Part shown: one piece after another, positions 1 through 64,000 of the stretch
Numbering within the stretch: position 1 is the first letter of the stretch
How the letters are laid out: every line of letters begins with the position of its first letter
Source: Terriglobia bacterium
GTDB taxonomy: Bacteria > Acidobacteriota > Terriglobia > 20CM-2-55-15
Assembly (NCBI GenBank): GCA_965218585.1
Contig: CBDCLE010000001.1
Span: 64,001 to 128,000, forward strand
Length of the DNA: 64,000 nt
Direction: 5' to 3'
Notes under the pieces: generated by a model
What the model saw: only the letters and a program-made list of their open reading frames with translations
Database searches by the model: none
What the model was told of the DNA's origin: nothing
Program-made: the position numbers and the translations under genes

Positions 1-333
1 CGAGCCGTGGAGTACAGCATTGACGAGGAAAACATGGAGGTGTCTGAGATATGGTCTTATGGGGACCCGGAAGACGAAAAGTTCTTCGCGAGGTTTGTGG
101 GGGATGCGGATTGGATGCCACAGATGGGTAACGTCCTAATCAATTACGGGGGGCTGGTTTCAGATGCGGAAGGGAACCCTGTTGAAACCGGACCTGGCCA
201 CATGCGGGTGCGAGTTGTGGAGGTTACACACGATACTCCGGCGGAGAAGGTTTTTGAGCTTTTCATAGATGATGAACGACCCGCAGGCTGGAACATGTTT
301 CGAGCTGCACGGCTTCCCAGCCTCTACCCATAG
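1..333 (+). CDS. arylsulfotransferase (ASST)-like protein, C-terminal part (5' end outside window)
   Basis: Open frame from the window edge; EYSIDEENMEVSEIWSYG...GDADWMPQMGNVLINYG resembles ASST beta-propeller C-termini. Confidence 0.65.
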   Translation, partial: RAVEYSIDEENMEVSEIWSYGDPEDEKFFARFVGDADWMPQMGNVLINYGGLVSDAEGNPVETGPGHMRVRVVEVTHDTPAEKVFELFIDDERPAGWNMFRAARLPSLYP

Positions 334-373
334 GAGATGTCGTGCCCTCTCGCAAGGCACAATGAAGGAGTAA

Positions 374-727
374 GTGATGCATTCATATACCTGGCAATCA
401 ATTTCCCCGGAGCGACTGAGTGACGACATTTCACGCCAGATGATCGCTGGTGAAAACGAGATGGTCGTGCGCTGGGAGTTCAAGAAGGGCGGATTTGCGG
501 CCCGTCACAGGCATCCGAACGAGCAAATCGTAATGATGGTAAGCGGTCGCCTGAGGCTGGGAGTCGGAGATGAAGAAATGGTCTTGGGCCTGGGTGACAT
601 CGTGGTCGTTCCGCCTAACGTACCGCACGAAGCAGAGGCACTTGAAGACACGGTGGTGATCGATCTTTTCAGTCCGCCCCGCGAGGATTTTCTCTCAGGC
701 GAAGCGCCAGCTTACATGAAGCAGTGA
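374..727 (+). CDS. cupin domain protein
   Basis: HRHPNEQ and PPNVPHEA cupin motifs; AAGGAG RBS upstream. Confidence 0.9.
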   Translation: MMHSYTWQSISPERLSDDISRQMIAGENEMVVRWEFKKGGFAARHRHPNEQIVMMVSGRLRLGVGDEEMVLGLGDIVVVPPNVPHEAEALEDTVVIDLFSPPREDFLSGEAPAYMKQ

Positions 728-885
728 CGACCGGCTGCCGCACTTGAACAGGCAGCATCATTCTCTCACTGTGGGTGTTAAGTCCTCGGAAACCTTCTTG
801 TAGAAGTGCGCCCCTTCGATCGGACACTCTTCATAAAATATAAGTCACATCGATAAGACCGGGTTTTACCTGACAGGGTGACAGT

Positions 886-1596
886 TCATAGCGGTCTGTT
901 CGGGTTGGTTATGGTGCGCCACATAAAGCTGCTCGGCGAGTCATCCCAGCCCAGGCCCTCTTTCGGCTGTCTGAAGTGGCGGCCGATGATGTCGAGGAAG
1001 GGCTCGATCGTTGGTACGGCTTCCGGATCGAAGCTGTAGTCGTCGTTCGCGACGATCTGCATCGCGTGATCGTACCATCGGTGGTTCTTGACGAACTCGT
1101 ATTCGGTTTGGATGTAAGGTTCCGGAACGTACTTCGGGCCGAAGAGCTCCTTGTACACCTCGGGGTATTCATAACCGTAGTCGGGAGCTGGATAAAAGCG
1201 AAGTGACTGATGATAGCGGACCGAAAAGGCAACTCTGTCCGATACATACGGTCGATATAAGGCTTCGGCCCAGAAACCGTGGTCCGGTCTCTTCAATACT
1301 ATTCCGGTATCATGAATCAGGCATGCAAAAACCGCCTCTTCCGGTGCACCATTGGCGAGTGCTCGTGTGGCGCTCTGCAAGCAATGGTTGCTGGCGGCGC
1401 CGAACCGCAGCTTGAAGAAATCGCTCAGGGTCGGCTCGGCGGGCATCGGAGACAATTCCTGATCCGTGGCCGCGGTCGTCTCCACCGGAGCGAGTTGTCG
1501 GATCCTTTCTTCATCAAGCCGCTCGGCAGCTTCGGACCCGGAGTCTGGGCGATTCTCATTTTGCTCCGCGGTTTTGCGCAGCTTGTTTCTCTCCAT
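886..1596 (-). CDS. HD-domain metalloprotein (PhnZ/MIOX-like)
   Basis: NHCLQSA...LIHDTG...DHG...YHQ...NDD ligand pattern. Confidence 0.75.
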   Translation of the reverse strand: MERNKLRKTAEQNENRPDSGSEAAERLDEERIRQLAPVETTAATDQELSPMPAEPTLSDFFKLRFGAASNHCLQSATRALANGAPEEAVFACLIHDTGIVLKRPDHGFWAEALYRPYVSDRVAFSVRYHQSLRFYPAPDYGYEYPEVYKELFGPKYVPEPYIQTEYEFVKNHRWYDHAMQIVANDDYSFDPEAVPTIEPFLDIIGRHFRQPKEGLGWDDSPSSFMWRTITNPNRPL

Positions 1597-1710
1597 GCAG
1601 CTAGTCTGGGCACCCGACTATTGGGGTGTCAAGTCTTAGCGGCCTGTTCCATTCATTTTGTCGGAAGCTGAGATTTCGATGCACCTGTCCGGCCTCAGGA
1701 TGACACGGAC

Positions 1711-4335
1711 CTACTCGCTGCTAAGCGCATCGAGCGGGTTTATCGCCGAGGCTCGCCTCGCGGGAAGGTAAGCCGCTAAGGCGCTGGTAGCCACGAGACT
1801 GGAAACGACAATCAGATATCTGATCGGATCTGCGCCCGCGACGCCGAACAGGAGCGATTGCAGGTAACGCTCCAACATGATTGCGCCAAGGACGCCGACG
1901 AGGAACCCCGGGATGACTGTCTTGAGGGCTTCTCCGAGCATCTGTCGCTGAATCACGGTTGGCTGCGCACCAAAGGTGAGTCGAATTCCGATCTCGCTCG
2001 TTCTTGATGCAACCACGTAGGACACCATTCCGTACACGCCGAAGCAGGCCAACAGCACGGCAAGCGCGCCGAACAACCCACTGAGGCGAGCCAAGAGAAT
2101 GTCTCGAGTTAGCGTTCGATCGAGCGATGCATCCAGTGTTTCAACGCGACCCGGTCGAAGCCGCGAATCGACGTCCAGAATCGCCTGGCGAACGACAGGC
2201 ATCATCGCGCCCACAGCACCGTTGGTCTTAAGTTGTATGTGGTTGAACCGGGCCGGAAACTGTTCGAGCGGCAAGTATGCCAGAGGGACTGGCGCCTCTC
2301 GGAAGTCGTTGTACTTGGAGTCCCTCGCGACTCCGACGATCTGGATCGAGTTCACGGCATCGAATGAGAACCAGAAACGACTTCCCACAGCGCTTTTGCC
2401 GGAAAAATACATGCGCGCAAACTCTTCGTTGACCACGGCCACACGCGGGCTGTTGGGCCGGTCGTCCTCAGAAAAGCCACGCCCTGTGACGAGGGGAACG
2501 CCGAGGGTTTCCAGGAAACTCTTGGAAACCTGATTTATTCGAACGGTTTCCTCTTGTTGCTCACGGCCTTCGACGACCACGTTGCTGGTGCGGCTTGCAC
2601 CGGTGAGAAACCCCGTTGCGGCGACGCTTGCCGAACTGACACCAGGCAACCCCGAGATCCTGCCGACTAACCGCTCGGCCAGGGCGACATACTGGGTGTT
2701 CGTTTCATATCCAAGAGTCCTCAGATTGACGGTCGCTGTGATTACATCCTCCCGGTCAAATCCCGGTTCCACTGTATAGAGCTGATACAGGCTCTGTCCG
2801 AACAGAAACGCGCCTGCCGCAAGGACTATAGATAAAGCGGCCTGCATTGCGACGCATGAGCGGTTCAACAGTTGCTGCGATCGTGAACTGGTAACGCTTC
2901 GGGATGCGCTCTTCAGAATCGATTCGATCGAAGATTCGGAGGCACGCAACGCCGGAATCAGTCCAAAGAGAATTGCTGAGGTCAGGGAAACAGCCATCGT
3001 GAACAGCAAGACGTTACGATCCAGCACAAAGTCGATCGTCGCGACGTTGTCTGGCGTAAGCATGGCAACCAATCCTCGCCCGGCGAGAACGGCAAAGGCC
3101 AGACCGAGCGCTCCACCGCAAACCGCCAGTAACGAGCTTTCGACCAGCAATTGCCGAATCATTCGAAGTCGGCCACAACCCAGCGCCTGCCGTACCGCGA
3201 TTTCGCGTCGCCTGGCTCCCGCGCGCGCCAACAGTAGGCTGGCCACGTTCGCACAGGCAAGCAACAGCAGCATCCCGACTGCTCCCATCAGAATCCGTAA
3301 CGGCGTGTCGTACTGGCTCTGCAAGGTGCCGAAACCCCTGTTCCCTGGTTCCAGCTGAAGCAAGTTGATCGAGTCAGGAGTTTGATCTTCGAGGATCTGA
3401 CGGTAGACGACGGTGACTTCCGCCTGTGCCTGCCCGATAGAGTGTCCCGGGCTGAGCCGACCCATGAGACGGAGCCACGTCCGACCTGGGTTCCTGCGGA
3501 CATCTCCTCCCGGTATGGCGATCGGTTGCAGGTTCAGTGGTACCCAAAAGTCTCCGCCCAGACCGCGGAACTCCTCCGGAGAGATTCCGATCACTGTAAG
3601 AGGGTTTCCGAACAGAAAGACTCTCCTGCCAATCACATTCGGATCTCCTCCGAACTGCCTTTGCCAGAAGTCGAAACTTAACACCATTACGGGATTCGGT
3701 TCTTCGAATCGGTCATCATTCTTGGTGAAGACCCGCCCCAGAACCGCCGAGATCCCAAGCGTTTCGAAAAAGTTCCCACTCACGATGGTGCCGTTCACGC
3801 CATCGATCTTTTCGACATTGGTCAAGTCGAGCTTCAATTCCGGATTCGGGACTCCCCCGAAGGCAAACACGTTACTTAAAGCTGCCTGCCTGCTACGAAA
3901 ATCTTCAAACAAAGGTGTGGACCACTCGTTCCGGCTCCGTAGATCGTCGACCCGGTTCAAAAGTACCAACTGACCTGGCTCCTGGACTGGAAGCTCGCGG
4001 ATGAAGACAGCGTTGACCAGACTGAAGATCGCTGTGTTGGCCCCGATACCCAGCGCCAGAATCAGGACGATCATAGCGGTCGATACGGGAGTGCGGAGAA
4101 GGACGCGACTCCCATGACGCACATCGCGCCAAAGGTCTTCGATCCTCGTAAACGACCAGACTTCACGGCAGGTCTCCCGAATCGATGTCACGTTCCCAAA
4201 CCTGGCCTGGTCCGACTCATTCGCCTGACGCATCTCCATGTGATGAGCCAGTTCGTCGTTCAGGTCTTGGTCCAGCTGGCGTCGATTGAACAGGGACCGC
4301 AGCCGCAGACGGAAGGATCGGATGATTGCTCTCAC
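1711..4335 (-). CDS. MacB/FtsX-like duplicated ABC permease (acidobacterial ADOP type)
   Basis: 874 aa; LALGIGANTAIFS, LLLACANVASLLLAR and EIGIR motifs in two MacB_PCD/FtsX halves; directly follows PadR. Confidence 0.92.
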   Translation of the reverse strand: MRAIIRSFRLRLRSLFNRRQLDQDLNDELAHHMEMRQANESDQARFGNVTSIRETCREVWSFTRIEDLWRDVRHGSRVLLRTPVSTAMIVLILALGIGANTAIFSLVNAVFIRELPVQEPGQLVLLNRVDDLRSRNEWSTPLFEDFRSRQAALSNVFAFGGVPNPELKLDLTNVEKIDGVNGTIVSGNFFETLGISAVLGRVFTKNDDRFEEPNPVMVLSFDFWQRQFGGDPNVIGRRVFLFGNPLTVIGISPEEFRGLGGDFWVPLNLQPIAIPGGDVRRNPGRTWLRLMGRLSPGHSIGQAQAEVTVVYRQILEDQTPDSINLLQLEPGNRGFGTLQSQYDTPLRILMGAVGMLLLLACANVASLLLARAGARRREIAVRQALGCGRLRMIRQLLVESSLLAVCGGALGLAFAVLAGRGLVAMLTPDNVATIDFVLDRNVLLFTMAVSLTSAILFGLIPALRASESSIESILKSASRSVTSSRSQQLLNRSCVAMQAALSIVLAAGAFLFGQSLYQLYTVEPGFDREDVITATVNLRTLGYETNTQYVALAERLVGRISGLPGVSSASVAATGFLTGASRTSNVVVEGREQQEETVRINQVSKSFLETLGVPLVTGRGFSEDDRPNSPRVAVVNEEFARMYFSGKSAVGSRFWFSFDAVNSIQIVGVARDSKYNDFREAPVPLAYLPLEQFPARFNHIQLKTNGAVGAMMPVVRQAILDVDSRLRPGRVETLDASLDRTLTRDILLARLSGLFGALAVLLACFGVYGMVSYVVASRTSEIGIRLTFGAQPTVIQRQMLGEALKTVIPGFLVGVLGAIMLERYLQSLLFGVAGADPIRYLIVVSSLVATSALAAYLPARRASAINPLDALSSE

Positions 4336-4346
4336 TGGATCGTCCC

Positions 4347-4688
4347 TTACGTGCTTTCAAGCACACGCATCATGGCAGCGGTCAGACGCTGCCATTGTTT
4401 GTGTTCAGCGGCGAGTTGTCGGCGACCAGCCCGAGTCAGCCGATAGAATTTCACGCGGCGCTTGGTGTCGGATACTCCCCAATCGGAATCGAGCATGCCT
4501 CCAAGCTCCAACCGATGCAACGCTGGGTACAGTGCTCCTTCCTCCACCTGAAGCGTTTCTCTGGAGACACTGTGTATCCATTCCGCGATCGCATAGCCGT
4601 GAGCCTTACCACCCGATAGGGCCTTGAGGATCAACATGTCGAGTGTTCCCGGGATGAGGGAACCGGAGCGTTTCGTGTTCTCAAACAT
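4347..4688 (-). CDS. PadR family transcriptional regulator
   Basis: GTLDMLILKAL...HGYAIA...EEGALYPALHRLE; alternative start at 4703. Confidence 0.93.
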   Translation of the reverse strand: MFENTKRSGSLIPGTLDMLILKALSGGKAHGYAIAEWIHSVSRETLQVEEGALYPALHRLELGGMLDSDWGVSDTKRRVKFYRLTRAGRRQLAAEHKQWQRLTAAMMRVLEST

Positions 4689-5274
4689 AATTCTCTTAGG
4701 CATAAATTAATTATGTATAGGAGCAGTGATAATGCAAGGGAAATGAAGGGTAAGCCACTCTCTGACCTCCTTGCCGATTTATGAAACGGCTCAGTATTAC
4801 CGATATCAGACAATGGGTGATCGTTGGGACACTCCTGTCGGGATGACGCAGTCTGAAGAGTCTGATTGCTTCTAGACCTCTCCTTTCGTAGACTTTTCCA
4901 ACATTACCACTGGCCCCACCACTGTGGCTGCCACGATTCTCGGACTGCCTGGAGGATTCATGAAATCGAAACTGACGCTCGTGATTTTTTCGTGTTTATT
5001 GATCAGCACCGTCACGCTTGGCCAGCAGGGTCGGGGACGAGGTGGGGGGCAGCCCGCCCGAGGCCTGATGGACGTCACGGTTGAGGCTATTCCCGGCGTC
5101 GTGGCTGCAGGAGCCGAATGGTCGTCTGTTTGGAGTGGATGGGGCATCGTGGCCGACGGCATTATGGGAACTTCGGACGGCAGCCTGCTTGTTGCCCAGG
5201 AAGATCTGAATACGGTCATGAAGCTCGATACGAACGATCAAGCATCTGTCTTTATAGCGAATACGCGTTCTATG

Positions 5275-5654
5275 GAAGGGGCTGTCAAGAGAAACACGTC
5301 CCCGCCGAGCGGACCACCGGACCCAACACTGTCGTGGCAGCCAGCCCCTGTCTCCGTTGAGACGAACTGTTGATCCGGCATCGCAGAGAAGTCGATCACT
5401 CATCACAACGTGGTGTGGTTTCGAGAAACTGAAAAGCGCAAAGGGGTCGTGATTGCCGACCACGGTTCTATCTGAGCCTCGAGGGCTATCGCTTTTCCAG
5501 GTCGTGCGAGGGGGGATAGAGTATTACATGGGCCTTCAGCAAGCGCTGTGTGCCAACCGCGTATCGGATCCTCACCCTCGACCCTACCGTTCCGACGCCT
5601 CACCGACGACGAGCGGTCGAATGCCTCGCGCTGTCGGCAGAAGTCTGGAAACGG
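5275..5654 (-). ncRNA. putative bridge RNA / seekRNA of the IS110 element (boundaries approximate)
   Basis: Non-coding end carries CGTGGTG (5409-5415) and CGCGTAT (5558-5564) matching the target halves, and GTTCTAT (5465-5471) and GCTAT (5485-5489) matching the donor junction. Confidence 0.6.
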
Positions 5655-6716
5655 CTATGTCGCCAAGTTCAGTTTCTTTGCGTTAAACGTGTCTCCTTTC
5701 TTCCACATCTTCAGTGCGGTCGCTGCAATCTTCCTCGCCAGTGTCAGCCGAGCCATCTCCTTACGCTTGCCGTCTTTCTGGAGCCCCTCCAGGTAGCTTT
5801 TCCAAGGTTCGGCCCCCATGCCTCCGGTCGCCGCCCCGATGAACACATCTTTCAAACGTCGGTTGCCGTTGCGGTTCAGTCCCCGCGTGGCGATCGGCTT
5901 TCGACGACGTACCACACGACTCCCTTCCTGCTCATACTCCGCACTCATGTGCATTGCCACGGCCAGACCGCTGTAGTTCCAGAGCTGGCGTTTGGTTCGA
6001 AATCGATGCGGGGTGTCCCCCGTCGCTACAATCAAGGCGCAACGTATCGGTCCCAACTGGGGAATCGTCTGCAATATCCCCACCGCACGATGCTTGCGGC
6101 TCTCGGTTAACATCGCCAGCTTCGCTTTTTTTCTTAACCCTCTCAGATGATCCAGCTCCTCATACAACCATCCGGTACGCCGCCGTGCACCGGTATTGGC
6201 GAGCTGTTCGATCCAGTGTTCCCGCTGCGATGGGAGGTAGACGCCGTGGCCCGGCGTCCGGATCCCACGTCCTCGATACATTGCCTTGATCCGAACCATC
6301 GTCCGCTGCGTATCCAGGGTCAAGGTCTCATATCCGCGGACCAGTTCTTTCAACGTCCGCGTCGCATCGTGCCCGTGGTAGACCGACCGCAGCCATCCGG
6401 CCCGGAGCAGCTCGGCCAGTTTCAGGGCATCCACCCGGTCGGTCTTGGACCCGTCACTGAGCAGTTTGTTCCGTCTGGGATCACACACGATCACTTCGCT
6501 CACATATCCCCGGACCACGTTGTAGAGCCATTCGGCCTGCGTGGTTTCTTCAAACGTCACGTGCAGCTCACCACTCAGACTCTCCAGCAAATCAATGATT
6601 GGCCCGGCCTGGGTCTCTACGATCTTTTCCCAGACCAGTTTGCCGTCTGCGTTTAAGACCATCACCACCGTCGTTGCCTGGTGCACATCCATGCCGATAT
6701 ACTTGGCCTGTTTCAT
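5655..6716 (-). CDS. IS110 DEDD recombinase/transposase
   Basis: IGMDVH, TFEE and KTDRVDA catalytic motifs; C-terminal IPQLGPI...SGL...HMSA region. Confidence 0.93.
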   Translation of the reverse strand: MKQAKYIGMDVHQATTVVMVLNADGKLVWEKIVETQAGPIIDLLESLSGELHVTFEETTQAEWLYNVVRGYVSEVIVCDPRRNKLLSDGSKTDRVDALKLAELLRAGWLRSVYHGHDATRTLKELVRGYETLTLDTQRTMVRIKAMYRGRGIRTPGHGVYLPSQREHWIEQLANTGARRRTGWLYEELDHLRGLRKKAKLAMLTESRKHRAVGILQTIPQLGPIRCALIVATGDTPHRFRTKRQLWNYSGLAVAMHMSAEYEQEGSRVVRRRKPIATRGLNRNGNRRLKDVFIGAATGGMGAEPWKSYLEGLQKDGKRKEMARLTLARKIAATALKMWKKGDTFNAKKLNLAT

Positions 6717-7490
6717 TTACGTGCTCCTTTGTCTTTGAATTCAACGCAGCTACGTTGAATGGGTTGTTGTCGGGAGATTTTCCTCCTGGCAACAGCCGAC
6801 AAAGGGGCGTCCTTCCTTATAGCGTGGTGGAGGGTCCTTGTCAGCAGACAGGCAGGGTCGGATCCTGGCCGTCCAGAGACTGGTTCCTCGTACGATTGGT
6901 GTTCTTTCTCCTGAGCCTAAGGTTGTGGCGGACACTTTTAATAACGCTCCGGTTGGTGACCTTGGCCGTCTCAACGATCTGGCTGCCGACAGCAGGGGTG
7001 GGGCATATTTTACCGTTGCGGGCGGTGCGTACTATGCAAGTGCGGGCGGCGAGGTTACGCAATTCGGCGAGGATTTGCGTACGAACGGTATCGTTCTAAA
7101 TCGCGATGAGGATGTGCTCTACGTGACTAACCGGGGTGTTGTCGTGGCGTTTGACGTCCAGGTCGATGGTTCTGTCGCCAACCAGCGTGACTTTGCGACA
7201 CTCCAGGACGGAGGTGGTGGAGATGGGATCGCAATCGATGGCGAGGGCCGCCTCTACGTGACCGCAGGCCCTGGAGTCCAGGTGTTCAGTGAGACAGGAG
7301 AGTATCTCGGCGTCATCCCGACACCGAGGAGAGTTATCAGTACGGCCTTCGCCGGAGAGGACAAGAAGACGCTCTACGTTGTCGGCATGGGTTTTCTGAA
7401 CCCCGATGGCAGTGAATATGATGGGATGTCGATGACGATTTTCAAACTTCCCATGATTGCCCAGGGATACCTGGGCCGCGCGAAATAGAA

Positions 7491-7545
7491 TATAACCGGG
7501 TCCGACACCTGTGTCCTATTTAAATAGGTGTCGGACCCGGTTATA
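7491..7545. repeat. perfect 20-bp inverted repeat (REP-like or bidirectional terminator)
   Basis: TATAACCGGGTCCGACACCT...AGGTGTCGGACCCGGTTATA between convergent genes. Confidence 0.8.
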
Positions 7546-7558
7546 GTTTTTCTTGTCG

Positions 7559-9196
7559 TTAGCTCGCCTGCTGGTATTCGATGTAGGATCTGCCCGGTTT
7601 TCCCCACAGCCATCCCTGGCCGTAACGCACACCATAATCCCGCAGGAGTGAGAGATCGTCTCTTGATTCGATCCCCTCGGCGACGATTTCCGCTCCCAGC
7701 GTCTTGGCAACCTCTACCAGTCTGGCGAGAAGACGTCCCTTGTTCGGGTCCCTCGAGGCACCGTCGACATAGGCACGGTCGATTTTGACGACGTCGGGTT
7801 CCAGCATGATCAGGGTTTCCAGGCAACTGCGGCCGAAACCGACATCGTCGATGGAGACTTCAATGCCTTTCTCTTTGAATGCTGCAACGTGTTCGCGCAG
7901 GCACGCGGGATCGCCGATGAATTGCTGCTCGCTGATTTCGATGCAGAAGGTCACACCCTCGTCCGTCGTGGCCAGCAGATCCATAAGCCGTTCGCTGGGA
8001 GTGCCAAGGATTGTCGAAGGGAACAGATTCACGTGTAACTTACCCCTGGGTGTGAGCCGCTTGCTCACGTCGACACATGCCTTGAGACATGAAAGATCGA
8101 CCGAGGCCAGCATGTTGGATTCGAGGGCGATCCGGAAGAAGTCGACAGGCATTTCCAGGGCACCGGCGGGGCCGCGGCTCAGGAGCTCGTGTCCAACGAC
8201 CTCTTCTCCCTGGAGCTCCAATATCGGCTGGGAGACCGCGTGGAAACTCCCCTCTTCAATAGCCGTCGTCAGGTCCAGAAGGCTCCCAACCGTGGGAGTG
8301 GCGATGGTCAGGGTCGGGGCTTGAACGTTGACTTCCTCTTCAGGTTCAGATTCTGTCTTGAGCGCGCTGTGGGCGAGTTCGAGAATCTCCTCTATCGAAC
8401 ACGTTTCCTTGGGAGCCTGTACGACTGCAATGCCCATGTTCACGCTCAGTGGATGTGGGGACAGGGCCAGTGGGGTGCTCCCCACAGCGTGCCGCAGTTT
8501 ATCGGCTACCTGCCGGCCTTCTGCCACGCGTGTATCGGGAAGGAACACGAGAAACTTGTCTCTAGAGATCCTTGCAATCTGGTCTGAGGGGCGCAGCGCA
8601 GTCTGCAATCGCTCTGCAATCGTCTTGAGCAGGACGTCGCCGACCGCATGGCCGAGGTTTTCGATGATTTCCTTCAGATCGTCACATGACAACATGACGG
8701 CAACGAGATTGGACCCGTATCTCCGGTCCCTTTCCAGTTCGTTCCACAGTGCGTTTTCGATTCCACGCCGATTGAGTGTTTCCGTCAATGGATCGGTGGT
8801 GGCCAGTCGCTGCAGCTGCTGATTGGCCTCTTCCAGAGCTGTGCTGAGGCCCTTCATGTTCGCCTCTGCCTCTGCCCGCTGGGTCATGTCCCTGAGCGAA
8901 GCCAGGAACGCAGGTTCGCCGCCCCAGCTGGCTCGTCCGACACGCATCTCAACCTGATGTGTCCCGATCGTCAGCTCTGTGCGGTCTGACGCCATAACAG
9001 GATAGCCGAATACGGTTCCCTTCAGTTCTTCGGCTGAACGGCCGAACATTGATGCAGCGGCTGGATTTGCAAATTGGATCTGGCCTGCGCTGTTGACGCC
9101 GCCGCCGCCATCCGGGCTGGCATCAGTGATCCCACGAAACTCGGATTTCTCCTCAGGTTTCGGGCCGAGGGAGTCTGATCTGAGGTTGTGCGCCAT
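7559..9196 (-). CDS. PAS-GGDEF(degenerate)-EAL c-di-GMP signalling protein
   Basis: PAS (FANPAAASMFG); TDPLT...NRR; GGDEF replaced by SRDKF; EAL domain with ELL, EISE, DDVGFG, KID and EGIE. Confidence 0.9.
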   Translation of the reverse strand: MAHNLRSDSLGPKPEEKSEFRGITDASPDGGGGVNSAGQIQFANPAAASMFGRSAEELKGTVFGYPVMASDRTELTIGTHQVEMRVGRASWGGEPAFLASLRDMTQRAEAEANMKGLSTALEEANQQLQRLATTDPLTETLNRRGIENALWNELERDRRYGSNLVAVMLSCDDLKEIIENLGHAVGDVLLKTIAERLQTALRPSDQIARISRDKFLVFLPDTRVAEGRQVADKLRHAVGSTPLALSPHPLSVNMGIAVVQAPKETCSIEEILELAHSALKTESEPEEEVNVQAPTLTIATPTVGSLLDLTTAIEEGSFHAVSQPILELQGEEVVGHELLSRGPAGALEMPVDFFRIALESNMLASVDLSCLKACVDVSKRLTPRGKLHVNLFPSTILGTPSERLMDLLATTDEGVTFCIEISEQQFIGDPACLREHVAAFKEKGIEVSIDDVGFGRSCLETLIMLEPDVVKIDRAYVDGASRDPNKGRLLARLVEVAKTLGAEIVAEGIESRDDLSLLRDYGVRYGQGWLWGKPGRSYIEYQQAS

Positions 9197-9237
9197 TGTT
9201 TTTCGTTCCCCTGTCTTTTTGTTCTTCTCAATCGCAC

Positions 9238-9265
9238 TTATCGGTCGTTGATGAGGGGATCTGTA
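9238..9265 (-). promoter_or_regulatory. sigma28 (FliA)-like promoter for the EAL gene
   Basis: Minus strand TACA-N16-ACCGATAA about 40 nt upstream of the ATG. Confidence 0.45.
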
Positions 9266-9299
9266 GGGCTAACCCAAGGTATTTGAAATCTTTGGATAG

Positions 9300-9344
9300 G
9301 GGGACAGGTCACTCTTTTTGGCGCAAAAAGAGTGACCTGTCCCC
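9300..9344. repeat. perfect 21-bp inverted repeat (REP-like or terminator)
   Basis: GGGGACAGGTCACTCTTTTTG-gcg-CAAAAAGAGTGACCTGTCCCC just after the USP stop. Confidence 0.8.
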
Positions 9345-9353
9345 ACTTTTAGA

Positions 9354-10205
9354 CTATTGCTGCACAACCAGAACGGGGCATTCCAGATGGGTCAGTAGCT
9401 CTCTGAAACCTTTTTCAAAGACATCGGCAGTCGGAAGTATAAGAATCCCGGCATCTTCTCCGTGCGTGACGCCACCCAGGAGGGCCGCATCCTTACGCAG
9501 TACGGTGCGGAATAGAACGCTCCGCCGAACGCCCATCCCGTCGAGATCGCTTTGTGCGTTCCCTCTGAGCTGGTCTGCGGTTTCGCCGCTCGTCGGCAGT
9601 ACGATTACCAGGGGCGTTGTTTCATCGCGGGCTATCTGAGTGGCCAGGTTCAGGCCTCCCCGGGCGGCGTCGCTGCCGTCGTAGACCGCGACAACGGATT
9701 GCCCCATGCGAAGTCCTCGGCGGAGCAGTAGCACAGGTGCGTGCGTTTCCGAAAGGATGGTTTCGGTCGTCATTCCGATGCGACCCGACTCGATCAGGGA
9801 CCACCCGCACCGTCCCAGGCTGATCAGATCTGCCTCTTCAGCCGCTCGAAGAAGCTCAGCAGCGACCGACCCTCGCGCTACCCTAAAGGTCCAGGTCAAC
9901 CGCGCCTGGGTCGCAATGGACTCCAGGGCATGCTTGGACTTTGCCGCCTGCGTCCTCAAATGACGTTCAAGTTCGGGCCGTTCAATCCGACGTACCGCGC
10001 CCGAGAAAGATCCCACGGCTGTCGTGATAGGTAGTTCGGCGCTCCGAAGCAAGGTTTCGTCTTCGACGTAAAGGCCACACAACTCGGCATGCAACGCCAC
10101 CGCCAGTCGCGCGGCCACTTCCAGCGCTGCCAGGCTTCCCGGCGACGCGTCCAGCGCGACGAGAATGCGACGAACATCGTGACGAATATTGCTTGTCTCC
10201 GTCAT
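9354..10205 (-). CDS. universal stress protein (tandem USP domains)
   Basis: RRILVALDASPGS and VVAVYDGS starts of two USP domains; PVLVV end; overlaps the protease stop. Confidence 0.88.
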   Translation of the reverse strand: MTETSNIRHDVRRILVALDASPGSLAALEVAARLAVALHAELCGLYVEDETLLRSAELPITTAVGSFSGAVRRIERPELERHLRTQAAKSKHALESIATQARLTWTFRVARGSVAAELLRAAEEADLISLGRCGWSLIESGRIGMTTETILSETHAPVLLLRRGLRMGQSVVAVYDGSDAARGGLNLATQIARDETTPLVIVLPTSGETADQLRGNAQSDLDGMGVRRSVLFRTVLRKDAALLGGVTHGEDAGILILPTADVFEKGFRELLTHLECPVLVVQQ

Positions 10206-12625
10206 GGTTGCTCTTCTTGGGTTGGAGAATCAGGCGGTCCAGCACTCTTGTTGAACGAGGCCTGAGCGGCGGCGAGTTCCCTCAACCGTTGCTCGACCCG
10301 GCCATTGATGCTTTCCGGCGGAAACCTTCCATCTTCACTTAGCGTACCGGCTTCGACTCCGGTGAGGAGTTCAATCCCTTCGTCGATCGTTGCTACTGGA
10401 TAGATGTGGAATTCTCCGGCCTCCACCGCGTTGATGACATCCCGCCTGAGCATGAGGTGCTTCACATTGGATTGCGGAATTAATACGCCCTGGTCTCCAG
10501 TCAAGCCTCTCGCCTGACACAGATCGAAAAACCCTTCGATCTTCTGATTTGCGCCACCGATTGCCTGCACCTGGCCATGCTGATTGACTGATCCGGTGAC
10601 TGCCATGGACTGTTTGACCGGGACACCGGAGATAGCAGACAGGAGTGCATAGAGTTCGGTTGAAGATGCACTGTCTCCGTCGACACCGCTGTAGGATTGT
10701 TCGAATACAAGCGTCGCCGACAACGACAACGGCCGCTCTGCCGCGTACCGCGCTCCAAGGAATCCCGACAGGATCAGGACACCCTTGGAATGGATCGGCC
10801 CGCTGAGTTCGACTTCCCGCTCGATGTTGAGTACTTCTCCCTTGCCCAACCGGATTCTCGCCGTAATCCGACTGGCCTTACCAAATGCAAAATCTCCCAT
10901 CTGGAGAACGGCTAGTCCGTTGACCTGCCCGACGTGGGCGCCCGTGGTGTCGATGGCAATCGTTTCTCTGAGAACCTCTTCCTGCAAGCGGTCCTTGATC
11001 CGATCCACCCGGTGTACTTGTGAATCAATCGCCTTGTCGACTTCCTCGGAGGAAACCGTCTCGTGCTTGACAATTCCTGCCCAGTAATCGCATTCACGCA
11101 GCAGATCTCCTAGACCTCCGATATGTCCGCTGAGACGCTCGGAGTCTCCCACAAGTCGCGCACTGTGTTCGATCACACGCGCGACTGCCGCGCGGTCGAA
11201 CGGGCGCAAATCATTCTTCCGAACCAGGCCCGAAATAAGACGTGCAAGTAGTTGTTCGTTCTCCTTGCTTCGGTCGAGCCGGTCATCGAAGTCGGCGGCC
11301 ACCTTGAACAGACCCGCAAAATCCGGGTCGTGCTGACCCAACAGGTAGTACAGAGTACTGTCCCCGATCAGGACGACCTTGATGTCCAGAGGCGCGGGTT
11401 CTGGTTCCAGCGAAACAGTGCTGACCAACCCCAGCGCCTGCCCCGGAGATTCTATTCGAATCTGCTTGGATTTCAGCGTTCGCTTCAGGCCTTCCCAGGC
11501 ATATGGCTGCATGAGAACGCGACGGACATCCATGATCAGAAATCCGCCGTTGGCCCGGTGCAGAGCGCCCGGTTTGATGAGGTTGAAATCGGTGACCAGT
11601 GTGCCCATTTGCGACTGGTGTTCAATCCGTCCGACGAGATTTTCGTGAACAGGGTGATCCTCGTAGACCACCGGCGCGCCTTCGGTTTCGCTGTGATCGA
11701 CCAGAACATTGACGGCGTAGCGGCGGACGATGGCAGAACCGTCCTGCGGAGCCATCCCGGTCTGCGGATCCTGTGCTTGAACGAATTCACGGGCATGATG
11801 GGTCAGGTCTTCCTGAACCTCATTGAGATAGGAGAGGATCGGTTCGAAGTCCTTATATTTTCCCCGCAGCTCGTCGATCAGGTGTCCGACGGAAAACTCC
11901 GTGATTTCCTTGTTGAGCTCTCGAACCCGCCCGCGCAATTCTCTTTCCGAGCCGGGCAGGCGGCGGAGAATGACCTGCAATTCCTCCTGGAGGTCCTCGA
12001 TGTCTTTTTCAAGCTGTTCCTGTTCATCTTTTGGAAGCTCCTGATAGGCCTCCCGCGAAATGACATCGCCGTCCCTGGCGGGTGCGAAAACGATACCAGC
12101 CGGAGTCTGAAGCATAGCGAAGCCCTTGGTCTTGGCGTCTTCCTGAAGCTTCTCGAGCTTTTCTTCGTGCTGTTCCTTGAAATCCTGCTGTGTCGAGTGC
12201 AATCGAGACTGGTATTCTTCGCTTTCGAAAGCGGCGGGCAGGGTCGTCAATATTTCTTCGACGAGCTCTGCCATGTCTGTCTTCAGTGACCCGGCCGTTC
12301 CGTTAGCGAGTCGAAGAAGCTGCGGTTTGTTGGGTTCCTTGAAGTTGTTGACGTAGCAGATGTCGGCCGGAACCGGACGGTCGGCGGCCTCTTCGTTCAG
12401 GAAGTGCTCCACAATGAATTGACGACCGGTCCCGGGGGCGCCCAGGGCAAAGACATTGTAGCCGTCGTGCCCCATTCCCACAGCGAATCGCACCGATTCG
12501 ACAGCGCGGGGCTGTCCGACGATTTCTACGCCATCCTCGATATCCGCCGTCGTCTTGAAGTCGAACGTCGTTGGATCCGAACGCGTGTAAAGTGCTTCGG
12601 GCTCGAGTTCTTTTGGAACACCCAT
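10202..12625 (-). CDS. Lon-like (S16, LonB/LonC type) AAA protease
   Basis: GQPRA, GAPGTGR, PGALHRANGGFL, HSKG and DGDSAS (catalytic Ser) with a downstream Lys. Confidence 0.92.
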   Translation of the reverse strand: MGVPKELEPEALYTRSDPTTFDFKTTADIEDGVEIVGQPRAVESVRFAVGMGHDGYNVFALGAPGTGRQFIVEHFLNEEAADRPVPADICYVNNFKEPNKPQLLRLANGTAGSLKTDMAELVEEILTTLPAAFESEEYQSRLHSTQQDFKEQHEEKLEKLQEDAKTKGFAMLQTPAGIVFAPARDGDVISREAYQELPKDEQEQLEKDIEDLQEELQVILRRLPGSERELRGRVRELNKEITEFSVGHLIDELRGKYKDFEPILSYLNEVQEDLTHHAREFVQAQDPQTGMAPQDGSAIVRRYAVNVLVDHSETEGAPVVYEDHPVHENLVGRIEHQSQMGTLVTDFNLIKPGALHRANGGFLIMDVRRVLMQPYAWEGLKRTLKSKQIRIESPGQALGLVSTVSLEPEPAPLDIKVVLIGDSTLYYLLGQHDPDFAGLFKVAADFDDRLDRSKENEQLLARLISGLVRKNDLRPFDRAAVARVIEHSARLVGDSERLSGHIGGLGDLLRECDYWAGIVKHETVSSEEVDKAIDSQVHRVDRIKDRLQEEVLRETIAIDTTGAHVGQVNGLAVLQMGDFAFGKASRITARIRLGKGEVLNIEREVELSGPIHSKGVLILSGFLGARYAAERPLSLSATLVFEQSYSGVDGDSASSTELYALLSAISGVPVKQSMAVTGSVNQHGQVQAIGGANQKIEGFFDLCQARGLTGDQGVLIPQSNVKHLMLRRDVINAVEAGEFHIYPVATIDEGIELLTGVEAGTLSEDGRFPPESINGRVEQRLRELAAAQASFNKSAGPPDSPTQEEQP

Positions 12626-12740
12626 CCGTTTCCTCCCTTCCCATTGTCAGTCTATCAGGTAGGGAAGTGATGAGTGGCCAGTGATGAGGAGGAATGCAGG
12701 GGTAGGTGATAAGACCGTCTTCATTTCGAGTCCCGGAAAG

Positions 12741-15190
12741 CTAGAATCGCAAAGACGGCAGGTAATTGATGCCGCTAAACAATGGCTCCGCCCGATACAG
12801 CACGTTCTTTTCCAGGAGATTGATCCCGATGAAATAGAGCGTCCCATCGTCTCTGAGGTCGATGTCGAAGGGGCGCCAGGGACGGAACCGGTCACCGTCT
12901 TCGGTCGCTTCGCCAGTCCGGTAGACAATGCGCATCACCCCGTCGGAATTTCGTTCGACGATGACGGTGCCGCCGTTGATGTTCAGGATGAAGGCGATGT
13001 CGCCCCGCCGATTGACCTCAAAATCTCTGTCGATCCAGTAAATCTCTGCACCGTTGGGCATGAGGCTGCCGGTCTGAACGATCGGAATCCAGCCGGTGGG
13101 GCTGTATTCGGCAAGTATCGATCCTCCAACCGCGGTGTTAAACAGGGCATAGAATGTATTGCCCGCCCCGCGGAGGCCGGCAAACGTGGCCGGATATTCG
13201 ATGATGGTTTCCACACTGCTTCCATTGCGAAAGACGCCATCCCCGGCAGCGAAGTAAAGATCGCCTTGAGGATTTCGAGTAGCGCTGGAAAGATCGCCGC
13301 TTTGGGGCGAATCCCGATCCGTCTGTCCCGGAATCCACGAGCGTATCAAACCCGTTGAAGCCACTTCATGGATGGCCACCGGTTCGCCGCCGGTGTAAAT
13401 CATCGGGTTACCGTTGAGTGCTCCGGGAACAAAGCTGAGAAAATTCAGGTTTGCCGGTGCATTGATGAGGTCTCGGGCCTGGAATAGCGGTGTTGACGAG
13501 CCGGCTTCAACAACGACGAATCTGCTGTCGGTCGTTTCGATCCAGGCGTAAATCGTTCCGTTGGAGGTGATCACGGCATCCCGATGACTTCTCACACGTC
13601 CTTCTCCGACTGGGTCGTCCCATAACAGGACGGACGCGCTGATCGTGCCGTCCCAACGTATGAAACCACCCCCATCACCGACATCACCGTTAAAGACCAC
13701 TTCGCCCCTGTTGTTTATCGCATAGATCCTGTCGAAACTCCTGAGCTCTCCCGGACTCATCGTCCGAATTCCGGTAGACGGGCTATAGACGGCCGGAACT
13801 CGTCCCTGGTTGTCGATGTCGAGGTCAAAGGCCAGGGTTCCGTTCGGTGCTACGGCCAGCCCGCCGAACCGTCCCGCGACCGATCCATCGGGCAACGTGT
13901 CGCCCGTCATGATGATCTTCCGGGGTGCCGACAAGCCGTCTGCGCTGTAGAGCGCGTCCGTTCCCTGATAACTGACCCTGAAGTAGGCTGTTCCGGCCCC
14001 GTCCACTCCGAAATCGTATTCGATGCCGAAACCGTCAGGAAATTCTGCCAGGGGAAGCGTCACGCCCCATACAACCTGCAGTCGTCCGTCCGACAACTTG
14101 AAGATTCCATCCTGGTCCCAGGCTCGCCAGGCAAGTCGTAGGTGCCGCGAAAGACGATGTCTCCGCGATCGTTCAGGGAGTCACGATCGATAGTGAAGTT
14201 TCGAATCTGCTGGAAGCTGCCTTGTGTCTGCCCCTCCACAAGTACGATCCGAGTGCCTGACTGTGATGCCGTGACCAGGTGCGACGAATTGCCGCGCGTG
14301 CGGGTTTTCGTCAGAACCACACCATTATTGTTGATGGCTGTTCCATTAAAACCCCAGACATAACTCTGTGGAAACGCGCCCGGGGTTCCGGCTGAAGCCA
14401 ACACATCCCAGTTGCCGCCCTCGTAACGCAACAACCCCGCTGTCAGTCCGTCCAGTCCTGATATGAGGGCTATCTGGCCGGCATCGTTGACCGAGAGGCT
14501 TGGTTCCTGACCGGGGAGCAACTGGAAAGACTGAGTGAGAGTATCGGTCGCTACCAAACGCGTGAGACGGAATTCCTTACGCCGTTCGATGATGATTTCA
14601 GTAGAGACGGTAAGCCGCTCGGTCTGTCCTTGCTGGGCCCCCCAGAATGGAATACTGGCCTTGACCGTAACCCGCCCCTCTGCGACCGCATAAAAGAGCC
14701 CGGTGTTGCTGATCCAGGCAGTCCGGGTGTAGTACCCGTTGGGTCCGGACGTCTCCCACTCAAAGTTCACGTCGGATATTGGGGTACCGTTTGCGTCGAT
14801 CGCGCTCGCCTGAAGCTGGACGGTATCTCCTTCGGCGACGGCCCCCTCCACGTTGCTCAATTCGAGTCGCAGAGGAAGAACCTGGACGTTCATCGAAGTC
14901 CATCTGCCGTTAAGGCCGACAGATGCCCAGCTGTTTCCCACACCGAGACCCGTTACCAGACCAGTGCCGGAGATCGAGAGGATGCCCTCATCGGAAGAGT
15001 TCCAGTTGAAACCAGTATTGACGACGCCACTTCCGGTCAACCCGGCGGCCCGGAGCTGGAGTTGCTCGCCAACGATGAGTTCCGACCGATCGGCGCTCAA
15101 TATGACCTGACCGTCGAACTGCTGGCTTTCAGCGACATTCGTAAACAGGAAAACCAGGCCCAGAATCAGAAACAAGCGGTTCGGTCTCAT
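12741..15190 (-). CDS. large exported protein with Ig-like (Big_2) domains and beta-propeller repeats; frameshift near 14100
   Basis: Signal peptide; WNSSDEGILSISGTGLVTG Ig motif; recurring INNxG/LNDRG blade motifs in two overlapping ORFs (14060-15190, 12741-14096). Confidence 0.7.
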
Positions 15191-16530
15191 TGGAACACCT
15201 CGTCAATGGAGGTGTAGAGACCGGTCGATGCGAAGGGAACGTACTCGAAGCGACGACCGGACGGCGTATCCTGGATGCTCTTCGTCCAGTCGATGCCCAA
15301 TGCCGAATACATCGTTGCAGCGATGTCTTCCATGACGATAGCGCGGCCACCGCTCCATCCCGGGTCCACAACCGCCGCACCGCCCGAATCGGTCGAACCG
15401 ATGTTTTTGTTCCCGCGAACGCCTCCTCCTATCAAAGCAACTGACATTGCGTTCTTGTGGTGGTCACGTCCGCCCTGCAGGTTGAGAGCTCCCGGAGTTC
15501 GCCCGAACTCGCCCATCATCACGATGAGTGTCTGATCCAGATCGCCCGAATCTTTCAGGTCCTGGACCAGCGCTCCTATAGCGGTATCCAGTTCGTTGGT
15601 CAGGGTGTAGTGGTTGGGCGTGGCGTTCCTGTCGAACATGCGCTGGTGCGTATCCCAGCCGGAATGCGTCAGAGCGATAAACGTCGTTCCGTTCTTTGCC
15701 CGGACGGCGTTCCGTGCAACGCGGGCCGCCCGTCCCAGAGACGTATCTCCGTATCGCAGGTTTTCGTCATTGCTCAGCTGGAAGACCGAAGCGATCGACT
15801 CGTTAAACATCATCTGGCGGGCCGATTCGTAATGGTCTGCCTGGGCGGCCATCTCGATGCTGAGCGGTGCATTTCGAAGTCGACTGTCCAGTCGTTCCAG
15901 CAGCGCGTAGCGTTCGAAGAAACGTGTGCGGCTGTCTTCTCCGAAATAGTCGTGCTGGATTGCGGTGAGGCTATTGCCGTCGGTTGGCGCGGCGAGCGGG
16001 GCTACCGACCCGCCCAGAAACGTCGATCCCTGGAATGTGCCTCCATCCTGGTTAAGAGAAAGGAAGGGTGGCATCGGACCTGCGCCCTGCAGTTCCTGAG
16101 AGATGATGGCGCCGACATGCGGTGTTTCTGCGAGAAAAGCGGGATTCGAGGGGTGTGCCGTTTGCATGTAGAAGACACCGCGATCGTGAATCGCCTCCCA
16201 GCTCCGGACCGACCGAAGAATGCACATGTCGTCCGTTAACGTGGACAGCTTCGGGAAAAATGTGTTCGACAGGGCGATGTTGCCACGCTGTTGGATGTCT
16301 GCGTCCGCGGGGTTCCAGGCTGCGTCCTTCACGTCAAACGTGTCCAGGTGCGACGGGGCTCCGTTCAGGTAGACGAAGATGCAGGATCGCGCAGTTCCAC
16401 GGACAACAGGATTGAGAGTTGAAGTCTGGGCGCTTCCGTGACGTGCGATCAGACTGAACGCAGCTGTGGCAGCCGCCTGTTTGAGCCAGTCGCGTCGGCT
16501 GATCTTTTTGCAACTAGGGCAGTGTTTCAT
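15187..16530 (-). CDS. DUF1501 family Tat-exported protein
   Basis: SRRDWLK Tat motif; GAPSHLDTFD, GWDTH, GEFGRTP and GRDH motifs. Confidence 0.92.
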   Translation of the reverse strand: MKHCPSCKKISRRDWLKQAAATAAFSLIARHGSAQTSTLNPVVRGTARSCIFVYLNGAPSHLDTFDVKDAAWNPADADIQQRGNIALSNTFFPKLSTLTDDMCILRSVRSWEAIHDRGVFYMQTAHPSNPAFLAETPHVGAIISQELQGAGPMPPFLSLNQDGGTFQGSTFLGGSVAPLAAPTDGNSLTAIQHDYFGEDSRTRFFERYALLERLDSRLRNAPLSIEMAAQADHYESARQMMFNESIASVFQLSNDENLRYGDTSLGRAARVARNAVRAKNGTTFIALTHSGWDTHQRMFDRNATPNHYTLTNELDTAIGALVQDLKDSGDLDQTLIVMMGEFGRTPGALNLQGGRDHHKNAMSVALIGGGVRGNKNIGSTDSGGAAVVDPGWSGGRAIVMEDIAATMYSALGIDWTKSIQDTPSGRRFEYVPFASTGLYTSIDEVFQ

Positions 16531-16823
16531 TTTTCAGCGTAGGGCCATCCATGAGCATGGGGTCCACCGTCCCCCAGTGACCCAACTTTCCCGAGTGCAC
16601 TGGCGCATTGGCTTTTTGAACTCTGAAGGGAGCGCAAGCGCTGGTCCGGTCCCCCCACGCCTGGAGCCAGCATTCCCTCCAGGGCACGCAGTCAGGAGAC
16701 TGCGCTGGAAAGATCGTTCGGCCACGCGCCCAGCGCGACGGTATTGGCCGGCCGTTTGAACGACCGCTGCAAGTCTTCCTCTTCGATGAATCGAATCGAA
16801 ACATCTTTCGGTGTTTTCACCCC

Positions 16824-18651
16824 TCAATAACTAAAAATAAAATCCAGCTTGTTCAACAGCGCCCACTGGCAGTCGGCCAGCCACTGTTCGTAATCATTCG
16901 TCCTGACATCAAGCAACGCCTGAAACTCGTCATCCGTCGACCAGCGACCGAGCGTCGCGAGGAAGAGCTGGTCGACAGCCTCGCGGTCGCCGAGCCCGGA
17001 CTGAGCCACACGTGTGACGTGAGTCAGGACACCCCGGTTTCCGAACACACGGGAGTTGACGATGTCGTCGTTCATCAGGAACAACGCCTGAAGGACACTT
17101 CCGCCGGCCGTGGCGGGCGTCTGCCACCAGTCTCCGCGTCCCAGCCGGTCCAGAAAATCCATGATTCGGTAGTTGTCCCGAGGCTCGCTCGGGTCGGGCA
17201 ACTGCCCGGCGTACATCAGGGGGCGATTGAAGCCCTCGACGAACATGGGTGTTTCCGTCATCGTCGAGGTGATTATCGCGTCGTATATTTCCTCGGGAGA
17301 AAGTCGGCGTGGTTCATGCTTGGCGAAGTAAAGCGCGTATTCGGGACGCCAATCGCCGGTGTATTCGCTCGAAAGCTGGTAGGCGCGGCTCTGGCTGATC
17401 AGGCGAATGACGTGGCGGATGCTGTACCCGCTACGAATGAACTCGTCGGCAAGCGCTTCGATCAGTTCCGGGTGCGTCGGCTGAATCGGCCAGGGAGCTG
17501 GAGGCGGATTGAGCGGATCGATACGTGCCAAATCCCACCCGTTAGGTGGATCGACGATGCCGGAGCCGAAGAAATGTGCCCAGAGGTAGTTCACTGTCGC
17601 TCGCGCGAACTGCCTGTCGGATACAACCAGGCGTGCCAGCTCCTGCCGCCAGTTGCTTCCGACCGGCTCTTCCCCTGAGAAAACATATACCGGCGTTGCT
17701 GCGGCTCCTGTTCTAAAAGGCCGGGGACCGGGATTCTGCGGATTGACGACGCCCGTGTACACTCCGGTGCTCCGGTCGGCTATGACAAACTTTGACTGTT
17801 CTTCAAACGCATCGGCTGGGAGTTGGATCAAGTTGGTCCGGGACATGAAGGCCGAAAGGCCCCAGAACTCTTCTCGCCGGCGTTCGGCCAGGTATAGATT
17901 GATTTCTTCGAGGTGGTTTTCGCCGTGATGGCAGGAGACGCACTCGGTCTTAACTCCAAGAAACTTCGTTGTAATTCGATCGGTCAGAACATCCCAGGTG
18001 TCCTGGACGGGATCTCCTTCCTGAATGCCGCGAACTAGGAAGTTCGGCGGCCCCGTTTCGTGAGAGTCACCCGTGGCGGTGATCAACTCGGTAACCACAT
18101 CAGCGTACGATCGGTCGCGCGCCACAAAGTCTCTCAAGTAGTTATAGAAGAGATTGCGACCCGGGATTCCGATGAAATAGTAGTACTCGCTTGTGACCTC
18201 GAAATGGTTTGCGAAGAACCCGGTCCAGTAATCCACGAAAGCCTGGGAGGCAATCAATTCATCGATCAACTTCACTCGCTTCGTGGGGTCTCGGCTTGCT
18301 ATGAAGCTCTGTACGCGTTCGATTGATGGAATGCGCCCGGTGAGGTCGAGAGAAAATCGTCGAATCAACTCCGTGTCAGTGGCCCCGGAGGCTGGGGGCA
18401 CACCGTCCGCAGTCATCCGATTGAAAATGTGCGGATCGATGATGTTGTTCGCCACCGGGACCGCCGTGCCCCGCGGGCCGGACCACAGCAGCGTCGGTTC
18501 CACGATGTTCGTCATCGCGCGCATCGTGCTCTCCATCGCCAGTCGGGCTTGGAGCACTTGCCGTTGCGGTTTCGGATATACCGGGCAATACGGATCGTCA
18601 CCACCTATGGTGGTAATAAGTAGCGCAAGGGATGATGGGTATTCTGATCAT
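16824..18651 (-). CDS. DUF1549/DUF1553 domain protein (frameshift near 18628 in the signal peptide)
   Basis: RRFSLDLTGRIP, CVSCH heme-type motif, VNYLWAHFFGSGIV, PTHPEL, WALLN; removing one C restores MIRIPIILALLITTIGG. Confidence 0.88.
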
Positions 18652-19061
18652 GTGTCACCAACTGTAGCTAGATGCAAGGCCTTCGCCGTTCCACGGCAGA
18701 AGAGTCGCCTCCTGCGACTGTACTCACTGAAAGCAGTCTGAAATGCCGCGTTTCGGAATGTGCTGAGAGTTATCCGGCGAATGACGCCGGTTAACTCTTA
18801 ACTTCCATGCCTTGACTCGGTTTGAACCGCAGACTACGTCCGATAATTGTCGCACGAGGTCATCGATTGTCTAGTCGGAAAGAGATGGCAGGTCCGTTAA
18901 AGGAAAGCCTGGGTTGGCTCGGAGTTTCGCAGCGGCAGAACGGTCAGCCGTATTGACGCTATAAGTCTAGTTATATATCTATTTAGATGTGGATTCCTAG
19001 TTTGTGACTTTAAGCCTACCAACCCCTCTCAAGATTCGATGAGGAAGACGGAAACAGATTA

Positions 19062-19517
19062 TTACTGCACACGTTCGGCGGTGAATTCGACTTCATCGCG
19101 GAGGTCGCCGCCACCCCCCCGGCCACCGCGACCACCGCCACCGCGACCACCTCTGTCACCATCGCCACTGCCGCCGCCGGTTGAGGAAACTCGGGTGAAC
19201 GCGATTTCGTCGCCGCTTACAGTCCCCGTATAGTTCAGTGTGAGGGTTCCGCTACCGCCACCCCGACCCTGCATCGTCTGCTGGAACGAGATCTGGTTGC
19301 CATTGACCATTCCCTCATCGATCGGAACGCCGAACAACGTTCCCATGCTTATCGTCCCTGTCAGGTCGTTCCCGCTCACTTCGAAGTTAAACACCATCAC
19401 CACCTCCTCACCGCCCGGCGCGAGGGCTGTGGCCCTCCATCTTCCTTCTGCGTTCTGGGCTGAGGCTGGAACCGCGGCCAGAAGCGCGGCAGCGAGAATC
19501 AAAACTCGGTAAGTCAT
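19062..19517 (-). CDS. small exported beta-rich protein with a Gly/Arg-rich loop
   Basis: GGAGG RBS; signal peptide MTYRVLILAAALLAAVPASAQ; ends FTAERVQ. Confidence 0.75.
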   Translation of the reverse strand: MTYRVLILAAALLAAVPASAQNAEGRWRATALAPGGEEVVMVFNFEVSGNDLTGTISMGTLFGVPIDEGMVNGNQISFQQTMQGRGGGSGTLTLNYTGTVSGDEIAFTRVSSTGGGSGDGDRGGRGGGGRGGRGGGGDLRDEVEFTAERVQ

Positions 19518-19624
19518 AGAAGGTCCTCCCGTTATTCTTGCGGGGATTATACGTCCGCCCTTTGGAAAGGTCACGAGATTCTCCCTCAAGAGGCAGTTCG
19601 ACACGGGACAGAAGGTCTCGAGCT

Positions 19625-19652
19625 TAATGCCCGAGTGAATTTGTGCCGAACA
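19625..19652 (+). promoter_or_regulatory. sigma28-like promoter upstream of the FliG_N-like ORF
   Basis: TAAT-N16-GCCGAACA, 7 nt before the ATG at 19660. Confidence 0.35.
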
Positions 19653-19734
19653 GAAGTGTATGGAAGAAGAGACGAAGATGAATTCTGCTGCAGCACTCAT
19701 GGTTCTGCTGGGCGAAGATCTTGCCTCGGAAATC

Positions 19735-21120
19735 GAGTTATTGTCAAAAGTGGTGTTTTGCCGATTGACTCAAGCGGCGGCCTGATCGACGTGGGTCACT
19801 TCGATTCCATCGTTGAATTTCACTCCAGTAATCACCTTGGGCAGATCATCGAATCCTCGTAATCGTCGCCAGTTCTTCTGAGCGCACTGTCCCAGTTTGA
19901 ACATCATGTGCAGCATGCCAACCCGCGTCAGGCAACCCCTGGATCGCTTGGTTCGGTGGCGAATGGTAGCAAAGGTCGACTCAATGGGATTGGTCGTTCG
20001 GATGCTCTGCCAGTGCTTGGCCGGGAAGTTGAAGAAGGCCAGCAGTTCTTCTTTGTCTTTCTGGAGGCAGCGAGTGGCTTTCGGATACTTCGGCTCATAG
20101 GTTTCAATGAACAGATCGAATGCCTTCTCGGCGTCTGCCTGTGTCTGAGCCCGCCAGATCGCGTGCAAAGCCTGTTTCGCCTTCGCCTGGGCCGACTTCG
20201 GGAGCCCGTTCAGTACGTTCATGGTCTTGTGCATCCAGCAACGTTGGTGACGTGTCTCGGGATAGATTTCCTCCAGTGCGGCCCAGAATCCCATCGCACC
20301 GTCTCCGATGGCCAACTTCGGGATATTCATCCCACGCGACTTCAGCTTTAACAAGACCTCGCGCCAACTCTGTGTCGATTCCCGGACACCGTCTTCGATT
20401 GCCAGAAAACGTTTCTCTCCGCGTTGATTCGCGCCGATCACCACCAGTGCGCACAACTTGGTTTCTTCGGCCCGCAGTCCGCTGTAGATACCGTCGGCCC
20501 AGACATAGACCCAGCGATCGGCATCCAATCGCTCCTCGCATCCCCGGCGGTACTGCTCGGCCCAGACCTGTTTCAACCGCGATACCGTGCTCGCCGACAG
20601 GCCCTGCGCCTGGGGTCCGACAAGAACTTTTAGAGCGTCACCCATCTCGCCGCTGGAGACGCCTTTCAAATACAACCACGGCACCGCTGCTTCCAGCGAT
20701 TTCGTTTTCCGAATGTAGGGAGGTACCAGGGCCGACCGGAACGTTACCGGGTCGCCAGTCTTCGCTCGGACTTTCGGGATCTGGACCGTTACCGGCCCCA
20801 AACCGGTCTGCAGTTCACGTTCAGGCAGATAACCGTTGCGCACCACCCCGGCGTTGCCCGTCTCGGTTCTCCGATCGCCGTGGTGGGATAGCAGTTCCGC
20901 CAATTCGGTTTCCACCGCGCGTTGGATCAGTTGCTGAGCTCCAACTCGTAGTAGCTCTGTTATCGGATCCTCAATCGTCTCTCGACCCTCCGGTCCATTC
21001 ACGTTACTCTTGCTCATAGTGGCGTATCTCCCTTGGTTGCTTTGAAGTCTGGTAAACAACAAATCAACCAGATACGCCGCTCTTCCTCAATCCCTCAAAC
21101 ACCAGATTCGGTTATAACTC
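19735..21120 (-). mobile_element. IS256 family element (type A)
   Basis: Ends GAGTTAT / ATAACTC; 9-bp TSD TCGGAAATC. Confidence 0.93.
19770..21017 (-). CDS. IS256 (Mutator-like DDE) transposase
   Basis: RNGY, WADG, GDGAMG, QRCWMHK and RTTNPIES motifs. Confidence 0.93.
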   Translation of the reverse strand: MSKSNVNGPEGRETIEDPITELLRVGAQQLIQRAVETELAELLSHHGDRRTETGNAGVVRNGYLPERELQTGLGPVTVQIPKVRAKTGDPVTFRSALVPPYIRKTKSLEAAVPWLYLKGVSSGEMGDALKVLVGPQAQGLSASTVSRLKQVWAEQYRRGCEERLDADRWVYVWADGIYSGLRAEETKLCALVVIGANQRGEKRFLAIEDGVRESTQSWREVLLKLKSRGMNIPKLAIGDGAMGFWAALEEIYPETRHQRCWMHKTMNVLNGLPKSAQAKAKQALHAIWRAQTQADAEKAFDLFIETYEPKYPKATRCLQKDKEELLAFFNFPAKHWQSIRTTNPIESTFATIRHRTKRSRGCLTRVGMLHMMFKLGQCAQKNWRRLRGFDDLPKVITGVKFNDGIEVTHVDQAAA

Positions 21121-21400
21121 TCGGAAATCATGAAACATCTGGACCAGAAAGAAGTTCAGCAGCTGTCGTCGGCGATTGATAACGTTGGCGGACAGGAAGA
21201 CAAGTATGCCGAAGAGTTAGACAAACTGTTGGATATGCACGACTTTCCGAAGACACCCCCTTCTGTTTCGTAACGACAATCTCTGACCCGTCCCTCACAC
21301 ATCTGTCTGGCGTTGGCGCTTTTGTGCCTTTTGCACTGTAGGTGCGGTCTATGGCCACGCCCACACAAAATTCCCTTTCTTGCAAAACGTCTTTTTTCTC

Positions 21401-21428
21401 TAAGGCTTGACTCCAGTTCTGCCGATAA
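21401..21428 (+). promoter_or_regulatory. sigma28 (FliA)-type promoter for fliD
   Basis: TAAG-N16-GCCGATAA with a perfect -10 element. Confidence 0.7.
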
Positions 21429-21516
21429 GGAACGCATAACGTGGAATCCGCAAGGCTGGAGTAAAGGACACTTGTTCCGCTCCCAGCCATGAGATTGCGG
21501 ACTTTTGGGTTCTTTC

Positions 21517-22824
21517 ATGACGACTTCGATTAATTTCGGTGGGCCGGGCGTTTTCGCTCAGACGCGTTACGTTCAACTGAACCGGCAGAGCAGTCCGACG
21601 CGTCTCGCGCCGACCTCGGTCAGCACCTCAAGGCCGGCATCGGTTTCTACGGTAGCCGACAGTATGAGAGGTCTCGCTTCGGCGGTGGCCGGTCTCGGTA
21701 CTCCGGGGGCTTTTCTGGGGACCACAGCCACGTCTTCCGATCGGGATACAGTCAGTGTGTCTTCTGGAAGCGGCGCTGCGGTCGGCGAGCACACTCTTGA
21801 AGTCACCGAGTTGGCCACCCGGCAAGTCACCAAGGCGACAACGGGATACACCAACACGACGGATGCGGTCGCCGACGGTGGTTCCATTTCTTTTTCGGTG
21901 AACGGATCTACGACAACTACGATCTCGATTTCATCTTCGACAACCCTTTCGGAACTAAAGGACCAGATCAACAACCAGAATTCAGGAGTCGTGGCATCGA
22001 TCACCAACGACGGCATAAACAACCGGCTCGTTGTTTCCAGCAGAGAGAGTGGGAAGGGTCAGGGATTCACCGTCAACAACTCCCTGACAATCACGTCCGG
22101 TACAGTGATTCAGTTCGAGACTGGACAGAGTTCGCTTTCAGGTAACACGCAGAATGCCGGGAATGCCCATTTCAAACTGAACGGAACCGAATTCAACAGA
22201 ACAGCAAATACCTTCAACGACGCGATTGAAGGTGTGACGTTGACGCTGGTTGGAGAGGGAACTACGTCGGTAACGGTTTCTTCCGACCACAACGGTGTCA
22301 GCAAAGAGGCGGATCGTTTCGTGAGGGAGTTCAACAAGCTTGACGCTGTGGCGCGAAGTATCGGAGGGGCGGAGTCGTCTTCAAGTGACAATGTCGCTCT
22401 CGGTCCGGCCCTGCGGCACGTCAGGACCGCGACACATGACGCGATCGAAGTATCCTATGAAGGCAGCTTCAAATCTCTTACCGAAGTTGGGTTTTCTTAT
22501 CGGAAGTCCGGAGAACTGAAACTGGACAAGGACAAGCTGAACGCTGTGTTGGGGTCGGATGCAGACGGTGTGCGTCAGCTGTTCGTTGGCGGTGCGGAGG
22601 GGAACGGAGTCTTTGCGGGCCTCGGCAAGAAGTTGGGTGCACACACCTCTGCCAACGGAACGATACGACCCGGCGATCCCATAAGCGACTACGTGCACCC
22701 GGGCACGGCAAGCGTGTCGGGTCTGGCACCGCCTTCTCGAGATCTGGCATACATCCAGAACGTTCTCCAGGGAGTACTCAAGGGATCGGCCGACGCACCC
22801 GCACGGGTCAACATTCGAGCATGA
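21517..22824 (+). CDS. fliD: flagellar filament cap protein FliD-like (orphan)
   Basis: ATSSD, LEVTELAT, INNQNSGVVASI, NTFNDAIEGVTLTL and SLTEVG...LKLD motifs. Confidence 0.82.
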   Translation: MTTSINFGGPGVFAQTRYVQLNRQSSPTRLAPTSVSTSRPASVSTVADSMRGLASAVAGLGTPGAFLGTTATSSDRDTVSVSSGSGAAVGEHTLEVTELATRQVTKATTGYTNTTDAVADGGSISFSVNGSTTTTISISSSTTLSELKDQINNQNSGVVASITNDGINNRLVVSSRESGKGQGFTVNNSLTITSGTVIQFETGQSSLSGNTQNAGNAHFKLNGTEFNRTANTFNDAIEGVTLTLVGEGTTSVTVSSDHNGVSKEADRFVREFNKLDAVARSIGGAESSSSDNVALGPALRHVRTATHDAIEVSYEGSFKSLTEVGFSYRKSGELKLDKDKLNAVLGSDADGVRQLFVGGAEGNGVFAGLGKKLGAHTSANGTIRPGDPISDYVHPGTASVSGLAPPSRDLAYIQNVLQGVLKGSADAPARVNIRA

Positions 22825-22828
22825 CTTC

Positions 22829-23224
22829 ATGATCAAGCTCGTGCTGTCCGACGAAGAAGTAGTTCGAATCGTGACGGCTTTTATCGACGAGAAATTTCCG
22901 AAGACTTGTCCGTCATGTGACCGGGTATACGACTCTCTGGCCGACTACCTTCAATCGACGATTCATGTGGGAAACCCAGTGTCTTACGATGCCGAGCTGG
23001 CTGACTGGGAGCCTTCGAAACCTCTGGGAACCTTCTCCTTGGCTAACTGTCAGTGCGGTACAACACTGTCGATCGGAACACAGGGCATGAAGCTTCGAAC
23101 GATGTGGCGGCTGCTACTCTGGGCACGGGTTGAGACCCAACGACAAGGGATTTGCTCTCAGGAACTCCTGGCTTCTCTCCGAAGGAAAATCGATGAGTAT
23201 GTTTTTTGTCGAGAAGCCTCATGA
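22829..23224 (+). CDS. hypothetical Cys-rich (CPSC...CQCG) protein, probably co-transcribed with fliD
   Basis: 4 nt after the fliD stop; two Cys pairs. Confidence 0.65.
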   Translation: MIKLVLSDEEVVRIVTAFIDEKFPKTCPSCDRVYDSLADYLQSTIHVGNPVSYDAELADWEPSKPLGTFSLANCQCGTTLSIGTQGMKLRTMWRLLLWARVETQRQGICSQELLASLRRKIDEYVFCREAS

Positions 23225-23580
23225 AGCCACGCGAGAGCCTCGGCGGCTTTCTTCATTTGCCCCCAGATTACGCAAATCTTTCGCGTTGACTGCGTGTCGA
23301 AAAAGGAAGATATTACGCCCTGCAATCGGGCTGGTTTGGCCGCAACCAAACAGGCAGTTGGCACGGTGTTGACGGGCGAAGTGTGGAGCAATCTGCAAGT
23401 CGCTCAAAAGCATCGAAAAAGAACTCATAGATCTGGGGTTTGGCCGACGGTCGAGTTTGGAGTATTCACCTCGCCATGGAGTAGTGGATGCCGCGCCGAC
23501 CGGCCCAATTGCTTTTTTGGGTTCTAAGGAACTGATTGCGCCGATGCTGCTGGTCACCAGCATCGGGTCCCGCCGACATA

Positions 23581-24528
23581 TTACCGCCAGTCATCAATGA
23601 TATAGACATCCGGCCGATTGTAGCTCCGCTCCGGCTGGGTCTCCATGGCAACGCCGATGAACCGGGTGTGGAAACCCGATCTCCTTAGCTGGCTGTAAGC
23701 GTTCCAGCGCCCCATGTTCATGCCCACCGAGAGAAGACTCAGATCCCGCTGGGCAGCTACGGATTCGCATGCCCGAAGGAGGCTTCCGAAGTAGTCTTCC
23801 TGGTCCGGTGAAGGACGGACTGCGCCGAACTTGACGTAGCAAGCACCGTCGCCCGCTTCAGTGTCGGATCCGCAATGACATATCGCAAACGCCACCAGCG
23901 TAGACCCGGCGTAGATCAGACATACTTCACCCAGTCTCTGCCGAAGTACTGCCTCGAGTTCCCGTTCAAGGGTCAGTCCGTCGTGTATCGTTCCCGTCAG
24001 TTCGCCACATGCCGAGATTGCGGCTTTTTGTGACTCTTCGGCCAGGCTGGACAGCTTGGTGAAGTCCGTTTCGATCTGTGCATTCACCTCCTTGCCCAGG
24101 ACCGGAGTCAGGTGGCCCGCGCGAAATCCGTACTTTTCGTAAAGGTGGATATGTTTCGGGCTTTCGGAGAAGGTCAACAGACCCCGGTGAGTGATGCCCC
24201 AGTCTTCAAAAAGAGACATCGTCTCTTCCAGAAGCATCTGCGCAACTTTCCGGTCCCAGTACTCCGGCAGGACGGTGATGGGTCCAAAGAAGCCAAACGA
24301 TCCCCAGTTGGCCGCAAAATTCGTGCCAACAAGCTTTCCGTTGTGTTCTGCAGCAATTGCCGAGGCCGGATCGGCTCTCCAACGGGTCGAAACCAGGTCA
24401 CGACCCGGGAAGAGAGCCCCGGGATCTTTTTCCTTGAGAAAAGTGGCGAATGCGATCCGAAGGATGCGGTTGGCCTCTCCAAGTTCGTGTTCTTCCAGTG
24501 CCCTTAGGCGTATTTCGTTGGTTGGCAT
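23581..24528 (-). CDS. tandem GNAT N-acetyltransferase
   Basis: FGPITVLPEYW and LYEKYGF motifs; second GNAT half. Confidence 0.85.
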   Translation of the reverse strand: MPTNEIRLRALEEHELGEANRILRIAFATFLKEKDPGALFPGRDLVSTRWRADPASAIAAEHNGKLVGTNFAANWGSFGFFGPITVLPEYWDRKVAQMLLEETMSLFEDWGITHRGLLTFSESPKHIHLYEKYGFRAGHLTPVLGKEVNAQIETDFTKLSSLAEESQKAAISACGELTGTIHDGLTLERELEAVLRQRLGEVCLIYAGSTLVAFAICHCGSDTEAGDGACYVKFGAVRPSPDQEDYFGSLLRACESVAAQRDLSLLSVGMNMGRWNAYSQLRRSGFHTRFIGVAMETQPERSYNRPDVYIIDDWR

Positions 24529-24539
24529 CCGAGGGCTGC

Positions 24540-24881
24540 TCAGTCTTGGGACGCGCTGCGCTTTGCCTGGTTCACCTGACCCACAATGCGCCCGACCCAG
24601 TCACCCATGTAAGCGATAGCTTCCTCCAGCGTCGGAAACCGGCTTGTTTCCGCTCCGTGGAAAACCGCACCGGGACTCTCGTGCACTTCCCACTCCTTGT
24701 CTTTGATGTCCGATCGTTGGAGCCTGTAGTAGAAGTATTCTTGACCTTTTACGGTTACAGAGACCATCGATCCGTCCTCGAGGTCGAAAGCGCAGTCAAA
24801 CGCACTTTCCGTCAACGGACTGTTGGCCAATATCCCGAGGATCGATTCTTTAGTTTCAGCCGTCGTTTTCATGTTGGACAA
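24540..24881 (-). CDS. hypothetical protein
   Basis: Packed between co-oriented genes; plausible composition. Confidence 0.6.
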   Translation of the reverse strand: MSNMKTTAETKESILGILANSPLTESAFDCAFDLEDGSMVSVTVKGQEYFYYRLQRSDIKDKEWEVHESPGAVFHGAETSRFPTLEEAIAYMGDWVGRIVGQVNQAKRSASQD

Positions 24882-24883
24882 AC

Positions 24884-25027
24884 TCAGGACTGGAGGAAGC
24901 GCAATCGGTAGAAACGAGTCTCACAATTGCGGCAACGGTAGGGAAGAAGAAAGAACAAGAGCATGCGTTCAGCCAGGTGCCGTCGAGAGCGTCTGACGCT
25001 TTCTGATTCACAGCGTGGGCACTGCAT
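24884..25027 (-). CDS. 47-aa zinc-ribbon microprotein
   Basis: AGGAGG RBS; MQCPRC...YRCRNC...RF. Confidence 0.75.
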   Translation of the reverse strand: MQCPRCESESVRRSRRHLAERMLLFFLLPYRCRNCETRFYRLRFLQS

Positions 25028-25199
25028 TGAAGGGCCTCCTGCCTTTCGTGACAACACTAACACAGGAAGAAGACATCTTCTCTCGTCGTGCAAAATGACA
25101 TGCGAGGCAGGAGGGTCTGTGAGTACTAGGTGCACTAGCATGAAACCCATTGTTTCCAGGTGGTGTCTCAGTTCTGTGCGTCTTCTGAGAATCGGTGGG

Positions 25200-25382
25200 C
25201 TAGTCGGACAGAAACAGGATCGACGCCAGGAAGGTGACTACGACGGCCAGAGCGAACACTACGTCGCCGGCTTTGTAGAATCTGAGAGCGCGGAGACCAA
25301 GGGCCTCCTGAATCGGACGACGGAATCCAAGGAGAACTAGCGCGACACTTAGAATCACCGACTCTATTGCTCCGAAACTCAT
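25200..25382 (-). CDS. small two-TM membrane protein
   Basis: 60 aa with two hydrophobic segments. Confidence 0.5.
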   Translation of the reverse strand: MSFGAIESVILSVALVLLGFRRPIQEALGLRALRFYKAGDVVFALAVVVTFLASILFLSD

Positions 25383-25516
25383 GCAGTAACTATATCCGAC
25401 TCCGTCCTTTCAAGCTCAGGTCACCGGACAAATCGGTAGTGCGTCAGCCAAAGCGACGCACTACCTGTTTCCGAGCCTACTTCCGACTCCGATGCTGTTG
25501 TGATAACTATGCAAGG

Positions 25517-26014
25517 ATGAAATCGTGCTGCTTCTCCTGTGCCTGTGCAGTTTGGGCTCTGATTCTGCTCCCGACTCTGCCGTTGATCGAGCAGGAAGCA
25601 CGTTTTTCTTCGATTGCAGAAGGTTTTTCATCTGATGAAGGACCCATCGAAGTAGGCTATCGTGCGTTCACGGCCCCCCAATTGCAGGAAATGACATCCG
25701 GCGGCCTCCGAGTCGAGTCGATCGACGTGCTTCCGAGAGTCTTCCGTTTACAGGTTGGACAGAGACGATCCTTGAGAGAACTCCGTGTGACTGCACGAGA
25801 CTCCCAGGGTGCGATAATCGTACGAATTCCGTTTTCGGTAGGGCTTGAGGATGTCGACCCGGAAATAGTCAGCGTTGAATCGCTCAGAGTAAACGGCCAT
25901 GAGATAGAAGGAACCCGAGCTGGACAGAGCAGGTTGCGGTTTATGGCGGCGATTCCAAGAGACGATGGGACCTCGGCCGTGTCGATGATTCGAATTGTTG
26001 TTACCGACGAGTAG
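25517..26014 (+). CDS. hypothetical exported protein, Ig-like beta content
   Basis: Hydrophobic N-terminus followed by a beta-strand pattern. Confidence 0.5.
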   Translation: MKSCCFSCACAVWALILLPTLPLIEQEARFSSIAEGFSSDEGPIEVGYRAFTAPQLQEMTSGGLRVESIDVLPRVFRLQVGQRRSLRELRVTARDSQGAIIVRIPFSVGLEDVDPEIVSVESLRVNGHEIEGTRAGQSRLRFMAAIPRDDGTSAVSMIRIVVTDE

Positions 26015-26055
26015 CCACGTCCCCGCGCATCGGAAGTAACACGAGAGACAAGATC

Positions 26056-27230
26056 ATGAAACTGGTCGACAGGATGTCCCAAATGGGAACCGAATCTGCG
26101 TTCGAAGTTCTGGCGAAGGCTCAGGCCCTTGAAGCACAGGGCCGGAACGTGATCCATCTGGAAGTCGGGCAGCCCGATTTTCCGACCCCCCCCATGTAGT
26201 GGAAGCCGGAAAGAAGGCGTTGGATGACGGTGAGACCAAGTACGGGCCGCCAGCCGGGTTTCCCGAGTTCCGTGAAAGGATTGCGGCGTATGTTTCCCAT
26301 ACGCGCGGCGTCAGCCTTGATGCGGAAAACGTCTGCGTGGTCCCGGGTGCCAAGCCGGTGCTGTTTTTTACGATGATCGCGCTTCTGGAACAGGGCGACG
26401 AGGTTATTTATCCGGATCCTGGATTCCCGATCTACGGTTCCATGATTCGTTTTCTGGGAGCGACGCCGGTTCCTGTCCCGTTGCTCGAAAGTGACGGTTT
26501 CTCGTTCGATCTGGACGTTTTCGCCGATCGACTGTCTGAGAAGACGAAGATGGTGATTTTGAACTCCCCGGACAATCCAACCGGTGATGTCATTCCCAAA
26601 GAGAATCTGCAGTCGATCGCAGGCCTGCTTCGCGACCGGGACGTGATGGTTCTGAGTGATGAAATTTACTCCCGAATCTTCTACGGTCCCGAACCCACGT
26701 CGATTGCCAGCTGTGAAGGGATGTTGGAAAAAACGATTATTCTCGATGGGTTTTCCAAAACTTATTCGATGACCGGCTGGCGTCTGGGTTATGGCGTCAT
26801 GCCTCGGTGGTTGGCCGAAGCTGTAGCGAAATTGATGGTCAATTCCAACTCGTGCACAGCCAGCTTCACGCAGCGTGCCGAGATTGCGGCGCTTGAAGGT
26901 CCGCAGGATTCCGTTACTCGGATGGTCGGCGAGTTTCTTCGCCGCCGCGATGCGATCGTGAAGGGACTGGGGGATATATCCGGTTTTCGGTGTTCGACGC
27001 CTGCAGGTGCCTTTTACGCGTTCCCGAACGTCGCGGGGACGGGTATTGCTTCGAAGGAACTTGCGGAGACGATCCTGACCGAAGCCGGTGTGGCATCGGT
27101 TAGTGGCGATTCTTTTGGCCGGCATGGCGCCGGATACCTGCGTTTCAGTTATGCCAACTCGTTAGAGAATATTCTGGAAGCGACCGAAAGAATCCGGAAG
27201 ATAGCAGATCGCTGGGGGAATCAGGGGTAG
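26056..27230 (+). CDS. PLP-dependent class I/II (aspartate-type) aminotransferase; frameshift in C-run near 26190
   Basis: IHLEVGQPDF, NSPDNPTG, SDEIY and FSKTYSMTGWRLG motifs. Confidence 0.9.
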
Positions 27231-27521
27231 ATTCGAGTCCAACAAAAAATGCGATCGGATCGACCCTCGCTGCGTTCCCTCAACCATGGTGTTTGGGAAT
27301 GCCCAAGTCAGTCATCGGCCAAACCCTCGATCGTTGGGCTCTTTTTCAACGCCTGACCGGCCTGCGGGTTGCCCCGCATACCGCTCGGATATCGTGCCGA
27401 AAGTCGTCTTGGTTGCTACCAATCGACCCAATCGCGAGAGCAATCATCTGATTTTTTTCCTGCACGGTCAACGCGAAAGATTTGCACTATTCGTGTGGCC
27501 TGAAGCGTGGCGTTTTGGTCC

Positions 27522-27550
27522 AAAAAAAGGGGCCCTTGAAGGCCCCTTTT
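27522..27550. terminator. intrinsic terminator (7-U tail on the minus strand)
   Basis: AAAAAAAGGGGCCC-ttga-AGGCCCCTTTT hairpin. Confidence 0.75.
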
Positions 27551-27660
27551 CCAGTCTCTCCCGATCCCTGCTCAGCGACTTCGCATGAGGGCATCGTCCC
27601 TGCCGTTGATGTTCGGGTGTTTTCTCCTATTTGTTTCTATTCAGAGTTGTGCGAAAGTCG
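27522..27660 (-). ncRNA. candidate GGA-rich small RNA (CsrB/Rsm-like)
   Basis: Five GGA motifs in about 80 nt, two as CAGGGA; ends at the terminator; no convincing ORF. Confidence 0.35.
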
Positions 27661-27710
27661 AAAAACAGTCTATAGCGAAAATGTACATGTCAGACCGGGA
27701 GAATAGTCAA

Positions 27711-28676
27711 GTGTCTTCAAAAACGTTACGCACAGCGCTCGCATCCTTCGTACTGCTCGTCGCAACGCCGGTTGTTAACGGGCAGAATATGACAGTCACA
27801 CTCCTGGGTACCGGTTCGCCTCCACCGTTGATGGAGCGCTTCGGCCCGAGCATCCTGGTCGAAGCAGGAGACGAAAAATTGGTCTTTGACGTAGGGCGTG
27901 GCGTCACCCAGCGGATTTTTCAACTCGGGATGACACTCAGGGAGGTGACGGGTGTATTCCTCACTCACTTTCATTCCGACCACACTGTAGGGATCCCGGA
28001 TCTCTGGCTGACAGGGTGGCTATCACCCCGGTTCGGTGGCCGCATGACACCCTTTGAGATCTGGGGCCCCGAGGGAACCGAAGCCATGATGGCGGCTCTC
28101 GAAGAAGCCTACGCAGCCGATATCCGCATCCGAATCGCGGACCAGAACTACCTTCCCGAAGGTGTTGCGATTGTTTCTGAAGATATCGCTGAGGGTGTCG
28201 TGTTCGAAAGAAATGGTGTGCGTGTGACGGCGTTTGATGTGGATCATGGCGAACTGATCAAGCCTGCGATGGGTTATCGGGTGGATTACGGCGAGCGTTC
28301 GGTGGTCATGTCCGGAGACACAAGATTTAGTGAGAACCTGATTCGATTCGCAGAGGGGGCCGATGTCATCGTTCACGAGGTCGCCGCAGCGAGCGAAGCT
28401 TTGTTGGCGAAATCCGAAGGCGAGCGGCTCATCCTTGCACATCACACCACACCCGAGGAAGCTGGGACGGTTTTCGACCGGGTCACCCCTCGACTCGCAG
28501 TTTATTCCCACTTTGCTCTGAGGGGCGACTCTGAAATCGCGCCACCCACTCTCGACGATGTTGTCGCGATGACCCGGACGAACTATGACGGACCTCTTGA
28601 AATAGGAGAAGACCTGATGCGTATTGAAATAGGCGACGCTGTTGAGACTTACAGGTTCGCGCCTGCCTCCCCGTAG
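27711..28676 (+). CDS. exported MBL-fold hydrolase (RNase Z/AtsA arylsulfatase-like)
   Basis: LLGTGSP, THFHSDH, SGDT and HHTTPE motifs; GTG start with a GGGAG RBS. Confidence 0.88.
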   Translation: MSSKTLRTALASFVLLVATPVVNGQNMTVTLLGTGSPPPLMERFGPSILVEAGDEKLVFDVGRGVTQRIFQLGMTLREVTGVFLTHFHSDHTVGIPDLWLTGWLSPRFGGRMTPFEIWGPEGTEAMMAALEEAYAADIRIRIADQNYLPEGVAIVSEDIAEGVVFERNGVRVTAFDVDHGELIKPAMGYRVDYGERSVVMSGDTRFSENLIRFAEGADVIVHEVAAASEALLAKSEGERLILAHHTTPEEAGTVFDRVTPRLAVYSHFALRGDSEIAPPTLDDVVAMTRTNYDGPLEIGEDLMRIEIGDAVETYRFAPASP

Positions 28677-28696
28677 CCCCGGCCTGCCGGCAACCG

Positions 28697-29614
28697 ATGG
28701 CTGGATCTTCAAAGAAAGTAATTGTCGCTGCCCTTGTGGGCAATTCGTTGATCGCGATGACGAAGTTCGTCGCGTCGCTGGCGACCGGAAGTTCTGCAAT
28801 GCTTTCGGAGGGGATCCACTCCCTTGTGGACACCGGCAACCAGGTATTGCTTCTCCACGGTCTGAAGCGCTCCGCCAGGCCGGCCGACGAACAGTTTCCT
28901 TTCGGGCATGGGAAAGAAGTCTACTTCTGGAGTTTCATCGTCGCGATCATGATTTTTGCTGTAGGTGCCGGGATCTCGATTTATGAGGGTGTGACGCACG
29001 TTCTCGAGCCGGCAGAGATAACCAATCCCACGCTGAACTACATCGTTCTCGGAATCGCGATGATCTTTGAGGGCGGGGCCTGATACTTTGCCCTCACTGA
29101 ATTCACCAAGGCCAAGGGCAAATGGGGATATGTCGAGGCGGTTCAACGCGGCAAAGACCCGACCTTGTTCGTGGTTCTCTTTGAAGACTCGGCCGCCATG
29201 CTCGGACTGGGCGTTGCCTTTATCGGTGTCGCACTGACCCAGATCACGGGATTGGGTGAGTTCGACGGAATGGCCTCCATCGTTATCGGGATTATCCTCG
29301 GGGGGACTGCCATCTGGTTGGCCTACGAAACCAAGGGGCTGCTCATCGGTGAATCGGCCAACCGACAGGTTGTTTCGGGAATTCGCAAATTGGTGAGTAC
29401 GTCCCCCGATGTCCTCCATGTTAACGAAGTGCTGACGATGCACATGGGACCAGACTTTATTCTTCTGAACCTGGGTGTGAAGTTTCGCGACCCGATCACG
29501 GCCGCCGACCTTGAGGGGACCGTCCGAGGCCTCGAACGTCAGATCAAGGGTGCCTACCCTGAGGTGAAGCGGATTTTTATAGAGGCCGAAGAGAGGCAGG
29601 GCAGCGAGGTCTGA
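28697..29614 (+). pseudogene. cation diffusion facilitator transporter with an in-frame TGA at 29081-29083
   Basis: SEGIHSLVDTGNQ, PFGHGKE and FEDSAA motifs; both ORF parts are in one frame. Confidence 0.85.
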
Positions 29615-30328
29615 TCAGCCGCAGGTCGCTGCCGCGTCTTCGAGGTTTTCGAACAGACGCCCGGACCCTTCTCCCGCCAGGCTGTCGAGGCCGTGGCCCA
29701 TTCCTTCTTCCACTTCAAAACGCGTGGGGTAACCTCGCGACCGGAATGCTGCGGCCAGACGTTCCATCCCATTCGCCCATCCGGGATCGAATTCACCGAC
29801 GTGCAGGTAGATGCACATGCCGCTGAGCGCCTCCACACGCTCGGTTGTGGCCTCGTTCAGAAAGCCCGGGAATCCTGTGACCGAACAAAAATACTGGGGG
29901 TGCGAGGCCGCGATGTGGAATGCGCTCAGACCTCCGTTTGATCTTCCTGCAATGTGAAACTTATTGCCTTCGATGTTGTATTCCTGAAGCAGTCGTCTGG
30001 CGAAGGAAGGAAATATGAGCGCACCGGCCTGAAAGAAGAGTTGACCTCGGGGCGCTGCGGGACTGATCACGATGTAGCCCCGCCGTTCGGCTTCCCCGAC
30101 CCAGTGATTCTCCAGCGTTCGCCGGGTGATATCGCGGGTCTGGCCGCCGCCGCCGAAAGCGAGGACAGCGGGATATTCCGTCTCGGGGTCATATCCGTCG
30201 GGAAGGACGACGAAATATTCCACCCGCATTCCACCGAACGTGCCGACCCGTTCGACGACCTCTGCGTTAGCGTCTTCACCACCCAGAACAATTACAAGAA
30301 GCAGAGCTGTCAAGAGTCTTTCAGTCAT
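29615..30328 (-). CDS. exported alpha/beta hydrolase (esterase-like)
   Basis: Signal peptide; GRSNGG nucleophile elbow; GEFD and GMGH. Confidence 0.8.
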   Translation of the reverse strand: MTERLLTALLLVIVLGGEDANAEVVERVGTFGGMRVEYFVVLPDGYDPETEYPAVLAFGGGGQTRDITRRTLENHWVGEAERRGYIVISPAAPRGQLFFQAGALIFPSFARRLLQEYNIEGNKFHIAGRSNGGLSAFHIAASHPQYFCSVTGFPGFLNEATTERVEALSGMCIYLHVGEFDPGWANGMERLAAAFRSRGYPTRFEVEEGMGHGLDSLAGEGSGRLFENLEDAAATCG

Positions 30329-30419
30329 GTTGTTTACCAGGAGCTGTTTAGAATCGTTGATGAGTCGTTTTGGGGAGGATAACATGTCCTCATACGTCGG
30401 GCTCCAGCCTTATCAGTCA

Positions 30420-32344
<1,925 letters not shown>

Positions 32345-32375
32345 TTTGGAGCCCGCATCCGATTTTTCCTGACAC

Positions 32376-33033
32376 ATGCCATCCAACGGAATCCCGCCAC
32401 AATCCAGGGTCCGCGATATCTGGGACCGGCGGTACGTCCGGAAAGAGACCTTCGAACCCGATAGCTGGCTGAGACGCAGGGAGACGCTGCTTGGGAACAT
32501 CAAAGGAAGTCGGCCCTCGACGTGGGTTGTGGCGGTGGCTGGGACAGTCAGTTCTTGAGGAATTCGGAGTTTGATGTTGTCTCTCTGGATTTCTCGATCC
32601 GAGCGCTCAGACAAGCGAGGGAATCCGGCCTCAACCCGGGGCGGCTGGTTCAGGCGGATATAACCGAGGGGGTCCCCCTCCGGTCGCGCTCGTTTGGTTT
32701 GATCGTCGCGAACTTGGTCCTTCACTACTTCAGATGGGACACAACAATGAGGATCATGGACGAACTGGCTAGATGCCTGAAGACCGGTGGGAAGATCCTC
32801 GTCCGTGTGAATTCGACCGAAGATATCGAGTTTGGTGCAACAGGTAATCCCGAAATCGACCCGGGCCTCTACCTCGTCGCAGGCGTGGCCAAGCGTTTCT
32901 TTGACCGCGAGTCGGTGAGTCGCCTGTTCGATGACAAATGGAATGTTCTGGATGTCTGTGAAAGGACTTCCGAGAGAGGTTCGCGAACGAAACGGTTATG
33001 GGAAGTCTTGGCCGAACGGCGCATTTCCGAGGG
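32376..33033 (+). pseudogene. class I SAM-dependent methyltransferase; frameshift near 32510; IS256 inserted just before the stop
   Basis: LDVGCGGG, LDFS and ANLVLHYF motifs; native stop at 34422-34424 beyond the IS. Confidence 0.8.
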
Positions 33034-34412
33034 GAGGTCATTACAAAAGGTGTGTAAAAGTCATCAGGCGGCGGCCTTCGATTTCATCACGACTCTGATG
33101 CCGTCAGCGAATTGCTGACCATCATAGACCTCTTGTAAGAGTTCGGATCCTTTTAAGTGTCGCCAATTAAGTGTCGCCAAGCCTTCTCAGCGACACGTAG
33201 TAGCTTCCAGATCATTGCCGTTGCATTCTCGACACGCTTGAATCGGCGAGCGGCGTTGGTACGGAGGCGAACCATGTCGAAGGGCGATTCGACGATGTTG
33301 GTCGTTCTCAGATGCACCCAGTGTTGTTTCGGGAACTCATAGAAAGTAATCATCCGGTCCCAGTCCCGCAACAGCGTCTCACCCGCTTTGGGATAGTTCT
33401 TCTCATATCGGCGGACGAACTGATCCCGCTTTCGTTCGCAGGCCGCGCGGGAGTTCGCGAAGGCCATCCCATGAAGCAGCTGTCTGGCCGCGGGCTGCTC
33501 GGTCTTCGGCAGATGATCGACCACGTTGATCGACTTGTGGTTCCAGCAGCGTTGTTCCTGGCCCTGGGGCTGTTGCTCGGCCAGCGCGGACCAGATGCCC
33601 AGGTGACCGTCCGCGACAGTCAGCCGTCCCAGCTTCAGGCCCCGTCTCTGGAGATTGCGCAGAATGCGGCTCCAGGACTCCTTGCTTTCCCGCTGCCCGC
33701 TCTCACAGGCCAACAGCACTTTGCGCCCGTCTGACAAGGCTCCGATGATCACCAGCAATGCCGCTCGCTCTTTCGCGATCCCCGCTTTCACGTACAAGCC
33801 GTCTGCCCACTGGTACACGACCTCGAGGCCGGACAGGTCCTGCTGGACCCACTCGTCATACTCCAACTGCCAGGTCGATTTCAGTCGTTGGATCGATGCT
33901 CGCGACAACGGAGCGCCAGCGCCAAGCAGTCCGCGCATGGCCTGCTCGAAGTCCCCTGTGGCCAGACCGTGGAGGTAGAGATCGGGAAGTAGCTCGCCCA
34001 GCTGTTTCGATTTCCGTCGAAAATACGGCAGGATCTGACTCTCGAACCGCTCGGCGGTGTTTCGAACCCGAGGTCGTCGAACCTCCATCGTACCGTTCAT
34101 CATTGCGAAGCGTCGCGGCTTCCCGTGACCGTTCCGGTATCCTCGTCGATTCGGACTCCGCTCCAACTTTTCCCGACCCAGAAATTGAGTGACTTCGTCC
34201 TCGAGCAGCTCCTGTAGCCAGACTTGGACCCGGGATCGCGCCCAGTCCTCCAAACCTTCATACGCGTTCGTTGACGCCACTGATGCCGGTATGTTCTTCT
34301 TCTTCATGGGTGGTGTACCTTTCTCCCGATTGCTGCCGGGATTGCTTACGGTTTCGAATTCACCGAAAGCGTACACCGCCTTCTCTTTTTACACACCGAT
34401 TGGAACGACCTC
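33034..34412 (-). mobile_element. IS256 family element (type B), copy 1
   Basis: Ends GAGGTC / GACCTC; 8-bp TSD TCCGAGGG; transposase 33153-34376 cut short by a 14-bp tandem duplication. Confidence 0.93.
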
Positions 34413-34515
34413 TCCGAGGGTTGACCCAGCCCTAGGTTGACGCTTCAATTTGCTTACAACTTCAATCTGTAGTTAGATCACCGAGATTCTGCCGCCGCTG
34501 CCTAAGGAGTGCAAC

Positions 34516-34977
34516 ATGTCAGATGTTTCTGTTCCCGATCATCTCCCGGACTGGATAAAAGACCACCTCCGTCGATACCTTGAGAGCGATGGGGCCGACG
34601 GGTACTTCTGGGACTCTTCGGTTGCGGGTGGTCCCGGACCTCTTGCGACGCTTCTGTTGACGACTACGGGCCGGAAATCCGGGCAGCCCCGTATTCTTCC
34701 CTTACTCTTCGGGGAAGCTGATGGTAACTACGCGATCGTAGCGTCGAAGGGTGGAGCTCCGTCGCATCCGGGCTGGTATCTGAACCTTGCGGCCGAACCG
34801 GATGTCGAAGTACAGATCAAAGAGAAGCGGTTCCGGGCAAAGGCCCGGACGTCGACTGGAGAAGAGCGATCGAAGCTCTGGAACCAGATGGTTGGCATCT
34901 ATCCTCCGTATGCGGACTATCAGAAGAAGACCGATCGCGAGATTCCTGTCGTTGTTCTGGAGCCGGCCGAAGATTGA
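34516..34977 (+). CDS. deazaflavin (F420)-dependent nitroreductase family oxidoreductase
   Basis: LLLTTTGRKSG, ASKGG...HPGWYLNL and YQKKTDREIPVV motifs. Confidence 0.92.
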   Translation: MSDVSVPDHLPDWIKDHLRRYLESDGADGYFWDSSVAGGPGPLATLLLTTTGRKSGQPRILPLLFGEADGNYAIVASKGGAPSHPGWYLNLAAEPDVEVQIKEKRFRAKARTSTGEERSKLWNQMVGIYPPYADYQKKTDREIPVVVLEPAED

Positions 34978-35243
34978 GCTGTCGCCTCCGCTGGTCACCC
35001 ACTTCTTCTTCGTCCTCGCTTGGGGCTGAAAAACTCTGACCAGCCGCCATCTCCAATGAGTTGCGCCTTCGCATCCGATCGACTATCCTCAGACGTGTCC
35101 TGCCTTCTTTCAACTTCCGTCAGTTCTCGAGTACAGACGTCTACGCTACTTCGCTAGGCGACTGTTTCCCTGGTAGGCTAACTGAGACGGGACTCACTAG
35201 AGGTTGTTTCCTGTTCCCGCCTCTTTCAATGAGGTTCAAATAA

Positions 35244-36263
35244 ATGAAAATCCGAGTGTTTGATAACGACATCGAACTGCCGGACTTCGAACCGCCAAGG
35301 TTCAGATCCGGCCCGGTTCTGATGATCGTCGCGGTCATTTTCGGGCTGGCAATGCTCTGGGGGACGTTGTACCAGATCGCGCCGGAAGAGGCGGGCGTGG
35401 TGCTCCGTCTCGGGCGCTACGATCGGACGACGGATCCCGGTCTCCGCTTCAAGATCCCCCTTGTCGAACAAGTTCAGAAAGTGCCGGTCGAACGGCAGCT
35501 CAAGCAGGAGTTCGGCTTCCGGACCGTCACCGCTGGAGTTCAGAGTAATTTCACCACCGCGGGCCTGGACGATGAGTCGCTGATGTTGACCGGCGACCTG
35601 AACGTAGCCGTCGTGGAGTGGATCGTCCAGTATCGTGTGGCCGACGCCTACAACTACCTCTTCAAGGTACGGAATGTCGAAGACACATTCCGTGACATGA
35701 ACGAAGCCGTAATGCGAGAAGTCGTGGGTGATCGCACGGTGACCGAGGTGCTCACGATTGGAAGGCAGGATATCGAGGTCACTGCGCAGATCAGGCTTCA
35801 GGAGCTGTGCGATCGGTATGAGAACGGGATCCGTATCGAGCAGGTTGTGCTGCAAGACGTCAACCCACCGGACCCGGTTAAGCCTTCCTGGGACGAAGTG
35901 AACCAGGCCCAGCAGCAACGAGACAGGCTGATCAACGAAGCGCTGACCGATTACAACAGCGTCATTCCCAGGGCCCGAGGCGAAGCCGAACAGGTGATTC
36001 TTCAGGCGGAAGGATACGCCGTGAACCGGGTCAATCGAGCAGAGGGCGACGCGGCCCGCTTTGTGTCCGTTTATGACGAGTATCGCCAGGCTCCTGACGT
36101 GACTCGCCAACGGATGTACCTGGAGACCATGTCGACGATGATGGCCCGCGTTCCGGGAAAGGTGATTCTGGATAGCAACGCGCAGGGCATCCTTCCGTTG
36201 CTCCCCCTCGATGGCATTGGCAACCGACTGACAGGCTCCGCTGCGGGCCAAGGAGGCAACTGA
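35244..36263 (+). CDS. hflK: FtsH modulator HflK
   Basis: SPFH domain; MLTGDLN, PRARGEA and TRQRMYLETM motifs. Confidence 0.92.
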   Translation: MKIRVFDNDIELPDFEPPRFRSGPVLMIVAVIFGLAMLWGTLYQIAPEEAGVVLRLGRYDRTTDPGLRFKIPLVEQVQKVPVERQLKQEFGFRTVTAGVQSNFTTAGLDDESLMLTGDLNVAVVEWIVQYRVADAYNYLFKVRNVEDTFRDMNEAVMREVVGDRTVTEVLTIGRQDIEVTAQIRLQELCDRYENGIRIEQVVLQDVNPPDPVKPSWDEVNQAQQQRDRLINEALTDYNSVIPRARGEAEQVILQAEGYAVNRVNRAEGDAARFVSVYDEYRQAPDVTRQRMYLETMSTMMARVPGKVILDSNAQGILPLLPLDGIGNRLTGSAAGQGGN

Positions 36264-37201
36264 TGTTAGGCATGGCCAAAGTTCCACTTTTGATTTCGGC
36301 CGGTATTGTTGTACTGATTCTCCTGGTCAACGGACTCTACATTGTTGACGAAACCGAACAGGTGATCGTCACCCAATTCGGGCAACCCGTCGGTGACGCT
36401 GTCACGACGCCCGGACTGAAGGTCAAGATACCGTTGATCCAGGTGGCCAACTACTTCGACAAGCGCTTTCTGGAGTGGGACGGTGATCCGAATCAGGTGC
36501 CGACACGCGACAAACGGTTCGTCTGGGTGGATGCATATGCACGCTGGCGGATCAGTAACCCACTGACGTACCTGGAAAGACTCCGCGGGGATGAGAACAC
36601 GGCCCAGTCGCGTCTGGACGACATTCTGGATGGGGAAACCCGCAACGCTATTGCACGGAATGATCTGCTCCAGGTCGTTCGGACCGTGAACCGTCAACCC
36701 GACACCGTCGAAGGCGATCAGGAGGAAACCGGAGTCCTGGACCCGATCGAAACCGGGAGGTCCGACATCACGGCGGATATCCGGGAGACGGCTGCGCCAC
36801 GACTGGAGGAGCTGGGAATCGAACTCGTCGACTTTCAGCTCAAGCGGATCAACTATGTCGCAGAAGTGCAGCAGGATGTGTTCGCGCGAATGATCGCCGA
36901 ACGGCAGCGAATCGCGCAGCAGTACCGTTCAGAAGGTGAAGGAGAGGCGGCCCGCATCAGGGGCGAGAGGGAGCGCGACCTTCAGGCTATCCAGTCGGAA
37001 GCCTATCGGCAGGCCCAGGAAACTCAGGGCGTGGCCGACGGCGAAGCCACACGCATTTACGCTGATGCCTACACTCGCGACGGTTCTTTCTATGCGTTCA
37101 TGAAGAGCATGGAGACGTTCGAGACGGCGATCGATCCCAATACGCTTTTGGTTCTGACCACAGACGGGGAGTTGTTTCAGTATCTCAACGAACCTCAATA
37201 A
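36263..37201 (+). CDS. hflC: FtsH modulator HflC
   Basis: QVIVTQFG, PGLKVKIP, RMIAER...RSEGEGEA; coupled to hflK. Confidence 0.92.
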   Translation: MLGMAKVPLLISAGIVVLILLVNGLYIVDETEQVIVTQFGQPVGDAVTTPGLKVKIPLIQVANYFDKRFLEWDGDPNQVPTRDKRFVWVDAYARWRISNPLTYLERLRGDENTAQSRLDDILDGETRNAIARNDLLQVVRTVNRQPDTVEGDQEETGVLDPIETGRSDITADIRETAAPRLEELGIELVDFQLKRINYVAEVQQDVFARMIAERQRIAQQYRSEGEGEAARIRGERERDLQAIQSEAYRQAQETQGVADGEATRIYADAYTRDGSFYAFMKSMETFETAIDPNTLLVLTTDGELFQYLNEPQ

Positions 37202-37431
37202 CGGTCGGTAGGGGGTCGTATATAGATCAGCAATGGGCGAAGAGATCGATGTGACGGTAACGCCGGTTGTCGGGAGTTTAGACTTTGATTACGTCTAGTT
37301 CCCTGTGGCAGTACTCCGAGGAGATGTATGGGTTCGCTGCGTGCCGACCCGATGTCGAAGGGGTCTCACTCCTGAATCGGAGGGGGTGATACAATGACGT
37401 AAAACGTGTAACAACCTATTAGGAGGCAGAT

Positions 37432-38283
37432 ATGCTGAGACCAAGAGCTATTTGCGGCGGATTCGTCACTCTCCTTTTCGTTTTGGCAACGATTCCGGTT
37501 GCCGAGGGCCAGGAAGCATTGGTCGCTCCAGCGGAATGGACGGATGCCGAAAAGGAAAGTTTCCTTCAGAATGCTGAACTCCTCTCGATCGAAGACATCG
37601 GCATCGGATCCACTGACGCTCAACGCACGACCCTGAGCGACGGCAGCTTCACGCATGACGCTCAGATCCAGGCTGTCGATATATTTCGGCGCGGCATAAC
37701 GCAACTGGATGGCGCAGTCGAGGTCAATTTCAGGGACAGTTACAAGTTCAACATTGCAGGATACCGTCTGGACCGATTGCTCGGCCTCAACATGGTTCCG
37801 GTATCCGTAGAGCGAAGAGTGCGACGCGAACCAGCGGCTGTGACATGGTGGGTGGACGACGTTCAGATGATGGAGCTGGACCGTTTGAACAACGGGATCG
37901 AACCTCCCGATGTCGAGGCGTGGAACGATCAGATGAGCACGTGTCGGATTTTCACCGAGCTGATTTACAACACCGACGCCAACCTCGGAAACTTCCTGAT
38001 CACCAGCGACTGGCAACTCCACCTCATCGACTTCACGCGCGCATTCCGGCTGTTCGATAGCCTTCGAGAGCCCGAAAACGTCACGCCACGCATCGAACGA
38101 CACTTCTACGAAGGTCTTCAGGGGCTGGATAAGGAGCGCCTCGAGGAGGTTATGGAGGGACTGCTGGGCGGCAGCGAGATCGACGGCATTCTCTCTCGGC
38201 GGGATGTCATTCTGGAGATTCTGGACACGCACATCGCTGAGAAAGGCGAGGCCGCGGTCGTTTACGACGTGGCCGGGCAGTGA
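37432..38283 (+). CDS. exported atypical kinase-fold protein (PI3/4K-, Fam20-, HipA-like)
   Basis: AGGAGG RBS; signal peptide; IGIGST, AGYRLDRLLGLNMVP, NTDANLGN and LIDF motifs. Confidence 0.7.
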   Translation: MLRPRAICGGFVTLLFVLATIPVAEGQEALVAPAEWTDAEKESFLQNAELLSIEDIGIGSTDAQRTTLSDGSFTHDAQIQAVDIFRRGITQLDGAVEVNFRDSYKFNIAGYRLDRLLGLNMVPVSVERRVRREPAAVTWWVDDVQMMELDRLNNGIEPPDVEAWNDQMSTCRIFTELIYNTDANLGNFLITSDWQLHLIDFTRAFRLFDSLREPENVTPRIERHFYEGLQGLDKERLEEVMEGLLGGSEIDGILSRRDVILEILDTHIAEKGEAAVVYDVAGQ

Positions 38284-38304
38284 GGTGGTTTGACGGAGCC
38301 ACAC

Positions 38305-39579
38305 ATGCGCCGCGCTAAGCCGGGTCTCGAAATCGGAACGTTGCTTCTGGCGACCACCCTCACGCTGGTTCCGCTATCCCTGGTTTGGAGCCAGGACACC
38401 GACCGAATTCTTGTGATGGCTGACATCCACGGTGACTTTGCGGCGGCAACCGCCATGCTCGAGCGGACGGGCATCGTGGATGACGAACTCGGTTGGATGG
38501 GCAGCGACGCGACGTTCGTGCAAACGGGAGACTCTACCGATCGAGGGCCTGAAGTCCGGCGCGTGCTGGATCTTCTGATGTCGCTGGACCGGGACGCCCC
38601 TGACGACCAGGTGGTTGTCCTCCTGGGCAATCACGAGCATTCAAACATCATTGGGAACCTGGTCGACGTGACGGGGGCCGACTATGAGAGTTTTGCCGAT
38701 TCGGAGTCCGAGAGTCGCCGGCAGGAGGCTTTCCTGGAATTCGTCGATTACCAGGAGCGACGCGCTGAAAGGCTCGGGAGCGAGCCCATGGCCCCAACAG
38801 CAGAATCCGAGCAAGCCTGGATGGACGCACATCCTCTAGGTTTCATAGAACACCGGGAAGCGTTTGGTCCCGACGGCGAATATGGTCGGTGGCTTCGCGA
38901 CCGACCCACGGTGGCAAAGCTGGGCGAAACGCTATTCCTCCACGCAGGAATCTCTCCCGCGCTCGCCGAGCTTTCGATCGATGAGATCAATGCCCGAGTT
39001 CGTGACGAGATTCGTGCCTTCGATCAGTCTTTCCAGTATCTGGTCTCCAGGGGGATGGCACTGCCTTTTTTCACTCTTCAGGAACTACTCGAGGCAGCGC
39101 GCGAGGCGCTTGAGGTCCTGAACGGGACGACCGATCCGGAAAAACGCGATTCAGAAGAGCAACGCGACGTTCAAGTCATGGGGGGTCTGTTAAGTCTCGG
39201 AGGCTGGTTGACGATTCACCCTGAAGGCGTTCTCTGGTACAGGGGATACAACAACTGGTCCGACGAGGAGGGAGCAGTCCAGATCGAACAGTTGCTCGAA
39301 CGCTACGACGTCGAACACATCGTTGTCGGCCACACACCCCAGCTTCCGGCCCAGATTCGAGTCCGTTTCGGTGGAAGCCTCTACCTGGCAGATACGGGGA
39401 TGCTTTCGAGCTACTACCGGGGAGGGCGCGCCTCGATGTTGGAGATCCGGGGTGACGTCTTTCGTGCCATCTACCTGGATGAAGGTGCGCGGCTAATCGA
39501 GCCACCTCGAGTGGGCAGTGTACCTATCCCGTTTGGGCCAGCCGCTCGCTCTCCACTCACATCGATCCCGGCACCCTAA
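38305..39579 (+). CDS. exported calcineurin-like metallophosphoesterase (Shewanella-like PPP phosphatase)
   Basis: Signal peptide; DIHG, GDSTDRG, GNHE, HAG, VGHT and DTG motifs. Confidence 0.88.
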   Translation: MRRAKPGLEIGTLLLATTLTLVPLSLVWSQDTDRILVMADIHGDFAAATAMLERTGIVDDELGWMGSDATFVQTGDSTDRGPEVRRVLDLLMSLDRDAPDDQVVVLLGNHEHSNIIGNLVDVTGADYESFADSESESRRQEAFLEFVDYQERRAERLGSEPMAPTAESEQAWMDAHPLGFIEHREAFGPDGEYGRWLRDRPTVAKLGETLFLHAGISPALAELSIDEINARVRDEIRAFDQSFQYLVSRGMALPFFTLQELLEAAREALEVLNGTTDPEKRDSEEQRDVQVMGGLLSLGGWLTIHPEGVLWYRGYNNWSDEEGAVQIEQLLERYDVEHIVVGHTPQLPAQIRVRFGGSLYLADTGMLSSYYRGGRASMLEIRGDVFRAIYLDEGARLIEPPRVGSVPIPFGPAARSPLTSIPAP

Positions 39580-39588
39580 CCCCCATCC

Positions 39589-42342
39589 ATGTCCCACTGG
39601 ATCGAGCGTCTCCTGAATCTGCGGCGGGGAGAACTTCCTGGCGGACTCCTGTTCTTCGCGTACTACTTTCTGATCATATCGTCCTATGTCGTCGGCCAGG
39701 TCGCCCGTGACGCCCTGTTTCTCGATCGCTTCGCGGCCGATCAGTTGCCATACGTCGACGTGGCGATAGCTGCGACTGTAGGTCTGGTCGTGGCGGCCTA
39801 TATCCGGGCTGGGCGCTGGGTCAAACTGCGGGAGTTGCTGACGGGAGCGTTAGGCCTTTTCGCGGCCATGGCCCTGTTTTTCTGGTGGGGGGTTCGGACC
39901 GTTCAATGGGCCTGGCTGTTCCCGGCTCTCTATATCTGGATCGGAATCTTTGGTGTTCTGGCAATCGCTCAGGTCTGGACCCTGGCGAATTTCATGCTGA
40001 CAACTCGCGAAGCCAAAAGGGTGTTTGGACTTGTCGGCGCCGGCGGAATCCTGGGCGGCATCTTTGGGGGATTCCTCTCCGTTGGAATAGCGCGCAACCT
40101 CGGCACCGAGAGTCTCTTGCTTGTGGTCGCAACGTTCCCTGCAATCTGCATGATGCTCGTGAGGTGGATCTGGCGGCGAGAGGGCAAGGAGGCTGGCTTT
40201 GGAGTCGAGCACAAGGCAACAGGTCTGGAGAGTTCCTGGAGTCTTTCAGGGACTCTTCAAATCATCCGTTCTTCTGCCCAGCTGAAATCCATAGCAATGC
40301 TCATCTGCATCACCTCGATCGTTACCACCGCGGCGGGCTGGCAGTTCAAGGCGATTGCTAAGGAAACCATCATCGAAACCGACGCGCTGGCTGCATTTCT
40401 GGGTTCTTTTCAAGGCTAACGCGGGGATTCTGTCGCTCGTGGCACAACTCCTATTGACAACCAGGGTGCTGCAACGATTCGGTGTGGGTTCTGCTCTGTT
40501 TATCCTTCCTGTCGCTCTGGTTCTGGGTAGTGCGGGTGTTCTCGTCTTCGGGGGCGTAGCGGCCGTGGTTGCGTTCAAGGGGAGCGATAAGGTCTTGCGC
40601 TATTCGATCGACACCTCGGCACTTCAGCTGCTCTACCTGCCAGTGCCGACCGGTATCAAGGTCCAGGTCAAATCTTTCATCGATACAGTCGTCTTGCGCC
40701 TTGGTGACGGTCTGGCAGGAGTTACGTTGCTGGTCTTCGTGACATATCTTCAGTTCACTCCCCGACAAGTGGCCTGGATCAATCTCATTGGTCTCGTGGC
40801 CTGGCTTTTCGTTGCGAACCGTGCGCGGCGACAGTACCTTGCGACTCTCGGCGAACGCGTTCAGGAACACCGGATCGACATCGAGCGCACGTCGGTTCCG
40901 GTTCTTGATCGATCCACAACTTCTATTCTGGCCACCAAACTCGATTCCGGCGATTCCCAGGAGATCCTTTACGGACTCCGCCTGTTCGAGCTCGGCGATC
41001 ACCGCACCGCTCATCCTTCGATCCAGGGCCGCATACGGCACGATTCTCCGGAGGTCCGGGCCAAGGCCGTGGCGATTCTAAACACCACGGGCAACCTGGC
41101 GGTGAACGATGAGATCGAAGAACTGCTCAACGATGGTGATCTGGGTGTGCGCACGGAAGCTCTGTTGTACTTGACGCAGCATACCGACATCGACCCCCTG
41201 GCTCGGATCCGCGAGTTGGGAGACTTTCCGGATTTCACGATTCGGTCGGCGATCGTGGCTTTCCTGAGTCAACCTGGAAACGCCCAGAACCTGGCGGTCG
41301 CAGAACTCATGCTGGACATGATGTTGGACGAGACAGGGCCAGCTGGACGGCTTACCCGGCTGGAGGCTGGACGGCTGATTGGACTCCTACCCGATGCCTT
41401 CGAAAACCAGGTGTCGAGGCTTCTGGCAGATCCCGATCCGGAAATTGCCCGCTATGGAATATCCGCGGCCGGAAACCTCCGTCGGCCGAAGTTCGTCTCT
41501 GCATTGCTGGACCGGCTGGGCGATCCCAACAATGTTCAGGAAGCGGCAACCGCGCTTGGAAACTTCGGAGATCGGATCGTAGGTACGCTGGGCGACTACG
41601 TGAAAGATCCCGAAGTTTCTATTGCCGTTCGCCTTGAAATTCCAGCAGTGCTTGCCAAAATCGGCGCACCCGGCGTTCAGGAGTCATTGGCCGAGTGCCT
41701 TCTGGAGGGAAACACGACGCTTCGCCACCGGATCCTTTCAGCAATGAACAAGTACCAGCAATCGAACCCGCAGGTCAGCATCGATCCGCAATGGATCGAA
41801 ACAGTTCTGGCCGCCAAAATCCTGGGGCATTACCGTTCCTACCAGGCTCTGGACTTACTTGGCGGCGCGTTGGAGGGGAGCGACCCATCGCTGGCAGCGC
41901 TCACCGAATCCATGGGTCATGAACGGGAGCGGATTTTCCGTCTGCTGGCAATTTTTTTCCGGAACACGACATGCACGCGGCCTACCTGGCACTCGATTCG
42001 ACGAACTCTCGAATGCGCGACAACACGCTGGAGTTCCTCGACAACATGCTACGCCCTGAACTGCGCTCTCTGCTTATCCCGCTCGTCGACGATGGTGTAA
42101 CCGTCCAAGATCGGGTTCGACTCGCCAATGATGTCGTGGGCACGGGTGTGGAAACATCGGAGGAAGCTGTCGCGATGTTGATGCACACTGGCGATCCCTG
42201 GTTGAAATCATGTGCTGCCTACGCCATCGGTGCACTGGGGCTGAAGTCGCTCGAAAGCGAAATGGACACTTGGCAAGACGACCAGGATCCGCTCCTGGCG
42301 GAAGCCGTCCGACAGGCAAAACTGCGGCTGGCCAAGATCTAA
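39589..42342 (+). CDS. Npt1/Npt2 (TLC/NTT) nucleotide transporter-like MFS domain fused to HEAT repeats; frameshifts near 40410 and 41955
   Basis: RDALFL, QVWTLAN...REAKRVFG, LRYSID...LLYLP...KSFID and GDG motifs; about 500-aa HEAT-like C-terminus. Confidence 0.82.
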
Positions 42343-42354
42343 GGACGTACGCTT

Positions 42355-42747
42355 ATGGACCGGGAGAACTTTTCCAGTGGAACGCCATGGGAACACCTGG
42401 CCAGCTATTCGCGTGCGGTTCGAGTGGGCAATCAGGTCTGGGTATCGGGTACAACGGCAACCGACGAGAAGGGTGAGATCGTCGGGACTGGCGACGCCTA
42501 CGCTCAGACTATCCAGGCGCTGAAGAACATCGAATCTGGCCTGGGACAGGCTGGCGCGAGTCTCCGTGATGTGGTTCGCACGAGAATGTATGTCGTGAAT
42601 ATCAAGTCGGATTGGGAGAAGGTGGCCCAGGCTCACAAGGAAGTGTTCAGAGAGATCAGGCCGACAACAGCCATGGTCGAGGTTAGTGGTTTGATCGATC
42701 CGTCCATGCTCGTTGAGATCGAGGTGGACGCTGTCATTGTTGACTGA
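42355..42747 (+). CDS. RidA/YjgF family protein
   Basis: [14 protein letters not shown] and LVEIEVDA motifs. Confidence 0.9.
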
Positions 42748-43036
42748 AGGCGTGCGGTTAAGCCGGCTCTTCCCCCTGCGCTACGACCGCGGTCCAGGAG
42801 TGATCTCTGCAGGTGAAGCTGTCGGCTAAGACGAACGCAGCGAAGCTAACCCAAGGGGTGTGACGCTGCTCGCGTCTGCACGCGTCGCATGGGAGGAAAC
42901 CACCGCACATGGTGCAGACGAGCATATTACCCATACCGGCAGCAGCGGCGGCTGTGGGGCGAACAGGGGTTCATGCTTGGCTTAGAGAAGCTGTTCTGCA
43001 CCAAGGCAAAACAGGAGAAAATACAATGAAAACATC

Positions 43037-45347
43037 ATGCGCATCGTAGTCCTTGTTGTGGCATCAAGTAGCATTGTTCTAGCCCGCATATTTCACCGAT
43101 AGGACCAGAAAAGGCCGCCCTGTCTGGCATAAAGCGTTTTGAAATAAACGTTTAACAAGCCAAACGGAGACGGCCCTTATGAGAACAGAGTGTAACCAAA
43201 CGACGTTCGAATTTCACGGACTTCTTCAACGAAAAGTGAAGGCGCGTTTTGACGGCGGAAAGATCATCTCCGACGCTGGGGTTCTGCTGTTGAGGGAAGT
43301 GGAAAAGCGAACGGGTCTGATCGCCGGACTGGCCGAGTGTTTCAGGGATTACCGGGACGCGAGGTTGATCGAACACACGGTGAGCGAGTTATTGGGGCAG
43401 CGCGTCTACGGACTCTGTCTGGGCTACGAGGATCTGAACGATCATGACCAACTGCGGACCGATCCGATGCTGGCCGTGGCGGTGGATAAGGCCGATCCAC
43501 TGGGGGAGAAGCGGCGGCAGGCCCGAGACCGGGGAAAAGCGTTGGCGGGCAAGTGTACGCTGAACCGGTTGGAACTGACCGGGGAGCAAGTCGATGGGAA
43601 GGAGCGGTACAAGAAGATTGCCATGGACCCGGACAAGATCGACCGCTGGATGGTGGATGCATTTGTGGCGGCTCACGGATCGGCGCCCGAGGAGATTGTT
43701 CTGGACCTGGATGCGACCGATGATCCGATCCATGGCCATCAGGAAGGACGGTTCTTTCACGGCTACTATGGCAACTACTGTTATCTGCCGCTCTACATCT
43801 TTTCGGGAGAGCATCTGCTATGCGCCCGGTTGCGGTGCTCCAATGTCGACGGTGCGGACGGCGCCGTCGAGGAATTGAACCGCATCATCGGCCAGATCCG
43901 GCAGAGCTGGCCGGAGGTGTCGATTATCATCCGGGCCGACTCGGGCTTTTGCCGGGATGAATTGCTGAGTTGGTGCGAGGCCCACCAGGTCGATTACGTG
44001 GTGGGTCTGGCCAAGAACGATCGGCTCAAGCGCGAGATCGCTGAATCGATGAGTCAGGCCGAAGCCGAGTTTAACGACACCGGGAAACCGGCGCGGGTGT
44101 TTAACGATTTCCGGTATCGCACTCGGAAGAGCTGGACCTGCACCCGACGCGTCATCGGCAAGGCCGAGTTCCTGGAGAAAGGCGCCAATCCTCGATTCGT
44201 TGTGACCTCACTGTCGCCGGAACGCCTGGACGCCCGCGCCCTCTATGAAGACTTTTACTGTGCGCGGGGCGACATGGAAAATCGCATCAAGGAACAGCAG
44301 TTGGATCTATTCGCCGACCGGACCAGCGCGGCAACCATGCGCGCCAATCAACTCCGGCTCTATCTGTCCTCGGCCGCCTACATGCTCCTGCACGCGTTAC
44401 GCCGTCTGGGACTGAAGAATACCGATCTGGCCCGCGCTCAGTGCCAGACGATCCGCTTGAAGCTCCTCAAGATCGGAGCTCAAGTCCGTCTGACGGTTCG
44501 CAACATCTGGATCTCCATGTCGGAAGCCTATCCCTACGCCGAGGTCTTTGCCCTCGTCCATCGAAACCTGCAGGCGCTTCCTCTGCGCTGCTGAGAACCG
44601 ACCCGATCCCCTGCGCCAAAATCGACTCGCTCTTTTCGGCTCCGCCGAGGTTTGTCTCAGTGCGTTTCGTCACCCTCTTCTGAACCCGAAAACGCAGCAA
44701 CTCCCGCTTGTCGACACCGCCGAGTCACGCCACACATGCCCAATTCGAACCCAGATCCTCCCGAATCCGATTCTTACTGCCCAAATCCCCCTGATCGCCG
44801 GACTGGTGAAACATGCGGGCTAGGCGTTCACCCCACGATGGCCCAGGACTGGGGGCAAGACCGATCCATCGATCAGCTATCAGAAAGCGTATATCGCTGG
44901 GGTTCTCGCGGCGAGAATAGTGCGTTCATCGTGACGTCCGAGGGGATTATCGTCATCGACGGTAGTCCGTGCGCGTCGGGGGACACCGAATGGATCAAGG
45001 GCGAGCTCGACCAGCGATACGATGTTCCTGTCAAACTCGTCGTACTAAGCCATGACCATGCGAGTCACATCTGTGGGACGGAAATATTCAGTGACACAGC
45101 CATGACGATAAGCCACCGCCAAACTTCGGCCGCATATTCTCAGAGAGAGTCGCGCTTCAGCCGTGCCGAATATCACGTTTGAAGATTCCATGGACATTCA
45201 TCTGGGTGGGCTCAAGGTGGTCTTGATCTATAACGGCCCGACTCATAGCGATAACCTGATCCAGGTTCATATTCCGGAGGAGGGAGTCCTTATTGCGGTG
45301 GACCTGTCGCGTGCTGGAAGGAGTCTGGTATTTCCGGATTTTCGTGA
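43037..45347 (+). pseudogene. exported MBL-fold hydrolase split by IS1380 and truncated by IS256
   Basis: MRIVVLVVASSSIVL|GVHPTMAQDW rejoins across CTAG; SHDHASH and PTHSDN motifs. Confidence 0.8.
43083..44819 (+). mobile_element. IS1380 family element; transposase 43179-44594
   Basis: IRs CCCGCATATTTCACC / GGTGAAACATGCGGG; TSD CTAG; LDLDATDD, RADSGF and RGDMENRIKE motifs. Confidence 0.95.
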
Positions 45348-46713
45348 GAGGTCATTACAAAAGGTGTGTAAAAGTCATCAGGCGGCGGCCTTCGATTTCA
45401 TCACGACTCTGATGCCGTCAGCGAATTGCTGGCCATCATAGACCTCTTGTAAGAGTTCGGATCCTTTTAAGTGTCGCCAAGCCTTCTCAGCGACACGTAG
45501 TAGCTTCCAGATCATTGCCGTTGCATTCTCGACACGCTTGAATCGGCGAGCGGCGTTGGTGCGGAGGCGAACCATGTCGAAGGGCGATTCGACGATGTTG
45601 GTCGTTCTAAGATGCACCCAGTGTTGTTTCGGGAACTCATAGAAAGTAATCATCCGGTCCCAGTCCCGCAAACAGCGTCTCACCCGCTTTGGGATAGTTC
45701 TTCTCATATCGGCGGACGAACTGATCCCGCTTTCGTTCGCAGGCCGCGCGGGAGTTCGCGAAGGCCATCCCATGAAGCAGCTGTCTGGCCGCGGGCTGCT
45801 CGGTCTTCGGCAGATGATCGACCACGTTGATCGACTTGTGGTTCCAGCAGCGTTGTTCCTGGCCCTGGGGCTGTTGCTCGGCCAGCGCGGACCAGATGCC
45901 CAGGTGACCGTCCGCGACAGTCAGTCGTCCCAGCTTCAGGCCCCGTCTCTGGAGATTGCGCAGAATGCGGCTCCAGGACTCCTTGCTTTCCCGCTGCCCG
46001 CTCTCACAGGCCAACAGCACTTTGCGCCCGTCTGACAAGGCTCCGATGATCACCAGCAATGCCGCTCGCTCTTTCGCGATCCCCGCTTTCACGTACAAGC
46101 CGTCTGCCCACTGGTACACGACCTCGAGGCCGGACAGGTCCTGCTGGACCCACTCGTCATACTCCAACTGCCAGGTCGATTTCAGTCGTTGGATCGATGC
46201 TCGCGACAACGGAGCGCCAGCGCCAAGCAGTCCGCGCATGGCCTGCTCGAAGTCCCCTGTGGCCAGACCGTGGAGGTAGAGATCGGGAAGTAGCTCGCCC
46301 AGCTGTTTCGATTTCCGTCGAAAATACGGCAGGATCTGACTCTCGAACCGCTCGGCGGTGTTTCGAACCCGAGGTCGTCGAACCTCCATCGTACCGTTCA
46401 TCATTGCGAAGCGTCGCGGCTTCCCGTGACCGTTCCGGTATCCTCGTCGATTCGGACTCCGCTCCGACTTTTCCCGACCCAGAAATTGAGTGACTTCGTC
46501 CTCGAGCAGCTCCTGTAGCCAGACTTGGACCCGGGATCGCGCCCAGTCCTCCAAACCTTCATACGCGTTCGTTGACGCCACTGATGCCGGTATGTTCTTC
46601 TTCTTCATGGGTGGTGTACCTTTCTCCCGGTTGCTGCCGGGATTGCTTAGGGTTTCGGATTCACCGAAAGCGTACACCGCCTTCTCTTTTTACACACCGA
46701 TTGGAACGACCTC
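45348..46713 (-). mobile_element. IS256 family element (type B), copy 2; frameshift near 45670; no TSD
   Basis: Near-identical to 33034-34412; flanks TTTCGTGA and TCCTTCTC differ. Confidence 0.92.
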
Positions 46714-46767
46714 TCCTTCTCGGTAGTCCTATACTTGAGGTTGGTTGTAAAGGAGACGTAGACGCCA

Positions 46768-47289
46768 ATGTCGAGATTCACAGAACGCATGATTCGCGCT
46801 GCGAAGTTAGATGTGAACCTTTATGAAGAGGTGGAAGCCGATAAGACGGCCATGGGCCAGGCGATGGGCGTGGTGGTGTTGTCCTCTCTTGCCGCCGGCA
46901 TCGGCAGTATATCCATGGGTGGCAGAAATTTAATTCTCGTGACCATTGCCGCTTTAGTGGGATGGTATATCTGGGCGTATCTCACTTATTTTATCGGCAC
47001 CAAATTTCTGCCCGAAACGCAAACAAAGGCCGATCACGGAGAACTGTTAAGAACGATCGGATTTTCTAGCTCGCCGGGGCTGATACGGATTTTGGGAATC
47101 ATTCCAGGGTTCACCAACTTAGTCTTCTCGGTGGCCGGAATCTGGATGCTCATTGCGATGGTCATTGCGGTGCGTCAGGCATTGGACTATACAAGCACCC
47201 TGCGAGCGGTGGGTGTGTGCTTGATCGGCTGGATCATTCAGAGCATCTTTGTAGGGCTCTTATTGTTGTTTGCGCAGGGTGGCGCTTGA
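46768..47289 (+). CDS. YIP1 family membrane protein
   Basis: AGGAG RBS; YEEVEAD, ELLRTIGFSSSPG and AVRQALDY motifs; about 5 TM. Confidence 0.85.
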   Translation: MSRFTERMIRAAKLDVNLYEEVEADKTAMGQAMGVVVLSSLAAGIGSISMGGRNLILVTIAALVGWYIWAYLTYFIGTKFLPETQTKADHGELLRTIGFSSSPGLIRILGIIPGFTNLVFSVAGIWMLIAMVIAVRQALDYTSTLRAVGVCLIGWIIQSIFVGLLLLFAQGGA

Positions 47290-47506
47290 AAAACCCGCTG
47301 ATACCTCCGTCTACGCTTCGAGCGCAACTTCACGATGCCGCCCGCAAGACTCAACGAGGCCAGAATGGATTCGCTACATTCTTTTCTGTACGGCTCTTTC
47401 ATCCCCTACAACGTGCTGGTTTATCCTGGCGCTTTCCCTGATAGATCATCTTCCCGGACGTTGAGAAATCCACCAGGGGGTTAAGTGGCCCCCTCAGGAG
47501 GTCGAG

Positions 47507-47668
47507 GTGAAAGCGAAAAAAGAGACGACCCCCGATGTTCGCGTCTGGTGTCAACACTGTCGCGTTCGAATCTCACCCAATGAAGACCAGGTTGCTGCCG
47601 GTGACAAGGTCTACCATAGGCAGTGCTTTCCCAAGCGGCCCTCCGTCAAGAGAGCTAAGAAGAAGTAG
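47507..47668 (+). CDS. 53-aa basic zinc-finger microprotein (CxxC-x18-HxxC), absent from the ORF track
   Basis: AGGAGG upstream; MKAKKETTPDVRVWCQHCRVRISPNEDQVAAGDKVYHRQCFPKRPSVKRAKKK*. Confidence 0.7.
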   Translation: MKAKKETTPDVRVWCQHCRVRISPNEDQVAAGDKVYHRQCFPKRPSVKRAKKK

Positions 47669-47825
47669 CCGCTGTTTCTGAATGAGTGCCCACCGCAAGT
47701 GAGCCACCATCCATTAGCGAATCTGGAACGAAAGCGAGGTCAAGCCCTGAATTTCAGCGAACGAAAACCCTCCTCTCGCCTGCCGTACCCCGATTGGCCA
47801 CCAATGGGATGTATCTACCATTGTT

Positions 47826-48086
47826 TCAATGGATTACTGTGACAATCGAAGCTCTCAGCGGTTCAGCCAACACGTAGTCCGTCTCGCTACCCTTCCTGCC
47901 CGTAACAGCATCCAGTAGCCAACACAGCGGCATGTCGGCTTCGTCCGTGCAGTGTTCACAGCCGAGGATCTGACTCTGTACTTGAAGGGCTGCGGTTCGG
48001 CTGACGGCAACGAGGGTTTTGATTGTTCTTGCGCCCAAACTTCCATAGCATTGGCGATGCACTCACGAAATCAACAAAGCAACCTC
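47826..48086 (-). pseudogene. remnant of a small CxxC protein abutting IS21
   Basis: GCEHCTDEADMPLCWLLDAVTG...TDYVL; no clear start. Confidence 0.4.
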
Positions 48087-48192
48087 TGAGAACCTCGGCG
48101 GTCACCCAAAACCGGCCAATGGTGGTCACCTGAAAACCGGCCAACGATAGAGGCCCGGGACATTGACAGCAGGCGGAGTAATCTCCGTCGGC

Positions 48193-49809
48193 ATGAGCAA
48201 TGTCTTGAGCACAGAAAAGAGAGAACAAGTTGTTGCATTGGGGCGGCTTGGATGGCCGCTGCGTCGGATTGAACAGACCACTGGCGTTCGCCGTGAGACG
48301 GCCAGTGGGTATCTGAGAGCGGCCGGAATCCCCGTACGGCCGCCCGGTAGCTGGGGCCGGCGACCGGCAAAACCGGCCAACGAGGTGACCACCGACCCGG
48401 ACGGCGTAAGTGGTGTCGTTGAAAGGGTTGGCGATTCCGATATTTCAAAACCGGCCAACGAAGTGACCACCGACTCGGAGGCCGAGAATCCGGTCCCGGC
48501 AGAGTCGTCGAGCCCACCGTCGAGCAGTTCCTGCGAGCCGTACCGGGAGACGATCGAACAGGCGCTGGAGCGTGGCCGCAACGCGATGGCGATCTGGCAG
48601 GACCTGGTTACGGATCATGGCTTTGCCAGCAGCTACGAAGCGGTCAAGCGGTTCGTTCGCAAACTCCGGGGCGTGCGGTCTCCCGTAGCGGTCGGCATCA
48701 TCCAAACCGACCCTGGAGAAGAAGCCCAGGTCGACTACGGAACCGGACCCATGGTTCGGGATCCGAAGACCGGCAAGTACCGGCGGACCCGGCTGTTCGT
48801 GATGACGCTGGGCTACAGCCGCAAATCCGTGCGGTTGCTGAGCTTCAAATCCAGTTCCCTTATCTGGGCCCAGCTGCACGAGACCGCGTTCCGGCGCCTG
48901 GGTGGCAGTCCCCGTCTCATGATCCTGGACAACCTGCGCGAGGGTGTGATCGACCCGGAGTATTACGACCCCACGCTGAATCCGCTGTTCCGGGATGTGC
49001 TGGCTCACTACGGCGTGGTGGCCCTGCCATGCCGGGTGCGCGACCCAGACCGCAAAGGGAAAGTGGAGTCCGGGGTGGGACACGCCCAGAAGACCCCACT
49101 GAAGGGACAGCGCTTCGAGAGCCTCGAGGAGGCTCAGGCGTATCTGGACCGGTGGGCCGACACCCGCATCCACGGCACGACCAAGCGGCAGGTGGGGGCC
49201 ATGTTCGCTGAAGAGAAGCCGTCGCTAAAGCGGCTGCCGATCGAACCCTTCCGCTACTACAAGTACGGGCAGCGTGTCGTCCATCTCGACGGTTGTGTGG
49301 AAGTCGAAGCGGCCTATTACGGTTTACCGCCCGGTTGGATCGGACGAACGGTCAAAGTGCAGTGGGACACTCTCCACGTCCGGATCCTCGACCCGAACAC
49401 CTATCAACTCCTGCGGGAGCATGTCCGTCAAAAACGCGGTGGATATCGTGTCCGCCCCGAAGACAATCCCAAAAAGACGCCCCTAACTACCGTGCAACTG
49501 CTCGCCCGCGCCCGCCGCGCCGGAACCCATATCGGCACGCTATGTGAGGGGATTCATCGCCGACAGGGGAAGGCTGCGGTCCGCCGCATCCTGGGTGTAC
49601 TCTCCCTGGCCAAGAGGTACGGTGTGTCCGCCGTCGAGGATGCTTCGGCTGTGGCACTGGAACTCCACGTCTACGAGTATCGTTTCCTCCGCCGCTATCT
49701 GGAGCGGCGACCTCCACTCGCACTCCGTCAGGTCGATCCTCTCATTCGTGAACTGACCCAGTATCGCGATCTCATCAACCTCAAGATCCAGGAGCAGGAA
49801 CAATCATGA
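48193..49809 (+). CDS. istA: IS21 transposase IstA
   Basis: PGEEAQVDYG, LDNL and RKGKVESGV motifs. Confidence 0.92.
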   Translation: MSNVLSTEKREQVVALGRLGWPLRRIEQTTGVRRETASGYLRAAGIPVRPPGSWGRRPAKPANEVTTDPDGVSGVVERVGDSDISKPANEVTTDSEAENPVPAESSSPPSSSSCEPYRETIEQALERGRNAMAIWQDLVTDHGFASSYEAVKRFVRKLRGVRSPVAVGIIQTDPGEEAQVDYGTGPMVRDPKTGKYRRTRLFVMTLGYSRKSVRLLSFKSSSLIWAQLHETAFRRLGGSPRLMILDNLREGVIDPEYYDPTLNPLFRDVLAHYGVVALPCRVRDPDRKGKVESGVGHAQKTPLKGQRFESLEEAQAYLDRWADTRIHGTTKRQVGAMFAEEKPSLKRLPIEPFRYYKYGQRVVHLDGCVEVEAAYYGLPPGWIGRTVKVQWDTLHVRILDPNTYQLLREHVRQKRGGYRVRPEDNPKKTPLTTVQLLARARRAGTHIGTLCEGIHRRQGKAAVRRILGVLSLAKRYGVSAVEDASAVALELHVYEYRFLRRYLERRPPLALRQVDPLIRELTQYRDLINLKIQEQEQS

Positions 49810-50561
49810 ATCTCATTGAACTCCAGCGGGCTCTCCGACAACTCCGTCTCGGCGGCATCGCCGAGGTCCTGGAAACACGACTCCACCAGGCCCAGACCGA
49901 ACCCATGGCGCCGATCGATCTGGTCTCCCGCCTAGTCTCCGACGAACTGGACCGTCGCAGCATCCGACTGCTGGAACGCCGGCGGAAGCAAGCCCGGTTC
50001 CGCGATCCCCACAAGACGCTGGACAGCTTCGACTTCACTTTCAACAAGAAGATGAATCGCAGTCTGGTCTTCGATCTGGCCACGGCCGCATTCATCTCCA
50101 GACACGAAGACGCCTTGTTTCTCGGTCCACCCGGCACCGGCAAGAGTCATCTGGCTCAGGCCATCGGTCTGGCCGCCATCGAGCAAGGCTATCGGGTCGT
50201 CTACCGTGAAACCCATGCCCTTCTCGACGACATCGCCGAAGCCACCATCGACGGGACCCGTAAGGAGTTTATGGAGGCTCTGGCCACGGTCCCGTTGCTG
50301 ATCATCGACGACCTGGGGATACGGAAGCTCCCCCCGACTGCAGCAGAGGAACTTCTCGAGATCGTTATGCGACGGTATGAACGAACCAGCACGTTACTGA
50401 CATCGAATCGGCCCGTCGAAGACTGGGGCAAACTACTCGGCGACAGCGCGGCTGTGACTGCGATGCTGGATCGGTTGCTCCATCACGGCCACATCCTCAA
50501 GTGCGGGCCTCGGAGTTGGCGCACCAAAACGGGCTTGCCGACTCCCCCACGAAAGGGGTAG
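49806..50561 (+). CDS. istB: IS21 helper ATPase IstB
   Basis: GPPGTGKS, LLIIDDLG, TSNR and LDRLLHH motifs. Confidence 0.94.
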   Translation: MNLIELQRALRQLRLGGIAEVLETRLHQAQTEPMAPIDLVSRLVSDELDRRSIRLLERRRKQARFRDPHKTLDSFDFTFNKKMNRSLVFDLATAAFISRHEDALFLGPPGTGKSHLAQAIGLAAIEQGYRVVYRETHALLDDIAEATIDGTRKEFMEALATVPLLIIDDLGIRKLPPTAAEELLEIVMRRYERTSTLLTSNRPVEDWGKLLGDSAAVTAMLDRLLHHGHILKCGPRSWRTKTGLPTPPRKG

Positions 50562-50789
50562 AACTACACCGTCCCGGGCCATGCCCGTTGGCCGGTTTTG
50601 AAGTGACCATCGTTGGCCGGTTTTGAAGTGACCACTGAGGCTTCAGCACGACGGGTGCGCTGGATTTCGAGAATGTCTCTTTGACTCTAAAGCCTGCGGA
50701 TGGTCCTCCCGCGACGCCAGCGTCCGACCACAGATCCTACGATGTCGGCGTCGGGAGCCTGCGGGATATCTGCCACGTTCACGAGACGA

Positions 50790-50970
50790 GAGCAGTATTG
50801 TCGCATCGAGCCGGAACTGCCGCGTCAGCGGGGCAACGTCAGTCTTTCGAACCTGACGGTCTTGAACGCCATTTTGTATGTGGCTGAGCAGGGCTGCAAG
50901 TGGCGCGGTCTGCCCAAGCGCTTTGGCAACTGGCACACCATCTACACCCGGATGAACCGCTGGTCCAAGA
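50790..50970 (+). pseudogene. IS5 family transposase N-terminal fragment
   Basis: LNAILYVAEQGCKWRGLPKRFGNWHTIYTRMNRW. Confidence 0.8.
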
Positions 50971-51375
50971 AGAGTGGGTCCCCTTTTTCACGAATCCGGT
51001 GTCGTCGACAATCCAGGCTTCAATCGGACCGTTGGCTTCCATCGCCCCCAGCGCGTACTGTCGAACTTCTGCCAACAGAGCCGCATCGTCCCAGGGCGCA
51101 TCCGCGACCAGATGATGTAGCGACTGGTGCATTCGGCGTACATTATCCGGAGCCAATCGTGCAGCCATCGGCTCCACACTCTTACGTTTGATCGGCAGCA
51201 ACAACCCGGTGCAGTACGACTTCAACGGTTCATGACGATCGGCGTGTCCTGCGGCCGACGCCAGGCGTTCCAAATAGGCCGCAAAACGTTTTTCCTGAGT
51301 GCCTGGCGCCTTCGATTTGGCGCTCATGACCGGATGCTAACATAAAATAGACCGTTTGTAACATAGTAGTAGTAG
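50971..51375 (-). mobile_element. IS701 family 5' fragment
   Basis: ATG 51327; RKSVEPMAA...WIVDDTGFVKKGTHS; abuts the IS5 fragment. Confidence 0.8.
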
Positions 51376-51377
51376 CC

Positions 51378-51458
51378 GGAGGGCCAATCATTCCGGTTCA
51401 CCTCATGAACGAGGTGGACAATGGCAGAGTCGTCTTCTTCTGCGGTGCGGGGATTTCA
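51378..51458 (+). pseudogene. SIR2-domain (DSR-type) N-terminal remnant
   Basis: GPIIPVHLMNEVDNGRVVFFCGAGIS, then resemblance ends. Confidence 0.65.
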
Positions 51459-51832
51459 CGCTTCTTCGTCAGACGTAGAGGGTTCTGGCCCCGGGCCCCC
51501 ATTTCTGATATGAGAGAAAGGCATCCATCTGCCATCGTGACCAACGGCGCGTGCAGGCAGCTTCCGGGGCCTTCCTGCGGGAAATGGATCCGGACTGGAG
51601 CACCGCGTCCCGCCGTGCGGTCGAGGCGCTCCGGGATGCGGAGTAACTTCAGGGCGTCGCGACTCGGTCACCTCCGAACTGGTCAAAGAACTCAGCGTCG
51701 CCGTCCCGGGACTGAGCTGCGGACGGGTTGGAGATCCTTCGGATGCCGGTCCGGAGCGTAAAATGGTCTGCGCCCGCGTTCCGCGGCGAACCGCGGGCGC
51801 AGGTGCCGGTGGAAGTGCGATACTGTCATGCC

Positions 51833-52021
51833 ATGCGTATCGCAACCTGGAATGTCAACGGCCTGCGGGCGCGCATGGATTTCATCGCGCATTGGCTGAA
51901 GAGCCGCGCGCCCGACGTGGTGGGTCTCCAGGAAGTGAAGGTGAGCGACGAGGACTTCCCGCACGACGACTTCCGGGCCCTCGGCTATCACGCCGACTGT
52001 CGAAGCGGTTCGGGCGCATAA
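51833..52021 (+). pseudogene. xth: exodeoxyribonuclease III N-terminal fragment
   Basis: MRIATWNVNGLRAR...PDVVGLQEVK. Confidence 0.8.
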
Positions 52022-52272
52022 CAAGAAAGTATACGCGGCCCCTCGCTACAGAAGCTCAGCTTGCGTCGGTCACCAATTACTTTATTTCCTTGAACCGAGA
52101 GTGGTTCGATGACTGTCGTTACTAAGTATGCTGCTTGCCGTTTAACCAATGGTTATATGCACCGCTACGGCGCGGAGCGCCTTGAGCGTCCCGGCGCCCA
52201 CTCGTTGAAGGCTTCCCCGATGAAAGCTAACCCTCGTTTACGCCGCCAAAGATCCGTAGTTGGGACGTCGTT

Positions 52273-54483
52273 ATGAGTTTTCTTGATCGGTTGTTCGGAC
52301 GGAGACCGGCAGCACAGAGGCGGTCACCCGAAACGCCACCAACTGGCTCAACGCCTCTGCGAGATCCTAGAGGCTCAACCACCTTTGAGACAGCTAATCG
52401 GCGCCCATTCGACACTATCGCTGAGGCTGAAGAAGTGTGGCGGGCTGGCAACGCGTCGTTTGCCGAGAAACTATTCGAGCGTGGCATCGACGTGTACAGA
52501 CAGCGGGAGCCCGACGGTGTGGCCTTCGCGCTCGGGCGCTATGGCGCTTTCCTGATAGATCAAGGCCGCAAAGTCGCCGCTGCGCGCATCCTTGAAACTG
52601 GCGATTGAGCAGAATACCGATATCCCTGCGATCTGGTCTGACTATCTCAGCCTCGTCGCGGATCAGCGCGATATCGAGACGTTCAAGAGCATCGTTGAGC
52701 ACATGATTGCGTCGGTGAAGTACCAGGTTAAACCAGAATCTGTGCTGGCGTATGCACGGCGGACGGGCCGGGAGGGTGCGGTTGATTTCGCCGAAGCGGT
52801 CGCTCGCTGGGTCCTCGAGCGGACAAAGGGTGAAGGCGACAGGGAAGGACGTTGGGCAGCGATCGGAGACCTCGGACGGATTTTGGAACGCGACGATCGC
52901 CTGGATGAGGCCATGAGACTGTGGCGCGATGCGTTTGATGAGGGCAGCCGCGATCCAGAGTGATTTCGCTACTCTGAATTGGCCCACTTTGATCGTTTGA
53001 TTTGGCCCACCCCTGACAGCTGAACCGGGAAGGCTGTTCTGATCCAACAAGATCAGAACGGAGGGCCTGGTGTCGAGGAGATCGAAAGTGGACCTGTTCG
53101 AAGAGATTCGACGGGAGTACGAGTTTGGGGTGGGCACCATCCAGGGGGCGGCCCAGAAACTGGGCGTGCACCGGCGGATGGTGCGGCAGGCGTTGGCGGA
53201 CGCGAATCCGCCAGCGAGGAAACGACCGGAGCGGAAGAAGCCGCGGCTCGGGCCTGTGATGGAGTTCATCGACGCGATATTGGAGTCGGACCGGAAAGCC
53301 CCGCGAACGAATCGTCAACTCTCGTTGACATCGATTTCGCGACTGGTGCTGAGATTCGGCGCATCGAGAATCTGCCCCTCCTCGGAGACACGTTGTTCGA
53401 ACCGGGGGGGCAAGGCATCGGTATCCGCCGTACCGCCGCAGTGGGCCAAGGACCAACGCTACTCAAGTTTCTCGGCGCCGACGGGCGCATGGCCGCTGAA
53501 TCATCCGTACCCGACGCCACCTCGGAGATCGCTCTGGGACCCAACCTCTGGTACGTCGGTTGCCGAAACGGTTGTCTCTACGCGTTCGGATTCGACGGGA
53601 AGCAGCGCTGGGTGTGGGAAACCCCAGGTTCGAAGGACTTCGACAACAACGTCTACCTACGGCCATGCCCGTACTACGTGGCGTCGCGGCGCTCGTTTGC
53701 CGCCGTTGCGAGTATGGGAACATCTATGCTGTCTCATCCCGTGGAAAGACGCTGTGGCACGCCGCACTACCAAACGAAAGGCAAACGCGCTGGGAGTTCA
53801 CGATTCCGATCGAAGGCGGTGAAGGTAGAGAGCATGCTTACCGCGCGCTCGGTCTTCCGCCGGGTGCACCGCATAAGGACGTGAAGTCGGCCTACCGGCG
53901 TCTCGCGCTTGCGACTCACCCAGATCGCAACCCAGGAGACGAAGCCTCAGCGAAGTTCCGCCTGATCCAAGAGGCCTACGAACGCATCTTCGCGAGCCCC
54001 GCCACGACCGGAGCAACCTCAGCCGGAATGACCGTGAGCATGGAAATTCAGGGCTTTGGTCCTACGGCCAGCTTTCTTGTCGCTAACGCCGCAGGCGTCG
54101 TCGCTGGCTCGTCACAGGGGCGACTCTATGTCTTCGACGACAATGGTAGCTTGCGTGAGGCCCGCGTGCTCGGTGATGGGCCCGTGCGCGCGGCGCTTCG
54201 ATCCAACGGCACGGTTGGGGCTGCATGGTGTAACGATGCGTTGTTCTTCTTCAAAGAGAATAAGATCGTCAATGCGGCGGAGGCGATTGACTGGCCGCAT
54301 GCTCTCACGATGCTCGGTGACGACATCGTTCTGGCGCGGGGCAACGAGGTGCAAGCAATGGATACGTATGGTCGGTTGTTGTGGTCAGTGGAGTTCTCGA
54401 AGACCGTCACCGGAATTGCAGCGCACGGTGACACGCTTGTGTGCGCGGCCGGCGTGCTGACGGCGTTCCGACGTAAAGTGTAA
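52273..54483 (+). pseudogene. helical-repeat + PQQ-like beta-propeller + J-domain protein, broken by an IS21 fragment and frameshifts
   Basis: TPR-like helices 52273-52960; [14 protein letters not shown] blades; YRRLALATHPDRN...FRLIQEAYERI J-domain; more blades to 54483. Confidence 0.65.
52961..53305 (+). mobile_element. IS21 family left-end fragment (different element)
   Basis: TG end with TTGGCCCAC repeats; IstA N-terminus LFEEIRRE...[11 protein letters not shown]; truncated. Confidence 0.75.
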
Positions 54484-54713
54484 GTCTTCAGACTCCATCT
54501 GATAGCGCCCGACGACAGCCAGAGTCGAGTTGTCAGTTACGCACTCTGTTGAAGCGCACCCGATAATAGCTTTTCTTTTGCCAAGGTCCAGCCAGCCGCT
54601 TCTCTACGACTGTAGTGTTTAGCCTTCGCTAAGCTGGTTGGCCAAATCCAAGTCCCGGCGAGATAACCCCATCCCCTGCAGACAGCTGGAAGGTGGCTGG
54701 GCAACTCTCATGG

Positions 54714-57342
54714 TCATCCTAACCGAACCACCGTTGCCTCACCGACGTTGTTGTACCGGTCTGGCACACAAGTGAGGACGATAATTTGGCATTCTTTCCC
54801 CGCCTTGGCGAGAACTGCTCCCATCAGTTTAAGCCGTTCGGGGTCTGTATATCCCAGAGCATCATCTAAGATGAGGGGAGCCCCACCGCCCTTTGAGACC
54901 GTCATCGCACATGCCAGATGAGATATCAGAGAAAGTTGTTCTTTGGTGCCCGCTCAGGGATTCAAAAGGGACATTGGAGCCATCCATCGCCCGACTGGCA
55001 ATCGACAGGTCCTCAGTTATTTCAACCTCAAAAGAATTGTTGAACACCAAACGTCCAAGCCTCTCGATTTTCTCTTTGAGGGGAGCGACATAGGTACGAC
55101 GCGCCTTGTCACGTTCCTCGCTTATGGTTACATACAACAGCTGGGCTGCTTGGGCCCTTCGGATCATCGCTGCGGTGTCTTGCGTTGTGTGAGCAAGATG
55201 ACTCTGGGCTGCATATAGCTTCTCATGCAAACCCTCTTCTCCGAAGATCTTGAGCCGCATCCGGACTTCTGTATCTTCTTCCTGCGCAGCCGCACGCTTT
55301 TTCTGTGCCGTTTCCAAAGAACCACTCGCCGTTTCCGCCAGAGCCCTTATTCGATCAGGTTCTTTGTCGCTGAGGTCTGCTTCAGCACTCTTTACCTTCG
55401 CCTCTTCTGTATGGACAAGCTTCGCGAATTTAGAATGCTCCGCTTCAAGGTCGTCATCGGCGGTGATCTTTCGGGACCGAGCAAGTTTGTCCTCAGCGTG
55501 GTTTAGTTCTTCAACCTTGAGGTCAAGTTTCACCCTCACCTGCTGGTGTCGCGCCCTCAGTCCATCACGCACCTTGCGGGCCGCATCCAGTTCCGTTCTG
55601 GCTTCTTCCCATACGTTATTGGTCTTTTCAAGATCGCCCTCAGCGTTTCGGAGTTTCTTCTTCGCGGCTTCCAGCGTTGCAGGAAGCTCGGGCTCCCGTA
55701 TTCGGGCCGCTGGATAAGCAGGGACACTTTTTCCTAGCCCTATGATTTTTCTTTTCAATTCCTCATAGGTCAGGTCGCGAAGATTCTCATTCTCGATATT
55801 CTTTTGTCTTGCTATCGACTTCAGCGCTTCCCCGCGCGCGTCATAGGATTGTCTTGCCTCATCCGCATTACTCACTCCGGCAACATTGCATAGGGCATCG
55901 AGCTTCTCAATTGCCTCTTCGACCTTTCTCGACAGATCAGAGGAGCTGGATCCGGTTGTCATTTCCATTTCTAAAGACCCGGGAATTGTCACACGGACCC
56001 GATCAGAGACAGACAGGCTGCGCTCCTCATGCTCTGAGATAGTGGTGTGCTCACCATCAAGCTGGAAATCGAAGTCGGCCAGCCCTCTCAGCAAACAGTC
56101 GGTGCACCAGTATCCAGCTTCGCCTGAGCTGTAATGAGCGAGCGTTCGGCTTTCTGGATTGTTTTCAGAGTATCTTCGTTTATGCTGTTTCCCGCCAACA
56201 ACTCATCAGCCGAGGCGCCTCTTCCCGAGCACGATCTATGCGGTCTTTGCGTTCCTTCATTTGCTCCAGGTGAAGCTTGTTGTTGAAGTAATCCGAATCC
56301 GCACGGTGGAGATTAAGAAGCGATTCGGCCTCTTTGCGCCCGGCTTCAGCTTTGGTCGCGTCCGATTGGGTCTCCTCCAGTTCGCTCTCCGCATTCTTGA
56401 CCGAGGCGGTTGATGATGTGCTGGATTCGTCGAGTTCCGCATGTGCTTTTCTAGTTTTGGATACCGCATCGATGAGGTCTTGGCGCACTTCCATGTCTCG
56501 TTTCGAGGCATTTCCGGATTTCTGTACCGACTCCAACTTAAGGCGGGCTGTTTCCAGAGCGGTCTCCAGCGCCATGATTTCACCGAGAGCCTTTGCGTGT
56601 CTAGAAACATCCCCCCGGAGATCCTCCTCTTGAATCTTCAAACTCTCCAATTCCCGACCGAGCTCCGCGGCGCGCACGATATCTTCCTCAAGGTTCCGAA
56701 TTTGCCTTTCCAGTGAAGCAACTTCAGTCTCTGCTTTGTCCCGAGCTTCTTGAGCGTCCTGCAATTCCTTTCTTTCGCCGCCCCGCTCCGTGAAATAGCG
56801 CCCATACTGCTTCCGCACCATATCGAAGAGACTTTCCTCCCGGGGATCCGCCTGGTGCCCTCCCGCAGCAGTATCGAGAGCAACTGACAATGATGTCTGG
56901 CTTGATAAGTCGGCCTGTCGGACTGCTTCACCTTGCTGAATGCAAAGTGCTTTCCACAAGTCGATGTCAATGGTTTCGCGCAAGATTTCTTCGGCGCGTT
57001 CATGAGCTTCACGTCCCGTATGGTTTTCTGGTGTGGGAGTTGTGATCGTAAAGGTCGTCTCTGGCTTCTTGTGAAACCTTTTGAAGTATGTGAAGACGTA
57101 GGGACCGCTCTCGGCCTCCAGCTCGATCTCCGGACCTGCATCCCTCGTTACAGGCTTAATTGCTTTGATGTTACTGTGCTTGCTCGAGTCGAGATAGTCA
57201 AAGAGAAGTCTGATTGCTTCACTCAGACAGGTTTTCCCGACTTCATTGGGTCCTTCCACGATGGTGAGCCCCTGGGCGCCGAATCGCACCTCGGATTCAT
57301 CAATTCCTCGGTAGTCGGCCAGACGGAGGCGGAGAAGTCTCA

Positions 57343-57346
<4 letters not shown>
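54714..57346 (-). pseudogene. SbcC/Rad50-like (YhaN-type) coiled-coil ABC ATPase with several frameshifts
   Basis: GPNEVGKT Walker A; long coiled coil; SLSG signature; ILDDALG Walker B. Confidence 0.85.
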
Positions 57347-59790
<2,444 letters not shown>

Positions 59791-59839
59791 GGTGTATTTC
59801 CCATCGATGGATTCTCGTGTTTGGTCATTCCGCCAGTCA

Positions 59840-60135
59840 CTAAGTCTTTTTGCTGGACTGATCTGACTGTGGAGTGAGGCCAAGATTGTTGTGCACGGTC
59901 ATCAGACGGGCGATGGTGAAGCTGTCAAGCTGCAGGTTGCGAATGCGGGTAACGTCCGCATGGCTGAGGCCGATGCGGCCCTCGGCCTGGCGCGTCGAAA
60001 GCCCTTCATCGTCAAGAATGCCGATAATGCGGGTGGCCAGAGTTGCCTTGGTCTGCTGTACGTCATTGGCAGCGCGGCCGAAGTCACGGAAGACATTGCT
60101 GCTGCCCCACACCAACTCAAAACCGTCGTCCCGGA
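59840..60135 (-). pseudogene. XRE/HigA-like HTH regulator (start lost)
   Basis: DDGFELVWGSSNVFRDFG...LSTRQA...ADVTRIRN. Confidence 0.7.
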
Positions 60136-60478
60136 ACGTCGGCGGATTTGGGAACGTGCTCTTCGGCCAATGTTCGTAATTTGATGTGGGCAGGCAGAGC
60201 GGCCCCCTCTCCCACGAACAGTGCTTCTTGCCTTGGTAGAGAAGAAAGCAAAGAGGTCATCGCGCCGAGGCTGTCAGGCAACATTTTGGCGACGTGGCTT
60301 TGATCGGACGAATTGGTAAGACGGAGCACAAGCCACGTGTTGCACTGGGACAGAACCGTCTCTTCAACGTCGGAAGGACGTTGCGATACGAGCATAAGGC
60401 CCAGCCCGTACTTTCTTCCCTCGCGTGCCAGCCGCCGTATGGCGGTTTGGGCCGCGGCGTACTGCGCTTCACCTCGAT
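60136..60478 (-). pseudogene. HerA/FtsK-family ATPase C-terminal fragment
   Basis: IRRLAREGRKYGLGLMLVSQRPS...SQCNT...RLTN..DQ. Confidence 0.85.
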
Positions 60479-61566
60479 TGGGGAGCCGGTTCGATTTCTT
60501 GCTTGTCGTTGGCGTGCGGGGTGACGGTTTCGGTGACCACCAGTAGGGTCTCGGTATCCACTCCGGCCTGCACATTGTAGGCTTGCTGGAAACTGCCTCC
60601 GCCCGCCGGCATGATGCGCGATTCCTCATCGGTCAGATTGATCTGATCGTTTGGGCGCACGCCCGGCTCGGGCGGTTCCGGTGGCTTCCCTCCCGGCCGT
60701 TTCCCCGTCTCTTTGGCCCGCGTCTCGCGTTTGGCCATCTTGGCCGCGTGCTCGGCCTGCTCGGCGGCATGCCGTTCCTCGGCCCGCGCTTCCAGCTTCG
60801 CCTTGGCCTCGGCAATCGCTTCCATGCGGTCTTCCCGCCGCTTCAATTCCTCCGGGATGTCCATCCCCTCGGGCACGTCCGCGTCCGCCGCCGCCGCCAT
60901 CTCCATCAACCGCGCCACTTCCGCCTTCAGTTGCTGTTCCAGTTCCGTCGCATGACCCCAACTCAACGCACTGTGCTTCGACGCATTCGCCTGAACCTTG
61001 CCCCATCCAGGCTGATCTTCCCCAGATTCAGAAAACCCATCGTTCGCGCCAACCACAATATCTGGACGAACAACGGCTTCAGCTGTTTCAGAAACCGTTT
61101 CCGGAACGTCGCGATCGTGTCGTGATCCGGATGCGTGTTCGCGGCAATATACCGTAACGCCAGCGAATCGTAGGTCGCCTCCTCCAGCTTCCGGCTCGCA
61201 AACACTCCCGTCGCGTATCCGTAAAACAGCAACGCCAACAGCATCTCCGGATGGTAGGCCTTCGATCCTCTCCCCGCGTAGGGCATCTCCAACTCATGCA
61301 GGTCCAGCTTCGACGCCACCTCCACGACAAACCGCGCCAAATGCTGTTCCGGAAGCCAATCCTGCACCGACGGTGGCAGCAAGTACGCTGTGTCTCGATC
61401 CACAGCTCGGAATCGTTCGCTCATGCTCCGATTCTTCCCACCCTCAACGGTCAACTCAGGTCCGGAAAGTCCTTTGTTTTCAACGACGGCCCTTTTCAGC
61501 TCGAAACTGTAAACACAGTCATATGAATGACTTAGATTTTCGATTTGGTGTTAGTCCGACAGGCTG
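60479..61566 (-). mobile_element. IS1182 family element, 3'-truncated and frameshifted
   Basis: ATG 61424; LLPPSVQDWLP, YHPEMLL, PDHDTIATFR, NLTDEESRIM and QAYNVQA motifs; one end near CTAG 61567-61570. Confidence 0.85.
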
Positions 61567-61698
61567 CTAGGGTCTCGGTAGCCTGTCTTAATGTCGTCAC
61601 ACCGGATCCGTATTCATAAAGCGGGCCGTCCAGGCAGTTGAGCGGTCGCGGGTCCCCTTCGCTTAATGGCCGGCCGGGTTAGACTGGACCATCCCAGC

Positions 61699-64000
61699 AT
61701 GACTACCATAACCGCAACTACTCGACTCGCCCGCGAACTGCGGCAGGAATACGACCGGAAACAGGAGGCTATAGGCCTCTCCTCCTGGCCGACGCCCCAC
61801 ATCCTGCCATTGTCGGCCTGGCTGTCCGAGTTGTGGGCGAGCTGGTTGTATTCTGAGCCGACTGCGCTATCCCCGCGCCTGCTCCGGCCAGCAGAGGAAC
61901 TGTCTATCTGGCAAAGTATTGTTCGTTCAGGGGCTGAGAACTTGCTGCTGGAAGTGCCCGCAACTGCCGAAGCGGCCCTTGATGCCTGGAATCTTCTGTG
62001 TGCCTGGAACCTTCCGTTGGATGCCCCGGACTGGCGCGATTCTGCCGATTCCGAGACCTTCCACATGTGGGCTCAGGAGTTCCGTCGCCTGTGTCGCGAG
62101 AACGGCTGGTTGTGCGGCGCCGAGCTCCCGGCATTTGTTACAGATCTCATCGACGAGGGAGAAATACCAGTTCCTGAACACATTGAAATTGCGGGATTTC
62201 TCGAACCAACGTCTGTCCAGCAGCGATTCTTTGACTCACTGGTTCGGCGGGGTGCCGAAGTCCAGGAGCGCAAGCTCGCCGATTCCACGGGCAACGCCGT
62301 CCGCGTCGGTCTGATCGATGGCAACCGCGAAATCCGTGCTGCCGCCGAATGGGCGCGCCGCATTCTGGAAAGTGACCCGGCAGCGGCTGCCCCGGAGTTC
62401 CGGATCGGCGTCATCGTTCCCGATCTCGGTCGATGCCGCAGCCAAGTTGAGCGTGTTTTTGCCGAAGAATTCCATCCCCGCCGCCGCCTGCGGCCCGACC
62501 TGGACCCGCAGCGACTCTTCAACATCTCTCTCGGACTACCTCTCAGCGAATACCCGGTCATCGAGACGGCGTTTCTGGTCGTCGGAACTGACCCTAAGGA
62601 GATTCCAATCGAGATCGCGGGTCGATTTCTGCGATCCCCTTTCATTCATGGTGCTGAGGAGGAATTGACGAACCGGGCCCTCCTGGATGCGGATCTGCGC
62701 TCTTTGAGGGAGCCTGAAGTGTCGTTTGCAGACATCGTCGAGATGGCTGGCAGAGGCGATGTCTTGTATCCGTGTCCTATGCTCTCGTCACGACTCAGGT
62801 CGTGGTTAGAAGCGCGACAGAGTTTGCAGGCCTCGCAGATGCCCAGTGACTGGGCTCCTGCATTATCCCGGGTTCTGCAGGCGATCGGATGGCCCGGAGA
62901 CAGAGGCCTCAACAGCAGTGAGTACCAAACGCTGGAAGTGTGGAATGAGCTGCTCTCCGAACTGGCCGGCCTCGACAGCGTCACCGGACGTATCTCGCTG
63001 GACACCGCCGTCAGAATGCTGCGGCGCCTGGCTTCATCCAGGCAATTTCAGCCCGAGTCCGAGCCCGCGCCGGTCCAGATCCTGGGCGTGTTCGAATCCT
63101 CGGGCCTGCGGTTCGACCGGCTCTGGATTATGGGGATGCACGACAATGCGTGGCCGGCGGCGGCCGCTCCGGACCCCTTCCTGCCGTTTCGTCTGCAGCG
63201 CTGTTTCAACCTGCCTCGTTGCTCACCGGACCGGGAACTGGAGTTCACCCAGGTTCTCACTACACGGCTTCTGGCGAGCGCCCCCACCATCGTCGTGAGT
63301 TATCCCCAACGGGAAGACGATTCCGATTTAAGGGTCAGCCCGCTGTTTGGCGCGTTGCCTGAAGTTGCGGTTGGCGACCTAGGGGTCCTGGGCTCGGCCC
63401 GTTATGTCGAACAGCTTCACGGCTCGTCCCGGATGGAGACTCTGGAAGATCACAGTGGGCCTCCGTGCGGCGATGCCGCACTCAAAGGGGGAACCTCCCT
63501 GTTCAAGCTTCAGGCCGCATGTCCGTTCAAAGCGTTTGCCGAATTACGACTTGGAGCGAGAGCGCTGGATCAGCCGGAACCGGGATTGAGCGTGCTTGAC
63601 CGCGGTCAACTGATTCACCGCATTCTCAAGCGGGTCTGGCAGCAATTGGAATCCCACGAGGGATTGCTTTCGACTCCTGAAGACCGTCTGGAGGACATCG
63701 TGCGCACAACCGCCGGCGCGGAGATTCAAAGCCTGTCCGAACGTCGCCGCGCCCTCCGAAGGCCTCGATTTGCCGCTATAGAACAGGCGCGCCTCAAGCG
63801 TGTCATTGGGGATTGGTTGCTCCTTGAAAAGGAACGGCAGCCTTTCACGATGCTCGAACAGGAAGAAAGTCGGCGTGTGACAGTGGGTGGCATCGATTTG
63901 CGTATCCGCGCCGACCGCGTGGATCGTCTCGAAGATGGAAGACTGGTCATCCTGGACTACAAGACCGGTGAGTGCAGCCCATCCGATTGGGATGGACCCA
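61699..64000 (+). CDS. AddB/RexB-like PD-(D/E)XK nuclease DNA repair protein (runs off the window)
   Basis: Frame open to the window end (so missing from the ORF track); TTRLAREL, QAACPFKAFAELRL, RGQLIH and RADRVD...ILDYKTG motifs. Confidence 0.85.
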   Translation, partial: MTTITATTRLARELRQEYDRKQEAIGLSSWPTPHILPLSAWLSELWASWLYSEPTALSPRLLRPAEELSIWQSIVRSGAENLLLEVPATAEAALDAWNLLCAWNLPLDAPDWRDSADSETFHMWAQEFRRLCRENGWLCGAELPAFVTDLIDEGEIPVPEHIEIAGFLEPTSVQQRFFDSLVRRGAEVQERKLADSTGNAVRVGLIDGNREIRAAAEWARRILESDPAAAAPEFRIGVIVPDLGRCRSQVERVFAEEFHPRRRLRPDLDPQRLFNISLGLPLSEYPVIETAFLVVGTDPKEIPIEIAGRFLRSPFIHGAEEELTNRALLDADLRSLREPEVSFADIVEMAGRGDVLYPCPMLSSRLRSWLEARQSLQASQMPSDWAPALSRVLQAIGWPGDRGLNSSEYQTLEVWNELLSELAGLDSVTGRISLDTAVRMLRRLASSRQFQPESEPAPVQILGVFESSGLRFDRLWIMGMHDNAWPAAAAPDPFLPFRLQRCFNLPRCSPDRELEFTQVLTTRLLASAPTIVVSYPQREDDSDLRVSPLFGALPEVAVGDLGVLGSARYVEQLHGSSRMETLEDHSGPPCGDAALKGGTSLFKLQAACPFKAFAELRLGARALDQPEPGLSVLDRGQLIHRILKRVWQQLESHEGLLSTPEDRLEDIVRTTAGAEIQSLSERRRALRRPRFAAIEQARLKRVIGDWLLLEKERQPFTMLEQEESRRVTVGGIDLRIRADRVDRLEDGRLVILDYKTGECSPSDWDGP

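Follow-up and report, generated by a model that had tools for sequence, protein, structure and literature searches.

RNA-guided IS110/IS1111 recombinases are under development as programmable DNA-insertion tools, and most of what is known of them in detail was learned on IS621, on ISCro4 and on a small number of IS1111 members of enterobacteria or pseudomonads. The window (the whole stretch of 64,000 nucleotides analysed here) contains an IS110-like element that splits a host gene, and the locus raises the question whether this element chooses its insertion site by an RNA from its own 3' non-coding end and, if so, which letters of that RNA are the guides. A sequence-only reading had proposed four guide motifs in this end, with a donor loop nested inside a large target loop. 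Our analysis indicates that the element is very likely an IS1111-type member of the IS110 family which chooses its site by such an RNA, and that the RNA consists of two consecutive stem-loops (Table 1). As an insertion sequence it appears to be active and to belong with the RNA-guided IS110/IS1111 elements, with a guide RNA legible from the DNA. The mechanism is already known; the element adds a further example and leaves it unchanged.

Table 1. Positions of the element, its predicted RNA and the surrounding features in the window
Feature	Position	Strand	Remark
Host gene, SMP-30/gluconolactonase/LRE-like	4924-7488	+	halves 4924-5268 and 6824-7488
Core dinucleotide, right-end junction	5267-5268		GT on plus strand, AC in transposase sense
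IS body	5269-6823	-	1555 bp; 1557 bp inserted, the 2-nt core counted once
Subterminal inverted repeat, right-end arm	5271-5279		TATGGAAGG on plus strand
TTGACA, -35-like hexamer	5283-5288	-	faces outward from right end; read by eye
CACCACG, not a guide	5409-5415	-	outside both stem-loops
Predicted bridge/seekRNA core	5455-5579	-	two stem-loops, each with an internal loop
Target-binding stem-loop, predicted	5579-5508	-	first in the RNA
Target guide 1, GAUACGCGGU	5556-5565	-	5' side of target loop; includes ATACGCG
Target guide 2, GUAAUAC	5521-5527	-	3' side of target loop
Donor-binding stem-loop, predicted	5507-5455	-	directly after target stem-loop
Donor loop, 5' side, AAAAGCGAU	5488-5496	-	expected place of left-end guide (fold)
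Donor guide, AUAGAAC	5465-5471	-	3' side of donor loop
Recombinase gene	5655-6716	-	353 aa; DEDD/RuvC-like domain and Transposase_20 domain
Subterminal inverted repeat, left-end arm	6811-6819		partner of right-end arm
Core dinucleotide, left-end junction	6824-6825		GT on plus strand

Copies, ends and empty site of the element

The genome contains 16 near-identical copies of the element, which differ at three internal positions and by two one-base length changes. The window copy interrupts the SMP-30/gluconolactonase/LRE-like gene, the 3' half of which matches Pfam PF08450, and the two gene halves share one frame after removal of 1557 nt. The empty site, earlier rebuilt from the letters of the window, was confirmed by independent sequences: X10, X11 and X15, three DNA runs that come from three studies, each have a contig that joins position 5264 to 6822 and omits exactly 1557 nt, with four letters at the join that fit either side, and in three orthologous SGL genes (L026-L028, compared by tblastn) exactly one codon lies between the gene halves. 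The rebuilt circle junction was likewise correct for the window copy. For the five copies with a variant core, no empty site was readable in genomes of the same genus with the flanks of L013 and L007 as queries; the matches to these flanks ended before the junction or were only 63-83% identical.

We placed the ends of the element by homology to a C-type element, of which the unoccupied target was found. This target occurs twice in one genome (G001), and the comparison reveals a simple insertion with a core of 2-3 nt common to both. When the junction-spanning open reading frame was compared after removing 1557 nt or 1558 nt, it was longer with 1557 nt in 12 of the 16 copies (for example, 206 versus 34, 148 versus 54 and 143 versus 89 codons), with two ties and two copies in which 1558 nt gave the longer frame. 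Our first boundary model, which assumed that a CG was duplicated and placed one more variable base within the element, was dropped after the C-type empty target and this frame test.

The traits of the IS1111 type are present. The non-coding stretch downstream of the recombinase gene (386 nt, 5654-5269) is longer than that upstream of it (107 nt, 6823-6717). Subterminal inverted repeats, which in this group measure about 7-17 bp and stop short of the ends, were found as 9-nt arms with one mismatch, 4 nt from the core at the left end and 2 nt from it at the right end; their match is by itself not significant, being equalled in 265 of 2000 shuffles, and in other types the arms vary jointly (GAAAGG and GAGAGG). 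The element also enters a specific site without target duplication, as seen in the 16-site logo and the empty sites. The earlier assignment of the element to the IS1111 type is supported.

In a circular form of the element, the outward-facing TTGACA of the right end would lie 18 nt from TATAAG of the left end (6821-6816), and the two may form a candidate junction promoter by analogy with ISEc11. Among 11 non-coding ends that were aligned, 9 carry TTGACA, and the other two read TTGACT (E_G003) and CTTGAC (s_G001). A promoter scan, the second-hexamer rule of which requires a final T, called no minus-strand site.

The recombinase

An N-terminal PF01548 domain and a C-terminal PF02371 domain together define the IS110 family, and both were found in the recombinase, the former at 3.4e-17 (63.1 bits, cut-off 29) and the latter at 3.9e-9 (37.2 bits, cut-off 21.3). 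The NCBIfam model NF033542 scored 129.5 bits, under its cut-off of 140, despite a full-length alignment (6-342 of 343), and we read this score as that of a probably divergent IS110 member, not of a non-member. Matches to proteins in the PDB were obtained for ISCro4 (9t56, 1.6e-9) and IS621 (8wt6, 4.2e-7), and in an alignment of the N-terminal domain the D, E and D..D residues line up with those of ISCro4. Seven relatives have equal length and conserve the positions of D, E, D..D and GL-x6-S; among the eight true recombinases, D, E and D..D are invariant and the serine of GL-x6-S (GLAVAMHMSA) is kept in 8 of 8. HMMER aligned the GL-x6-S stretch to ISCro4 otherwise. The catalytic serine motif is described as being of the G-x-P-x4-S-G type in the portion of PMC11187229 used here. 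The recombinase is distant from those compared, with at most 28% identity to any plasmid-borne IS110-family gene. It appears to be intact, as had been proposed.

The core dinucleotide and the favoured target

The window copy shares four bases (GCGT) at both junctions and so does not by itself fix the position of the core. The sequence-only reading had taken CG as the core; comparison across families gives GT on the plus strand, one base off. The letters common to the left target arm and the right end of the element in every family are AC (types A, B and J) or TC (types C, D and G), and the 2-nt core is all that donor and target have in common. AC is unchanged at the left-end junction in all 16 copies, and core position 2 is mismatched in 5 of the 16. 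On the plus strand, the flank logo of the 16 copies reads ATACGCG-K and CGT-A/T-T/G-TAC. The favoured target is GTAAT-AC-CGCGTAT, and no bases are duplicated on insertion. The window copy occupies the poorest-matching of the 16 sites; in register with the predicted guides described below, 1 of 5 and 1 of 8 of its arm positions match.

A predicted RNA of two stem-loops in the non-coding end

The 3' non-coding end of the window copy folds into two stem-loops in succession, and such a 3' end, as modelled, is the layout of a bridge RNA or seekRNA. In an alignment of 22 relatives, which was itself fitted to the structure model, 93.7% of the cells were paired as compared with 33-54% when the partners were slid, seven pairs were changed on both sides, and none of 500 shuffles attained the observed values. 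The single-sequence fold is no stabler than shuffles (z = 0.65). An RNAalifold consensus of nine sequences mis-paired the distal target loop and was replaced by a hand-set structure, the outer distal helix of which suits types C-H and is out of register in types A and B (66.7% paired). Searching positions 4800-7300 against Rfam 15 with E values up to 10 returned no matching family and only a chance-level snoRNA match (E = 1.3). Contigs of the RNA library X18 span 5267-5667, but they show neither strand nor ends and the library may contain DNA, and they are no demonstration of expression of the predicted RNA.

The layout proposed before, in which the guides CACCACG and ATACGCG lie about 150 nt apart in a large target loop with the donor loop nested between them, has in its favour that both 7-mers are present and match the rebuilt site of the window copy in the expected strand sense. 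All four motifs are located as described on the transposase-sense strand (CACCACG 5415-5409, ATACGCG 5564-5558, ATAGAAC 5471-5465 and ATAGC 5489-5485). However, the fold and the 22 relatives give consecutive stem-loops, with the two target guides about 30 nt apart on opposite sides of one internal loop, and CACCACG falls outside the conserved stem-loops. It fits only the atypical flank of the window copy, as CCACC is absent from the left arm of the 15 other copies, where the consensus is GTAAT. CACCACG is also found in B_G007 (B-type, from G007) and in s_G010, where the flanks differ, and one environmental contig skips 5304-5454, CACCACG included (a single contig, of which the intervening letters are not known). 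Moreover, such a pair of 7-mers can arise by chance: when the 387-nt non-coding end was dinucleotide-shuffled 2000 times, 233 of the shuffles gave at least two 7-mer matches to the 13-nt site of that reading. As a chance test in the window copy, the observation is therefore weak, and it took the comparison of the 16 copies and the relatives to make the signal real. Folding the end, which had been suggested as a check, gave two stem-loops and not the nested layout, and we regard that layout as highly improbable.

Could the conserved 125-nt block be a regulatory structure of the recombinase gene, such as a terminator, a stability element or an antisense target, with no guide in it? The block lies directly downstream of the gene and is followed by conserved T-rich tracts, but a terminator scan gave no minus-strand site there, and a regulatory role gives no reason for loop letters that track the flanking target DNA. 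We give this explanation very little credence.

Predicted guides for target and donor

With the guide-RNA reading, the letters of the first loop can be compared with the target. Guide 1 is predicted from its letters to pair with the top strand of the core and the right target arm, and its reverse complement is the right-end junction consensus of the 16 copies. ATACGCG, one of the motifs proposed earlier, proved to be part of this guide and is kept by the copies and the relatives. Guide 2 has the letters of the left target arm and the core, hence a predicted pairing with the bottom strand, and equals the left-flank consensus of the 16 copies.

Co-variation was analysed in 12 RNA types from 9 genomes, with 12 right-arm and 9 left-arm targets. 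Matches of guide 1 averaged 7.25 nt with cognate and 3.40 nt with non-cognate targets, the cognate guide being best for 12 of 12 targets, and those of guide 2 averaged 5.11 and 3.15, respectively, with the cognate best for 7 of 9. The observed sum was attained in 0 of 20000 permutations for guide 1 and 1 of 20000 for guide 2, although the 12 RNA types are mutually related and these tests overstate their independence. Guide 2 has a poor fit in types B and J, where the exact matches are 3 nt long and each type contributes a single site. Target matches that lie on opposite strands, overlap at the insertion point and change with the target, a trait of seekRNAs and bridge RNAs, are present here. 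It appears that the predicted target guides track their own insertion sites across the 12 related RNA types, and the natural swaps in relatives show that these putative guides are exchangeable. The suggested comparison of other copies and homologues thus revealed guide-site co-variation and did not uphold CACCACG.

In the second loop, AUAGAAC has the letters of the terminal 5 nt of the right end followed by those of the core, and the motif is kept by the copies and the relatives. This donor guide varies with the right end (AUAGAAC with ATAGA-AC, AUAGAUC with ATAGA-TC, and ACAGAAC with ACAGA-AC in L074), as expected of the role assigned to ATAGAAC before; the truncated copies L051 and L070 break the agreement. 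The 5' side of the donor loop did not vary consistently with the left end when the types were compared, and two registers tried for a left-end guide, AGCG with CGCT and AUAGC with GCTAT, were supported by neither type J nor type M. ATAGC, the other proposed donor motif, is correctly positioned, but it straddles the donor loop and the conserved distal stem and is unchanged when the left end changes. The donor loop matches the element on the right-end side, while its left-end letters do not follow changes of the left end, and the claim that the non-coding end holds guides for both strands of target and donor stands with the left-end donor partner excepted.

Alternatively, the site may be chosen by protein or by DNA-DNA pairing of the ends. 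The matching letters of the non-coding end would then be incidental, for instance carried-along copies of ends or flanks. The subterminal repeats conserved at both ends are probably read by protein, and the donor-loop letters, which equal the right end and are nearly invariant, are no proof alone of RNA pairing. On the other hand, the sides of the target loop are replaced wholesale between types on an almost invariant scaffold, each side fits its own flank, on opposite strands and with overlap at the core, and the same pattern was demonstrated experimentally for ISEc11, ISPa11 and ISKpn4, as reported in the part of PMC11187229 consulted. We consider site choice by protein or DNA pairing improbable.

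Proposed mechanism and significance

The mechanism we propose for RNA-guided site choice starts from the observed copy number, ends, empty site, target logo, fold and guide-site co-variation. The RNA would be read from the minus strand and form two stem-loops with an internal loop in each. The 5' side of the first loop (GAUACGCGGU, 5565-5556) would pair with the top strand over the core and the right target arm, and the 3' side (GUAAUAC, 5527-5521) with the bottom strand over the left target arm and the core, such that the two target guides overlap on the 2-nt core (AC, transposase sense). The 3' side of the second loop (AUAGAAC, 5471-5465) would likewise pair with the right end and the core, and at the core the DEDD recombinase would exchange the strands of a circular copy with those of the target. 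We infer that the element produces this RNA and that the recombinase binds it and is directed by it in the reaction.

In this lineage guides have been swapped naturally while the scaffold stayed the same, which gives 12 RNA types with their sites. The predicted RNA of this IS1111-type element is a clean one of two loops, and the 16 fresh insertions reveal how far mismatches are tolerated. The data set is useful for working out what governs the length of guides, the choice of core and insertion at off-target sites. A wider joint reading, which we think rather unlikely as a whole, is that the lineage forms a compact branch of its own among the IS1111-type bridge systems, with simple internal loops and an almost invariant scaffold, re-aimed at least 10 times in one bacterial family, which tolerates both a mismatch at the second core position and, as the window copy would show, a one-base slip of the right arm, and in which truncated pieces in genomes with another recombinase type might supply guides in trans and redirect the residents.

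Comparison with known systems

Compared with IS621 and ISCro4, the element has long (9 nt) subterminal repeats and a core of AC or TC; the core of IS621 is CT. Both systems combine a DEDD recombinase with an RNA that has target- and donor-binding internal loops, each of which reads both strands around a 2-nt core, as the loops of the RNA predicted here would, but our RNA lies in the right end and theirs in the left, and the order of the guides is reversed (Durrant 2024, in the part of PMC11208160 used). The same part of that paper describes donor-binding nucleotides within a multi-loop for many IS1111 orthologues, whereas the donor loop here, judged by the fold and the 22-relative alignment, is a simple internal loop.

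In ISPpu9, according to Pares-Guillen et al. 2025 (PMC12288879), the Ssr9 RNA is dispensable for transposition and mobile as its own circle, and the RNA-bearing part is also found without a recombinase gene. Similarly, 5'-truncated pieces with the RNA and the right end occur in G001, G002, G004, G007, G013, G017 and G041. Because their break points vary (element positions 751-1247) and no left end was found within 1500 nt, these pieces look like remnants, unlike the mobile ISPpu9 module.

A further close parallel is with ISEc11, ISPa11 and ISKpn4, compared here by their published description in PMC11187229 (Siddiquee 2024), this lineage being known from sequence and having its own target, GTAAT-AC-CGCGTAT. 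As here, their recombinase gene is followed by a long non-coding region, their subterminal inverted repeats have terminal extensions, their target is specific and gains no bases on insertion, and their recombinase has about 330-350 aa (353 here). In IS1111 seekRNAs the top-strand match lies 5' of the bottom-strand match and the two overlap in the target, and the two short RNA matches predicted here have the same guide order and overlap. Finally, close relatives of these elements are naturally redirected when other letters take the place of the matching ones in otherwise unchanged stems, as appears to be the case in the lineage described here.

Insertion ends and core of the element

For the window copy of the IS1111-type element, the empty site rebuilt in the sequence-only reading was right, as judged from contigs lacking the element and from orthologue length. 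Three DNA runs, from three studies, each yielded one contig that joins 5264 to 6822; these uninterrupted contigs omit exactly 1557 nt, with four letters compatible with either side. In all three orthologues of the interrupted SGL gene (SMP-30/gluconolactonase/LRE-like; L026-L028), a single codon separates the residues that border the insertion.

A flank logo was derived from the 16 copies in the window's genome, and this logo alone could not place the crossover. A type C element, with 64% protein identity to the window recombinase (type A), has as its target a palindromic sequence that is repeated in genome G001, where two targets are unoccupied (L049, L050). Comparison with the occupied flanks (L029-L035) showed a plain insertion in which the last 2-3 nt of the left target arm are identical to the last nucleotides of the right end. 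All types with data share such a 2-nt identity between target and right end: it is AC for A, B and J, and TC for C, D and G. Applied to the window, this identity gives the core and element body listed in the table. In 12 of 16 copies, taking out 1557 nt left a longer open frame across the junction than taking out 1558 nt (two ties; 1558 nt longer in two), which agrees with a core at GT and a 1557-nt insert.

In transposase sense, the preferred target is GTAAT-AC-CGCGTAT. The genome contained no unoccupied match to it with at most one mismatch, and one match with two mismatches. The type C insertion point is the loop of the repeated palindromic (REP-like) sequence in G001, and the type G target (GTATAG-TC-GCCTATAC; L081-L085, L071, L080, genome G039) is partly palindromic around the core, as is the type A target.

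Coordinates of the core, the element body and the target guides
Feature	Position	Strand	Basis
Core	5267-5268 and 6824-6825	GT on plus strand	2-nt identity across types
Element body	5269-6823	minus	core placement from related types
Guide 1, target loop 5' side	5565-5556	minus	reverse complement matches core and right arm
Guide 2, target loop 3' side	5527-5521	minus	identity with left arm and core

Recent movement and core variation

Over the 1553 nt between end anchors, the 16 copies (L001-L016) have three variable positions and a one-base length change in two copies; the element has moved recently. Core position 2 varies at the right-end junction (C in 11 copies, A in five), and all 16 left-end junctions read AC. 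Because the A-core copies are distributed over three internal SNP lineages, the variable base seems to be determined anew with every insertion and not passed down, and we infer that a mismatch is tolerated at core position 2. Empty sites for the five A-core copies were not found in same-genus genomes searched with the flanks of L013 and L007.

A conserved predicted RNA scaffold of two stem-loops

As minus-strand RNA, 5600 to 5440 is predicted to fold into two successive stem-loops, both of which combine a large internal loop with a hairpin at the distal end. Since the stability of this single-sequence fold is no better than that of shuffles (z = 0.65), the case for two stem-loops depends on comparison with relatives, which were gathered by DNA searches and with a nine-sequence covariance model. 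The same scaffold was found in 13 of 35 genomes and 4 of 11 genera of the family, the window's own genome included. Twenty-two matches, which are mutually related, were aligned by fitting them to the model; in this alignment 93.7% of cells are paired versus 33-54% with partners slid, and seven pairs have changes on both sides; none of 500 shuffles reached the observed values. The stems are nearly invariant, and both sides of the first internal loop vary between types. In sequencing run X15, one contig jumps over 149 nt in the distal part of the non-coding end (5304-5454; intervening letters not known), which suggests that the stretch 3' of the stem-loops is dispensable or variable.

Target guides follow their own sites

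Loop sides were taken from the alignment and flanks from stored loci, giving 17 distinct loop combinations. Twelve were used; three combinations from truncated copies that share guide 1 with type B and two combinations without a findable flank were left out, and three weak covariance-model matches had no target loop. For guide 1, the mean exact match was 7.25 nt to cognate and 3.40 nt to non-cognate targets, with the cognate best in 12/12 targets. For guide 2, the means were 5.11 and 3.15 nt, with the cognate best in 7/9 and a poor fit in types B and J (3-nt matches, one site each). The cognate sums were reached in 0 and 1 of 20000 permutations, respectively, values that overstate independence as several types are closely related. 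Guide-target covariation, proposed earlier as a check, is thus borne out across 12 RNA types, related ones included, and ATACGCG (5564-5558), named earlier as a guide, is part of guide 1. Environmental relatives differ at 5523, 5528 and 5529, and A>T at 5523 falls inside guide 2. One X15 contig runs past the left-end junction (6825) with TTTAC, not ATTAC, which would fit guide 2 with that change; seen on separate contigs, the two give only a hint of linkage.

The other proposed target guide, CACCACG (5415-5409), has to be dropped: it lies outside the conserved stem-loops, fits only the left arm of the window copy, and also occurs in the type B element of G007 and a G010 copy despite other flanks there. 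Nor does the proposed nesting of the donor loop inside the target loop hold, because the proposed pair of 7-mers, CACCACG and ATACGCG, was reached in 233 of 2000 shuffles; the two loops are successive, as in bridge RNAs. The false second guide arose from reasoning on a single atypical copy. In register, the window site agrees with the arm consensus at 1/5 left-arm and 1/8 right-arm positions, and its right arm fits only with a one-base slip, whereas the other 15 copies agree at 8 or more of 13 positions. The 8-mer TTATAGCG occurs in the element's left end (6817-6824) and in the host gene (5252-5259), 8 nt from the right-end junction. The host copy is native coding sequence (F-I-A; Y-L-E or F-A-T in orthologues), and the poorly matching site of the window copy thus bears a left-end look-alike adjoining the insertion point.

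Donor loop

The 3' side of the donor loop is identical to the five terminal bases of the right end followed by the core and changes together with them, as in L074, where a T-to-C change is present in both; in two truncated copies it disagrees with the right end. ATAGAAC (5471-5465) was therefore correctly read as a donor guide, following right end and core. The 5' side did not track left-end changes across types, and a left-end guide was not found there; the other candidate donor motif, ATAGC (5489-5485), is invariant and lies partly in the donor loop and partly in the stem distal to it.

Transcription and promoters

Contigs of one metatranscriptome library, which give no strand or ends and may include DNA, cover 5267-5667 and parts of the recombinase gene. 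A perfect TTGACA, pointing outward at the right end, occurs in 9 of the 11 non-coding ends that were aligned; the type E element of G003 has TTGACT instead, and the G001 copy s_G001 has CTTGAC. Read by eye, this TTGACA would stand 18 nt from the left-end TATAAG in the circle form, a putative circle-junction promoter resembling that described for ISEc11 in the cited part of PMC11187229; a promoter scan did not call the pair. The flank of the window copy contains a -35-like CTGACA (6839-6844, minus strand; by eye), with a spacing of 17 nt to the downstream TATAAG of the element (6816-6821). Once the element is integrated, these two hexamers could serve the recombinase gene as a hybrid promoter, a pair also not listed by the scan.

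Truncated pieces

Pieces truncated at the 5' side with the RNA region were seen at L036 (G001), L051 (G002), L054 (G017), L059 (G004), L069 (G041), L070 (G007) and L072 (G013). They keep the right end where found, and a stretch of 1500 nt contains no left end. The breaks fall into loose groups, at element positions 751/757, 1055-1074 and 1245/1247, of which 1245/1247 coincides exactly with the RNA start. In G001 and G002 these pieces are of type B, whereas the complete elements there belong to types C and D.

Recombinase and comparison with known systems

The 353-aa protein (5655-6716, minus strand) contains PF01548 and PF02371, the Pfam domains of IS110-family recombinases, and aligns in sequence with the structurally solved ISCro4 and IS621 recombinases. 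It scores 129.5 bits with NCBIfam NF033542, slightly below the cut-off of 140, and has at most 28% identity to any IS110-family gene of the plasmid collection. Apart from a left-end donor guide, the sequence-level features looked for, those of the IS1111 group as well as those of seekRNA/bridge RNA, were found in the element, which is a rather divergent, new member of the known IS1111/seekRNA kind, and its relatives are a useful natural series of guides re-aimed to other targets. In IS1111 seekRNAs, as described in the cited part of PMC11187229, the top-strand match comes first and the matches overlap at the insertion point; the window element's guides have the same order and overlap. In the analysis of Durrant et al., 93% of IS1111 elements had a predicted bridge RNA, and, according to the part of PMC11208160 cited here, donor nucleotides are often in a multi-loop, whereas the predicted fold of the window element has them in a simple internal loop.

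Follow-up and report, generated by a model that had tools for sequence, protein, structure and literature searches.

A recurrent acidobacterial locus encoding a Fam20-like kinase-fold protein, a phosphatase and an NTT-HEAT carrier suggests phosphorylation outside the cytoplasm

The closest described relatives of the first gene of the locus analysed here are the Fam20 kinases of the animal secretory pathway, among which Fam20C is a protein kinase, Fam20B a xylose kinase and Fam20A a pseudokinase (PMC5413348 for Fam20A); the search described in a study of Fam20 evolution covers animal genomes alone (PMC5865150). The third gene has its counterpart in the NTT-HEAT and NTT-HEAT-cNBD carriers of Major, Embley and Williams (2017; PMC5381601), which share its architecture of an NTT/TLC domain with HEAT repeats; the passages of that study on NTT-HEAT describe its function as unknown and mention neither an exported kinase nor an exported phosphatase as a partner. 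The second gene resembles the cold-active protein-tyrosine phosphatase of Shewanella and the plant SLP/RLPH2 enzymes. Phosphorylation in the eukaryotic ER and Golgi relies on ATP supplied via ATP/ADP exchange by SLC35B1/AXER. The present trio may follow the same logic, i.e. a kinase in an ATP-free compartment served by an ATP/ADP exchanger, but the carrier family is unrelated, the compartment here is the periplasm and the likeness is in principle only.

In the window (the whole stretch of 64,000 nucleotides analysed, from a soil-type bacterium), the ORF map shows three co-oriented ORFs on the + strand, genes 1, 2 and 3 (Table 1), separated by 6 or 21 nt (genes 1 and 2) and 9 nt (genes 2 and 3). 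A database copy of the gene 2 product (P0391), 100% identical over 99% of the query, has 424 residues, which a start at ATG 38305 would fit. The spacer upstream of gene 1 yielded neither a sigma-70-like site nor a terminator, nor any match to Rfam.

Table 1. Coordinates of the features of the locus within the window.
Feature	Position	Strand	Description
Spacer 5' of gene 1	37202..37431	+	230 nt; likely promoter region
Gene 1	37432..38283	+	Fam20-like kinase-fold protein, putatively exported, 283 aa, Q-N subtype (H75, Q80, N107)
Gene 1 signal peptide (predicted)	37432..37509	+	Residues 1-26; cleavage guessed after AEG; hydrophobic 12-mer
Gene 2	38290..39579	+	Putatively exported Shewanella-like (SLP) PPP-family metallophosphatase; 429 aa from TTG 38290
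Gene 3	39589..42342	+	NTT-HEAT carrier: TLC/NTT membrane domain and HEAT-repeat tail; three frames in window
Gene 3 first break	40417..40419	+	Extra A at 40418 giving a TAA stop
Gene 3 second break	41952..41960	+	T7 run then CC; one base short of relatives' frame

The AF2 model of gene 1 (pLDDT 84.4, pTM 0.81) supports a Fam20-type kinase fold. Foldseek returned Fam20C (5yh0) as top match (E 1.4e-9), and a VIA-align comparison against 48,161 chains ranked first Hydra Fam20 (Z 19.7, 243 aligned residues, rmsd 3.5), then DrFam20C1 (Z 19.6) and ceFam20 (Z 18.4), followed at lower Z by PI4KIIalpha (16.5), CtkA (14.8), HipA (11.1) and CotH (10.9). The kinase fold foreseen for gene 1 was thus borne out, with Fam20C, Fam20B and Fam20A as the nearest solved relatives (Fam20 Z 18.4-19.7, 237-243 aligned residues). 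CotH and HipA share the atypical kinase fold group, but score far below Fam20 and, unlike gene 1, have no reported phosphatase fusion or carrier; HipA is cytoplasmic. Searched against all PDB sequences, the gene 1 family profile matched only Fam20A, B and C (best E 1.6e-4), with which the family shares a motif before and in helix C, F-x-D...N..IAA[YF]xLDR[LI]L. One relative (P0121) passes the Pfam Fam20C model (29.4 bits, cut-off 26.8), gene 1 of the window lies below its threshold, and matches of relatives to Pfam HipA_2 are sub-threshold. By contrast with these likenesses, identity to Fam20 is only 14-18%, the matched Fam20 chains have 351-418 residues compared with 283 in gene 1, and gene 1 is bacterial, predicted to be exported by Sec or Tat, and linked in the genome to the genes of a phosphatase and a carrier.

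The motifs that a first-pass annotation ascribed to gene 1 lie where it placed them (IGIGST, residues 56-61; YRLDRLLGL, 111-119; NTDANLGN, 180-187; IDF, 199-201). Among 270 relatives D182 is conserved in 99%, N187 in 98% and D200 in 99%; these are the predicted catalytic residues, intact in gene 1, which has in common with Fam20 the catalytic-loop Asp/Asn and the DFG-like Asp. Counting against a kinase reading, the canonical Lys-Glu pair is lacking in the window's gene 1, where, as the annotation had remarked, Gln80 and Asn107 are found. The two positions covary strictly in relatives (Q-N 217, K-E 18, K-D 11, R-E 5, K-N 0), with Lys/Arg and Glu/Asp in their place in a sister clade (34 K/R-E/D). 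A single branch of the tree (support 0.996; 6 of 240 tips misplaced) parts the Q-N from the K-E type, and H75, present in 98% of the former, is a variable residue in the latter. Fam20 likewise has an altered ion-pair subtype, the pseudokinase Fam20A having Gln for the Glu (PMC5413348), though gene 1 replaces both Lys and Glu and Fam20A the Glu alone. In the trios of three genomes (G007, G017 and G023), gene 2 is 52-53% and gene 3 60-69% identical to those of the window, while gene 1 is of the K-E type and only 37-38% identical; the Q-N and K-E subtypes therefore occupy one operon slot.

It may be, though we think it distinctly unlikely, that Q-N gene 1 proteins are non-catalytic, pseudokinase-like nucleotide or ligand sensors on the far side of the inner membrane from the cytoplasm, which tune the phosphatase or signal via NTT-HEAT and the cNMP-binding or STAS proteins that partner it. 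The substitution of Gln and Asn for Lys and Glu would fit such a role, as would the precedent of Fam20A, which, without the Glu, acts without catalysis (PMC5413348, PMC7948968), the Ser/Thr kinases of receptor type whose outer part is a gene 1 domain (P0128, P0198), and the histidine kinases, response regulators and cNMP-binding genes that surround the Bryobacterales loci. However, conservation of D182, N187 and D200 at 99-100% in the 217 Q-N members, a deep and large clade, as also within the K-E subtype, argues for catalysis; K-E members with the canonical pair fill the Q-N slot; and gene 1 is present in one copy only in this genome, which leaves it no active paralogue that it could regulate. 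On balance, gene 1 is probably an active phosphotransferase. Slightly less probable than the sensor role is the proposal that it is catalytic but not an ATP-dependent protein kinase, i.e. that it uses another donor, AMPylates, or phosphorylates glycans or lipids like Fam20B, PI4KII and MavQ, the carrier bringing the relevant co-substrate. The best structural match, Hydra Fam20, bears the deposited name of glycosaminoglycan xylosylkinase, the structures of two lipid kinases, PI4KIIalpha and MavQ, likewise come close, the altered N-lobe (with its subtype-dependent H75) fits a changed donor, and kinase folds performing different reactions are cited in PMC7948968. This chemistry, however, would differ from ATP-dependent protein phosphorylation in donor and substrate only, and the phosphatase partner suits a phosphate ester product more than an AMP adduct.

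Export of the proteins encoded by genes 1 and 2 is supported by hydropathy, twin-arginine motifs of relatives and fusions. The signal peptides claimed for both enzymes correspond to hydrophobic N-termini, in gene 1 with a core at residues 7-18 followed by AEG/Q. Nearly all relatives share this feature: it was found in 204 of 213 full-length single-domain gene 1 relatives (a twin-arginine motif in 29 of the 213) and in 108 of 111 gene 2 relatives. In one fusion protein (P0198) the gene 1-type domain stands after a Pkinase domain and a membrane helix. Like Fam20, gene 1 would thus be predicted to act outside the cytosol.

Gene 2 has the full PPP/Shewanella-like motif set reported for it, i.e. 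DIHG, GDSTDRG, GNHE, H218 and GH348, all invariant in 26 aligned relatives, and matches Pfam Metallophos (E 1.7e-12). Its PDB matches are the Shewanella protein-tyrosine phosphatase (1v73, 2z72, 2zbm; E 1e-24) and RLPH2 (5vjv; E 5e-7). Some 90 residues inserted between GNHE and HGG set gene 2 apart from the matched Shewanella chain (residues 124-188 of the query align to 159-177 of the chain), and, unlike both the Shewanella and plant enzymes, gene 2 is often fused to a kinase-fold domain. NCBIfam gave weak matches, far below cut-offs, to ApaH (E 1.5e-5) and PrpE (E 9e-4), both Ap4A hydrolases. These would accord with nucleotide or organophosphate salvage, an unlikely explanation in which the exported phosphatase, aided by a nucleotide-binding gene 1 protein, processes nucleotides or phosphoesters outside the cell, NTT-HEAT imports the nucleotide products and the envelope is not phosphorylated. 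In the same direction, gene 1 has at three loci (L041, L046, L064), at a distance of 1 to 3 genes, a Metallophos gene of the purple-acid-phosphatase type, a type characteristic of phosphate scavenging. Salvage has, however, no need of a strictly conserved kinase catalytic triad, the phosphatase would destroy nucleotides meant for import, the solved structures nearest to gene 2 carry the name of protein phosphatases, and no Pho-type regulation or phosphate transporter was seen beside the trio in the window. Characterised NTTs do bring nucleotides in (PMC1951785, PMC5381601), as salvage would require.

The three-gene locus is real and beyond chance, because many other genomes also have the three genes clustered. 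At least six gene orders and fusion states of the trio (among them g1-g2-g3; g2::g1-g3; g3-cNBD-g2::g1; g3-g1-g2; divergent forms) are found across about a dozen Acidobacteriota families, with differing flanks. Genes 1 and 2 are often fused: a gene 1 domain is present in all 10 gene 2 relatives of at least 600 aa among the 120 listed, and a gene 2-like N-terminal part in 9 of the 15 gene 1 relatives of at least 400 aa. Complex prediction for the gene 1 and gene 2 proteins lends weak support, with a score of 0.47 (runs 0.01, 0.68, 0.47; best control 0.00; at least 92% contact agreement; partner pLDDT at least 85). Of 80 solved complexes 58 attained the pass mark, as did 2 of 110 mismatched pairs; at scores of 0.60 or below only 7 of the 80, together with both mismatches, attained it.

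Gene 1 adjoins NTT-HEAT in 11 of the 15 gene 1-bearing genomes among 41 related genomes, where one further probable pair is split across two contigs, and in a 201-genome phylum sample NTT-HEAT is present in 33 of 48 genomes with gene 1 versus 8 of 153 without it (none at E <= 1e-60 in 15 of the 48); as related genomes are not independent, such counts overstate the support for linkage. When genome G000 is left out, the two genes are at most 3 kb apart in 13 of the 32 genomes having both, all 13 pairs being confirmed at their loci, with gene 2 also present in 11, and are unlinked in 19; in G013 and G021 the carrier orthologue is not linked to gene 1. Neither partner is found inside 8 kb at 65 of 79 loci of gene 1 relatives, most of which have other neighbours (penicillin amidase at 6 loci, a beta-lactamase family at 3, many singletons), as would be expected if chance or synteny alone, with no shared function, had brought the three genes together. 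That explanation, which we regard as scarcely credible, is contradicted by the frequent gene 1/gene 2 fusions and by the trio loci recurring in different arrangements and flanks, and the excess of NTT-HEAT in genomes with gene 1 also stands against it. The three genes very probably form one functional unit.

Pfam matches of gene 3 to TLC (24.8 bits, cut-off 21) and HEAT_2 (E 8.8e-22) agree with its first description as a TLC/NTT-like transporter with a HEAT tail, and the plastid NTT1 structure 9j3j matches residues 108-442 of an orthologue (E 3.6e-12). cNMP-binding or STAS proteins adjoin carrier orthologues in other genomes, the order of carrier then cNMP-binding gene being as described in PMC5381601. 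Orthologues are encoded by one intact ORF (918-919 aa), whereas gene 3 of the window lies in three frames (39589-40419, 40355-42100, 41971-42342). The first break is absent from an independent contig, X1 record 3 (3414 nt; 1 mismatch, 1 gap over 39678-42400), which lacks the extra A; without it gene 3 reads, by eye, FQGYAGIL as in L001, and none of the X2 contigs spans this site. The second break is shared by X1 record 3, X2 record 13 (X2 being from a different study) and the window, whereas relatives of ~93% identity in X3 and X5 carry an additional base at this place. The codons ATT TTT TTC at this site place a T_TTT_TTC heptamer in register, and translation begun at 41959 yields PEHDMHAAYL, which L110 and L112 also have. 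The second break is a real one-base loss near the 3' end in this strain, on a slippery T-run; accordingly, the function of the module may be impaired in this strain, or rely on T-run slippage.

We propose that the gene 1 protein, with its Fam20-type kinase fold, would be exported by Sec (by Tat in some relatives) and would work with the gene 2 phosphatase, often as a single polypeptide. The gene 3 product, an NTT-type carrier in the inner membrane with a HEAT tail taken as cytoplasmic, would swap periplasmic ADP for cytoplasmic ATP, which gene 1 would spend on phosphorylating a periplasmic or envelope substrate, maybe protein or glycan, the phosphate then being taken off by gene 2. In the writer/eraser/ATP-supply module of the first-pass annotation, the folds, export signals, conserved catalytic residues, linkage and fusions are observed; we infer ATP binding, ATP as donor in phosphotransfer, ATP transport and its direction, the substrate, and the location and regulation of the tail. 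All its predictions testable in silico turned out as expected. Some considerations count against the mechanism: porins could leak periplasmic ATP; PamNTT1, a reconstituted bacterial NTT, favours ATP import against ADP export (PMC1951785); and NTT-HEAT, also present in cyanobacteria and chlamydiae, is far more widespread than gene 1 (PMC5381601), so gene 1 cannot be a requirement of its general role. To read the locus as a conserved module of three parts that transfers phosphoryl groups outside the cytoplasm is plausible, a view that we hold with some reserve; supply of nucleotide to gene 1 by the carrier is rather more tentative.

The annotation's statement that no characterised bacterial system of this kind was known needs a qualifier, as a 2017 study had already described NTT-HEAT fusions, calling them uncharacterised (PMC5381601); no description of the trio as a module was found in the literature searched, and the new part relative to the NTT-HEAT work is the tie of the carrier to genes 1 and 2. 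The recurrence of the trio across the phylum suggests, without proving, phosphorylation outside the cytoplasm.

The fold predicted for the product of gene 1, the exported kinase-fold protein of the window, most closely resembles those of the Fam20 kinases. An AlphaFold2 model made from 28 aligned relatives (mean pLDDT 84.4, pTM 0.81) retrieved from the PDB by Foldseek, first, Fam20C, Fam20A, Hydra Fam20, and the Caenorhabditis elegans Golgi casein kinase (E 1.4e-9 to 3e-6), with type II PI4K and HipA ranking after the Fam20 chains. This order agrees with that of an independent structural alignment of the model against 48,161 chains, in which Fam20 chains take ranks 1-3 (Hydra Fam20 with Z 19.7 over 243 residues at rmsd 3.5, DrFam20C1 with Z 19.6, and ceFam20 with Z 18.4), and lower values were obtained for PI4KIIalpha (16.5), CtkA (14.8), actin-fragmin kinase (11.7), HipA (11.1), CotH (10.9), and MavQ (10.3). 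The kinase fold proposed in the first-pass annotation, which had named Fam20C, CotH, PI4K, and HipA as comparators, is thus borne out, with Fam20 closest. A profile of the family, searched against 177,635 PDB sequences, matched only Fam20A, B, and C (best E 1.6e-4), the sequence likeness between the gene 1 family and Fam20 lying in the block F-x-D...N..IAA[YF]xLDR[LI]L and in the last helix.

In the domain libraries, the best Pfam match of the gene 1 protein is ABC1, which falls below threshold (18.4 bits versus a cut-off of 22.9), and the NCBIfam name TIGR03843 was rejected (17.9 bits versus 172.4). Pfam Fam20C (PF06702) matches neither the gene 1 protein nor, at E <= 0.01, any of 28 aligned members, and is passed by a tandem relative, P0121 (29.4 bits versus 26.8). 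The family, which is unannotated, comprises 2122 representative clusters at E <= 0.001.

The spacing of D182, N187, and D200, assigned by motif and fold, fits that of a catalytic loop and DFG-like motif, and these residues are conserved in 99%, 98%, and 99%, respectively, of 270 gene 1 relatives, as are R203, F205, R128, W140, and D102 (98-100%). The pair expected of Fam20 enzymes, an ATP-binding Lys (Lys271 of Fam20C) and an essential Glu ahead of helix C (Glu213 of ceFam20), is replaced by Gln80 and Asn107, a putative equivalence that derives from sequence covariation; with respect to the counterpart of Fam20C Glu306, HMMER, by sequence alignment, pairs Fam20A Gln258 with Tyr104 of gene 1, not with Asn107. 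The initial reading, by which Gln and Asn occupy the places of an expected Lys and Glu, stands: a sister clade has Lys/Arg and Glu/Asp there and the two positions covary strictly (Q-N 217, K-E 18, K-D 11, R-E 5, K-N 0). The Q-N and K-E types are split by one tree branch (support 0.996; 6 of 240 tips misplaced), residue 75 is His in 98% of the Q-N type and variable in the K-E type, and both types retain the catalytic Asp, Asn, and Asp at 99-100%. We infer from these sequence patterns that the Q-N proteins may be enzymes whose nucleotide-phosphate pocket has been rebuilt, as opposed to dead ones. Fam20A, having lost the Glu, is described in the relevant passages of PMC5413348 and PMC7948968 as a pseudokinase to which ATP binds in an inverted orientation; it differs from the gene 1 protein in that it has lost the Glu only, whereas both Lys and Glu are missing from the latter. 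The natural split between Q-N and K-E/D pairs offers a ready comparison for kinase folds without the canonical Lys-Glu pair.

Gene 2, by its sequence, encodes a Shewanella-like (SLP) phosphatase of the PPP family, with putative phosphoprotein phosphatase activity. It has a Pfam Metallophos match (E 1.7e-12), and its closest solved relatives are two, the Shewanella cold-active protein-tyrosine phosphatase (2zbm_A, E 1.1e-24 in three aligned stretches) and Arabidopsis RLPH2 (E 5e-7). Every residue of the full motif set ascribed to it beforehand is present and invariant in 26 aligned sequences, i.e. D45, H47, and G48 of GDxHG; G80, D81, D84, R85, and G86 of GDxxDRG; G113, N114, H115, and E116 of GNHE; and, downstream, H218, G347, and H348.

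Both enzymes have N termini of the type expected for export. In gene 1 a hydrophobic core (residues 7-18) is followed by AEG/Q; a hydrophobic N terminus is present in 204 of 213 full-length single-domain relatives, and 29 of the 213 have a twin-arginine motif, some of the classical RRxFL form. The same feature is found in 108 of the 111 gene 2 relatives with a Met start. A lipoprotein signal was considered for gene 1 and rejected, Cys8 having no preceding lipobox. In two proteins, P0128 and P0198, a Hanks-type Ser/Thr kinase domain is fused to a C-terminal gene 1-like domain of the Q-N type; the order in P0198 (Pkinase domain, membrane helix, gene 1 domain) would amount to a cytoplasmic kinase joined to a kinase-fold ectodomain.

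The description of gene 3 as a TLC/NTT-like transporter with a HEAT-repeat tail is upheld by a TLC match (PF03219) above cut-off in its first piece (24.8 bits versus 21; 56.8 bits in the intact orthologue at L001, a related locus) and by a fused HEAT_2 match in its second (E 8.8e-22), with NCBIfam TIGR00769 giving only 20.5 bits versus a cut-off of 387.2. Against the plastid NTT1 structure 9j3j, the intact orthologue aligns over residues 108-442 (E 3.6e-12). Among the matches listed, all 120 gene 3 relatives have the TLC plus HEAT architecture, and their source names are ATP:ADP antiporter or Npt1/Npt2 family. Such NTT-HEAT fusions, often followed by a gene for a cNMP-binding protein, were reported in 2017 as widespread and uncharacterised, and as occurring also in cyanobacteria and chlamydiae, in the sections of PMC5381601 that concern them; no later characterisation of any member was found in the literature searched.

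In close relatives the carrier is a single ORF of 918-919 aa, and in the window it lies in three frames. The first break is due to an extra A at 40418, which creates a TAA stop. The extra base is absent from record 3 of the contigs from sequencing run X1, which is near-identical to the window (over 39678-42400 they differ by a single mismatch and one gap), and the contigs of run X2 do not reach the site; this break reflects either an assembly error or a variant. At the second, the T7 run at 41952-41958 (codons ATT TTT TTC, 41951-41959) is one base short. The missing base is common to the window, X1 record 3, and record 13 of X2, which comes from another study; the break is real in the strain. 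In the roughly 93%-identical relatives from runs X3 and X5, this run contains one additional base. A T_TTT_TTC heptamer is in register at the break. Because reading from 41959 gives PEHDMHAAYL, identical to the carriers of two relatives' loci (L110 and L112), it is possible that a -1 slip or an extra transcribed U restores the tail, and programmed or transcriptional slippage at the T-run is a possible reading of the sequence.

Features of the region around the three genes.
Feature	Position	Strand	Description
ALIL pseudoknot (RF01497)	31305-31421	-	full-length; 100.6 bits, E 2e-25
IS256-type element, first copy	33034-34376		Mutator-family transposase
Gene 1	37432-38283	+	ORF, 283 aa
Gene 2	38290-39579	+	ORF, 429 aa from TTG
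Gene 3	start 39589; pieces 39589-40419, 40355-42100, 41971-42342	+	ORF pieces in three frames
RidA/L-PSP gene	42355-42747		begins 12 nt past the gene 3 end
DDE_Tnp_1_4 transposase gene	43179-44594		intact; 471 aa, E 6.5e-157
Metallo-beta-lactamase-fold gene	44652-45441		truncated
IS256-type element, second copy	45348-46677		transposase split, 346 aa + 131 aa
Group II intron D1-D4-6 (RF02005)	47255-47399	-	48 bits versus gathering score 49, E 4.9e-11

The three genes are co-oriented, as first described; the gaps, put at about 9-21 nt, are 6 or 21 nt between genes 1 and 2 and 9 nt between genes 2 and 3. A gene 2 start at ATG 38305 would give a product as long as database copy P0391 (424 aa). A consensus scan returned one promoter-like site, inside gene 3, and two terminator-like sites, both counts being below the shuffle means, so the operon is proposed from gene spacing only; no Rfam match indicative of a riboswitch or leader was found near the trio (30000-48000, E <= 0.1). 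Upstream of gene 1, beyond a 230-nt spacer, are hflK/hflC (Band_7), and ridA follows gene 3 as if co-transcribed. Neither RidA nor HflK/HflC accompanies the trio at the loci of any relative examined, and no fourth conserved gene was found across these loci; the ADH, esterase, and aminotransferase genes that recur nearby in genus g4 were rejected as members of the module, looking like plain synteny.

Two directly oriented IS256-type copies, about 12.3 kb apart and 99-100% identical over the reported stretches, enclose hflKC, the trio, ridA, and another IS; the intact DDE_Tnp_1_4 gene lies between ridA and the metallo-beta-lactamase-fold gene, the 3' end of which enters the IS256-type repeat. 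The pair looks like a composite transposon in layout, which may be the cause of flanks unlike those of relatives. The ALIL pseudoknot, the frameshift signal of IS3-family elements, is upstream of the region studied.

Genes 1 and 2 are linked by fusions. Among the 120 gene 2 relatives listed, all 10 of at least 600 aa contain a gene 1 domain, in the order phosphatase-kinase in nine, the tenth being a doubtful read-through at L001, in genome G002, where a single 724-aa ORF spans both genes; it was rejected as a true fusion because the gene 2 signal peptide sits mid-ORF. Similarly, a gene 2-like N-terminal part is present in 9 of 15 gene 1 relatives of at least 400 aa, for which a Pfam check was also made. 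Complex prediction lends weak support to contact between the two proteins, with a score of 0.47 (runs 0.01, 0.68, and 0.47) against 0.00 for the best control, contact agreement between runs of at least 92%, and partner pLDDT of at least 85. Of 80 solved complexes, 58 attained the pass mark, as did 2 of 110 mismatched pairs; at scores of 0.60 or under, just 7 of the 80 and both mismatches did so.

Gene 1 is present in 15 of 41 related genomes. The order gene 1-gene 2-gene 3 is found in G000 to G003 and also in G007, G017, and G023, whose gene 2 and gene 3 products are 52-53% and 60-69% identical to those of the window, and whose gene 1 is of the K-E type, with just 37-38% identity. In G037 a gene 2-gene 1 fusion precedes gene 3, G020 and G012 have gene 1-gene 3, and in G039 a cNMP-binding gene comes after a divergent pair; the trio of G019 is probably split over two contigs. 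Since the flanks vary between genomes, it is the trio that is conserved as a unit. An orthologous carrier is located away from gene 1 in G013 and G021 (L128, L129), where it is divergent to a gene for a Ser/Thr kinase that bears PD40 beta-propeller repeats, and adjoins a Na/Ca-exchanger gene.

Across a phylum sample of 201 genomes, gene 1 occurs in 48 and NTT-HEAT, counted at E <= 1e-60, in 41, a tally that includes one genome marked as unpublished (G085), contributing to it only. Cross-reading of the two tables gives both in 33, the carrier alone in 8, and neither in 145; in 15 of the 48 gene 1 genomes NTT-HEAT was not detected at that threshold, which counts against the module. Leaving out G000, the two lie within 3 kb of each other in 13 of the 32 genomes having both, from 10 taxonomic families, and are unlinked in the other 19, which likewise counts against. 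All 13 close pairs were confirmed from fetched loci (stop-to-stop ORFs and HMMs); gene 2 is present in 11, and the arrangements comprise gene 3-cNMP-binding gene-gene 2::gene 1 (:: denoting fusion), gene 3-gene 2::gene 1, gene 3-gene 1-gene 2, gene 2::gene 1-gene 3, and divergent. The neighbourhood conservation that the first-pass annotation proposed to check across Acidobacteriota is found; these counts are descriptive and are not tests, because related genomes are non-independent. At one locus (L139, G083:C23:40000-50000, 3365-8881) five gene 1 paralogues, each 273-275 aa long, stand in tandem behind a single SLP phosphatase gene, and genes for NTT-HEAT and a STAS-domain protein are divergent to this array. 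Another genome, G127, has 11 gene 1 matches, and the family expands through tandem duplication.

Other evidence tells against the module. In a first sample, neither partner is within 8 kb at 65 of 79 gene 1 loci, and the commonest operon partner is a penicillin-amidase gene (6 loci). The distribution of NTT-HEAT is far wider than that of gene 1. Furthermore, a reconstituted chlamydial NTT preferred ATP import, with strict counter-exchange, according to the transport results in PMC1951785. At Vicinamibacterales-type loci (L057, L050, L058, L067, L070, L045) the penicillin-amidase-family gene is directly before or after the gene 1 relative (family match E 1.4e-181 in one scanned gene).

An extracytoplasmic kinase-phosphatase cycle would convert ATP to ADP and Pi, and an ATP/ADP counter-exchanger would be the one kind of carrier that it requires. 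NTTs can accept Pi as a third substrate. In the ER an ATP/ADP exchanger serves the same purpose as that proposed here, although the carrier families are unrelated. The HEAT tail, with cNMP-binding or STAS neighbours, which have no export signals, might gate supply from the cytoplasm. Rival readings would be salvage, sensing, or a different chemistry with other substrates. Taken jointly, it is possible, though on balance doubtful, that Acidobacteriota and their kin carry out ATP-fuelled reversible phosphorylation in the periplasm, in which a cNMP-binding/STAS-gated NTT-HEAT carrier would export ATP against ADP, Fam20 homologues would write, and SLP phosphatases would erase.

Every part of this system falls within an established superfamily, and the NTT-HEAT architecture has been published. 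Two things are new within the literature searched, namely a large family, in bacteria, of exported proteins resembling Fam20, and the association of that family with an SLP phosphatase and NTT-HEAT. In that literature, no paper was found to describe either an exported Fam20-like kinase of bacteria or a partner of NTT-HEAT. The module, being conserved and often fused, is a concrete candidate for phosphorylation beyond the bacterial cytoplasm, and would give both the NTT-HEAT carriers and the large unannotated gene 1 family a first functional context. The textbook view is of a bacterial periplasm without ATP and without kinase-based regulation. If the proposal is true, there would be ATP in the periplasm, and animal secretory-pathway kinases would have bacterial relatives with the same job.
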